From Azolla caroliniana (Eukaryota; Plantae; Polypodiophyta): a DNA stretch of 64,000 nt. The notes below the pieces were generated by a model. It was not told the DNA's origin, made no database searches, and was given only the letters and a program-made list of their open reading frames with translations. Positions 1 through 64,000 of the stretch are shown here, in pieces. How positions within the stretch are numbered: position 1 is the stretch's first letter; each line of letters begins with the position of its first letter. The position numbers were made by a program, and so were the translations under genes. Location: positions 19,468,001 to 19,532,000 of the forward strand of contig JBHGNT010000003.1 of assembly GCA_043228905.1 (NCBI GenBank). Reading direction: 5' to 3'.

Positions 1-3000
1 GTCCTGGATGATATGCATCCCTAGTATTTGCCTCGCCGGACCCAGGTCCTTCATTGAGAAGGTTCGGTGAAGAGCCTTCTTCAGCATCCGTATCTTGACC
101 TGGTCCCGTCCGACGATCAACATGTCGTCCACGTACAGGAGGAGTATTAGAAAGTCTCCTCCTTCGAACTTCTTTACAAACACGCAGTGGTCGGACTGCG
201 TTTTGAGGTACCCTTCGTCGGTCATGAAGGAGTCGAACTTCCGGTACCATTGCCGGGGGGCCTGCTTCAGTCCGTAGAGGCTCTTCTTCAACCGGCATAC
301 CAGGTGCTCCTTCCCTTTCTTCTCGAATCCTTCCGGTTGCTGCATGTAGATCTCTTCTTCGAGGTCACCGTGAAGGAATGCCGTCTTCACGTCCATCTGT
401 TCTACCTCGAGGTCCATGCTTGCCGCTATGCTCAGCACCGTCCGGATGGAGGTCATCTTCACTACCGGGGCAAATATCTCGTCGAAGTCGACGCCCTTCT
501 TCTGCTGAAACCCCTTCACCACGATCCTGGCTTTGTATCTCGGGGGGTTTCCGGCATCTCCCGGTTTCAGCTTGAACACCCATTTGTTTCGAAGTGCCCG
601 CTTTCCTTTCGGCAACTCCACAAGTTCATATGTGTGGTTCTCATGCAGGGAATCCATCTCGTCCTGCATGGCACTCAACCACCTGCGGCTCTGGGTGTCA
701 TGCTTTGCTTCTTCAAAGCTCTCCGGCTCCCCCTCGTCGGTTAGCAGCACGTGCTCTGGTTCCGGAAATCTCCGGGGGGCCCTTCTCTCTCTTAGAGGAT
801 ATCTCCGTTCCGGAGCTTCGGTAACCGGTTCTTCCGATTCTTCTTCATCCGAATCCATTTCGGGATCGGGGCCGGTTCCGGTATCATTTTCATCTTCTTC
901 GGCCGGTTCTGTTTCTTCACCGTCTTCGGCCGGATCCTCGAGTGCTAACCGGTCCCTTGCCGGTCGGGACTGCTCCTCGTTGAGTTGATCCTCACCGGTC
1001 GACTTTGAGCTCTTCATCTTCTTCTCCGACTCCCAGTCGGCGAGTGTCTTGTCCTCCATGAAGATGATGTCTCGACTCCTGAATATCTTCTTGTCGACCG
1101 GGTCCCATACTCGGTAGCCGAACTCATCGTCGCCGTAACCGAGGAATATGCATGGCCGGGTCTTTGGATCTAGCTTTCCTCTCCGGTCCTTTGCCACATG
1201 CACGTATGCGAGACACCCGAACACCTTCAGATGCCGGTAGGACACTTCCTTACCGGTCCACACTTTCTGCGGCGTGTCTCCGTCCAAAGGTACTGAGGGT
1301 GATCTGTTTATCACGTATGTCGCCGTCGACATTGCCTCAGCCCAAAACCCCTTGGGTAATTTCGCATGCGCCAGCATACTCCGGACCCTCTCCATTATGG
1401 TCCGGTTCATCCTCTCGGCCAGCCCGTTTAGTTCCGGCGTCTTCGGCACAGTAAACTCGAGCCGGATTCCCTTCAAGCGACAATACTCCTGGAACTGCCC
1501 CCGGTATTCCCCTCCGTTATCCGCTCGTATCGCTTTCAGCTTCTTGCCGGATTCCCTTTCCACTCTCGCGTGGAGTTCTTTGAAGACGCACAACACTTGG
1601 TCCTTTGTCTTCAACGGTGCCGTCCACAGCTTCCGGCTGTGATCATCAATGAATGTTACGAAATACTGGGCTCCACCATGTGACTTCGTTTCTACCTGAC
1701 ACACATCAGTGTGCACCAACTCTAATGGTGCGCTACGTCTCGTCGGTGGCCTTGAATGGAAGGAGGTTCGGTTCTGCTTACCGGCCAGGCAATCGGTGCA
1801 CTTCTCCAGGTGTACTTGCTTCACTGGAATAAGGTTGTCTTCTGCAAGCCTCTTCATCCCCTTCTCACTCATGTGGCACAGTCTTTTGTGCCACAGCTCA
1901 CCGGCAGTGTCGACTGCCACATTCAGCTCTTCCGGACATAACCGGGCATTCATTAGGTACAGTGTGTTGTCTTTCCGGGCCCGAGCCACTATCAGGCTCC
2001 CCTTGCTGAACTTCATTACGCCGTTCCGGATGCTACCTGTGTAGCCTTCATCGTCTAGCCTCCCGGCCGAAATCAGGTTCAATCGAACCTCCGGAACGTG
2101 TCGGACATCCTTCAGCAGCATTTTGCATCCGGTCGGGGTTGTCAACCACACGTCTCTGATGCCGGCAATCCGGCACGTACCTTCATTTCCCATCCGAACA
2201 CAGCCATGCTCACCGGCTGTGTAGGATGAGAAGTATCTTCTCTCCGGGGTCAGGTGGAACGATGCTCCGGAATCGACCACCCAGGTCGTCTCATCGCCGG
2301 CAATGTTTAGTTCACCTTCTTCGGTGATGAGCATGATTTCTTCCTCACTTGCCGCGAGTGCCGTCGTTCCTTTCCGGTCCTGCCCTCGCCGATCCGAACC
2401 TCTCCGGTCCGTGACTCCCCGGTATGCACCGTTTCTCTCCGGTGACTTCTTCGAATCGGTGTCGTCGGCTCCGTTGTCTTTTCGGTAATGCCGACAATTC
2501 TTTCGGAAGTGCCCCGGCTTCCCACAGTGGAAGCATGTGGGCCTTCCTCTTGACTGCGACCGGGTCCCCGACTTCTCCCGTCTTTGCGGACTCCGGTTCC
2601 ATTGTCTTCCCCGATCCGATTCGGTAAGCAGCGCCTTCGAGTCGGAGGCCGGTTCTTTATCTCTCCGACGCGCTTCTTCGTTCAAAATACTTGTCTTTAC
2701 AGTTTGTAAGGACAAGTTATCTTCGGTGCAGAAGGTGCTGAGAGTCACCACCAAGTTCTCCCAGCTTTCCGGCAATGTACACATCAGGATGATGGCTTGC
2801 ATTGCATCCTCCAACGGGAACTTGATCGCCGCAAGCTGATTCACGAATCCCATGAACGTGCTTACGTGTTCCACCATACTCTCGCCGTCCCGGTACTTGA
2901 GATTCACTATCTTCCTCATCAGGGAGGTCCGGTTCAATGCGTTCTTCCTCTCATAGAGGCCCGACAGCTTCCGCCACATCTCATATGCATTGGTGTCGTT

Positions 3001-3231
3001 CGCCACATGTTGTAGAACGCTCACGTCTACGTATTGCCGAATGGTTGCAACGGCTTTCCGGTTCAGAAGCCTCCATTCCGACTCAAGTACCCCCTTCGGT
3101 ATTTCCGACCTGTCAATCGGTTCGTACAGGTCCCGAACAATCAGAAGATCCTCCATCTTGATCTTCCAGTCGGCGTAATTCTGCGCATTCAGCACCATCA
3201 TCCCCGGCTGCCCGCTGCCGTCGCCTTCCAT
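1..3231 (-). CDS. copia gag-pol polyprotein (gag, CCHC knuckle, protease, integrase, RT N-terminal part), partial
   Basis: ATG at 3231 (MEGDGSGQPG...). Collinear with 59743-63816. The ORF track lists no stop-terminated ORF from this ATG, consistent with a frame open to the window edge. Confidence 0.85.
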   Translation of the reverse strand, partial: MEGDGSGQPGMMVLNAQNYADWKIKMEDLLIVRDLYEPIDRSEIPKGVLESEWRLLNRKAVATIRQYVDVSVLQHVANDTNAYEMWRKLSGLYERKNALNRTSLMRKIVNLKYRDGESMVEHVSTFMGFVNQLAAIKFPLEDAMQAIILMCTLPESWENLVVTLSTFCTEDNLSLQTVKTSILNEEARRRDKEPASDSKALLTESDRGRQWNRSPQRREKSGTRSQSRGRPTCFHCGKPGHFRKNCRHYRKDNGADDTDSKKSPERNGAYRGVTDRRGSDRRGQDRKGTTALAASEEEIMLITEEGELNIAGDETTWVVDSGASFHLTPERRYFSSYTAGEHGCVRMGNEGTCRIAGIRDVWLTTPTGCKMLLKDVRHVPEVRLNLISAGRLDDEGYTGSIRNGVMKFSKGSLIVARARKDNTLYLMNARLCPEELNVAVDTAGELWHKRLCHMSEKGMKRLAEDNLIPVKQVHLEKCTDCLAGKQNRTSFHSRPPTRRSAPLELVHTDVCQVETKSHGGAQYFVTFIDDHSRKLWTAPLKTKDQVLCVFKELHARVERESGKKLKAIRADNGGEYRGQFQEYCRLKGIRLEFTVPKTPELNGLAERMNRTIMERVRSMLAHAKLPKGFWAEAMSTATYVINRSPSVPLDGDTPQKVWTGKEVSYRHLKVFGCLAYVHVAKDRRGKLDPKTRPCIFLGYGDDEFGYRVWDPVDKKIFRSRDIIFMEDKTLADWESEKKMKSSKSTGEDQLNEEQSRPARDRLALEDPAEDGEETEPAEEDENDTGTGPDPEMDSDEEESEEPVTEAPERRYPLRERRAPRRFPEPEHVLLTDEGEPESFEEAKHDTQSRRWLSAMQDEMDSLHENHTYELVELPKGKRALRNKWVFKLKPGDAGNPPRYKARIVVKGFQQKKGVDFDEIFAPVVKMTSIRTVLSIAASMDLEVEQMDVKTAFLHGDLEEEIYMQQPEGFEKKGKEHLVCRLKKSLYGLKQAPRQWYRKFDSFMTDEGYLKTQSDHCVFVKKFEGGDFLILLLYVDDMLIVGRDQVKIRMLKKALHRTFSMKDLGPARQILGMHIIQD

Positions 3232-3261
3232 TTTCTGCAGCAACCTTGCTCTGATACCAAT

Positions 3262-3868
3262 TGATGAAAAATCGATCAACACTTTCCAAACTTCACCACT
3301 CGGCCACAACCAAGGAAACACACGAATCGTTGTTGCAGAAAATAGGAAATGAGAAAAATAGAGTGGACACACGATTTAACGTGGAAAACCCTGTACGGGG
3401 AAAACCACGGGAGTCCAAGACTCCAAACCAACACTATACACAGAGAAGTATACAATGGCAAGCTGCAAGGCGACGACCTTGAGCTCGCTGTCCTCGCCAC
3501 AGGCGGCGGAAATACACAGAGGCGTCGACCTCTTCCTCTCCCTCTCACGCTCTATCTCTCTCACGGCTGCTCTCACTTCACTCCTCTTGAGTGGAAAAAC
3601 AGAAAAATGATAAGCAACATTAAAACCAATTGCCCTAAGTCATATTTATACGTATATGACTTTGGGGCTATTTACAACTATAGCCTCAGGGGCCCTTAGC
3701 AAACATATTCACGGATATGTCCCTGCATCCGGATCTCTCCCCGGGTACATTCGTCATCCGGCTCCGAAACCGGGGTCTTCATCATCCGGTTCCGAAACCG
3801 AAACCGGGCTCGTCGGCATTCATCTCCGACATCCGACCATCCCATCCGAAGGGACCGTAATCCCAACA
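3262..3868 (-). repeat. 5' LTR of the copia element
   Basis: TG...CA ends, adjacent to the PBS, homologous to LTR 58935-59711. Confidence 0.9.
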
Positions 3869-6456
3869 TGGTCTATCTCGACGTCGCCGATCTTGACTCG
3901 CACGTTTGGGCAGGCCCCGTGTAGTTCCTCGGTGGCGCGCGTCGCCGCCCGTATCTTCCACCCGTGCTTGGTGTTGATCGGCCATTTCCCCTTCTTGTAG
4001 AAGTCCATGGACATCAGGTTTATTTCCGAACCGTGGTCCACCAACGCCACCACCGGTTCCTGAACATCTCCGATCTTCACCGGGGTTTCCGTGGTCGCTG
4101 GGGCCCAGTGTGGCCTCGAATAGTGGCTCTCTGCCCACTCGTATTCCAGCGCCATGTCCTCTATGTGCGTCGTCCGCACCTCCACCGGCCTTTCCGGTTC
4201 TGTCTCCGTCGACAGCCTCTTCCTCTTCACCAAGTCTACGATGGAGTCGTGGAACTCCTTCTTGGCGATTCCAAGCACCTCCCGCAACGACAGTTCCACC
4301 TTGCTGTCGAGGATTCGTTCTTCCAGGACCTTTTGTAGGTCCGTGGTCCTTTCGATCTCCGTGCCCAACCGGTATCCGCCCTTCTTGTGGTTATCCCGGG
4401 CACTGGTCTCACCGGCCTCGTTCCGTTTCGGCCCGAATCGGGTTTCGTATCTCTGTGAGGGTCCAGCCCCTCCGGTTTTACCTACCCATTTGTCTTCAAC
4501 CAGAGCCTCGTAGTTCTGGCAAGCTGCTTCGACGAAACCCGTCTTTTCTTCGACCGGGTCACTCCACCCGGTTACCTCCTGGACCCGCTTCTCCGCGCAG
4601 TTAGTCGGGCACCGGCGAGGCCTTCCAGCATCGTCGGCCAGAACCCGGCTTTGCTCTCCTTCCGGGCATTGTTGCCTCCAACCCGAATACCGGCTAACGC
4701 CGAGTAGTGGACGGTCTCCGCGTGCCGGGCCGCCGCCTCTTCCATCAGCCTTTTCATTCCTCCTCGCCCGTCGTTTCGGTTCAGGGCCCTCCGAGTATCG
4801 CTGGCGTGCACCCGACCTTCCCATAGGTACACTACCCGGCTTCTCAAAGCCTCCGCAAAGTCCCCGTAGTCTTTCCGGATGTGGCTGACCTCGTCGCACC
4901 ACATGCACCTATTTCCTGCCGAAGGCTGTCAGTCACGAGCATGATCGCCGCCTTCCCTCCGAGCCTGGGGGATCTGGAGATCCTTTACTGCCCGTGTCAA
5001 CTCCTCCAAAGTTGTTCCCCCGGACGAGCCTCTGACCACGCCAGTCGAAGCCGAACCGGTTTCGAGCCACTCCCGGGTCTCTTCCCTTCGCGCCTGTGGT
5101 ATCGGTTCGAGCTTCCTTGCTGCGATAGGACCCGCCCCGGTCGCCCCTGTATCAGCCCACTCCCGCCGTTTGTCAAAACGGCCGCAGACTCCTTTTACCG
5201 CCGCCCAATCGGCCGTCAGCCCGTCTTCGGTTTCCAGTAAGGAGACCACTTGCTGCCGATCCCGTGCGTCAACCGATTTGACAAACAGTAGGACACGACT
5301 TGTGTCCAGAACGGTCTGATCGAGCGCCGAAAGGCGCGCAAAGCGTTCCTTAAACTCCCGGAGGAGTACCGACGCATTTATTCCTTTGTTGGGGGACTCC
5401 ACCCACTCCATGAAGCCCTGCTTCAAAAGTCGAAGCGCGTCATCTAGCCCGTATTTCTGTAGGAGTCGTCCTTCGAACTCCTCCCAGGTCCGGCTCTCCG
5501 CCCGGACCTCGAGCACCTCCACATGGATGCCCGGCATCGCCACTCGAGGGAATCCGGCAAGACGCCTCTCTTCCGGAATATCCCTCATTAACATCTCCGC
5601 CCGGTAGGACGCCAAATAACTCGTGGCATCCTTTCCACTGAACCGGCCGATCGTACCGACGATCGCCTCAATAGCCCTGTCAAGGGCGCCGGTGCCCTCG
5701 CGCGCGCTCACTATCTGGTCCACGGCCAAAGCCATGGCCTCTGCAAGATCTGACCCCCTCATCTTCTACTCCTCTGCCGCCTTGTTCACGTCGGGTTCAC
5801 CAAAGATGTCGCGTTACTACGCGCGTGCGTGGAGAAACGAGGCGGGACCACCGGGGTCTTGAACCGAAGAGCAGGTGATAGAAGGGGAAAGAGAAAGAGA
5901 GAGACGCCCGGTTATGTATGAGCAAAGAAACACAGGGACACGGCCCTATCAACGCGGAAGACACGAATGGACACAGAGACAGAGAGACACGAATGTTTGT
6001 ATATTAACGAATGACAAATAAACAACAGAGCACGCGAGCGGTTACAACCGAACAAACCGGCGAACAGATGCCGATGCCTACTCGTCTGCACACGAAAGGG
6101 GATAGGATGGAGGTGCTGCCGGAAGCACACGGGCGTTCCTCGAAGCAGCGCGAGCCTCCCGAAAACCTGCAAAGAAGAGCGATGGAGAACGAACAGAGGA
6201 GAAGCGTTCGGTTTCGGTCCGACAGCACTTCGTCCTCCTCAATGCACGATCCCCTCTCCCCGCGTCTCCCTCTCTCTTATAGCTTCAAGAAGGGAGTCGT
6301 TTCCCTCATTAACTTCCTACCTACCGAATCTAACTACCTAGGATATACCTTTGTACCTAGTTCTCTATTATATACATTAACGGGCGCGCACGCGTGAAGA
6401 GCCGGTTCACGCGCGCTATGCACCGATTGTGCTAAGGGTCGGTTTTCTTCACGACA
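3869..6456 (-). mobile_element. Ty3/gypsy element A (non-chromovirus, tRNA-Trp primed): 5' LTR, gag and protease
   Basis: LTR 5807-6456. PBS at 5785-5802. Gag ORF 4929-5762, zinc knuckle (WCDEVSHIRKD), protease ALVDHGSEINLM. Same family as 51372-58194. Confidence 0.93.
5785..5802 (-). promoter_or_regulatory. primer binding site complementary to the tRNA-Trp 3' end
   Basis: Plus strand TTCACGTCGGGTTCACCA matches the 3' end of plant cytosolic tRNA-Trp(CCA) as recalled. It lies 4 nt from the LTR. Confidence 0.85.
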
Positions 6457-6672
6457 TCGGCTATTTACATACGTAGCCCTCGTGGGGCGCACACTTAGAC
6501 TATTTACAAGTATAGTCACCCGAGTTGGCTATATACCCAATTCAGGTTTCGGCCTCGGTCTATTGGCCTCAGCCGAGTTCGTCATCAACTCGGCTCATGT
6601 TTTCCGACCCTTCGACTGTCGGCTTTCCGAACAGTCAGATCATCCTCCCACTGGAGGGACATATTCCCAACA
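6457..6672 (-). repeat. terminal fragment of a copia-type LTR (host of gypsy A)
   Basis: The minus strand begins TGTTGGGAATATGTCCCTCCAGTGGGA, resembling the other copia LTR starts. It abuts a copia RNase H coding sequence at 6673. Confidence 0.65.
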
Positions 6673-7454
6673 AAAGGCTGAGTACATAGCAACATCAGAG
6701 GCAAGGAAGGAAGCAATTTGGCTGCATTGACTATGAACCGACTTCTCAACAACAAGTCGAATCGACCATCCGGCGTCGAGCATCTACTGCGACTCATAGA
6801 GTGCAATACACCTCATCAATAATCTTGTCTATCATGCGAAGGCAAAGCATATTGAGGTGCGGTATCATCATATCCAAGAACTTGTAACTGAGAAGAAGCT
6901 CGAAGTCTGGAAGATCAACACCGAGGTGAATATCGTCGATTGCCTGACGAAGTCACTCCCATATCAACGCTTCAGAGCATTAAGCGGCCAAGCAAAAGAA
7001 AGCCGAACATGGAGCAGGAGGTTAGGCAGAATACGAACATTATCCTTGTTGACTCGGCTAGATGCCGATTGACTTGTAACTATAGCTTAAGATTAAAATT
7101 GTAATCTAGGTTTATGGGGGAGATAACCCCATACAATTGTAAGTAGAAAGAGCAATCCTTTTACGGGGGAGTTTGTTGGTATAAAAGGCCGACTCCTTTC
7201 AAATTGTATTATTACTAGTGTGAACATGTTCAATAGTTAGGGCTTGAGTATATAAGCTCTAACCTAACATTGTAACAGCGTGTAGAACTTCTTGTACCGA
7301 GTGTCCCAGAGAGAGAAAGAAAACAGAGAATAATGAGAATCACCATTGAAGCTTAACTTCTTGTCTATCTACTCTTCTTGCTACATATCTGTGTATGTTG
7401 TTTCTTGTGCATAAATGACAAGTCCTCATACATACTTCCATACATATTCGAACA
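6673..7454 (+). mobile_element. degenerate copia remnant: RNase H, PPT and 3' LTR
   Basis: AEYIATSEARKEAIWL and RYHHIQELV motifs. PPT GGGGGAGTT followed by TGTTGG at 7174. Right end approximate. Confidence 0.75.
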
Positions 7455-10400
7455 CCATATCACACAAATGGGATGGGTGCAACTCGTCATGGTACCGGAT
7501 CACCGAATGCATCTGGAAGCTCTCACACGCCGACACGAAGTGATGCACATCTCTGTACATTCCCAGCCACTAGTATTTCTCTTTCAACTTCTCAAGCATG
7601 GCCCAGGTTCCCCGATGTCTGGACCAGTGACTCTCGTGAAATTCCGACATGATAGTGCCATGATTAGCTATCCAATTACAATATACATCACTTATAATGT
7701 ATTGTATGTAATGATTTATTGACGTTTTACATATGTGGAGGATTCTTGGTACACCAAGAACAATCAACATTGCACAAACTTTTATAATCCTCTTAAGATG
7801 GTACAAAAGTGATGACAACCAATGCCAATCTATACAAAGTAATGATGGTTTTCAAATATCTGATAGTTCATGGTCTATCGTTTTTTTCCCAATCCTCATT
7901 CAAAATATTGCTATAAAAACATATCTTTCAAGATGGAAGTGTTGTCCCTATTAACTACCGCTTGGTCCTCCTTTGCCACCATCTGGAGTGGTGTGTGGGT
8001 TCGCTTCTTCGGATGCCACCAGATCTTCCTGTCTTGTAGGAAGAACTGGTATGCCTTCTTCTAGACCCGGCTTGTCTCGTCCTTCGTCCACGCTACATCT
8101 TCCATCATCGTGCTTAGCAACCTTCCCATCTGAATCCACAGCTCATCATAGTCTTTCTCGTTGAACTCATTCAAGTCCAGAGTGCTTTGTCTGTTCGTTG
8201 ACAATCGAGCTGACTTGAAGAAGTCCAGAGCATTGCCAGGTCTGGAGAAGTCCACACTGACCTTTTCGTTTCTTCCTTCGCATCCTCCGGACATCCCTTA
8301 ATTGGGATGTTGGCCAAGAATGGCATGGTGATGTCCGAGATGCAGTCCCTTAGCACCTTGTTCATTGCATTCACCATCTGTGCCACCGAATTTGTACCTC
8401 CCTCAGGTAGGGTACACATCCGAACGAAGCTGAGTGGGGTCTGTATCGTCATGATGTCCCTGCTTTTGACGGCTAGTTAGATCTGGTCGTACCCGAAGTA
8501 TAAGTCGTCGACTGAGTAGATAGACCTTCCGGGGAAGGCCTCCATGAACTCATCGATTGTCGGCCTGACCCCTACATTCTGAATGGTCACCTTGTTGACC
8601 AATTGTAGGTCATGAATGAAGCGCAATGTTTTGTTCTTCTTCGGCACCGTGAACCACCGATTCGAATATGGGGCACTCGACGGCTAGAGAATCCCCATAT
8701 TGACTTTCTCCTTGAATAGCTCCATCAACTTCGGGATGTGAGCTTTCGGCACCATAATCGGTTTGACATTCCACAATACATGCGGTACCATGAATATCAC
8801 CATTGCTTCCACAATTGTCGGGTTGACGCACCCCATCTCCTCCGGCGAGAATGCAAAGGCCTTCCCGTGCCTAAACCCGTGTCGATCACCCTCCCGATCT
8901 CCCCGAGGGTGTCATCGAATGAGACTGCCTCCACGGCGCCACTGATCTCGTTGTCGGGGCCTAAGGTTGTGCATGCCTTCAAGCGCCCTTTGACCTACCT
9001 CTTCTCCCAGCCACAGATGTTGATTATGGTACAACCTCTGTTTCCGGAGAACCAAAACTTCCTATCTATAATACAAGTGTGGGGATTCTTCCGGACATCC
9101 GGACTATTGCAGCCCCACACCTTGATAGACCTCTCTAAAACTCCTCTTGGCACTCGGTGCCGAGGGAGTCCCGATTCTTCTCGTGGTTCCGCTGAACCGT
9201 CAAAAATTGGACGGAGTGTCAACCATCCTGGCACTTCACTCTAGCATACCCCGAACCGTTGTCCAACACCTTTGTGTCCATCCGAGCCATCATGGTGTAT
9301 GGTTTGTTGAGGATGACCGGATGCGACGACGTCTCCTGCACGAAGAAATGTTGGTCAATCTCAACATCCCCGACCTTCACCTGGACATTCGAGCACGCCC
9401 CATGAAGCTCTTCCGTGGCGCAAGTCACCGTGCGTATCTTCTAGCCGTACTTCGTGTTGATCGGCCACTTTCCCTTCTTATAGAAGTTCATCGACATCAA
9501 GCTTATTTCTGATCTGTGGTCGATCAACACTACCACCAGCTCCTTTATGTCCTTGATCTGGACCGGGGTCTCCGTTGTCGCCCTTGCCCAGTGTGGCTTC
9601 ATGTAGTGACTATCCGGACATTCTTTTTCCATTGCCACCTCTTCGACGTGGGCCACCTTCACCTTGACCGGCTTCTCCGGCTCCGACTCTGTCGAGAGCC
9701 GTTTCCTCTTTAGGAGGTCGATGATCGAGTCATGGAACTCTTTCTTTGCGATTCCCAGTACTTCTCTTAATGAGAGTTCCACCTAGTTGTCGAGGATCCG
9801 CTCCTCTAAGACCTTCCGTAGGTCGATTTTCTTCTTGATCTCCGAGCTCAAGCGGAAGCTCAAGAATTTCATCCTCTCTTTCTCTTGCGACCCTGCTAGA
9901 GCCCCGTCATTTTTCTTTGGTCTACTCCGGGTGTCGTATCGGTTAGAGGTACCGGCCTTCCCAGCTCTGTTGTCTTCAACCAAAACCTTGTAGTTCTAGC
10001 ACACGGCTTCCATGAAGCCGGTTTTCTCCTCCTTCAGATAGCTCCACCCAGTGACCTCTCGGACCGGCATCTCCGCACGGTCCACTTCTTCCTTCTTCAG
10101 CTTCTTACCGGAGAAGCCTTCTAGTATAACTAGCCAAAATCAGATGTCGATTGCAGAGCCGATGCCCTTTTCTTAGCCTACTCTGATGCCTGCGGAGGCT
10201 GAGTAGTGGATGGCCTCAACATGCCGCGCCGCAGCTTCTTCCATTATCCTCTTCATCCCCCTACGGCCGGTGTTCAGCTCAAGGGGTTTCCAGGTCTCAC
10301 AAGCGTGTACCCGGCCATTCCACAGGTACATGACATTGTTCTTGAGTTCGTCGATAAAATTAGTGCAGTTTTTCCGAACGTGGCCGATAGCGTCACACCA

Positions 10401-12147
10401 CATGCATCCTTGGCCTATCGATGGGCGCCGATCACGCGGTTGGTCGCGGCCTTTCCTCCGGGTCTGAGCAATCTGGAGGTCTCATACCATCTTCATTAGC
10501 TCCTCCAGAGTTGCGCCCCTGGATGGCCCCTTGACCACGTTGGTCGAAGTTGCGCCCGATTCGAGCCACCTTCTTGTTTCTTCCGACCGAGTCAAAATCG
10601 GTTCATCCGACTTCCTCCTAGTAGTCGAGCCGGCCGACAACGAACCCGTGTCATTCCATTCCCGCCGTTGTCAAAACGCCCGCATACTCTTTTGACCACG
10701 GCCCAATCGTCTGTGAGCCCCTTGTTCGTCTCCAAGAGGAGAGCCACCTTCTCCCGATCTAGCGCGTCGATGGACTTGATGAATAGTAGGACATTGTTCG
10801 TATCGAGCACAGTTCGGTCCAACGTCGAGAGCCGAGCGAATCATTTTTCGAACTACTAGAGGAGCACCGATGTATTCCTCCCCTTTCTGGGGCTCTTGAC
10901 CCACTCCATGAACTCTCACTTCGACAACCGAAGTGAGTTGTCGAAACCATACCTTTCAAGGAGCCATCCCTCGAACTCCGTCCAATTCCAATTGTCGGCT
11001 TGGACCTTGAGCACTTCTGCGTGAATGCTTGGCGTTACGACCCGAGGGAATCCGAACAGTCGTCTGTCCTCCGGGATGTCCCTCATTATCATCTTAGCCC
11101 GGTAGGCCTCCAAATAGCTTGTCACGTCCTTCCCATTAAATCATCCTATCGTGCCAACTATCGTTTCTATGGCCCTGGCGAGGCCACTTATACTCTCTCG
11201 CGCATTTACTATACGGTTGACGGCCACCGTCATCGCCTTCGCAAGTTCGCTTCCTCATTTCGAACTCCTTTGCCGCCCCCTTTCACGTCGGGTTTACCAA
11301 ATATGTCGCGGATTTCCACATGGATGTGCTGAAACGGAGCGGGACCACTGGGGTCTCGGACCACGGAGTTGGTGAGGGAAGAAGGATTATCCGGATCGGT
11401 TTCCGAATAACTTCGTCGGATCGCGACCCGAACACGTATCCAGTTTGGACCAGTCTCCTGATGCCGAAGGAAGAGCACACGGGCTCTGACGCGTTCTTAG
11501 TTCCACAGTTGCGCTTGATAGCAAACAAGGAGCTCATGGCTCACACACTCAAGTACACACATGTAAGAGAGAGGGAACAAAGATGAGACCATGGGCAAAG
11601 ACAGAAACCCTAAGAACAACGAGGTAGTCTATTAATTTTTAATAAGAGAATTACAACCGGACTCGGCTGGTAACAGAGCTTCAAGCTCCCCGCAATCACA
11701 CATAGATGTTAGTGAGCCTCCGATCGGGAGCACAAGGGCTACCAACGTGAAGAAGAGGCCTCACAACACAACGACAGAAAACAGAAAACAGAGAATAGAA
11801 ATCTGTAGAGCTCGATCCGGCAACATTTCATTCTCCCCAATCGTGGATCCCAAAACAGTTCAAATCCTCCCCTTTTTATAGTACAAAAGGGAGGTCGTTA
11901 CATCATACATCAAGACAGCCGATTCTCCTGCGATTCTCTCCTCGTTTTCCTCCCTACACACGTTTCATTCCCCCTCTTTATGTGAGACATTAAAGTAACC
12001 ACCTGAATCATATTGCCTACTACTTATTAGTCCTACATATTTACTATTTTTATGTACATTGAAGGCCTTGTTCATGTGCCTCCTTCCACACCCCCGTTTA
12101 CACGCATCTGATCCCTTTTCTTCCTATGGCCAGGATCCTTCACGACA
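7455..12147 (-). mobile_element. degenerate, internally deleted Ty3/gypsy element B (Trp-primed relative of A and I)
   Basis: LTR 11304-12147 (TGTCGTGAAG...CGCGACA). Trp PBS at 11282-11299 with 1 mismatch. Gag, protease, RT and integrase fragments homologous to 51931-57400, with many stops and deletions. Confidence 0.88.
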
Positions 12148-12575
12148 ACGGTTCAGTTTCAAGGCAAAGAAACCAAACCAAATTGTTTATATAAAACAAA
12201 AACCAAATCAAACCGTTTATGAACTCTCAAGTATTTAAACCAAACCATTTAAGAAAAAGTAAACCAAACTATTTAAACCCAAACCGTTTAGGGAAAAGTT
12301 GAAACCAAATCTAACCATTTAATAAAAAATTTAAATCTAACCATATAAGTCAAACTAATTTTAAGTTAAATTTATTAAATCAATAAAAAAAACCATTAAT
12401 TAAACTATTGAGGTTAAAAGAAAAGTTAACTAAAAACCTATAAACCCAAGTTTTAGAACCAAAACCGAACCATTTATCGAAAATCCAAACCATTAATATT
12501 TTTGGGAACCAATAAACCATTAAACCATGGCTTAACGGTTCGGTTCGGTTTGAGCCGAAATCGTGCCCATTGCTA
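12148..12575. mobile_element. hAT-like non-autonomous DNA element (one terminus), interrupted by gypsy B
   Basis: AT-rich with dense AAACC/AACCG subterminal motifs. Ends ...CGGTTCGGTTTGAGCCGAAATCGTGCCCATTGCTA, i.e. TAGCAATGGGCA on the minus strand. The other end is not seen. Confidence 0.55.
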
Positions 12576-12929
12576 TATGTGGGAACATTGTGAAGCAAGC
12601 TTGTATGAGAAATTATGTGGAGATGGGTGAGGCTGGCCCTTGAGGGATAACTCGAAGGAATCACTGACAACATCATCGAAGAAGAAGAGGAGAGAGAATC
12701 GCCTGAAAGGAGCAGAACCAAAGAACCAAATGACAGAATCGAAGAAAATGGTGCGAGAATCACCCGCCGAAACAAAGGAATGATTTGCGACGAAGTCGAA
12801 GAAAATGACGCGAGGATCACCCGCCCGAAGAAATGACCCTCCATTAAAATCATGCAGCGAGGATCACACCACCACCACCACCCAACAAGGCATATTGGCA
12901 AGAGGTATGAGAGGAAGAACAAGCTTTCC

Positions 12930-12934
<5 letters not shown>

Positions 12935-12972
<38 letters not shown>
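12935..12972 (+). repeat. (CT)n microsatellite at the presumed 5' end of the WEB gene
   Basis: Pure TC dinucleotide run. Confidence 0.9.
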
Positions 12973-12976
<4 letters not shown>

Positions 12977-13630
12977 CCAATCACTTCACTTCCTTTCCTT
13001 AACCTTTGCCATCACTCCTCCCCACTCTGAAGTTACCACATTTCTTGCTCTCTTACCTCTCTGTATTCTAATCCCTCTTCCTTCTAAATGCATAAAGAAA
13101 CTGCCATTACTCTGTTTTTCTCTGTAATTTACTCTGTTCTCTTCGTCAAAATTTGCTCCCATGTCCTCTATAGAAAACAAGTCATCCAGATAAATTCAAG
13201 AGCCAAAAATAAAAAAATATCAGGTTTGTCTAATCTCTCTGAGCTTCTTCTTTACTGCCCAACAATTGCATCATATATGCGTGTTTGTGTGTTTTTATAT
13301 AACGTGTTATACACAGCATTTACATTATATATGAATGTGCATTTATGCGTACCTATATACATACATATGTATGTATTCGATAAAGTTTATGTGACATGCA
13401 ATCATAAGGTTTGTGTGACATCTATTATCACACATAAAGTTTATATGACCTTTTATCATAAAGTATATATGCATTGCATATCATAAGGTTTGTGTGACAT
13501 CTTTTGTAAGGTTTATATGGTATTGCTAATGACCAGATCTTCATTGTATGATCTATATCATAGCAGCTTCTTTTTTTGCACATATAATGCCTTGTTTTAT
13601 GATGTTGCAGGTTTAGTAAGTCAATTCACA

Positions 13631-15701
13631 ATGGAAGAACATAGAGTGGAAATTGATACAAGTTTGCCTTTCAAATCCGTCAGAGCAGCTGTGCACTTGT
13701 TTGATGATAAGAAAGATGTGAAGAAATTCAAATTACCTGAGGTAAACATCTTGTTTTCTTTTTGTGATTAATATGTTTGAATTAACGTATACCACTTAAG
13801 AAAGACTCAAATTACAAACTACGAGCTTATAACACCTTTTTCTGAATATAAGAAAAAATACTCATGAAAATTTCGTTCTCGTGAAAATAATGTAGAAGCA
13901 TGCTATAAAGGAAACAGAGTTACAAGTACTTAGAAAAGAGCTAGCCAATGCAGAGGAACGATTGAGAAAAGCCGAAAATGCCAAAGAAAAGGCTTTTGCC
14001 GATATGAACGACCCCAAGAAACTTCTAGAAATTTTGATGGATAAAGGAATGATGTTGCTCCCCCAAGAAGGAGAAGTTTCACATGCAAAAGGAAGCACAA
14101 ATGTGACAAAACAAAGCAACCTCCCAAATGATGAGATAAAACATGTTGTGTGGGAGGTTCAACTCAAAGTGGCACGAGAACAACACATGACAGCTGTATC
14201 GCAACTAGAATCTGTGAAAGAAGAGTTACAGAATGTCCGAAGAGAGCTTGGCGATTCAATTATTGAGAGAGAAAATGCTCTTAGACAAGCCGAAGAGGCG
14301 TTTATATCGGCTGAGATAAATGCGAAAAGAGTTGAAGAATTGCATCGCGAGATGTCGGGCACTAAGGAATCCTTAAGATTAGTAAAAATGGCTTGTATTG
14401 AAGCTAATAAAGAAAGAGCTGCAGCTCTTATTGCAGCCCAAAATGGAGGAAATGAATCTCATCATCATCAAAACTCACACAACGTGGCTCTCCAAGAGCT
14501 TACAGATAAGCTTTTTGTTATGAACGAGGAGGTTATCTGCTTAAAACAAGAACTATCAATGATCAAAGTACAAGAGGATATATTGGCAAAGAAATTCTCC
14601 GAAGCACTTTCCGATCTCGAGAATACCAAATCAGAGCTCAAGAAAGCATTGGCAATTGATGCTTTTTTGCATGCAAAGGTGGAATCTATGACAAAAGAAA
14701 TGGTCAACATTGAAGAGAGTGAGATGAGTGCAAAAAGGTGCATTTCGGCACTCAAGACTGAGTTGGTGAGAACAAAGTCTGAGCTAAGCTTAGCCCTCTT
14801 GGCTGAGGCTAGAGCAAACGAAGCTTTTTCAAGCCTTTCATTGGCTTTGAAAAATATTAGAGCTGAAGCCGAAGAGGCAAAGAAGAGTGCAAAAGGGGAA
14901 AAAGAGGAGGCAGAGAAAGCGAGGGCCGATGCTGAAAAAGCTAAAACAATGGCAGCATATGTTGGACTCGAACTCGAGTTTGCCTTTAAAGCAGCCGAGG
15001 AAGCTAAGGAGGCCCAGAAGATGTCCACTAAGAGATATGAAGATCTACCACAGAAAGTGAGCATAACAACAGCTTCCAGTATCAGTGATGATACACAAGG
15101 AGAGGAAAGTATCACCATATCTCAAGAAGAGTATGAGAGATTGAAGAAGGAAACCCAAAATGCCGAAAAGATCGCAAACTTGAGGGTAGCTGCAGTCACA
15201 GCACAAATAGAAGCCATGGAGATTGGTGAGCTAGAATTGCAACAAAAACTTATAACATTAAATGATGAGATCACAACGATGAAGACGAACATGAATGAAG
15301 CTATACAAAGAGCCAAGATGGCAGAAGCAGCAAAATTAGCAGTTGAAGGAGAAATGAGGAAATGGAGAGAGAAACAAGCACTTGCTAGAAAAGAAGTAAA
15401 TCATCAAAAGGAAGAACAATTCGAGAATAGGAGAGATTTCCAAGCTAATAAGTTAGTGGATCGAAGTGAAATCTTGTCACTATCACTACGAAAATCTGGG
15501 GAGTCACTGGCTCACATGTTGAGCATGAAAATGCCCCCATTTCTTGATGATGATGATGATGACTGTGATGATGAAACAAGCACATTATCAGAAATTCCAT
15601 CAGTGCATAGTCGAAAGAAGAAAAAGAAAATCTTACCTTCCTTCAACTTATTCGTGGGAAGGAAAACACAACACTCACCAGTAAGGCTAGTTGAGACATA
15701 G
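13631..15701 (+). CDS. WEB family (WEB1/PMI2-related, DUF827) coiled-coil protein, about 638 aa; join(13631..13741,13896..15701)
   Basis: N-terminal EIDTSLPFKSVRAAVHLF motif, long heptad-rich body, C-terminal KLAVEGEMRKWRE. In-frame GT-AG intron 13742-13895. Probable 5'UTR intron 13224-13610. Confidence 0.9.
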
Positions 15702-16879
15702 CCTTCTCTGAGCCTAAACCAATGAAGAAGCTCTCTTTTGTACTATTACATGAAATTAAGACTTGACCTTGTATTACGATGGAATGGCAAACCTCAAAAC
15801 ACTAGCCTTCACCAAACTCTATCTTTTCTCTTATTGTACAAATTCTTAGGGATTGACCTTGTACTATGGTGGAATTTCACATTTCAAACAATAGGCTTCA
15901 TTGTGTGACAAAAAGCATATTATGTATGTGGTTTTATGCAACTATTGAAGCAAAATATAAACAAGCACGTGCTCTTAAAGCATTAAATTTAAAGGCATCT
16001 ACTGGCACAGCCGATTGGCAGTGTTTAAGGTTTAAGGTTCTTGTCTTACAACACATTTTAGAAATGCATTTGTTTATAAATGGGAAACATCATCAAAGGG
16101 AGCTGAAACTTCACACAATATTCCACATGCTATGCTAGAAACATTCCAAAAGTTTGGTGTATATGTGCCTCCATATGTGATGAAAGACTCATGCATACAT
16201 ATATGTATGAGCCTTCATGACATGGAAAAAGTGCAGCCTATGCAGTTCTCACTCAGTTGGTAATTAACTCTAATGGAGACTAGAAGGTCATTCTCCAGTG
16301 GCATTCAGTGGCATCTCGTAAAGTAGTGCATTGCTGAGATTAAACCTGAGTGCATTGGTGACTAGCCCATGCTGATGATAAAGTATTACTAGCCTAGGGG
16401 TCCAATGTGTTAGTGATCTCAGAGTTGCATTGACATTCATGGAATGCATAAGTAATAAGAATGATATAGTTTGTCTAAGGGGTAATGAATGAGCCACAAT
16501 TTGCACGACAAGCAATTGTTAATGGTTATGAGGTTATGGTATGTGGGGGGATTAAGATCCTCAGTTGAAAAAACCTAATTCTGAAATAAGTTATAAATCT
16601 CCATGAGCATGTTATAATTATTTAAACCAACATCGTTCAATCCAACATTCATCTCATGGAAAAATCCTTTTATTTACTGGTTTTTTTTAATTATATTGTT
16701 GGACAGTAAAAACTGTGTCGGATCCTAACTATTTCAAAAGGACTTGCAAAATAATTTCTATCTTGGAAATGATTCAACAAGAGAGACATCTTGTTAGTCA
16801 ACCATTTAAGGCTAAAATCTAGTCATCTATGCAACATAAAACCTCAAAATTTCATTACGATCCATGATAATAAACTTAA

Positions 16880-17423
16880 GGGAAAAGTACCAGGATACCC
16901 CTGGAAGTTCGTCTATTTACCAGAATGCCCCTGGAAGTTCCAAATTTATTGAACTACCCCTATGTCCAAAAAAATACACATTATAAAGTAATTATACACT
17001 CAAATCTACGAGCCCTATTTACCAGAATACCCTTCAAACACAAATTTCTTTACTTAAAGAGATTCTTTGGGTCCTTTGTACTTTATAAACATATACATAT
17101 GCACATACACATATAAACACACATTCACATACACTAGCACATGCACATCCACACGCATATGCATATGCATATGCATACGCATACACATATAAACCCAATA
17201 CCCATACCTATACACATACACATACACATATACACATGTAAACCCATACCCATACCTATACACATACGCATACACATGTTTCTTTACTTGAGAGATTCTT
17301 TGGGTTCTTTGTACTTACTTTATATGTATGTGTATGCGTTTTTTGGACATAGGAGTAGTTTGGAACTTCCAGGGGCATTCTAGTAAATAGACGAACTTCC
17401 AAGGGTATCTTGGTACTTTTCCC
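16880..17423. mobile_element. Mutator-like MITE (544 bp)
   Basis: Long TIRs GGGAAAAGTACC...GGTACTTTTCCC (about 90-100 bp). Perfect 9-bp TSD TAAACTTAA at 16871-16879 and 17424-17432. Confidence 0.93.
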
Positions 17424-18181
17424 TAAACTTAATGCTGAGGTGGCCTAACTATTGATAACCATTCTTGAGATGTAATAAAGAATCGTATATTAAACATCTT
17501 CAAAACATTTTTATTTGAGATTAAACAGAAAATATCTTATGTTTATGATCTCCAAGATAAAAGTGATGTTCTGCGTAAAGATAAAAGTACAGTGTAAGCA
17601 TTGACTACAACCATTAATATTACCTAATTGAGTTCTGGGTAAAGAATATTTCATATTCATTTCCTCCAAGGCACGAGCCAAATGAGTTACAGGATTAAAC
17701 TCTAGAAATAAACAATGATCCATGAAAAACTAATCAATGCAAAAGATATGCCATTAGAAAAAAGATAGCTATTCAAACATCCCTGAGACAAATCAATCCA
17801 TTTCAACATAGTAGTCATCATATTATATTGTGCCCGTTTTGAAACAATGTTCTTTGTTTCTTCTGGAGGATGTATGTAGGTGGCCATTCAAATTATTCAT
17901 GAAATTAAGGAGTATGAATGGACGTTTTCTCACCTCGAAATGCATGCAATTTGGTGGGAGGAACGAAAAAGGGGGTATCAATGAAAAAGGAAGTTTTAAA
18001 AGAATTACTTGGGATGGCTGAATCAAATGGCTCTATAAATGACTCGATTATAGGGGTAGTTCGGGGTTTATTGCTCATCATTATTCTTTCTTGAGGAGAC
18101 TCCTAGCTTGATCACCTGCTAGAATTCTCGATATGCTTGGAAGGCACAGATTTGAATTCTTCTAGCAACCAAAATCTTGAT

Positions 18182-21100
18182 CTACAATGTCATTAGACCC
18201 CGCCTCCTAAAATACAACATGAAGGAAGCAAATACTAGAAGCCCAGCAATCGCAGTAATTATGAGAACCCACTTGAAGGCTTGTGGTTCTTCAAAGAGTT
18301 CAATTGGAATATTCATTCCAAAAATTCCTGCCACAACTCCAAAAATTGCAACCACAAAAGTCGCCATTGTCAAAATTAGTTCAAACTGGATAAGTTGGTT
18401 TCGAACATTATCCTGTCAACAAGAAGAACAATGGCACCTCAGCTAATCTCGGACTTCACCATAACTAGGAACACTTACATCAACATTAAATTACTGTCAG
18501 ACAAGAAGCGCGTCACTTGGATAATCTCAAAAAATAAAGAGGTGTTTCATAAATGCATTACAAATATACCCTTTTAAATCTTCAATTTCATGAACATGAA
18601 GTACAAAGACACATACCAGCTGTATATTGATCAAGTCCTCTGTATCGTCGATATATTCTTTTAGCTGCAATACAATAGAAAATTGGATTAAATTCACAGA
18701 ACATAAATAATATGCGTATAGGAATCACAATCCACGTACAGAAGTAAGTTTATTGAGGATTGCATCTATGACAACAAAGTAAGCCTCTAAGAGCATCTCC
18801 AACTCTTGAATGTCACTGCCGTCATCAGAAACTCTTGAGCTGCTATGTCGACTGGCTGCCATGCTAAGATTTTTATCCATTTTTCGAGACTCTGGAAGCG
18901 AGCAAACAGGAGAGACGGGAGCTGACATAGAGCCACCACCTCCGAGTCCAGCATAAAATGTACCAGCTTGTTCTTTATAAAAGTAATTCTCCAGTCTCTC
19001 CTTCTTCACAGTCAGATACATTTCAGCCATGTCCCCATCGTCATCCATAAGTTGTTCTATTTCATCTCTAACCTGTGGGATAAATCGAAGTTAGCATATA
19101 AGCTGATATATAATAGTAATTTGTTTAAACACCCAAAATCAAACACCTTTTGAACACGGCGAGTCAAAGCAAGCAGCCTACTCTTCAGTCTTCTTACACG
19201 CTCCAGATTCAATGTGCTGATCTTTGAAGTAAGCTCATCTACGGCTGGATATGCATCCGCCTCCAATTCTGTAACCTATTTGACGAACCATATCAGTTTC
19301 TCTCACAAATATCAGGTTAATCATGCAAAGTAAAATCAATGAATCTTCTGAATCACAGATTTTAGCATATACAAAACATTTACTCATTATATTGCTTTTT
19401 TACTATCTAAGGATAGGTTGTCACTTCTCTTTGGTGAGCAGTTTGGGTGGTTCCTAAAACGAATGATGAAAATTATTTTACCTAGAGTGGCTACCAGTAA
19501 ATATGTATAAAATAGTACTTCCATGAATTCAACTGACTGTAAAGTAGTTTTTTGAAGTTATGTTCTGTTTTTAGCAAAACATAGCTCGATTTTTCTAGAC
19601 CTCTTCAGTTGAAAGCTTTTACTCCTTCATACCCTCAAGTATATGTGGTTTGATTTTGTCAGGTAATTCCTTCTCATATTAAGTCATCAATGTCAAAGAG
19701 ATCTTGCATGCGAAGAAGGAATGAGTGCGATGAAGAAGGAATAGGTGCAACCAAGTGCAAGGAATAGGTGAAGAGATGGACCCCATGTGGACAGTCAAAC
19801 AAACACCTTCAATGATGAAATGCAGAAAGGCAATGAGATACGAAAAATTACTGAGCAAGATCCAACATCAACTGGACCTGGAGCAATGAGATCTGAAAGC
19901 TCAACCTATAGAGATGAACCCAGGATCAGACTTGGTTAGCTGTTCTGAAAGAAATAGGCGCTATGCTACCAACCGGAAATCATATTAATTGGTAATGTTT
20001 CGATCGAAATCCAACTTCTACTCCTAGTGGATCAGATGGATTTTGATTAGTTTCTACAGAGCGAAAGATAGAAAACAGCATCAATACAGAGAAGACGAGA
20101 ATGTGAAATCATATCTGATCTCACAGTATAGCCGTCTCACTAAAATTACATAAACCTACATAAATTAGTGCAGTAATGATAATAGCACCAATAGATACTT
20201 TGTACAGAACTATATCTGTTTAAAACAAATCAAATGCTATTAATCCAGCTAGTAGGCCTGGAACATGAGAAAGTAGTTGTTGATTCCGTTATTGGAGGGC
20301 TCCAAGATTCGGAGCAGCTTTCTTTCTAGATTTCAAGATTCAGAAAAAAATATTTTATTTCCCATGTGGAGGGTTTAAAATATATTGCAATTCGCATGTT
20401 CTGCAGATGTCCTACCCATCCATCTTTTATTGGCATTATTCCCTAAATAATTCTTGGATGAGTGATATGCAGCAACTAAGACATAATAAATGTATGTATG
20501 AATCTGTTTTATGCATATTACACTCATGTACATACATACATGCATATGTATACGGCATATATATATATGGCTCAGATGCATGCGTGTGTATATATGCATC
20601 TATGCATCACTATAATGGCCTCCAATATATATTTATTTATAAGAAGGAGTTGTGTATCTTTGGTGCCTATCTTGTTGTGCTTCTATTTGGCAGTAAACTT
20701 TCACAAAAACTTTATCATATCTTCTAATAGGATAATACACCTTAGTTTAATTTATTGTTTTGTATGCTTCAACAGAATATGAAAAGAAAATTAATACAAC
20801 AAAGCACATTCAACATTTCAAAGTGTATGCTGCAATCAAATACAAAAAGTGAACAAGCATGAAATACACTCAAAAAAGGAATCCTCGTTTGAATCTGAAA
20901 ATTTATTTGTAGATATTCTATATCACATTTCGAGTTTATCTGTGAGCATGGCTTACCTGAGTATCCAGAAAAGTGCACGCTGCTTCCAACGCAACTTCCA
21001 TAGCAAGAAATTCAAATGGCATGTAATCCCCAGATGATCCTCTGGATTCACCTATCATTTGTCGATCATGACCTGATGTCAAAGCATTGTATATCACTAC

Positions 21101-21574
21101 ACTGTTCTCCCTTCTTTCTCCCAACAAAACGTCGACAGGAGCTCCTAATGATGGCCCACCCAAAAATTTGTTCTTCACTGCCAACCTCTTTTGAAGCTCG
21201 GCGACATACTGTAGCACATAGCTGTCAAGAGAATTGAGAAGCAAGACCTCATCTGCTGTTATTATGCACCTGATTTGCTCTAAATTTACAACAATCGCTT
21301 TCTCTCTGCCTAGAATTGTTGATGGATATACAAAGAGAGGATCAAGAAGCCGAAGGTCACGGGCTGGAAGATCGCATCGTCTCATAATCTTTAACTTGTC
21401 AACCTCCATAACTTGTGAATTCCCTTCTTTGTCAATCTTGATCCAGGAACGCACACCCTGCCCTCTCTTTTTCAGACTTGATAGATCCATCCCTTGAAAA
21501 ATTGACCGTGAGGGGCGATTTTGCTCTTGCACTGCAGGACGTGGAGGTAACAAACTTGTTTTGTGGTCTGCCAT
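18182..21574 (-). CDS. MRS2: MRS2/MGT (CorA family) magnesium transporter, MRS2-1-like, about 452 aa; exons 21574-20957, 19275-19147, 19072-18740, 18664-18617, 18412-18182
   Basis: Motifs RDLRLLDPLFVYPSTILGREKAIVVNLEQIRCIITADEV, PFEFLAMEVALE, MDDDGDMAEMYLT and ELEMLLEAYF, plus the GMN motif between two hydrophobic helices. Four GT-AG phase-0 introns give a continuous frame. Confidence 0.95.
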
Positions 21575-23191
21575 TCCTGTGCTTAAACAGTAGGTACAAT
21601 GAATCCTTTTAATGCCTGAACAGAAATGGTGAGCTTGGTTATACCATGTGAGAATTTAATAATATGAGTGTCAAAATAATATATATTATGGGGCCCAATA
21701 CTGAGTTTCTTTAATTTCTTTTAAGTTTATAACTAGTGCTGACAGAAACAAATTGGTCCAATCACCATGGTGACTGTGCTCCCTGATCATTGGCAACATT
21801 GTTTTCATGCATCACAGCAACAGAATCCTATAAACAGTTCACTACTCTCTGAAAATGAACGGATGGCTTTCTAGATGACATACGGAAGAAACCTCAAGCT
21901 TCTGCAGGGTTATCAGAAACAAAGAACTGGTCCTATGACTTTGCAATGATGTCTGAGACCCTTCATTTGACAATTAGTAGCAAAAAACTGAATACAGAAA
22001 GCATTTGCAAGGTTTCAGTACATAGGAACTAAATCATCATTTCTCTAATCTCAGCAGAAATTAAATGAGTGATGGATGGCATGTCACATATGTAGGAAAT
22101 GTGAGCTAGAAAAAACAAGGAACTGAATTTTATGACTTTGCAAATTGCAGCAATTTGCAATACTACAAAACCTACACAAATAGCATACACTGATAAGAAG
22201 AGATAGCATATGATGGAAGGACATGGACTAAACCAGTGTTCCCTAATATCACCAATGGAAATGATGACCTTCTTGGATGACAGAGAGAGGGATTGCAAGG
22301 CCTTCTGAATAAATCAAAATATTCTTAGAGCATCGTCTTTGGCCTTCTGGATAAGTCAATGATTAGCAAACGGCGAAGGCAATCATATACATGGGAATGA
22401 ATTGCACAAACAAAAAACCCATGAACTAAAATGTGTTCTCTAAGCTCAGCAAATGAGCCTTCTGGATTAGATAAAGAGAAGACCAACCTTAGCAAGATTA
22501 ATCATTTTTCTCTGAGAATGAACTATTGCCAATTGTAGGACAGAAAGACCAGGACACACAACAATCTTTACAAAAGGCAAGAAAGAGTTGACTTTGCAGA
22601 AAATCTTGCAATCTACAAGGTCACTTCTGGATGATCTAATGCCATTTAGAGTCTAGACTACACAAGTGGACATAGTGTGCACTGCGATCTTCACGCAAAG
22701 CAGGAAAGTATATGACTCTACAGCAATTCACAGCCTTACTTACCAATCTACACGGCATATATGAAGCAGAGCAAAAACTAATGCAAGACCCATAAGTACT
22801 TGTACGTCTGTGTTCCTATTTTGCTCCGAGGTATGTTTCCTTCCTTCTATATTCAAAAATGTATTTCCTTCAATTAGAGGCATTTCCTGATTACAATGTG
22901 AGAACCATTTCCTTTTTCGATTGCAAATCGTATGTATTCTTCAATATTTGAAGATCAAACATTGTGAGGGCTGTTTTCGTCTATATTCTCAGATCTTTTG
23001 CCCTCTACAGTCAGGAGCTTGTTCCAGACTATATTCTAAATTCCGTTTCCCTCTGTATTAACTCAGAACCATTTCCTTCTAAATCCCGTTTCCGAGAGCC
23101 GTTTCTTCATCAGCCCGTTTCCTGCTTACATTCTGATGCAGCTTACAGAAGAATAAGACGAGATAAAGAGTAAGCGGCAGAGCAACCATAC

Positions 23192-23520
23192 CTTGGGAAC
23201 GCAGAAGCGAAACGCATAGCCTGATGAAGAATAGAATAGGCCCAGCCTTCTGCTCACAGTAGTACAAACGGTGTGGGCGGAGAGAATCAACGCAGAGGGC
23301 ATAAAGGGAGCAGCGAGACACTGCAAGACAGAAGAAGCGATGAAGAGGAGGAGGAGGGGTGGGGGGCAGGCGTAGGTATGGAGAAGGAGAAGGAGAAGGA
23401 AGAGAGAGAGAGGGGGAACCTTCTGCATGATCTGGCTGAAAGAGGAGGCTCTTCTTCTGCTGCTGCTGCTGATGGCGATGGCGATGGTGGGAAAGGGCGA
23501 GCTTTGCGGTTTCTCTGATC
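23192..23520 (-). other. putative non-coding first exon (5'UTR) of the MRS2 gene
   Basis: CT-rich leader on the minus strand ending in the donor CCCAAG|GTATGG at 23192/23191. Candidate acceptor near 21616. The start is approximate. Confidence 0.5.
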
Positions 23521-23603
23521 CGCAGGCTATGGAGTCTGTCATCCAAAACCCCTGCGCCTCCCCTGCCTCTCTCTACCCTCCCCTGTTTTAGCCATGGCCC
23601 ACC

Positions 23604-24018
23604 ACATACATACATACATACATACATACATAACATACATACATACATACATATACATACCCACATACATACATACATACATATGCATACCCACATACAT
23701 ACATACATACATACATATGCATACCCACATACATACATACATACATATGCATACCCACATACATACATACATATACATACCCACATACATACATACATAT
23801 TCATAGTACATACCCACATACATACATACATACATACACATACACATACATACATACATATACATACCCACATACATACATACATACATATACATACCCA
23901 CATACATACTACATACACATACACATACATACATACATATACATACCCCCACATACATACATACATACACACACACATACATACACACATCTACATATAC
24001 ATATACATACATACACAC
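23604..24018. repeat. compound (CATA)n microsatellite with higher-order units
   Basis: About 415 bp of CATA interrupted by recurring CATACCCA units. Confidence 0.95.
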
Positions 24019-24465
24019 TACAATTTTCAGCTCATGCCATCAAATGTGTGCTGTGATGTGCATGATCTGTGCCACACCGTTTGTGGTACATGTTGACTAT
24101 ATGATTAGATCCTTTTGTGAACAATGGAATGCGCTTTTACTGTCTTCCGTCTCTCCGTATCTAGCGATCATATGAATCAGATTTGAGCATGTATTTCAAC
24201 ACAATATGATACCGTCAATTGGCCAATACATGAAATGAGAAGAGATCCATAAGTGGCATCTATTTTAGTACCATATGATACAGGCATTGGGTAAAACTCC
24301 GGTCAACCATATGATAAGTAGGTTCATTAGGTGAATCTCGGCCATCCATTCATATACACTACAAAACTTTATGATATACAAAATGTATCAAATAGTATAT
24401 TCATATACAAAATGGGCCAATTACAAAAATGGTTGATTCATATAAAAAGGAAATTGGAGGACGAG

Positions 24466-26213
24466 ATGGAGGAACAGGGAAGAGAGAGAGTGTAGCAGAG
24501 AGCCACCTCAACGACACAACAGGGGAACTCTAAAGAAGCATCCCCGCCAACAGAATCTAAGGAGAGGCCTCTACCGATCGTATTCTCGAGAGAAGAAGAG
24601 GTTGAATTCAAATCAGAGATTCAACGTCTAACTCAACTCTCCGTGATCTGTAGAGTGGTGGGAGCTTGGCCGAATAGAGGTGAGTGCAAAGATTTGTTAC
24701 AAGCATTTATGCATGGATTAATTGGTAGGATAATAGATGTCCAATTTATGGGACGAGGATTTTATCATGTGGAATTGGATACAATCGAATCAGTGGGCAT
24801 AATGTTGGAACATAGTCCTCTTGATGTAAGAGGTGCCCGTGCATTTCTGATGCCTTGGAAACAAGGTTTTAATCCTATGGAGGCAATACGGAAAGGAGAT
24901 CGGATATTTCCATTAACGATTGTCTTCCCGGGATTATGAAAGGAGTATTTACCAATGCTTGGAGCAATAGCTTCGAGGATCGGAATAGTAGTGAGAGTTC
25001 AAGAAAGTATGGCTATGCGATTAACTAAAATGTCGGGATTTCCGTCAGCCTGAATCTTGGTAGGATCACTCGAAAACTTACCTACAAAGGTAATGCTACC
25101 AAATGAAGAAGGGGATTCTATAGAACAAAAGGTGGAGTTTGCCGGACTCCCTGGACAATGCTTCTATTGTCGACAAATGGGACATTTAGCCAAGAATTGC
25201 CCAAGGAGAAATGTTAAACTGGAGGAAAAAAAAGGTTGTTGCGAATATTGTAAACAAGAAGGGCATGAGGCAGATAAATGTCAAGAGAAACTAGCCTCAG
25301 ATTGTATGGGTGTACGGGCACAAGGGGAAACATGAGACAATCAATGGATAGATGTAAAGGCTAAGCATGGATGCAAAACACGTACGGTGCCTATGCAAGA
25401 GACATGCCTCACCCCTAATGCGTATAATGCATTGGACATAGAAACTGATACACAAGAACAACCAACATCCACTGCTGAGATAAGGGGGGAAAAGGTTAGT
25501 ACCATCCAACCAAATGATAGATGTGTCAAGTCAAGAACATTTCGTTCGAAAAGAACATTACGATCGCAAAAATCTAATAATGCGATCACAATAACAACAT
25601 GTGGAATGTTGAAGGAGGATACCGGAAATGGTGGGTTTTCAATGCTTGATTATGCAGCCCCCTTTGGGCATGATTTCACAAAGCATTTGGGTGTTAAAGA
25701 TGTTCATGAACCCAATGCAATAAGGGTCCATGTTTTATTTAGACAAAAACAAGTGGACAACCCATTTGTCGGTTATTCCTTTCCATTATGTGGTTATGAG
25801 AGAAGTGACATATGGAATCAACCGAACGTTATGTTGGCCCTGAGAGGACAAGTTTTGTATTTTGCCAAATACGTGCAAAATCCTCAATTGGGGGAAACAA
25901 TATTGAGGGGGTTAGAGAATGCAAGTTGTTCAGTGGTTCCGTATTTGGATGCAATGAACCGCAAGCATGTGTTGTATTGGATGTACCTTCCGATATATTA
26001 TTTGATTTTGGATATGTTTATATTCATGAAGATGATGTGCCGGAAAGCCAAGCCAAGGCTCGGGCCCATCATCATTGGCGATTCCTTAAAGAAGGTTGTG
26101 ACATACTCAAAAGCCAAATGGTGATTATGGGAGATGGGGGGGGCGTAAGCTCCGTGGAACCATCCTCTAGGACTCGTAGGATTGGGTTTGGTTCGGCCTC
26201 TAACAATTGTTAA
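24466..26213 (+). pseudogene. LINE ORF1 (DUF4283-like, two CCHC knuckles, extra C-terminal region) with premature stops
   Basis: CFYCRQMGHLAKNC and CEYCKQEGHEADKC. Fragments starting at 24643, 25057 and 25387 share one frame. Probable frameshift near 25970. Confidence 0.8.
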
Positions 26214-29200
26214 TGAGGCTTCTCACGTGGAATGTACAGGGCTTGGGAGGTCCCTTGTGTCGAAGATATAGAGGTAGGTTAAGGCAAGCATTACAAAAGT
26301 GTCTCACGAATGGGTCGTTGGATATTATGATGTTTCAAAAACATCATTTGAATGAGCAAAGAATAATGAACTATGGCACTATATTACCTGGTAGTTGGGA
26401 GATGTTTTGGTCTCCGGCTATTGGCACTAGTGGTACACAAGGTGGGGTGTGTATGGCAATAGCACATAATTGGAAATAAAGTATTATATGCAAAGAGATC
26501 ATTGTGCCAGGAAGAGCACAATATATTGTATTACAAGATTTGCATACAACTTGGGGTTACTTGAATATCTACGTGCCAAATCATGCATCAACTAGGAAAC
26601 ACTTTTGGTGTGAAATTACAAATGCATTACCGAATGTGTCTCATTAGTGTGTTGCGGGGGATTTTAATATGCTTGAGGACCTGGAGGATAGGAAAGGAGG
26701 AAGTGTTTCAACAATTCATGGGGAGGAATTAGCAGTCTGGGAACGGATGTGTTTGAAATTGAGTATTTTGGATGCATGGCATATGCCTAATGTTTATAGA
26801 TCTCAGGATTCCTTGAGTTTCTCACGTTCTAATAGAAGAATTGCTGGAACCAATCTTTCAAGATTGGATAGATTTTATGTGGAGGAGACCTTTGTCTTAA
26901 ATGGGGGAAATATCACTATTATGCCAGACACAACTTTCTCTGATCATGCTCCTGTTATATTGAGAACCTTTGGGCAATCGAAAAGGGAGTCCATACAATT
27001 TAGGATACCCAAAAAAGTAATGTTACATGATAGATGGTATAATCAAGTGACAGATATTTGGCGGAACAAAGATAATATGGATGTTCCCATTACAATCAAA
27101 GTGGCTTGTGCTTTGACGGAGATATCACAATATTTTGCGTTAAAATCAAGATCTGAATAAATGGAATATCAAGAGAAGGAAAGAAGGATGAGGGCAAGAT
27201 TGATATCTTTGCAAAGATTGCAACAAGGTCGGCCAGAGTGTGCATGGATAGCTTCACATCTTGAAGAAGCTCGAAAACAAGTTCAACATATGGAAGAATG
27301 TCGTAGTCAATTTCGGTATCACAATTCTACTTCAAGATGGACGCAAATTGAGGATAGATGTACAAAACAATTTTTTAATATTAAAGGCCCCAAGAGAGTC
27401 TCTAATGTAACCTGTTGTTTGCGGAATGAAAATGGCGAACTTGAAATGGATCCAAATGTTGTACAGGAAATTGCCACGAAATTCTATGCTACCCTTTTGT
27501 CAGAAGAGCCTATCTCTGAGGATATTAGCCAAAATAGAATGAAGGTCTGGGCAGAAATTCAACCCAAGGTTACTCAAGCAATGCAAGATTCATTGATGTC
27601 ACCTATTACAGAATTGGAGTTGGAACAAGCGCTGCACTCTTTATCGGACAATAGTTGTCCTAGAGTGGATGGACTTACACCTAAATTCTACAAGAAATAT
27701 TGGGGGATACTGAAGAAAGATTTAAAAGATGCTTACCAACATATGTTTGAAAGTGGAGAGATGCCCATGTCGTTATCTGAGGGGCTTATTTATCTTATAC
27801 CTAAAACAGAAGGGGTTTCAGAAGATATTCGTAAGTGGAGGCCAATCATCCTCTTGAATACTAGTTATAAACTATTTGCTAAATTGCTTAGTTCTCGGTT
27901 ACAAGAGGTATTACCAAAGATAATTCATGTATCGCAAACTGGTTTTATGAGGGAAAGGAGTATTATGGATAATGTTTTTACATTTTGGGAGGCTACTGCA
28001 ATAGTGATAAAAAACAAACAAAACCTAGCCGTGTTGCTTTTAGATTTTGAGAAAGCGTATGATAGGGTTGACTGGAATTTTCTGGAAGGTACTATGCATC
28101 ACTTGGGCTTCAACACGGCATGGATCAAGGGTGTTTCTTGTCTTTATAGAAATGCACATAGTCAGGTGTTGTTGGCAGGTGGAGTAGGACCTCGGTTTAA
28201 CATTACTCGATCCGTCCGCCAAGGATGTTCACTCGCACCATTTTTGTTCCTTTTGTTTGCGGAAGCAATGCATGTATTTATATCATCACAATCTATAGGC
28301 TTGCGTGGTTTGGCAATGCCAATGCATGGACAAGATATATTGGACTCGGAATTTGCAGATGATACTGCATTATATGTGGATGGGACTCTAACAAATTTGC
28401 AACAAGTACAAGGGGCTTTGTCATAGTTTTGTATAGCGTCTGGAGCTAAGTTAAATTGGGAGAAAACTGTTGCATTTTGGGTGAGCAAGGAACCACCGCC
28501 TTGTTGGGCACCACATCATACTTTCCAGTGGACTCAAAGAGGAGTTGCGGTTCGATATCTTGGAGTACAGGTTGGGATTGATTTGGTTCCAGAATTACAT
28601 GTTGCACCATTACTATTAACTTTGAGGAAAAAGTTATTCTTGTGGAGCCATGCTAAACTATCTTTGGCCAGTAGAGTGATAGTTGTCAACCATGTGCTAC
28701 TATCTACGGTGTGGTATATAGCCTCATCTTGGATCTTTTCAAAATCGTGCATTGGACAAATTCGAAGGCTGGTTAGGAATTTTATATGGGCTGGGGAGGA
28801 TAAGAGTCATGTAAGAGTGAAGGTGGCTTGGAGTACACTGATAACCCCGAAGCAATACGGTGGTCTGGGGATTATAGATCCATTAGACCAATGCATGGCC
28901 TTGTTAGCAAAGCTAATAGTTCGTGGCCTTTTACCAGGACATGCTCCTTGGAAGCAATTGCTTATGCAATGATTGTATTGTTGTGCTCCGTAGACGGGTG
29001 GATTATGGGCTGATAGCATAAGGTGGATCTTTATACCAGACAATAAACATGTTATGACTAGGAATTGGGAAGACAAATTTTTTAGTGGTCTTCTACGAGC
29101 ATGGGAGCATGTACATAAAGGGTTGGAACATGGTGTACCAACATGTGAGGAGGAATACTTGAGACAAAACTTAGTGTGGAATCCGAATATGCGTTTGCCC

Positions 29201-30556
29201 TCAGGGCACATGTTGGGGTCTTGTACGCGATTGGATTGGGCCAAGCTCGATGTAGGTACAGGAGTGTCTGTTGATGCATGGAAATCATTTCATACTCTGA
29301 ATATAAATGACAGATCAGAATTCTTGTCTTCCTTGAGAGGGGGGCTGATTATGTGGGACCAGGTACAATCGGTTTTGGGGCACTCAACCTCTACGGTATG
29401 GTCCTATAATCCTCCCAACTGGGAAGGAGCATTTACGAGGCTTCAAGTGCTAGTGGGGGTAAGGGGACATTTGTCTTGCGGACGATATCAAGACTATGAT
29501 GTGGAGGAAGATGGCAGTATATGTAGAGCAGCGATACAAACAGAGATCTTGCAATATGCTACATTTTCTAAAATAAGGGTCCTGGCTTATGATGGATCTA
29601 AGTGGATCATCGACCCACAAGTTGAGGCAGTCAAGGAGCATTGGAAACTGAGAGTTTTTGAAAAGAAACCTTTGATAAGGTTGCAATGGGATCCGGGAGA
29701 CTTTTGGTGGAAAGATCCTTTTGATCGTGCGGAAAAAAGGTGTGGTTTTTTTCAGTACTCAGTTAAGATTGGACGACACATTTTGGCAGCTCAACATAGG
29801 ACTACACCACGAGCTAGTCAATTTTGGACCCATCAAGGGATCACATCCGAATTTCTACAAAGTTTTGGAGAACATTATGGAAAAGGAAGCAAGATATGAA
29901 ATAAATGTCTTCCAATGGCTAGTAATACATAGAGCATTACCAGTTGGCCAATGGTGCAACAATCAGCTGCACCGACCGCATGCGTCTATTGTAGTTGTCA
30001 AATGGAGACATTGAAACATTGCTTGTGGGAATGTCATGCTGCACAGCAAGTTTGGAGACGAGTGTTCCGAGTTCTTGCTTGTATGTTTAGGAATTGCAGT
30101 TTTTCGTGGGGTATGGTAGTATGGGCTACAGTGGCACAAGTGATGTGGCCATATGAGGCATGTCCAAATGACATGATTATTAGAATTCAAAGAGGAATGA
30201 TAATGGTGGTGCAACGAAGTCAAATGGAGGCTCCTTATATTTTAGAGACAATGCAAGAAGTATAGGAGCTACTATGCACCACCACAATGTGGTTTATTTG
30301 GACTGCTAGGTGTTCTAAGGTGTTTGGTAATACTACTATTCATCCAGTGGAAAGTGTACGGAATGTCTGGATGGAGATGGTACATACCTTGAAAGGGCGG
30401 TATGAGGATATTAAAGGTGACACAGATGCTGCAGTGTTGCAACGTCTCAAATTTATTGCCTATTGGAAGAAGGCCCCTTTTCTCACAGTACAAAATTCCA
30501 AACCTAAATGGTGCTTAGCACCACCAGTAAGGTTGTTCCCACCACCAATCACATAG
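26213..30556 (+). pseudogene. LINE ORF2 (APE endonuclease, reverse transcriptase, zf-RVT) with premature stops
   Basis: Motifs LLTWNVQG, SRLDRFY, SDHAPV, LLLDFEKAYDRV, VRQGCSLAP, EFADD and CVYC...HCLWEC. Confidence 0.92.
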
Positions 30557-30721
30557 CTTGGTTAAGGAGTGGTGGAGTGTTCATACTATTTATCCTTGAG
30601 GGATGGGACCTAAGGAATAATGCATCAGATCAATGGTAGCTTGATGGTAGGTCAGTTTTTATTGTAATAATTGTTCATAACTAATGAAAGGATATTTTTC
30701 AGGAAAAAAATAAAATAAAAA

Positions 30722-30822
30722 GGAAATTGGTAAATTCACAGTTTTTTTTGTATTTTCACAGTTTTTTTGGGGGGATGGAATCTGGCTATCATTAAAAAAA
30801 AACTGTGAATTTACCAATTTCC
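30722..30822. mobile_element. tiny foldback MITE (101 bp)
   Basis: TIR GGAAATTGGTAAATTCACAGTTTTTTTT / AAAAAAAACTGTGAATTTACCAATTTCC. 8-bp direct repeat TATAAAAA at 24441-24448 and 30823-30830. Confidence 0.7.
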
Positions 30823-30939
30823 TATAAAAAATGTGCAAAAGAGTATATTGATATACATGATCAAGATTATACAAAATGACTCCTTCATATACATATGAAG
30901 GCATATACAAAATTGGCCGATTCATATGCAAAAACTACC

Positions 30940-32295
30940 ATGGCTATGAAATCGAAAGTCCCAACCATTGCGTGTATCTTCAACTTTCCGATCTCTGCTT
31001 GATTGCTTCCTGCAATCAGCATGTCGTCGACATATAGGATCAAATAAATCCTAGACTCGTCGGCCAGTTGCCGAATTTACATGCATGGGTCGGAGTCAAA
31101 TCTGCGGTATCCAAGTTGCCTGATGTAGGAGTCAAACTTTTGGTACCACATCCTCGGCGCTTGTTTCAAGCCATATAGACTTTTCTTCAACCGACATACG
31201 AGGTGACTATCCTCCCCCGTTTCCGTGAAGCCTGCCGGTTGAGACATATAGATGTCTTCTTCCAGATCTCCATGTAGGAATGTCATCTTTACATTCAACT
31301 GCTCTAGCTCTAGGTCTTTTGTCGGCACAACTCCTAGTAAGAGTCGGAGGGTGGTCATCTTGACTACTGGTGAGAATATCTGGTCGTAGTCGACCCCGTA
31401 TTCTTGTTTGAATCCCTTCGCGACGAGCCGAGCTTTGTACTTGCGTTTTTCTGAGTCGGATACATATTTGTATCGGAAAACCCATGTGTAGGGTAGCGAC
31501 TTCCTTCTAGTTGGTAGTTCAACCAGCTCCCATGTCTAATTCTTGTGGATCGAGTCCATTTCAAATTTCATGGCTTGTAGCAATGTGTCTGCGTCCATTG
31601 TGGCCATAGCTTCTTCATCCGTGCTTGGTTCGCCTGCATTAGTGTAGTTGTCATAGTCGAGGCCCGGTTGAAAAAACTCGGTTGACCTTCGAGCTCATCC
31701 AGATCTCCTGGGTGCCAAGATAAGTGGTTCGGATTCTTCGATCGACTCGGTTGGGCAGTCGGTATTTGTTGAACCATTTGTGTCAGGAGTCTTGTTAGGT
31801 GACCCACCCCCAAGTCGGTTTTTTGGTGGTGTCACGTTGTCCTCCCCTATGGACTTTGTCGACTCGGTTGTGTTTCCTACTCACATCTTGTTGGCTTTGC
31901 CTGCTTCGACTCTTGTCGAATCGGCTCTGTCATTGTTGACTTTGTCTTCAAGTTCACCTAATGGACTTCCTACCGATTCGGAGTCGGCAGGTATGTTGTC
32001 GGCTTGTTCGAGTTCGACTATTTGTCAAATCTCTGAGTTGCCCCGGTGGGTCGGTCCTTCTACGACGTCTCCGTCGTCTTGGAAGGATACCTTTTTACCA
32101 ACTATGTTCTACTGGTTCCACTGAGAAAAGATAGAGTCTTCATTGAAGACTACGTCATTGCTCCAGATCAGTTTCCGATTCTCAGGGTCCCATAGCTTGT
32201 AGCCGAATTCCCCATCGGTTCCATAACCGAGAAATATGCATTTCGTTGCATGGGGTGCCAATTTTGTCCTTTTATCCCTAGGGATGAACGAATGT
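30940..32295 (-). mobile_element. old copia element C: integrase C-terminus and RT fragment
   Basis: FLHGDLEEDIYM...LKKSLYGLKQAPRMWY, ILYVDDML, and KRTKL..HATKCIFLGY. Confidence 0.85.
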
Positions 32296-33095
32296 GATGA
32301 AGTACCGGGAGCCTCCTAGTGATTGCTCTGGCATGGGCCCACATATGTCTATGTGCACGAGCTCTAGGGGTTGTCATACCATCTCATAATGGAGAGAGTG
32401 AAGACTGTTAGGATCTCGTTCCCTCCGGATGGGATACGAAGGCCCGACATCGGAAGACCTGGTGAGAACTGGATGCGGAGGCCCGACATCGGAAGACCTA
32501 GTGAGAATCGGATGTGGAGTACCCGGCAACAGAAGACCCGGTGAGAACCGGATGACGAGTACCCGGTGAGAACTGGATGTTGCAGGCCCGGTGAGAACCT
32601 CTCACCGGATGAAGGGACATATATGTAGATATGTTTCTGAGAGCCCATTGGGGCTATATCTGTAAATAGTCCTAATGTCATATTAGTATAAATGTGACCT
32701 AGGGCAAACAGTGTGTTTGTGATCACAAATGTTGTTATTATCTTTGTATAGTGTAATTGGTGTAACGACTGTACTGAGAGAGAGAGCGATACAGAGCATG
32801 TCTTTGTTGTAACCGCCGCCAGACGAAGATTGTGAGCAAGAGGTCGTTGCCTCTGTGCTCCCTATTGTACTCCTTGACATAGTGATAGTTTGGAGTCTGT
32901 GGACTCCCGTGGTTTTTCCCTCTCAGGGTTTTCCACGTTAACATCCCGTGTATTCTCTTTCTGTTTGTGTACTTACCTCCATTCCCATTTCTTTTGTGTT
33001 TGATTGTCATCAAGTGATCAACGCTTCGGTTGTGGCCGGAGATTATTCCGCATATTTCTCGTCAAATTGGTATCAGAGCGAAACGACATAGAAAA

Positions 33096-36000
33096 ATGAA
33101 CGATTCGTTGGGAGGCATGTTCAAGCTCACCGGCTCCAACTACTCAGTGTGGAAGTCAAAGATGAGGGACGTGCTCGTGGTTAAAGATCTTTGGTTGCCG
33201 GTTCAGTTCGGGGACAAGAGACCGGACAAAATCGATGCCACGATATGGGAGGTGATGCACATGAAGACAATGATGTACATACGGTGCTTCATCGACACGA
33301 GTCTATACAACAACTTCAATGAAGAGAGAAAGGCTCATGAGCTCTGGGAGAAGATCGACATTATGTTTCAGAACAAAAATGCTATTAATCAGGTTTTGGT
33401 ATTTTGGAAACTAGTAAGACTCCGGTACCAAGATGGCTCTAGCATGGCGGAGCACATGAATGCCTTCCAGGGGCTGATCCACCATGCAACTTCATTGGAA
33501 GTACCTCTCGCCGATGAGGTACTAGCACTACTCCTACTCGGTTCCCTCCCAGATAGCTGGGAGACTTTGGTTGTCACTTTGGGCAAAGCCGGGCCGGAAG
33601 GGAAACGGTTATCCCTAGCAAGAGTGAAGTCGAGCTTGTTAGATGAGGAGGCGCGTCGGAAAGACAAGGATACGAGCTCCAACTCCAAAGCGCTCCTTAC
33701 CAAATCGGAACGCAGAAGACAAAGGAACCATAGTCCCTAGAACCGGGAAAAGTCGGGGACACGGTCAAAGTCAAGGGGGAGGCCTACTTGCTTCTATTGC
33801 GGCAAGCCGGGACACTTCCAGAAGAACTGTCGGCACTTCCGAAAAGACAAGGAAACCGACGGTACCGATTCGAAGCGGACACCGGACCGGAAGGGAACGA
33901 CGGCAATTGCAGCAAGTGAAGAAGAGTTGATGCTCATCACCGAGGAGAGTGAGTTGAACCTTGCCGGCGACGAGACAACGTGGGTTGTCGATTCCGGAGC
34001 GTCGTTCCACCTTACCCCGGACTGGAAATGCTTCTCATCCTACACAACCGGTGATCACGACTGTGTCCGGATGGGGAATGAAGGTACATGCCGAATTGTC
34101 GGCATAGGAGATGTGTGGTTGACAACACCAACCGGATGCAAGCTGCTGCTAAAGGATGTCCGACACATTCCGGAGGTTCGACTGAACCTGATATCAGCTG
34201 GTCGGCTAGATGATGAAGGCTACACGGGTGACATCCAGAACGGAGTCATGAAATTCAGCAAAGGGAGCATGATAGTGGCTCGGGCCCGGAAGGTCAACAC
34301 GTCGTACCTGATGAATGCCCGGTTATGCCCAGAAGAAGTGAACGTGGCTTCCGACACTGCCGGTGAGTTGTGGCACAAGAGACCGTGTCACATGAGCGTA
34401 AAGGGGAAGAAGAGGCCTGCCGATGACAACCTCATTCCGGTGAAGAATGTGCATCTTGAGAGGTGCACCGACTGCCTAGCCGGTAAGCAAAACTGGACCT
34501 CCTTCCAATCAAGGCCACTGATGAGACGTAATGCACCATTGGAGTTGGTGCATACCGATGTGTGTCAAGTGGACACGAAGTCCCATGCCGGAGCGCAGTA
34601 CTTCGTGACGTTCATAGATGACCACAACAGGAGTCTGTGGGCCACACCATTGAAGACGAAGGATCAAGTGTTATTTGTCTTCAAGGAGCTCCACGCAAGA
34701 GTGGAAAGAGAAACCGGACGGAAGCTGAAGGCGGTTCGAGTAGATAACGAAGGGGAATATCGGGGGCAGTTCGAGGAGTACTGCCGCTCGAAGGGAATCC
34801 GGCTCGAATTTACCGTGCCGAAGACGCCGGAACTAAACGGGCTAGCCGAGAGGATGAACCAGACCATAATGGAGAGGGTCCAGAGTATGCTAGCACATGC
34901 TAAACTACCCAAGACATTTTGGGCTGAGGCACTGTCGACAACGATGTATGTGATAAATAGATCACCCTCAGTGCCCTTGGATGGAGACACGCCGCAAAAG
35001 GTGTGGACCGGTAAGGAAGTGTCCTACCAACATTTGAAGGTGTTCGGGTGTCTCGCATACGTGCATGTTGCTAAGGACCGGAGAGGAAAGTTGGATCCAA
35101 AGACCTGACCATGCATATTCCTCGGATACGACGATGATGAGTTCGACTACCGAGTGTGGGATCTGGTTGACAAGAAGGTTTTCCGGAGCCGAGATATTAT
35201 CTTCATGGAGGACAAGACTCTTGCTGACTGGGAGTTGGAGAAGAAGATAATGAACTCCGATGAGATTCGGACCCACCCGGCTAAGAGCCTGTTGACACTC
35301 AAGGAACCAGCCGGTTACGGTGAGGATACCGAACCGGCAGAAGAAGTAGAGGAAGCTGACACCGGAACCGGCCAAGACCTCGAATCAGATTCGGATGAAG
35401 AACAACTAGAGGAGCCGGTTGCCAAAAGCCAAAGACGGAGATATCCTCTTAGAGAGAGAAGCCCCCCCCCGTAGATTTCCGGATGCAGAGCATGTGCTGC
35501 TGACCGATGAGGGGGAGCCGGAAAGCTTCGAAGAAGCGAAGGATGACACCCATAGTCGCAAGTGGTTGAGTGCCATGCAGGATGAGATGGATGCCTTGCA
35601 TGAGAACCATACGTATGAATTGGTGGAGTTGCTGAAAGGAAAGAGGGCACTCCGAAACAAGTGGGTGTACAAGTTGAAACCAGGAGATGCCAGCAACCCT
35701 CCAAGGTACAAAGCCAGAATCATGGTGAAGGGGTTCCAACAGAAGAAGAACGTGGACTTTGATGAGATATTTGCCCCGGTAGTAAAGATGACTTCCATCC
35801 GGATGGTGCTAAGCATAGCGGCAAGCATGGACCTCGAGGTAGAGCAATTAGACGTGAAGACGGCATTCCTCCACGGTGACCTCGAAGAGGAGATCTACAT
35901 GCAGCAACCGGAGGGATTTGTGAAGAAAGGGAAGGAGCACCTGGTTTGCCGGTTAAAAAAGAGCCTCTACGGGTTGAAGCAGGCTCCCCGACAATGGTAC

Positions 36001-37086
36001 CGGAAGTTCGACTCCTTCATGACCGATCAAGGGTAACACAAGACGCAGGCCGATCACTGCGTATTTGTGAAGAAGTTCGAAGGTGGAGACTTCCTGATAC
36101 TCCTCTTGTACGTGGACGACATGTTGATCGTTGGACGAGACCAAGTCAAGATACGGATGCTGAAGAAGGCCTTGAACTGGCCCTTCTCAATGAAAGACTT
36201 GGGTTCGGCAAGACAGATGTTGGGGATGCATGTCATCCGGGACCAGCCAACGAAGCAATTGTGGCTGTCAAAGGAGAAGTACATGACAAAGGTGCTTTAG
36301 CGGTTCAACATGTCAGATGCGAAACCGGTCGGATCGACACTTCCGGCAAACTGCAGGTTATCCGATAAGCAAAGCCCGAAGATGAAGGCAGAGAAGGCGG
36401 ATATGATGAAGATACCATATGCCTCTGCCGTCGGGAGCCTAATGTACGCAATGGTGTGTACCCGACCGGATATCGGATATGTAGTCGGAGTGGTGAGCCA
36501 GTTTATGAGCAATTCCAACAAGGAGCACTGGAATGCGGTAAAATGGATACTCCAATACTTGGAAGGCACCTCAAGTATGTGTCTCTGATTCGGCTCCGGT
36601 AAACCCCAACTTGACGGTTTCACCGATTCGGATATGTCGGCTGATGCGGATACCAACCGGTCAACATCCGGATATGTCATGACATATGTGGGGGGAGCTA
36701 TTTCGTGGCAATCGAGGCTGCAGAAGACGGTTGCGTTGTCAACCACGGAAGCGGAGTACATGGCGGCTGTGGAAGCCGGCAAGGAAATACTATGGATGAA
36801 GCACTTCATCGAAGAGCTAGGGATCCAGCAAGAGGAATACCGACTCTATTGCGACAGTCAAAGTGCCATCCACCTTGCGAAGAACACAACGTATCATTCC
36901 AGGACGAAGCACATCCAGCAGAGGTACCACTGGATTCGGGAGCGAGTAGAAGACCGAGAGTTCGTGCTGACGAAGATCCACACGGAGGAGAACGGGTCGG
37001 ATATGCTGGCCAAGGTGCTGACGCCTGACAAGCTAGATGCATGCCGGAAGTGGATCGGATTGACGAGGCATCCCATGCGAGAGTGA
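33096..37086 (+). pseudogene. copia D gag-pol with stops and a frameshift
   Basis: WVVDSGASFH, integrase HTDVC...LNGLAERMN, RT LYVDDML, RNase H STTEAEY...HSRTKHI. Confidence 0.92.
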
Positions 37087-37131
37087 AGGGGGAGTTTGTT
37101 AGGATCTCGGTCTCTCCTGATGGGATATGAA

Positions 37132-37512
37132 GGCCCGACATCGCAAGACCCGGTGAGAACCGGATGTGGAGGCCCGACATCGGAAGACTCGATGAGAACC
37201 GGATGTGGAGTACCCGGCAACGGAAGACCCGGTGAGAACTAGATGTGGAGTACCTAGAACCGGATGATGCAGACCCGGTGAGAACCGGATGACGAGTACC
37301 TGGCAAGGAAGACCCAGTGAGAATTGGATGTGGGGTACCCATAACCGGATGATGCAGACCCGGTGAGAACCAGATGACGAGTACCCAGCAAGGAAGACCC
37401 AGTGAGAACCGGATGATGTAGACCCGTTGAGAATCGAATGACGAGTACCCAGCAAGGAAGACCCGGTGAGAACCGGATGTTGCAGGCCCGGTGAGAACCT
37501 CTCACCGGATGA
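37132..37512 (+). repeat. expanded tandem array in the copia D 3' LTR U3
   Basis: Recurring CCCGGTGAGAACCGGATG cores. There are fewer copies in the 5' LTR (about 32441-32632). Confidence 0.88.
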
Positions 37513-37672
37513 AGGGACATATATGTAGATATGTTTCTGAGAGCCCATTGGGGCTATATCTGTAAATAGTCCTAATGTCATATTAGTATAAATGTGACCT
37601 AGGGCAAACAGTGTGTTTGTGATCACAAATGTTGTTATTATCTTTGTATAGTGTAATTGGTGTAACGACTGT

Positions 37673-37721
<49 letters not shown>

Positions 37722-37998
37722 AATACAGAGCATGTCTCTGTTGTAACCGCCGCCAGGCGAAGATTGTGAGCAAGAGGTCGTTGCCTCTGTGCTCCCTATT
37801 GTACTCCTTGACATAGTGATAGTTTGGAGTCTGTGGACTCCCGTGGTTTTTCCCTCTCAGGGTTTTCCACGTTAACATCCTGTGTATTCTCTTTCTGTTT
37901 GTGTACTTACCTCCATTCCCATTTCTTTTGTGTTTGATTGTCATCAAGTGATCAACGCTTCGGTTGTGGCCGGAGATTATTCCGCATATTTCTCGTCA

Positions 37999-38427
37999 CG
38001 GAATTCAGGTCTATTTCCCATATCGACAGTGCTCACAGAAGTCCGTCTTCGGTCGGAGTTTCGGGATGTAGCCGACCGACATTAATTGATCAAGTCCGGC
38101 TTGAGACATATAGTCGAGTTGGCAATGCCATAAGTTTGGGTTGGTCTTCTCGGCTACGTTCACGACCCCGTCTGGATTGATCGTCATCATTGGGTACAAG
38201 TACAAGTTATTGTACTGGTACTTGTCTTCGGTTAGCATGCTGATGGAGACCAAATTCCTTTTCAGATCAGGTACGTGCCGAACTCGATGTAGGGTTATTG
38301 TGTTGCCATTTGGCAATCAGATGGGAATTTCTCTTGTTCCTGCGATTCAGCACTCCTGCCCGTTGCCTAATCGGACTGTGCCATTGGCGTCGGCTGAATA
38401 GTTCGAGAACCATTGGAATGTGGCACC
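37999..38427 (-). mobile_element. copia C continuation (protease C-terminal part to pre-integrase zinc domain)
   Basis: VRHVPDLKRNLVSI, LWHCQL, FCEHCRYGK. Confidence 0.8.
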
Positions 38428-41400
38428 TGTTACCCGTTCCTTTGGGTGAACACCTTCGATAGACCTGCAGCTATCGGTATCCAAGGGCGTGGTATGTGAA
38501 GGCTCGTAACAGAGGCATCGTGAGGGAGAAAACGATCAGAGATAAAACACTAGCGAGATCTTGTTAAGCGTGGGCGGCACTGAAATCATAAGTATGAGCC
38601 AAAGCACAGATACATGGAGCAAAATGGGCACAAATCAGATATATTACTGCAACACCAAAAGGATTACAGAACACGGCCTACGGCCGATGCCCTTACAGGA
38701 TTATCTAGTTATGATCGACTAAGCTAGTGCTTCCGCTTATATTTTTCTCTCTCTCTCTGAGGTGCTCGACCTTGTTTAAATAACATTTCCCCTAATACAT
38801 AGCCCGTGATACTCGGACTCGGCGCTCGTTGGCGTTCTTTCCTACTCGGTTACACTACCGTCGTTTGCTAATTTCCTAATTTTTACATTTCTGTCCTCTG
38901 GACAACACCTGGCACGCCCGTGGGACAGGACCTTGTCCGTCGGACCCACGACTTACAAAATACTAACAACATTACAAAAATTGCCTTTTAGGCGTGATCC
39001 TCCTTTCGTTCCTCTTCTAAGATGTCGAGGATGTTTTCGGGGTCCGGGGTGGTGGCAGGGTGGTCTGGTTGGACTGTCGGTGCGGGGGGTTGACTTTGGT
39101 CTGGGGGTGTCATATCCTCTCGGGCGTCCGTCTCAGGTGCGGCTGATTCTTTTGGTGGTGGTGTGGGTTCGAGGGCGATGTCCTCTACTTTGACTGGATC
39201 TGGTACCATGTGGGCGTCCTCGAGAGGTCTGTTGGCCGGGGCGAGTTCCTCCTGTGCCGTGTCCGTGATCTCCTCACTGGGAGGTTCTTCCTTCTGCTCT
39301 GTGGCTGTTGGAGGGCTGGTCGGGATGGCTGCGAGTCGTTCTCATTCGAAGGCTTCTACTTCCAGGCGAAACAACATCTGATCGTCATTGAAGTCCTCCA
39401 GTATTTGCTCGATTGCCGCGGTGTGAGATTTTGCCAAGGACTGGTAATCCTCGGTTAAATCTACACGGAGGTTTTGTATGCTGGCTTCATCCATTTTGTA
39501 AAAGCCGCGGCCCTCCTTTCGTCGGTTCTCGGCGTCGGCGCGTAAAATATGCAATTCGGCAGCTTGGGCTGCCCATTCTTCTCCTGCGCGACTTAATGTT
39601 TCCTCGACCTTTTTGGTGAGGTGTTGGCGCTGTTTCTCGATCAGTATTCTGATGCGTGTCTCATCAAAGTCGGGCTGTGCTCGGACTGCTACCAATTCCT
39701 CTTTTAAGCCGTTGACCTCGACCTGAAGCTTCTTTGCGAGTAGTTCATAGGTGGCTTGAGTGTTCTTTGCGTCCGCGGTTACGAGCTGGATAGACTGCTC
39801 GTAATGCTTGGTGAGCTCTTCGTTAGCTTTCTCCCATTCTTTTTGACACACGGCCTGGACTTGTTCCCGTTCAACGATTCTCTCTTCTTGTAGGGCGAAG
39901 TAGGAATAAGATAATTTGTCTTTTTGCTCCGAAAGTAGCTTGCATTTGATGAAAAACTCGTCAGCCATTTCTTTAAGGTTCGTATGCTGACTCTGTAGCT
40001 CGGCATTCTCCGCGATCATTCTCTCCTCCCGTTGGCGATTTCTTTCCTCCTGCCGGTGGTTCCAGTCTTTCGCATTGTCGAGCGCGGCTTGTAGGTCTAG
40101 GACCTCCTTCTCTTTCTCTGCCATTGTGGCCGCGTATTCCTCCAGCTTGCTTTTGAGTTCTGCTTCTTTGCCCGCGGCTTGCGCTTGTACCCGGCCCAGT
40201 GCTTCTGTCTGCTCGTGTATCCTTTGGTCGGCCTGGGCTCTAATCTCGACCATCTGTTTGGAAGCTTCTTCTTTTAAGCGAGCCATGGCCTCTTGATGCC
40301 GTTGTTTGTGTCTCTCGGTCCACCATTGTTCTTCTTTAAGCTCCGCTCGGTAATCCCGGAGCGGGGGTTCTGTCAGGGTTGCGACCTCCTTGGTTGGACG
40401 AGGGGGTGGTATCTCGGTCTTCTCCATGGGCGTGTCCGCCTCGGTTGTTGTGTAGGCATCGGCCATTTGTAACGAGTCCGTTAGTGTGCTGGCCTGGATC
40501 GTCAGGATTGAATCCGTGACGGTGCTTCCATCTATCATTGTTATGCTTGGAGGGGCTGGGAGGGCCTCGGTGGTCGTGGCCGGAAGGCTCAAGAGTTGTT
40601 GTTCTGGCCGGTTTTGCTCCCAGGCTGCCAGTTTTTGTTTCGCAGCGTGCCATAATTCCGTAGCCACCTTAGCCTGTTTTTGGGCTGTTTTTATCTTTCG
40701 GGCCATGTCTTTGGCTGCCTGCGTAGTGCGATCTAGGTCCCTATATGCCTCGATAAGGGCCGTGTTCAACTCGGGGACCTCCATGAGGAGAGCGGCCTGT
40801 TTTGCCTGCTTCTTCCTCCCTATTTTTTGTAAAGCCCTGTCGTCTTGGGGCTCAATTTCACCTAATAGCGCGCGTTGAATCATTTTTGTTTCGGCGTGCT
40901 CTTCCGCCATTCGAGCGGCTGCCGCGACTTGGGCTCTGGCGAGGAAGTTGACCAGCTCGAATGTCGTACCGAGGCGTAGGAGCGCACTAAATTCGTAAGC
41001 CTCCGCGGGGAGGTGGCCGAGACCTCGTGGTGCGAGGGGGCGCCGTAACGGCGGCTGGTGGTTACCTTCAACGAAGTTCGCTGTGCACCCACAACTGTAA
41101 CCGGGTGTGCCAAATTGTGTTACCCGTTCCTTTGGGTGAACACCTTCGATAGACCTGCGGCTATCGGTATCCAAGGGCGTGGTACGTGAAGGCTCGTAAT
41201 AGAGGCGTCGTGAGGGAGAAAACGATCAGAGAGAAAACACCAGCGAGATCTTGTTAAGCGTGGGCGGCGCTAAAATCATAAGTATGAGCCAAAGCATAGA
41301 TACATGGAGCAAAATGGGCACAAATCCGATATATTACTGCAACACCAAAAGGATTACAGAACACGGCCTATGGCCGGTGCCCTTACAAGATTATCTAGTT

Positions 41401-41597
41401 ACGATCGACTAAGCTAGTGCTTCCGCCTATATTTTTCTCTCTCTCTCTGAGGTGCTCGACCTTGTTTAAATAACGTTTCCCCTAATACACAGCCCGTGAT
41501 ACTCGGACTCGGCGCTCGTTGGCGTTCTTTCCTACTCGGTTACACTACCGCCGTTTGCTAATTTCCTAATTTTTACATTTCTATCCTCTGGACAACA
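38428..41597 (-). mobile_element. non-autonomous LTR element F (3170 bp) with a single coiled-coil ORF and PBS-like motifs at both internal ends
   Basis: 480-bp direct repeats 38428-38907 and 41118-41597 with TG...CA ends. Degenerate 5-bp TSD GCACC/ACACT, whose removal restores the host copia protease motif WLLDSGATF. Strand inferred from the ORF and a TATA-like motif in the LTR. Confidence 0.9.
38988..41174 (-). CDS. long coiled-coil protein of unknown function carried by element F; one internal TGA at 39342-39344, then an in-frame Pro/Thr/Asp-rich tail
   Basis: The 610-codon ORF 39342-41174 and ORF 38988-39209 share a frame. A/E/K/Q-rich heptads. No gag, PR, RT or INT motifs. The start is uncertain (first ATG near 40910). 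Confidence 0.7.
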
Positions 41598-42298
41598 ACA
41601 CTGGAATCCAGTAACCATGTGTGTGCATCCTGTGCATTGTAGAGAACTTCTCCGATCACTGAATCCTCTAAGGAGAGAATTTCTCCTGATCAAGTGTCAA
41701 CAACATTGATTTGGTTGCCTGTAGGAGAGTGGTCCGAATCAGGTTGTCCTCGATTCCACTCGGATCGCCGACCACTCTCTTTTCTCTAGATTGATCAGTA
41801 GTCGGAAATATTGTGGCCAACTTTTCTGTAGTGTGTGCAAAATTCGCCTGATCAACCCGTTCTTGACTTTGACCGTTGTCAGTTTCCCCTTGATTTTGAT
41901 CGGTTGGTATTCCGACCGGTTCTCTCAGCTTGTTCTCTCATTCGACTTTGTCGATTGAACAACTCGGTCGAGTGATGGGCTTCTGCCGATTCATCGATGG
42001 TAAGTCCCATCGATTTTCGCCGAATTTCCTCGGTGAGGACTTGGCTGATCGTCTCATCCAGATTTAGGATTGGTCGACTATTGGCGTATGTCGTACAAAA
42101 TACCTCCCAACTCGCTGGCAAGCTCGATAGGAGGGCAAGGGCTTTCACTTATTCTTCGAAGTTGATCCCTTGTGAGGAGAGTTTTGACAACACCCGACTG
42201 AAGGTGTTGATGTGGGAGGTAGCCAGATTGGTCTCTCTCATCTTCATGTTGAACAATTGTTTGATCAGAATCAGTTTTGAAGATGAGGAGTTCTTCTC
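41598..42298 (-). mobile_element. copia C gag and protease start
   Basis: KALALLSSLPASWEVF, EKNSSSSKLILIKQLFNMKM, WLLDS. Confidence 0.82.
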
Positions 42299-44155
42299 AA
42301 GTAGCAAACTATCTTACAATAATGGTGAGCTCAACTATTGCTAAATTATATAGTACTATTATGGAGCAAAAGATAAGCACATGGGCTGAGAGCAAAAGAG
42401 CACTTGGGCAAGCCGGATTTAGACCAAAACACTCCACCGTGGATCATTTGGTCACATTAAGAGTAATCATGGAAGAGAGTCGACTACAAGGAAAAACACT
42501 TTATTTTTGTTTTGTTGATTTCAAGAAAGCTTTTGATACCGTACCACGAAGTGAGCTTTGGTATAGAATGGTAGACATTGACATGCCATTAGAGTACCGA
42601 GTTGCAGTTGCACGCCTATATGAACAAGTTAAATGCCAACTAAAAATGGATAGTGGATTCTCAAAGAGCTTTTTAAGTAACATGGGGGTCAAGCAAGGAT
42701 GTCCACTATCACCCACACTCTTTGGCTCATGTATTGATAAATTAGAAGAAGTGGTGAATAAGGTTGCAAGAGAAGAATGATGGAATGACCCCAATTTGAT
42801 GCAACATGTTATCTTATTGCTTCTATATGCAGATGATGTGGTACTCTTCTCATATGATGTTGATAGTATGCAACATTTACTTGGGGTATTAGAAGAATTT
42901 TGCCATAGTAGTGGACTAGCAGTGAATGTGGAGAAAACAAAAATGATGGTAGTGCAAACCATCCAACCTTATCATTACCCTATGCTCACATATAAAGGTG
43001 AACATATACAATTTGTTAAAAGCTTTAAATATCTTGGTATTGATGTACCCGCCACAAATAAATGGAGTGCATGCTTTGATTCTAGACTCCAAGCCGGTTG
43101 GAAATCATATAACCTTTTGGAGAACCAATGCAACCAAAGTGATACTTGTGGATGGGAAGTAAAATTAATGTTGTTCAATGCCATGGTAACTCAAGTATTG
43201 CTTTATGGAGTAGAAGTATGGGGTGGCACCATCTCTCTTAATGCTTGGAACGAGATTGAGAAAATTCAAAAGATGTTTTAAGGAGGCAATTAGGAGTTAA
43301 ATGCACTACCTCTTACGAGGTTATGTTCTTGGAAACGGGTGTTCGACCCATAGAACTATTGGCACTCCAAAGAGTATATAAATACATTACAAAAGTCAAG
43401 AATATGCTGAATCATCGATTACCACATCTTTCTTGGAATGTTGGATGTAAGCTACAAAAGAATCATAAAAGTAAGATTCTCTCATCTGGTTGGGTTGTTG
43501 ACATAAAGAAATGGTTTAGAAGATGGGGTGTAGATGATCTTTTAGAGCTTTCAGGCAATGCTATGCAATATGTAATGATTGAGGAAAGGTTGGTGGAATC
43601 ATTAAGGGTGAAGTGGGAGGATGCTAAGAGGACAAAGCTAGAATACTACATTGCAAATGTCAACCCTGAATGTTGGTCTCAATATAAAGCAAGAATGTCT
43701 ATTGATTGTATCCAACCTTATCTCATTACCAATATGAGTAGCAATGCTCGTAGAGCCCTTACACTACTTCGCACTCAATCTCACAAGTTAGGTATTGAAG
43801 TTGCATCATGGTATCAAAATGTAACGAATTTGAAGACATGTAAAGTATGCAATGAAGGCATGGTAGAGGATGAATGTCACTTGCTCTTCACATGCTCGAC
43901 ATATAGTGCAATTCATTCAAGATATATTGACATACTAAGAGGGAGTGATAACTTAAGATCCATACTTAAGACACCACCTAGAAGGTTGAGCTCATATGTG
44001 TATGCTTTATTAACACATAGAGACTTTGTGCTTCAACATATGAATACCCCTTCTTAGGAAGGAGACATATATCAAGAACACATGTATACTCTAGTCCCAT
44101 AGGTCAAAATTGGCCTCTTTATGGACAATAAAAATTCTAATTCTAATTCTAATTC
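42299..44155 (+). mobile_element. 5'-truncated non-LTR retrotransposon, RTEX-like (RT plus C-terminal CCHC finger)
   Basis: QAGFR, CFVDFKKAFD, GVKQGCPLSP, LLYADD, RTQSHKLGIE...CKVC...EDECHLLFTC. AATAAA at 44127 followed by an (AATTCT)n tail at 44133-44155. Confidence 0.88.
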
Positions 44156-47100
44156 CTCTCTTCTTGTGATCTCTTTATATCTTTCTTATGTCACTCTATC
44201 TTTTGTCTTGGTTCTAACAGTTTGATTCGAATTTCCTCTCTCTCCTTTATCCTCCTCTATAAACATCACAAAACCATGGCTGCCATCAACTCAGAAGAAT
44301 ATCTCACCCTTGTTGCTGAAAAATCCAAGTTCGCATCTCTTGAATTAGAGAATCAACGTCTTCTTGGAGATCTACAAAAGGTTATTGTGGAGAAGCAACA
44401 ACAACAAGAGGAGTTTATGCGACAGGTGGAACAGCTAGAGTCAACAATCGTAATTTTACATCAACAAAGGGGCGAAGGTCAAGGAATTATCAAGGAGCCC
44501 AAAATCAGCCCGCTCGTTAAATTTGATGGTTCGAGGGCGCATTTCTGAGGTTTCTTGAATCAAGTGTGGTTGGTAATTCAAATGCATCCCACACGTTATC
44601 CAACAGATGCATCTCAAGTCAGGTTAGTGGGCACCTTATTGACTGGCATAGCGTTGTCATGGTTTGCTCCATTATTAGAGACAAATTCTCCTCTACTCCA
44701 TAATTTTGAGGAATTTGTCAAAGAATTTAAGGCTTGCTTTGGAGATATAGACGGGGCAAGAACAACGGTCAATAAGATTCGTACACTACGTCAAGGTGAT
44801 CAGCTAGCATGAACATATGCAACCAATTTTCGTCTCATCGCAAGTGATATTCCTTGGGATGAACAAGCTCTAATGGAGCAGTTTCGTTCCGGTCTTCATA
44901 GCGATGTAAAAGACTTACTTCTTACATTCCCCGAGGATCCAAAATCTCTTAAAGATGCTATTAGTCGAGCAATACGTTGCGATAATCGTCTTTTTGAGCG
45001 TTGATGTGAATGACAACAAATAGCAAGATCAGATTCACACCAACTTATGCATCAGTAATGGCACAATCATCTCCAAGGAAAACATATAACCCTGCTCCAA
45101 CTCCAAGGCAACCACGTAGTCCAGCCCCAATGGATAGGCCTACACCCATGGAGATCGATATGACCCAATGATGAGGACCGTTGTCGGATGAAGAAAAATA
45201 ACGACGTCAAGCAAACCATCAGTGCTTATATTGTGGAGGTCTAGGACATATAGCCATTACCGTAGGCCAAGACGTCAGGTAAATCAAATTCACTATGACA
45301 ATAAAACTGAGTCCAACATTTTAGAAGCACTTAGTGATCCTAATATTATGAATAATCCACCCTTGTCCAATAAATTTGAAGTCCTAAGCCAATTAGAAGA
45401 GGACTCAAATGAATAAGTCCTACCAAAATAGGAGCCATTTGGTTGGACACCTCTAGATTTGTACAACCTACTGTAGGTTCTATTTCTTCCAAGCATGTTA
45501 GTAGAGTCTTCTCAGCCCAAGTACATGTTAGGACACTGAGTTGTCAACTTCAGTTCAAGCCCTCTTAGATACCAGTGCCAATTCTTGTTTCATGGATAGG
45601 GATTTTGCCCAAAAACATCAAATATCCTTGCATACCCTTCATTGCCCGGTTTCTATAGTAGTGATTGATGGACGTCCCATAGCTTCCGAGAAGATAATCG
45701 AAGAGTCTGAGCCAATACATATACTCTTAGGTGATTTAGGATGTGTAGTTTCCTTTAACATAATACGTAGCCCCGAGCATCCAATTGTTCTTGGTTTGCC
45801 ATGGTTTGAGCTACATAACTCAAGAATCGATTAGAGGAGGCTAGAAATTTGGTGCCCATCATCAGAAAACATTATTGCTAAGGATTGAACCCATATCAAG
45901 AATATGCTAATGTCTTTGATAAAGTCAAAGCTAGTGTACTTCCAAGGCATCAACTGTACGATTGTCCCATTGATCTTCAACTAGGAAAAGAGCCACCGTG
46001 GGGTCCAATCTACAATCTATCACCAACTAAGCTTGAGGTTCTTCGAGAATACATCGAGGAGAATCTTGCCCATGGGTTCATTCGACATTCAAAGTCTCCA
46101 ATTGGTGCTCCCATATTTTTTGTGAAGAAGAAGGATTGTTTACTTCATTTGGTCGTGGACTATCGGGGATTAAATAAAGTCACCATAAGAAATAGGTATG
46201 CTCTACCTTTAATCTCTAGTCTTTTAGAGCACATTGGTGGGGCAAATCATTTTACAAAAAATGATTTAAGGGGTGCATATAATCTAGTTCGAATTCGACC
46301 AGGAGATGAGTGGAAAATTGCATTTCGCACTCGGTATGATCATTTTGAGTATACAGTCATGCTTTCGGGCTCACAAATGCACCCGTGGTTTTCCAACATA
46401 TGGCAAATGACATTTTTCAAGATTTTCTGAATATCTTTCTCATCATCTATTTAGATGATCTACTGATTTACTCAAACACACAGGAGGAGCATGATATGCA
46501 TGTCCAGAAAGTACTTGAACGCTTAAGAAAGTATGGTCTGTATGCCAAACTTGAGAAGTGCATTTTTGACAGCAAACAAGTTGAATTCTTGGGTTATACT
46601 ATTTCGTCCAAGGGTATCTTCATGGGTCTAGCAAAAGTCAAAACAATCTTGGAATGGCAACCCCCACGTTCTATTCGAGACGTCCAATGTTTCCTCGGAT
46701 TTGCTAATTTCTATCATTAATTCATATGAAATTATTCAAAGAACGTGTTGCCTCTCACCCAACTCACCAAGAAAGATCAAACGTTTGTTTGGACTAATGA
46801 AGCAAACACGACCTTTACTCAGCTCAAAAAGGCATTCACATAAGCTCCTATCTTAGCGCATATTGATCCCGGACGGCCATTTACTATTGAGGCGGATGCA
46901 CCAGACTTTGCATTGGGGAGTATCCTATCACAACCAGGCAAGGACATGCAGTCCCATCCAGTCGCGTTTCACTCATGAAAATTTACTGCTGCGGAGATAA
47001 ACTACGATGTGCATGACAAGGAGTTATTAGTTGTGGTCGACTCTTTTGAGCAATGGTGACATTTCTTGGAAGGATCGCCTCATAAAATCATCATTTATAA

Positions 47101-47255
47101 TGATCACAAAAATCTTACGTATTTTGAAACGGCTCGAGTGTTAAATAGGAAGCAAGCTCAGTGGGCACAATTTCTAACTCGTTTTGATTTCAAGATCATT
47201 TTTCACCCCAGGAAACAACAAGGGAAAGTAGATGGTATGTCTTGACGATCATATC
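44156..47255 (+). mobile_element. degenerate Ty3/gypsy element G (Tcn1-like chromovirus): LTR end, gag, PR, RT, RNase H
   Basis: Retrotrans_gag motifs, ALLDTSANSCF, IYLDDLLIY, RNase H ending ...SYL at 47255, where element H is inserted. Homologous to H. Confidence 0.88.
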
Positions 47256-47461
47256 TGAACACGTTCGCGTTCACAAGTGGAAGGATCGCGCATAAATGGA
47301 AGGATAAGGAATATTTTGATTGATTTTAATACTTTTTCAATGATTTTACAAAATACATTGATACGAGTCATACATGTTCAAATAAATTGAGAAATCTAGA
47401 ATATACATCAATTTATATAATAAAACATAAATGAAAATAATATTCTACGTATTACAATGTA

Positions 47462-47516
47462 TAGTCTAATGGTCAAGAGCTCGACCTATGTAGCATAAGG
47501 TCATGGGTTCGAGTCT
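47462..47516 (+). promoter_or_regulatory. tRNA-like Pol III A box and B box inside the chromovirus H LTR
   Basis: TAGTCTAATGG (47462-47472) and GGTTCGAGTCT (47506-47516), 33 nt apart. Confidence 0.6.
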
Positions 47517-50500
47517 TGCCATATCATGACACTATCCCCCCTTTAAAACGACGAGTGTAACGAGTCGTTTTGGATTGAGGACCCGGTTTTTCTGGATATT
47601 GACGATGGAAGTCTTCAAGAAAAGCATGAGCATTGGTGACATTCTCTATCGGTTCCCAAGTACGCTCGCTGGGACTATATCCTAGCCAATCGACTAGATA
47701 GTAGAGTTTGTTGCGAACAAGCTTGGAATCAAGGATGGCGACAACCTCGTACTCAGGTCCATCTTCAAGCTCGATCGGGGGTGGAGGCTGTGTAATACAT
47801 CTTGGGATGGTGCTCTCTTGATAAGGTTCGAGGAGAGAACTATGAAACACCGGATGTATCCGAAGTTGTGGAGGTAGATCAAGACGAAAAGCGACATCAT
47901 TAATCTTTCCGATAATACGGAAAGGACCTAATCGCCGATAATCCAACTTCTCGCATGGGCGAGTAGTCTTGATATGTCGTTGGAGTAGTCATACCCGATC
48001 TCCAATGTTAAAACTAGATGGGAGTCGATGACGATCCGCATAAACCTTGTGTGTTTGTTGAGCTTGTTGGAGATTAGTAGATAAATCCGCTTGTATCTTG
48101 CGTAACCTCTCCAAACAATCCTCTGCGCAAGGATTTGTGGACACCTCTGGGGTTTCAAGTACACACCACCAGGGGTGACATCCCGTATAAGCATAAAATG
48201 GTGTAACTTTCGTGGATGCGTGGATAGAGTTGTTATAGGCAAATTCGGCGAAGTGGAGAATATCTGCCCAGTCATCCTGATGATAGCTGAGAAAGCACTG
48301 CAGATACTGCTCCTGCGTTTGATTGGTTCGTTTGGCTTGGCCTTCGGTTTGTGGGTGGTAGCCGGAGGAGAGGTTACAAGAGACCTTGACCATGTTAAAA
48401 AGGTGCTTCCAGAATTTCGACACGAACTGGGGTCCACAGTCGCTGATGATACTATCGGGAAGTCCATGATGCCGACATACTTCACGCATGACAATTTCGG
48501 CAGTGTCTTCACTGGAGATCTCCTTAGTACATGGCAAGAAATGAGCCATCTTCGTATATCGATTGACCACCGTTAGAATCGCATTGAACCCCTTAGAGAC
48601 TAGAAGATCTGTGATGAAGTCTAGAGCAATGGATTGTCATGGCTTGCTCGAAATTGGTAATGGTTCTAATAAACCATATGAATGATGCCTTGGCATTTTC
48701 GCTCTACAGCATGTATCACAAGTCCGAACAAAATCCTCGACAAATTGTCGCATACAGGGCCACCAGAATGATCGTTGTACTAAATGTAGTGTTTTAGTAC
48801 TACCAAAATGCCCAGTTGTATATGTGTCATGACAGTTTTGTACTACTTGAAGACGGCAAGAACCATTAGGAACATACAAAAGTTCTTTAAAGAAGAGTAA
48901 TCCATCATGGTATTTGAATTGCCGATAGTCTGTACCTGGTGGTTGCGACTGTGAACACGACGTTCGAGAGGGATCAATTTGTGCTAGTATAGCTTGGGCG
49001 AACGCATCTGTCTTCAAGTCTTCGCGTATGGTATCGATAATGCGGGAATCCATGGGCATGTCAAAGATCTGTGTTGCTTGTAGTCGTGCCAGTCCCAAGA
49101 TGACTTGTTTTTGGTTATCGAAAGCTGGCTCGCCAGGACGGGGTGCTAGATACGAACGCCGTGATAATGCATCTGCCTTCCCTTGGTGCTTCCCCGGACG
49201 ATATGTAATTTTGAAGTCGAAACGCGTGAGGAAGTGGGCCCACCGAGCTTGACGTCGATTCAACACACGAGCATCCTGAAAGTAGGCAAGGTTCTTGTGG
49301 TCGCTAAATACGGTGACCGGATGAGAGGATCCCTCCAGAAAATGCCTCCATTGCATAAAAGAATCCACTATTGCCAATAGCTCCTTATCATGAATTTCGT
49401 AGTTGATTTCGGCGGCGTCAAACTTGCGTGAGTGAAAAGCCACAGGATGTAGCTTCTCATCATTCCCCTGTTGTGACAGAATGCTTCCCAATGCAAAATC
49501 CGATGTGTCAGCTTCGATAATGAATGGTTTTTCCGGATCGACATGAGCTAGAATTGGAGCCGATGTAAATGCCTTTTTAAGACTCTCGAAAGCCACGTCC
49601 GTTTCTTCAGACCAGATGAACGGTTGTCCCTTCTTGGTAAGTTGTGTGAGAGGTAGAACGATCTTTGAGTAATCTTGTATGAACTTCCGGTAAAAATTGG
49701 CAAAGCCTAGGAAGCATTGCACATACCGCACCGAACGTGGAGTCTGCCATTCTACCAACATTTTGATCTTAGCTGGGTCCATGGAGATGCCTTCTGACGA
49801 AATGATGTAGCCGAGAAATTCCACTTGGTTGCACCCGAAACTACATTTTTCCAGCTTTGCATACAGACCATGTTCTTGAAGTCGTTTTAGTACTAATAGT
49901 ACATGAGAATCATGTTCTTCTTGGGTCTTTGAATAAACCAGTAGATCATCCAAATAGATGATCAAACAATCATCCAATAGATCTCGGAATATATCATTAG
50001 CCATGTGCTGGAAGACTGCCAGTGCATTAGTGAGGCCGAACGGCATGACCGTATACTCGAAGTGCCATATCTGGTGCAAAACGCGGTCTTCCATTTGTCT
50101 CCTGGTCGGATCCGTACGAGGTTATATGCTCCCCGTAAGTCGATCTTCATGAAGAACCTGGCACCATTGATCCGTTCTAAAAGACTTGAGATAAGGGGAA
50201 GAGCATACCTATTCCTGATTGTAACCTTATTCAAGCCACGGTAATCTACAACGAGATGAAGCGATCCATCCTTTTTCTTGACGAAGAAAATGGGCGCGCC
50301 GGCTGGAGATTTCGAATGCCGGATGAAACCATTTTCCAAATTCTCCTCTATATAGGCCCGAAGGACTTCCAACTCGGTTGGTGACAAATTGTAGATCGGT
50401 CCCCATGGCGGCTCTTTCCCGGTTGTAAATTGATGGGGCAATAGTACGGTCGATGATGAGGAAGTGTGTTGGCTTGTACTTTATCGAACACATCGGCGTA

Positions 50501-51071
50501 ATGACGATACTTCTCGGGAAGTTGAACGGTGGATTCTTCTTTAGTGGTGCTGGAGGGGTTTACTGATATTGCAAAGAGGAACATTTCCTCCTTGTGCCCT
50601 TCTTTACGCAACTGACGTAGCGAAATGGTTGCCATCTTCTGAGTTGACCCTTGGGTTTGTCGACACCGGATTTCTCTTGTTCTCCAATCTATGTCTGGGT
50701 TATGTAACTCGAACCATGGTAATCCTAAAACTATGGGATGTTCTAGGTACTAATAATATTAAATGATACTACACATGCTAAGTTATCTAGGACAATATTA
50801 ATGGGCTCTGACTCTTCGATGATATTCCGGAAGCAATGGGACATCCATCAATGACTACTACAGAGGCTGGACATTGGAGTTTTCTTAGGGATATCTTATG
50901 AGCTTGAACAAATTTCTTATCCATAAAGCAAGAGTTAGCTCCGGAATCTAGGAGTGCTAGGACATGTACTGGAGGGGTACTTTTAGTACTAACTATTACT
51001 TGGGCTACGAACACATCACTAACTTGCTTAGAGGGAATGGAACCACTAATGGGCTGCACAGATCTAGGGCT

Positions 51072-51116
51072 GTCCAACCAAATGGCTCCTATTTTGGTTG
51101 GACTTAGTCGTTTAAC
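51072..51116 (-). promoter_or_regulatory. -1 ribosomal frameshift signal (gag/pol) of element H
   Basis: G_TTA_AAC heptamer, 6-nt spacer containing the gag stop, then an 11-bp stem GTCCAACCAAA/TTTGGTTGGAC. The protease ORF is in the -1 frame. Confidence 0.75.
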
Positions 51117-51930
51117 TCTTCTTCTAACTAACTAAGGACATCAAATCTGTTCGCTAGATCTGGGCTATTAGTACTATTAGGACTATCAGATATCCCTACT
51201 GAAATAGGCTCGGGTTTAGTACAATTAGAACTAGCGACTATTTGGTTTACCTGTCTTCTTGGCCTATGGGGGCAATTTATTGCAATATGTCCTGGTCCAC
51301 CGTAGTAAAGACATAATCGATTTGTACGGCGTCGCTGCTTTTCTTCTTCGGAGAATGGCCCTCGACGACGTTGTCGTGAAGAAAACCGTCCCTTAGCGCA
51401 ATCGGTGCATAGCGCTCGTGAACCAGCTCTTCACGCGTGCGCGCCCTTTAATGTATATAATAGGGAATTAGGTACATAGGCATATCCGGGGGTAGCTAGA
51501 TTCGGTAGGTAGGAAGTAAATGAGGGAGACGGCTCCCTTCCTGAAGCTATAAAAGAGAGGGAGACGCGGGGGAGAAGGGGATCACGCGTTGAGGAGGACG
51601 AAGTGTTGTCGAACCGTAACCGAACGCTTCTCCTCTGTTCATTCTCGATCGCTCTTCTCTGCAGGATTTCGGGAGGCTCGCGCTGCTTCGAGGAACGCCC
51701 GTGTGCTTCCGGCAGCACCTCCATCCTATCCCGTTTCGTCCACAGACGAACAGGCATCGACATCTGTTCGCCGGCACGTAACCGGTCGTCTCTCTCTTTC
51801 TCTTTCCCCTCCTATCACCTGCTCTTCGGTTCAAGACCCCGGTGGTCCCGCCTCGTTTCTCCACGCACGCGCGTAGCAACGCGACATATTTGGTGAACCC
51901 GACGAGAACAAGGCGGCAGAGGAGCAGAAG

Positions 51931-54020
51931 ATGAGGGGGTCGGATCTTGCAGAGGCCATGGCTTCGGCCGTGGACCGGAATGTGAGCGCGCGCGACGGCA
52001 CCGGCGCCCTTGACAGGGCTATTGAGGCGATCGTCGGTACGATCGGCCGGTTCAGTGGAAAGGATGCCACGAGTTATTTGGCGTCCTACCAGGCGGAGAT
52101 GTTGATGAGGGATATTCCGGAAGAGAGGCGTCTTGCCAGATTCCCTCGAGTGGCGATGCCGGGCATCCATGCGGAGGTGCTCGAGGTCCGGGCGGAGAGC
52201 CGGACCTGGGAGGAGTTTGAAGGACGGCTCCTGGAGAAATACGGGCTGGATGACGCGCTTCGACTTTCGAAGCGGGGCTTCATGGAGTGGTGGAGTCCCC
52301 CAACAAAGGAAGAAATGCATCGGTACTCCTCTGGGAGTTTGAGGAACGCTTTGCCCGCCTTTCGGCGCTTGATCGGACCGTTCTGGACACAAGTCGTGTC
52401 CTACTGTTTGTCAAATCGGTTGACGCACGGGATCGGGAGCAAGTGGGCTCCTTACTGGAAACCGAAGACGGGCTGACGGCCGACTGGGCCGCGGTAAAAA
52501 GAGTCTGCGGCCGTTTTGACAAAAGGTGGGAGTGGGCTGATACAGGGGCGACCAGGACGGGTCCTGTCGCAGCGAGGAAGCTCGAACCGATACCCCAGGT
52601 GCGACGGGAAGAGACCCGGGAGTGGCTCGAAACCGGTTCGGCTTCGACCGGCGTGGTCAGAGGCTCGTCCGGGGGGATAGCTTTGGAGGAGTTGACACGG
52701 GCGGTAAAGGATCTCTAGATCGCCCAGGCTCGGAGGGAAGGTGGCGAACAGGCTCGTGACCGACGGCCTCCGACAGGAAATAGGTGCATGTGGTGCGACG
52801 AGGTCGGCCACATCCGGAAAGACTGCAGGGACTTTGCGGAGGCTTTGAGAAGCCGGGTAGTGTACCTGTGGGAAGATCGGGTGCACGCCAGCGATACCCG
52901 GAGGGCGCTGAACCGAAACGATGGGCGAGGAGGAATGAAAAGGCTGATGGAAGAGGCGGTGGCCGGTATTCGGGTCGGTGGCAGCGAGGCCGGGAAGGGG
53001 AGCAAAGCCGGGTTCTGGCCGACGGTGCTGGAAGGCCTCGCCGGTGCCCGACTAAAAAAAGACGAGGCAGACCGCGCGGAGAAGCGGGTCCAGGAGGTAA
53101 CCGGGTGGAGTGACCCGATCAAAGAAAAGACGGGTTTCGTCGAAGCAGCTTGCTAGAACTACGAGGCTCTGGTTGAAGACAAACGGGTAGGTAAAACCGG
53201 AGGGGCCGGACCCTCACAGAGATACGAAACCCGATTCAGGCCGAAACAGAACGAGGCCGGTGAGACCAGTGGCCGGGATAACCACAAGAAGTGCGGATAC
53301 CGGTTGGGCACAGATATCGAAAGGACCACGGACCTACGAAAGGTCCTGGAAGAACGAATCCTCGACAACAAGGTGGAACTGTCTTTGCGGGAGGTGCTCG
53401 GAATCGCCAAGAAGGAGTTCCACGACTCCATCGTAGACTTGGTGAAGAGGAAGAGGCTGTCGACGGAGATAGAACCGGAAAGGCCGGTTGAGGTGCGGGC
53501 GATGCACATGGAGGACATGGCGATGGAAGACGACTGGGCGGAGAGCCACTACTCGAGGCCACACTAGGCCCAAGCGACCACGGAAACCCCGATGAAGATT
53601 GGAGATGTTTAGGAACCGGTGGTGGCGCTGGTGGACCACGGTTCGGAAATAAACCTGATGTCCATGGACTTCTACAAGAAGGGGAAATGGCCGATCAACA
53701 CCAAGCACGGGTGGAAGATACGGGCGGCGACTCGCGCCACCGAGGAACTACATGGGGCCTGCCCAAACGTGCGAGTCAAGATCGGCGACGTCGAGATAGA
53801 TCAACACTTCTTTGTGCAGGAGACGTCCTCACACCCGGTCATACTGGGAGAACCGTACATTACGGCAACGCGGATGGAGACCAAGGTGCTGGACAACGGG
53901 TCGGCTTACGCGAGGGTCAAGAGTCAGGACGGGCGTCATTCCGTCTAGTTCCTGACGGTGCGACCAAACCACGAGCGAAACCGCGAGTCCCTCGGTGGCG
54001 AGAACCGAGAGGATTTTTAG
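51931..54020 (+). pseudogene. element I gag-protease ORF (stops and frameshifts)
   Basis: MRGSDLAEAM..., WCDEVGHIRKDC knuckle, ALVDHGSEINLM. Ends GAG GAT TTT TAG. Confidence 0.85.
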
Positions 54021-57000
54021 AGAGGGCTGTCAAGGCGTGGGGCCGCGACAGTCCGGACACTCCGGGAAAACCCCACAAATGTACGATAGAGGCGAAACCG
54101 AAGAAACCTTGTATCATAAGTAGGAAGTTTTGTTTCTCCGACAACGGAGGGTGTACGATAGTCGGTGTCGTTGGCCGAGAAAAGACAAGGGCGGAAGAGC
54201 GACTTCGGGTGTGCGGAGTTCTCGGGCCCAGTGAGGAAATCAACGGAGCCGTGGAGGCGGTCTCCTTCGACGATACCTTGGGAGTACTGCGAGAGGTGGT
54301 CGGAGAGGGCCTTAAAGAGGACCGGACGATACCGGTTTGTTCAGAAGAGATGTATGAAGTCATCGCGGACTTCAGTCGAGGGCTCGAGTCAGATCGGACG
54401 GCCTGGGTTAACACGAAGTACAAGACTGTGGACCGGAAGGTAAGGCCAGTCGCGGCACCCTTACCGAAGGGCAACGAGTTGCGAATCAAGGGGGTCGCGT
54501 CGGACCCCAATTTACGAGATCCAGCCTGCATAGGACACGCCTTCACCGATAGAACGCTATGGGAGCTCAAAATCGGTGGGGGCGGGTTCCTACTGCCGAC
54601 GGAAGAAGACCGGTTTCGGAGAATGCTCGGAAGGCACGGGAAAGCCTTCGCATTCTCACCGGGAGAGATCGGGTTCGTAGACCCGACAGTCGTGAAGCCG
54701 ATGGTGATATTCACGGTACCGCATGTGCCGTGGAATCTCAAACCAATTCCGGTACCGAGAGCTCACATCTCGGAGCTGATGGAGTTGTTGAGGCAGAAAG
54801 TCGATATGGGCATCCTCGAACCGTCGAGTGCCCCGTAGTCGAACCGGTGGTTTACTATACCGAAGAAGAATGGGACGTTGCGCTTCATTCAAGACCTGCA
54901 ACCGGTCAACAGAGTGACCATTCGGAACGCAGGAATCGGACCAACGATAAACGAGTTCGCAGAGGCCTTCGCCAGAAGGTCGATCTACTCGGTCGGTGAT
55001 CTGTACTCGAGGTACGATCAGTTCCAACAAGCAGAGACATTACGACGATGCGGACTCCACTCGGCCTAGTGCGGATGTGTACCCTGCCAGAAGGAGGGAA
55101 GAACTCGGTGGCCCACATGGTGAATGCGATGAACAAGGTGCTAAGGGATTGTATCCCGGACATCACCATGCCATTCTTGGACGACATCCCGATCAAGGGA
55201 TGTCTGGTGGAGGAAAAGGACGAAACGATCGGACCAGACGGATGTCGGAAATTCGTGGCGACACACATTGACGACTGCAAGAGGGTGCTGCAGAGGCTAG
55301 AGGACGCGAGGCTCACCTTCTCCGGGGAGAAATCGGCCTTCGGGCAATCAGAGATCATGGTCGTCGGACATCTATGCGGACCGTATGGCCGGAAACCGTC
55401 TCCGGCTAAGGTGGAAGCCATCTCCGCAATGAAGCCCGACTATAACTCGGTCACGGAGGTACGGAGGTTCTTGGGAGCATGCACGTTCTACCACATATGG
55501 ATCCCGCATTACGCCCATGTTGCCGAGCCACTATACAGGTTGCTGAAAAAGGGGCGAAAATTTGAGTGGCGAGACGAGCATACGGAGTCGGTCTGAAAGA
55601 TGAAGGAGGCTCTTGCTGCAGCTCCGATACTCCGGAAGGCTGTCTACGAGAAAGGCACTCCCGTCTACATAACGGTAGATACGAGTCCGACCGGGATCGG
55701 ATGGGTTGTCAACCAAGAAGATGAGGACGGCATTCGGTTCCCAATCCGGTTCGGTGCGAAGGTCCTCAGCGAGCGACAGCGAGGATATGCCCAGGTTAAA
55801 CGCGAACTCTGGGGTATCGTTTCGGCGGTGAAGGCTGATAAAGACTATCTGATCGGGACAGAGGTGATTATCGAGACGGACTGCCAGCCGATTCTCGGCA
55901 TGGTTTCTGGATGCGCAAACCCGGACCTGGCAATGCTCAGGTGGATAGCGTACATCAAGTCCCTGGATCCGGAAATACAACACATTTCCAGGAAAGACAA
56001 TGCCATGGCCGACATGCTTTCAAGGGCACGATTCGACGACGAGGGCGGCATGGTTTCGGAGGACGAGGAAGTCGGCGTGGACTTCTTCGAGTCGGCTTAC
56101 GTAACAACCGAGGGGGGGAGCAGTCCGGTGCTTAACGATTTTAACGAGAGCAAGTACGATGGGGAGTGGCTGCAGATTGAAGGATTCTTAAGGACGATGA
56201 CGCCGAACGCGTCATGGACAAAGGACGAGGCCAACCGGATCCGGAAGAAAGCGTACCGATTCTTTCTCCAGGACGAATACTTGTGGAAGCACCCGAAGAA
56301 GAGAAACGGCATCCCGCTCCGAGTAGTGGCGATGAAGGAGGAACAAGAGGAGTTACTGAAGGCCTACCACGACAGCCCCTGGGCTGGACACCGTGGAACG
56401 TGGGCCACGTTCGAGAAACTAAAGGGGAAGTACTGGTGGCCGGGACTGTACCGGGACGTGCATCGGTTCGTGACGACTTGTGAGAGCTGCCAGATACACT
56501 CCATAGTCCGACATCGGGACGAGCTTCACCCTACATACCCTCCGGCCATCCACTTCAAATGGATGGTAGATTTGGTGACGATGCCGATGGGCGTAGGGCA
56601 GATGCGATATCTGGTGCTAGCCCGGGAGGACCTGACGAACCAAGTGGAAGGCCGAGCCCTGCAGAACAAAACGACCGCGGCCGTGTGTCGGTTCCTGATT
56701 GAGGACGTGATATGTCGGTACGGGTGCGTCGGGAAGATCGTGCCTGACTGCGGGGAGTTGGATGCCGAAGAGGCCGATGAGCTGTTCGACCGGTTAGGGG
56801 TCAAGCTCTCGCTCACCACAACGTACAATCCGGAGGCGAACGGGAAGGTGGAGCGCGGACACGGACCGATCGTCAAAGCATTAGTCTGGGCATGCGGAGG
56901 CCAGGTCGGGAACAGGACAACACACAGTTCGGTAACCGGGTTCATGCCGTCAGAGCTCATGTTCGGACAGAAGCCGATCATGCCGATGGAACGGACGATC

Positions 57001-57551
57001 TCCTCTTGGGCGACAGTGGACTGGAGAGATGAGATGAGCCGGGAAGAACTGCTAGCGGTGCGTATACGGCAGCTCGAGCGGAGGCCAGAGGACGTGGAAC
57101 GAGCGGCAGAGAGACTTCGGACGGTGAGGATGGGAACAAAGCCCGGTTTGACCGAACGCACCGGCTCCGACCAAAGAAAACCGAGGAAGGCGACTGGGTG
57201 CTAGTCTACGACAGCAGCCTCGACAACCAGCACCGGGCAACACAGAAGTTTGCAAAGCGGTGGATTGGGCCTTACGTGGTAACGAGCACCAACGACAATG
57301 GGACGTATCACCTGGCGGAACTCGACGGTACGAGGATGGCGATACCAGTAGCAGGGAAGCGGATCAAAGCGTTCAAGAAGCGCCACGACGGCGAACCGGA
57401 TCTAAGAGGCCTGGACAGCGACGACGAACAGTCCGAAACGGAGGACGAACCGATGGACGAAGAACCGGAACTCGGACCAGTTTTCTCCAACCAGAGCACA
57501 ATTTTGGTGCATACCGGTGGATGCGCGGTTAGGTGGGGGTGGATGTCGTGA
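54011..57551 (+). pseudogene. element I pol (RT, RNase H, integrase) in the -1 frame
   Basis: PFLDDIPIKG, TVDTSPTGIG, HDSPWAGHRG...CESCQ, YNPEANGKVERG, WIGPYVV. Confidence 0.88.
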
Positions 57552-59018
57552 AGAAAACCGTCCCTTAGCGCAATCGGTGCATAGCGCGCGTGAACCGGCT
57601 CTTCACGCGTGCGCGCCCTTTAATGTATATAATAGGGAATTAGGTACATAGGCATATCCGGGGGTAGCTAGATTCGGTAGGTAGGAAGTAAATGAGGGAG
57701 ACGAATCCCTTCCTAAAGCTATAAAAGAGAGGGAGACGCGGGGGAGAAGGGGATCACGCGTTGAGGAGGATGAAGTGCTGTCGAACCGTAACCGAACGCT
57801 TCTCCTCTGTTCATTCTCGATCGCTCTTCTCTGCAGGATTTCGGGAGGCTCGCGCAGCTTCGAGGAACGCCCGTGTGCTTCCGGTAGCACCTCCATCCTA
57901 TCCCCTTTCGTGCGCAGAAGAAACGGCATCGGCATCTGTTCGCCGGCCTGTTCGGTTGTAACCGCTCGCGTGCTCTGTTGTTTTGTGTCATTTGTTAATA
58001 TACAAACATTCGTGTCTCTCTGTCTTTGTGTCCATTCGTGTTTTCTGCGTTGACGGGCCATGCCCCTGTGTTTCTTTGCTCATACGTAACCGGTCGTCTC
58101 TCTCTTTCTCTTTCCCCTCCTATCACCTGCTCTTCGGTTCAAGACCCCGGTGGTCCCGCCTCGTTTCTCCACACACGCGCGTAGCAACGCGACAATGTGT
58201 AGTGTCAATCTCCATCGGAGTCGAAGTATTCGCTGGAGGCGCATTATATGACTCCCTCGGAAAAGGTCTTGCTACCACTGAGGCGTAGGTGGGCTCTGAT
58301 CTTGCCCTCGGCATCTGTAGCTGTCGTTCCGAACGTCGCTCAAAGAGGCGGTTGTCACATCTCACCGCGCGACTGATTGCTTCTGTTAAGGACTTTGGCT
58401 CTTCGGTGAAGGTCAAGAGTAAATCCTTGACGTCGTTGTGTAAACCATAACGGAATTGCTCCATCAATGCTCCATCATCCCAAGGGATATCAGCGGCGAG
58501 TAGGCGAAAATCTGCAGCGTATGCAGAGGCTGGACGGTCACCTTGGCGTAATCGCCGAATTTTGTTGATTGCGGTCCTGATGCTGTCAGTATCTTCGAAA
58601 CATGCTTTAAACTCACCTAGAAACTCTTCAAAATTATTGAGTAACGGAGATTCCTTTTCTAATAGTGGAGCGAACCATGCCAACGCTGAGCCACTTAACC
58701 AAGTGCCTACTAAACCCATTCGTGATGCATCGGTGGGATACCGGGAGGGATGCATTTGAATAACTAATCGTACCTGGTTAAGGAACCCTCTAAATTGTGA
58801 TCGCGTTCCATCGAACTTCGTGGGAAGGCCAATCTTGGGTTCTTTATGAATCCCTCGTGTTCCGGGCCCTTGTTGTTGCATCGCTACGATGGTTGCTTCG
58901 AGTTGTTGCACGCGTAACGCAAGTTCCCCATGCTTGTTGGGATTACGGTCCCTCCGGATGGGATGGTTAGATGTCCGGGAATCGGGAATGAAGACCCGAA
59001 TGAGGAGTACCCGGTATC

Positions 59019-59225
59019 GGAACCGGATGATGAAGACCCGGTTTCGGATCTGGATGATGAAGACCCTGGCTACGGAGCCGGATGACGAAGACCCGGTTTC
59101 GGAGCCGGATGATGAAGACCCGGTTTCGGAGCCGGATGATGAAGACCCCGGCTACGGAGCCGGATGACGAAGACCCGGTTTCGGAGCCGGATGATGAAGA
59201 CCCCGGCTACGGAGCCGGATGACGA
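59019..59225 (+). repeat. 27/28-bp tandem array in the copia E LTR U3
   Basis: Units GGAGCCGGATGAYGAAGACCC(C)GG(TTTC/CTAC). Confidence 0.9.
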
Positions 59226-59742
59226 ATGTACCCGGAGAGAGATCCGGATGCGGGGACATATTTGTGAATATGTTTGCCAAGGGCCCTCTAGGCTATATTT
59301 GTAAATAGCCCGAAAGTCATATGTGTATAAATATGACTTAGGGCAAACAGTTTTGTAGTTGTTGCTCATTTTTCCTGTTTTCCACTTAGAGGGAGCGAAG
59401 TGAGAGCAGCCGAGAGAGAGAGAGTGAGAGAGAGAGAGAAAGGAAGAGGTCGACGCCTCTGTGTAATACCGCCGCCTGTGGCGAGGACAGCGAGCTCAAG
59501 GTCGTCGCCTTGCAGCTCGTCATTGTACATTCCCTGCGTATAGTGATAGTTGGAGTCTTGCACTCCCGTGGTTTTTCACGTCTAGGGTTTTCCACGCTAA
59601 ACCCTGTGCATTCGAGTCTCTCTCTGTGTTCTTGATTTACTTCTACATTGATTCGTGTTTCCTCGGTTGTGGCCGAGAGGCGAAGGTTTTGAAAGCGTCG
59701 ATTTCCCAACAATCTGGTATCAGAGCGACTGCAGTGCAGAAA

Positions 59743-62700
59743 ATGGAAGGCGACAACAGCGGGCAGCCGGGGATAATGGTGCTGAATGCGCAGAACTACG
59801 CCGACTGGAAGATAAAGATGGAGGATCTGCTCATCGTTCGGGACCTGTATGAACCGATCGACAGGTCGGAAATACCCAAGGGGGTACTTGAGACGGAATG
59901 GAGGCTTCTGAACCGGAAAGCCGTTGCAACCATTCGGCAATACGTCGACGTGAGCGTTCTACAAGATGTGGCGAACGACACCAACGCATATGAGATGTGG
60001 CAGAAGCTGTCGGGCCTCTACGAGAGGAAGAATGCGTTGAACCGGACCTCCCTGATGAGGAAGATAGTGAACCTCAAGTACCGGGACGGCGAGAGTATGG
60101 TGGAACACGTAAGCACGTTCATGGGATTCGTGAACCAGCTTGCGGCGATCAAGTTCCCGTTGGAGGATGCAATGCAAGCCATCATGCTGATGTGTACATT
60201 GCCGGAAAGCTGGGAGAACTTGGTGGTGACTCTCAGCACCTCCTGCACCGAAGATAACTTGTCCTTACAAACGGTAAAGACAAGCATTTTGAACTAAGAA
60301 GCGCGTCGGAGAGATAAAGAACCGGCCTCCGATCCGAAGATGCTGCTTACCGAATCGGATCGGGGAAGACAACGGAACCGGAGTCCGCAAAGACGGGAGA
60401 AGTCGGGGACCCGGTCGCAGTCAAGAGGAAGGCCCACGTGCTTCCACTGTGGGAAGTCGGGGCACTTCCGAAAGAATTGTCGGCATTACCGAAAAGACAA
60501 CGGAGCCGACGACACCGATTTGAAGAAGTCTTCGGAACGGAACGGTGCTTACCGGGGAGCCACGGACCGGAATGGTTCGGATCGGCGAGGGCAGGACCGG
60601 AAAGGAACGACGGCACTCGCGGCAAGTGAAGAGGAGATCATGCTCATCACCGAAGAAGGTGAACTAAACATTGCCGGCGATGAGACTACCTGGGTGGTCG
60701 ATTCCGGAGCGTCGTTCCACCTGACCCCGGAAAGAAGATACTTCTCATCCTATACAGCCGGTGAGCATGGCTGCGTTCGGATGGGAAATGAAGGTACGTG
60801 CCGGATTGCCGGCATAGGAGACGTGTGGCTGACAACCTCGACCGGATGCAAAATGTTGCTGAAGGATGTCCGACACGTTCCGGAGGTTCGATTGAACCTG
60901 ATTTCGGCCGGGAGGCTAGACGATGAAGGCTACACAGGTAGCATCCGGAACTGCGTAATGAAGTTCAGCAAGGGGAGCCTGATAGTGGCTCGGGCCCGGA
61001 AAGTCAACACACTGTACCTTATGAATGCCTGGTTGTGTCCGGATGAGTTGAACGTGGCAGCCGACACTGCCGGTGAGCTGTGGCACAAGAGACTGTGCCA
61101 CATGAGTGAGAAGGGGATGAAGAGGCTTGCAGAAGACAACCTTATTCCAGTGAAGCATGTGCACCTGGAGAAGTGCACCGATTGCCTGGCCGGTAAGAAG
61201 AACCGAACCTCCTTCCACTCAAGGCCACCGACGAGACGTAGCGCACCATTGGAGTTGGTGCACACTGACGTGTGTCAAGTAGAAACGAAGTCACATGGCG
61301 GAGCCCAGTACTTCGTGACATTCATTGATGACCACAGCCGGAAGCTGTGGACGGCACCGTTGAAGAAAAAGGACCAAGTGTTGTGCGTCTTCAAAGAACT
61401 CCACGCGAGAGTGGAAAGGGAATCCGGCAAGAAGCTGAAAGCGATACGAGCGGATAACGGAGGGGAATACCGGGGGCAGTTCAAGGAGTACTGTCGCTCG
61501 AAGGGAATCCGGCTCGAGTTTACTGTGCCGAAGACGCCGGAACTGAACGGGCTGGCCGAGAGGATGAACCGAACCATAATGGAGAGGGTCCGGAGTATGC
61601 TGGCGCATGCGAAATTACCCAAGGGGTTTTGGGCTGAGGCAATGTCGACGGCGACATACGTGATAAACAGATCACCCTCAGTACCTTTGGACGGAGACAC
61701 ACCGCAGAGAGTGTGGACCGGCAGGGAAGTATCCTACCGGCATCTGAAGGTGTTCGGGTGTCTCGCATATGTGCATGTGGCAAAGGACCGGAGAGGAAAG
61801 CTAGATCCAAAGACCCGGCCATGCATATTCCTCGGTTACGGCGATGACGAGTTCGGCTACCGAGTATGGGACCTGGTCGACAAAAAGATATTCCGGAGTC
61901 GTGATATCATCTTCATGGAGGACAAGACACTCGCCGACTAGGAGTCGGAGAAGAAGATGAAGAGCTCCAAGTCGACCGGTGAGGATCAACTCTACGAGGA
62001 GCAGTCCCGACCGGCAAGGGACCGGTTAGCAGTCGAGGATCCGGCCGAAGACGGTGAAGAAACAGAACCGGCCGAGGAAGATGAAATTGATACCGGAACC
62101 GGCCCCGATCCCGAAATGGATTCGGATGAAGAGGAAACGGAGGAGCCGGTTACCGAAGCTCCGGAACGGAGATATCCTCTAAGAGAGAGAAGGGCCCCCC
62201 GGAGATTTCCGGAACCAGAGCACGTGCTGCTAACCGACGAGGGGGAGACGGAGAGTTTTGAAGAAGCAAAGCTTGACACCCATAGACGCAGGTGGTTAAG
62301 TGCAATGCAGGAGGAGATGGATTCCCTGCATGAGAACCACACATATGAACTTGTGGAGTTGCCGAAAGGAAAGCGGGCACTTCGAAACAAGTGGGTGTTC
62401 AAGCTGAAACCGGGAGATGCCGGAAACCCCCCGAGATACAAAGCCAGGATCGTGGTGAAGGGGTTCCAGCAGAAGAAGGGCGTCGACTTCGACGAGATAT
62501 TTGCCCCAGTAGTGAAGATGACCTCCATCCGGACGGTGTTGAGCATAGCGGCAAGCATGGACCTCGAGGTAGAACAGATGGACGTGAAGACGACATTCCT
62601 TCACGGTGACCTCGAAGAAGAGATCTACATGCAGCAACCGGAAGGATTCGAGAAGAAAGGGAAGGAGCACCTGGTATGCCGGTTGAAGAAGAGCCTTTAC

Positions 62701-63816
62701 GGACTGAAGCAGGCTCCCCGGCAATGGTACCAGAAGTTCGACTCTTTCAGGACCGACGAAGGGTACCACAAAACGTAGTCCGATCACTGCGTGTTTGTGA
62801 AGAAGTTCGAAGGAGGAGACTTTCTAATACTCCTCCTGTACGTGGACGACATGTTGATCGTCGGACGGGACCAGGTCAAGATACGGATGCTGAAGAAAGT
62901 GCTTCACCGAACCTTCTCAATGAAGGACCTGGGTCCGGCGAGGCAAATACTAGGGATGCACATCATCCGGGACCGGAAGAAGAAGCAGTTGTGGTTGTCA
63001 CAGGAGAAGTACGTGACAAAGGTGCTTCACCGGTTCAACATGTCGGAAGCAAGACCGGTCGGGTCAACCCTCCTGGCAAACTGCAAGTTGTCCAGCAAGC
63101 AAAGTCCCAAGACAAAGGCTGAGAAGGAGGACATGATGAAAGTACCATATGCATCTGCCGTTGGAAGCTTGATGTACGCAATGGTGTGTACAAGACCGGA
63201 CATAGGATATGCAGTCGGAGTGGTGAGCCGGTACATGAGCAATCCCGGCAAAGAGCACTGGAACGCGGCCAAGTGGATACTCCGATACCTGAAGGGCACG
63301 GCAAACGTGTGCCTCCGATTCGGCTCCGGTAAGCCCGAACTCGACGGCTTTACCGATTCGGACATGTCGGCTGATGCAGATACCAGCCGGTCCACATCAG
63401 GGTATGTGATGACGTATGCAGGGGGAGCTGTTTCGTGGCAGTCGAGGTTGCAGAAGACGGTTGCGTTGTCAACCACGGAGGCGGAGTACATGGCGGCTGT
63501 TGAAGCCGGCAAGGAAATAATATGGATGAAGGACTTCATTAGAGAGCTCGGTATCCGGCAGGAAGAGTACCGACTCTACTGCGACAGTCAGAGTGCCATC
63601 CACCTTGCGAAGAACGCAGCCTATCACTCACGGACGAAGCACATCCAGCGAAGATATCACTGGATCCGGGAAAGGATAGAAGACCAGGAGTTCGTGCTGA
63701 TGAAGATCCACACGGACGAGAACGGGTCAGATATGCTGACCAAAGTGCTCACACCCGACAAGCTGGAAGCATGCCGGAAGAGGGTCGGACTGGAAAGACA
63801 TCCCATGCCGAAGTGA
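59743..63816 (+). pseudogene. copia E gag-pol, single frame with three premature stops
   Basis: ORF pieces ending at 60297, 61941, 62778 and 63816 share one frame. All copia domains are present. Confidence 0.93.
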
Positions 63817-64000
63817 AGGGGGAGTTTGTTGGGATTACGGTCCCTCCGGATGGGATGGTCAGATGTCCGGGAATCGGGAATGAAGACCCGAATGAGGAGT
63901 ACCCGGTATCGGAACCGGATGATGAAGACCCGGTTTCGGATCTGGATGATGAAGACCCCGGCTACGGAGCCGGATGACGAAGACCCGGTTTCGGAGCCGG

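Follow-up and report, generated by a model that had tools for sequence, protein, structure and literature searches.

A split copy of a tRNA 3' end in place of the polypurine tract of a plant Ty3/gypsy lineage, a candidate site for plus-strand priming by a second tRNA

How does an LTR retrotransposon that lacks a polypurine tract (PPT) begin its plus strand? The plus strand of LTR retrotransposons and retroviruses is generally taken to be primed by the PPT. As far as the available text of two descriptions goes (PMC10886601, PMC6317226), the canonical element combines a tRNA annealed at the primer binding site (PBS) with an RNase H-resistant PPT. The question is raised by an element at 38428-41597 of the window, the whole 64,000-nt stretch of DNA analysed here, for which the original prediction described two LTRs, tRNA primer-site motifs facing inward at both, and no PPT.

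The LTRs lie at 38428-38907 and 41118-41597. As first described, both are 480 bp long; they have TG...CA ends and are identical at 461 of 480 positions (17 transitions, 2 transversions, K2P 0.041). The element is inserted in a copia pol gene (Pol_BBD, gag-pre-integrase; 38011-38316, minus strand) and is flanked by the 5-mers GCACC (38423-38427) and ACACT (41598-41602), which are identical at three of five positions, both mismatches being transitions. Empty-site contigs, in which the copia flanks are joined by a single such 5-mer and the element is absent, were also found, and a decayed 5-bp target-site duplication (TSD) is therefore a fair reading of these flanks; the TSD length given in the original prediction stands, with the qualification that the copies are imperfect. 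The inward-facing motifs are present where they had been placed. The plus strand reads TGGCACGCCCGTGGGAC at 38910, 2 nt from the LTR, and the minus strand reads TGGCACACCCGG from 41112, 5 nt from the LTR, and these two sites are the only matches to a motif of this type in the 64-kb window.

Much of the surrounding sequence is repetitive. Positions 1-12000 and 30000-64000 are densely packed with nested copia, gypsy and LINE-type RT fragments, among them two large, related copia copies in inverted orientation (1-3800 and 59176-62973, 94%). A chromovirus-like gypsy element at 51372-57947 (plus strand) has 404-bp LTRs (96%), matching 5-bp flanks and a G-rich PPT at its own LTR junction, and no TGG-type PBS was seen past its 5' LTR; from these features it may be a self-priming, Tcn1-like element. 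Host genes at 13896-15701 and 20936-21655 correspond to the WEB/WEMBL family, with nearest named relatives in gymnosperms (30-34%), and to an exon of an MRS2-like magnesium transporter.

Relatives of the element were collected through its minus-strand ORF. A protein search yielded 11 relatives, the longest of 1011 aa, and five of these were aligned and used to search metagenome contigs, giving 92 related stretches, of which 80 were analysed. Each of these loci is a contig collapsed from short reads; their accession numbers lie close together, they may stem from one campaign, and they are not to be read as single independent insertions. Searches of viral contigs with the extra ORF, pol and the 22-nt junction found no relatives. 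The nearest named relatives of pol are from Riccia (54%) and Adiantum (49%).

The direction of transcription is settled by two of these loci. Locus L034 carries, all on the ORF strand, a 475-bp 5' LTR, TGGCACGCCCGGT 5 nt past that LTR, a 1797-aa frame, the extra ORF and the start of a 3' LTR. A domain search of the 1797-aa frame gave GAG, RT, RH and INT in gypsy order; a protease motif was seen by eye, and the RNase H motifs look intact by eye and have strong domain scores. The order is repeated in L010, where pol is broken. Because gag-pol lies on the ORF strand directly past the 41112-type motif in both loci, the minus strand of the window is the sense strand, so that 41112-41100 is an ordinary PBS and 38949-38908 is the PPT position. 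A layout with the plus strand as sense and an antisense extra ORF at the 5' end was rejected, since gag-pol was found on the minus strand. The original prediction had placed a tRNA-end copy at the PPT position in either transcription direction; only the reading on the ORF strand survives, and with it a single unusual site, at 38949-38908.

Read in the sense direction, the 5' LTR (41118-41597) is followed by the 5-nt spacer CAATT (41113-41117), which is the same in all five related loci that show this junction, and by a 13-nt PBS of the tRNA-Arg type (41100-41112), which is TGGCACACCCGGT in the window copy and TGGCACGCCCGGT in four of five relatives. A leader remnant with the start of the gag-pol frame (41015-41099) matches, at 87-95%, the sequence directly past the PBS in L034, L030 and L010. 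A small hairpin of the GCTGTG...CACAGC type occurs past the PBS in relatives (L034:1945-1965) and at 41070-41099 on the minus strand of the window. Relative to L010, the window copy lacks 6970 nt, and the break falls at a 9-nt microhomology (41006-41014), with loose contig ends at 41006 and 41014. The deletion took gag-pol and the start of the extra ORF, so that about 7 kb were lost and 3.2 kb are left. Judged from these alignments, the window element belongs to a plant Ty3/gypsy family as a non-autonomous copy produced by deletion.

The extra ORF, which lies 3' of pol in the relatives, is represented in the window by its 3' two-thirds (38988-41014, minus strand); the first third is absent, an in-frame stop is found at 39342-39344, and what is left is rich in coiled coil. 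In relatives it encodes a conserved protein of about 1000 aa (P0004, P0005, P0081; L034:7872-11099) whose N-terminal domain is globular and which also contains a long coiled coil. A Pfam search of the extra ORF gave no family above the cut-off, and the N-terminal part, the one missing in the window, gave a weak lead to Transposase_32 / ATHILA ORF-1 (scores 0.84-0.86).

The sequence at the PPT position resembles the 3' end of a tRNA split in two. The 42 nt before the 3' LTR (38428-38907) read, in sense, GTGGGTCCGA CGGACAAGGTCCT GTCCCAC GGGCGTGCCA GG. In our own numbering they comprise a copy of tRNA positions 49-58 (38940-38949, GTGGGTCCGA), a 13-nt insertion after A58 with the hairpin GGAC-NNN-GTCC (38927-38939), a copy of positions 59-76 without base 66, ending in CCA (38910-38926), and a 2-nt spacer, GG (38908-38909; GG in 17 of 19 rows, TG in 2). 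The hairpin of the insertion has 4 bp and a variable loop, and one of its pairs is compensatory (A-U in 12 and G-C in 5 of 18 rows); as the rows are related sequences, this covariation amounts to few events at one pair. The opposite strand of 38910-38926 reads as a second PBS. A purine tract was sought in the 25 nt before the 3' LTR, where the longest purine run is 3 in 18 of 19 rows and 4 in one; in the window copy it is 3. The original prediction was thus right that the PPT is absent, and right in placing the motif 2 nt before the LTR on the ORF strand, a spacing that the relatives keep.

The site is a property of the family. Of the 80 loci, 18 reach beyond the point where the extra ORF is estimated to end, and 17 of these have it, autonomous gag-pol partners, which carry both motifs, among them; the exception, L072, continues into unrelated sequence with neither site nor LTR. 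An internally deleted locus outside the 18, L063, has a shortened version. L030 and L034 are identical at the site and were counted once, giving 17 non-redundant copies, over which the mean pairwise identity is 0.95 in the last 17 nt, 0.77 in the insertion and 0.85 in the T-arm part. In the same copies it is 0.31-0.38 between 55 and 130 nt upstream and 0.43-0.59 over LTR positions 10-60. The 3' LTR is complete in four loci, whose flanks all differ, and the window copy brings the number of distinct flanks to five. No relative with a normal PPT was found, so that the refutation which the original prediction had set for itself on this point did not come about. While a PBS is recopied from the tRNA during reverse transcription, a site at the PPT position is not, and its conservation therefore points to selection. 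These comparisons indicate that in this gypsy lineage a split copy of a tRNA 3' end has indeed replaced the PPT, and that this arrangement is conserved and family-wide.

Contig depth suggests a still wider distribution. Summed depth peaks over 38905-38940 in four public runs labelled as three organisms; in run X1 it is 298,000 at the peak, 4,700 at 38995 and 54,000 in the LTR. Many unrelated loose ends occur on both sides of the peak (38935, 38904), which, with the peak itself, indicates that other families share the site. Sequences at these loose ends show a tRNA-like end with a different hairpin, a canonical T loop and the different LTR starts of other families.

To what extent does the site match a tRNA? 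The reference was a bacterial tRNA-Arg gene, L091, a stand-in that may not be the host's isoacceptor; it was picked via a degenerate pattern, built on the motif, that combines a T arm with this acceptor end. The pattern had 24 matches in prokaryote genomes, of which ARAGORN called 20 as tRNA-Arg, one as tRNA-Asp and three as nothing, and one viral match, a tRNA-Arg(TCT). The window site agrees with L091 at 26 of 27 positions, the next best sequence on either strand of the window, in the same layout, reaching 18; since the reference was chosen with a motif-based pattern, this match is partly circular and speaks for the uniqueness of the site, not for the identity of the tRNA. All 17 copies match the stand-in at 23-26 of the 27 positions. 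The likeness to a tRNA 3' end that had been predicted is in this way extended by the 5' side of the T arm and the hairpin after A58. The L034 PBS forms a 13-bp duplex with the same stand-in. There are no tRNA genes in the 64-kb window; relaxed ARAGORN runs on the window and the related loci returned only noise, and an Rfam search over the site gave nothing meaningful (three matches, E 0.2-2.9).

Over the 17 copies there are 28 differences from the stand-in. A single shared substitution, 55 T>C, accounts for 13 of them (13 of 17 copies) and would still let the antisense strand pair with the tRNA through G-U. The remainder comprise five that are wobble-compatible, nine that break pairs (six at CpG, three elsewhere) and one at A58. 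The evidence from wobble pairs rests largely on one inherited change. A canonical T loop (G38943A) is carried by L065, which has GTGGGTTCGA in place of GTGGGTCCGA, and accounts for 16%, 31%, 20% and 2% of contig depth in the four runs.

Position, 2-nt spacing and the loss of the PPT lead us to infer that the site defines the start of the plus strand. Our preferred reading is that plus-strand synthesis starts from a second host tRNA-Arg, annealed to this site on minus-strand cDNA, a step that we regard, on balance, as somewhat favoured by the sequence evidence. Put more broadly, a whole plant gypsy lineage without a PPT probably starts both of its DNA strands from host tRNA, by way of a split tRNA-binding site with a hairpin at modified A58. 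The minus strand would be primed as usual by tRNA-Arg at the 13-nt PBS. RNase H would then clear the RNA, and the minus-strand DNA would expose about 27 nt complementary to tRNA positions 49-76. Two helices would form with the tRNA, the 13-nt hairpin being looped out beside A58 and tRNA base 66 bulged. RT would extend the CCA end of the tRNA through GG into U3, and removal of the tRNA by RNase H would leave a 2-nt end for integrase to trim.

In many tRNAs A58 is modified and does not pair, and pairing with and copying of a tRNA normally stop there. With RNA parameters, the stand-in tRNA is predicted to bind the antisense site at about -56 to -63 kcal/mol and the PBS at -33 kcal/mol; the longer pairing would offset the weaker RNA-DNA duplex. 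Against this reading stands the susceptibility of a tRNA-DNA duplex to RNase H, which could cleave the tRNA ahead of priming. In the literature searched, mostly at the level of titles and abstracts and with few subscription papers, we found no description of tRNA priming of the plus strand or of a tRNA copy replacing the PPT; within that literature the element type is known and the proposed dual-tRNA route was not found described.

Could the plus-strand primer be the element's own RNA, a tRNA-like segment that survives RNase H and is cut just past CCA? Such a primer would have the same position and 2-nt spacing and would make a second tRNA unnecessary, and the sense RNA is able to fold into both a T-stem-like helix and the hairpin, with 93% of cells paired. 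Nevertheless, the sense RNA of the site is no more stable than shuffled sequences (z -0.50, 0.25, -1.24, 0.25). The T-loop letters TTCGA/TCCGA are kept even though the insertion destroys the shape of the loop, which is better explained by pairing with a tRNA than by a fold, and the insertion breaks the copy at A58; all three observations favour a tRNA primer over the element's RNA, which moreover offers no evident reason to keep CCA. We consider this alternative unlikely, though worth weighing.

Two further pairings of the site region were noted. One is between GGACAA, in the 5' arm of the hairpin, and its complement TTGTCC at the LTR start (window 38900-38939); the antisense DNA folds on this pairing (z -2.15), which may reflect the origin of the insertion or an alternative switch. 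The other can form between TTACAG, past the PBS, and TTGTAA, which precedes the 3' site; a three-way junction through these segments, which are invariant, was predicted in two of four cofolds.

The site could also pair with the PBS, either circularising the RNA, as CYC5/CYC3 do in Ty1, or self-priming the minus strand after a cut behind CCA, the plus strand being primed in some other way. In L034, L017 and L032 the PBS and the 3' site are perfect complements over 11 nt, and the predicted helix in the sense RNA is 11 bp (-16 to -20 kcal/mol), so that the site may have a role that involves no tRNA at all, a point that counts against priming by a second tRNA. Pairing between the 5' and 3' ends is described as required in Ty1 and Ty3 in the text available to us of PMC4974528. 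Complementarity is automatic, however, if the PBS and the site both match one tRNA, and the absence of base 66 cuts the pairing with the PBS from 13 to 11 bp. Pairing of this kind leaves 17 further tRNA-like positions (49-65), unpaired with the PBS, and the fixed 2-nt distance to the LTR unexplained, and a plus-strand primer would still be missing. On these grounds we think it quite unlikely to be the main function of the site.

A third possibility is that an antisense transcript from the 3' LTR is packaged as well and that the site is its true PBS, each strand then being started by a tRNA on its own RNA template. Seen on the opposite strand, the junction does have the look of a textbook PBS at a distance of 2 nt from the LTR; the antisense strand of the LTR contains TATATT at two places, and a tRNA on RNA is the normal start for RT and safe from RNase H. 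Sense and antisense RNAs would pair with each other, however, and it is the sense LTR that has the more orderly promoter layout, with TATTTAAA at 126 followed by a GA repeat; we therefore hold this to be distinctly improbable. That the site is a one-off inversion, a duplication or a chance likeness without function is suggested by little more than the window copy being itself a broken derivative, and is hardly credible, being largely refuted by 17 of 18 loci, autonomous ones included, with identity far above that of the flanks, five different 3' insertion flanks and three organisms by run label.

If plus-strand priming by a second tRNA is correct, LTR retroelements would have a second way of making their plus-strand DNA. 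That a lineage can be successful and reach high copy number with no PPT shows that the plus-strand start can be rewired, and the lineage offers a natural system for how RT and RNase H pick and remove the plus-strand primer. There is also a consequence for annotation. Elements of this kind will be lost from pipelines in which a PPT is obligatory. Where the strand is assigned from the best PBS they will be annotated in reverse, since the 3' site makes a more convincing PBS than the true one does.

Where does this lineage stand among known retrotransposons? On the present sequence evidence we have filed it as Athila-like, but as a distinct, non-chromovirus lineage, whose host is probably a seed-free plant. 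A domain search of L034 found a single RNase H, with no aRH domain and no chromodomain, which excludes Tat/Ogre and the chromoviruses; the Tat/Ogre affiliation of the original prediction was accordingly rejected. The 5-bp TSD together with the Arg-type PBS excludes Phygy and Selgy. In a quick tree of 48 RT-RH rows without labelled REXdb references, the family groups with Riccia and unnamed sequences apart from the angiosperm aRH-less clade, the fork between them being open.

Among the Tat clades, TatIII, Ogre and Retand share with this family the tRNA-Arg PBS, the 5-bp TSD and an extra ORF, whereas aRH is given for 92-100% of them in the portion of PMC6317226 consulted and none was found in L034. 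Athila, as far as it is described in the accessible text of PMC6317226 and PMC2844528, is similar in having no aRH, no chromodomain, a 5-bp TSD, a complete length of about 10 kb, an extra ORF 3' of pol and, in FIDEL (PMC2844528), a PBS set off from the LTR by several bases. It differs in its PBS, which is of the tRNA-Asp, or Asn or Ala, type (PMC6317226) and not the Arg type, in LTRs of >1.2 kb compared with about 480 bp here, and in a ttgggg PPT core that is absent here. Phygy and Selgy, in the same partial account (PMC6317226), have a 4-bp TSD, a tRNA-Trp or -Ala PBS and no extra ORF, in contrast to the 5-bp TSD, Arg-type PBS and 1000-aa extra ORF of the present family. Chromoviruses, including the self-priming Tcn1, have a C-terminal chromodomain, which is absent in L034.

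Other elements use tRNA-related sequence in different ways. Ty1, with CYC5/CYC3, and Ty3, with its bipartite PBS, resemble this family in having tRNA-related sequence near the 3' end, contacts with the T arm and possible 5'-3' pairing, but in the sections of PMC4974528 available their 3' segments are complementary to the tRNA on RNA and serve minus-strand priming, whereas the 3' segment here is in the tRNA sense and lies at the place of the PPT. Helenus TRIMs (TRIMp3) are likewise LTR elements with tRNA-derived sequence; in the available part of PMC10886601 that sequence lies inside the LTR as a Pol III promoter, the PBS and PPT are kept and no priming role is reported, while the tRNA copy described here is internal and the PPT is absent. 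With the canonical LTR retrotransposon the family shares two LTRs with TG...CA ends, a 5-bp TSD, a tRNA-type PBS and, in relatives, the order GAG-PR-RT-RH-INT; it departs from it in carrying a split copy of a tRNA 3' end where the PPT would be.
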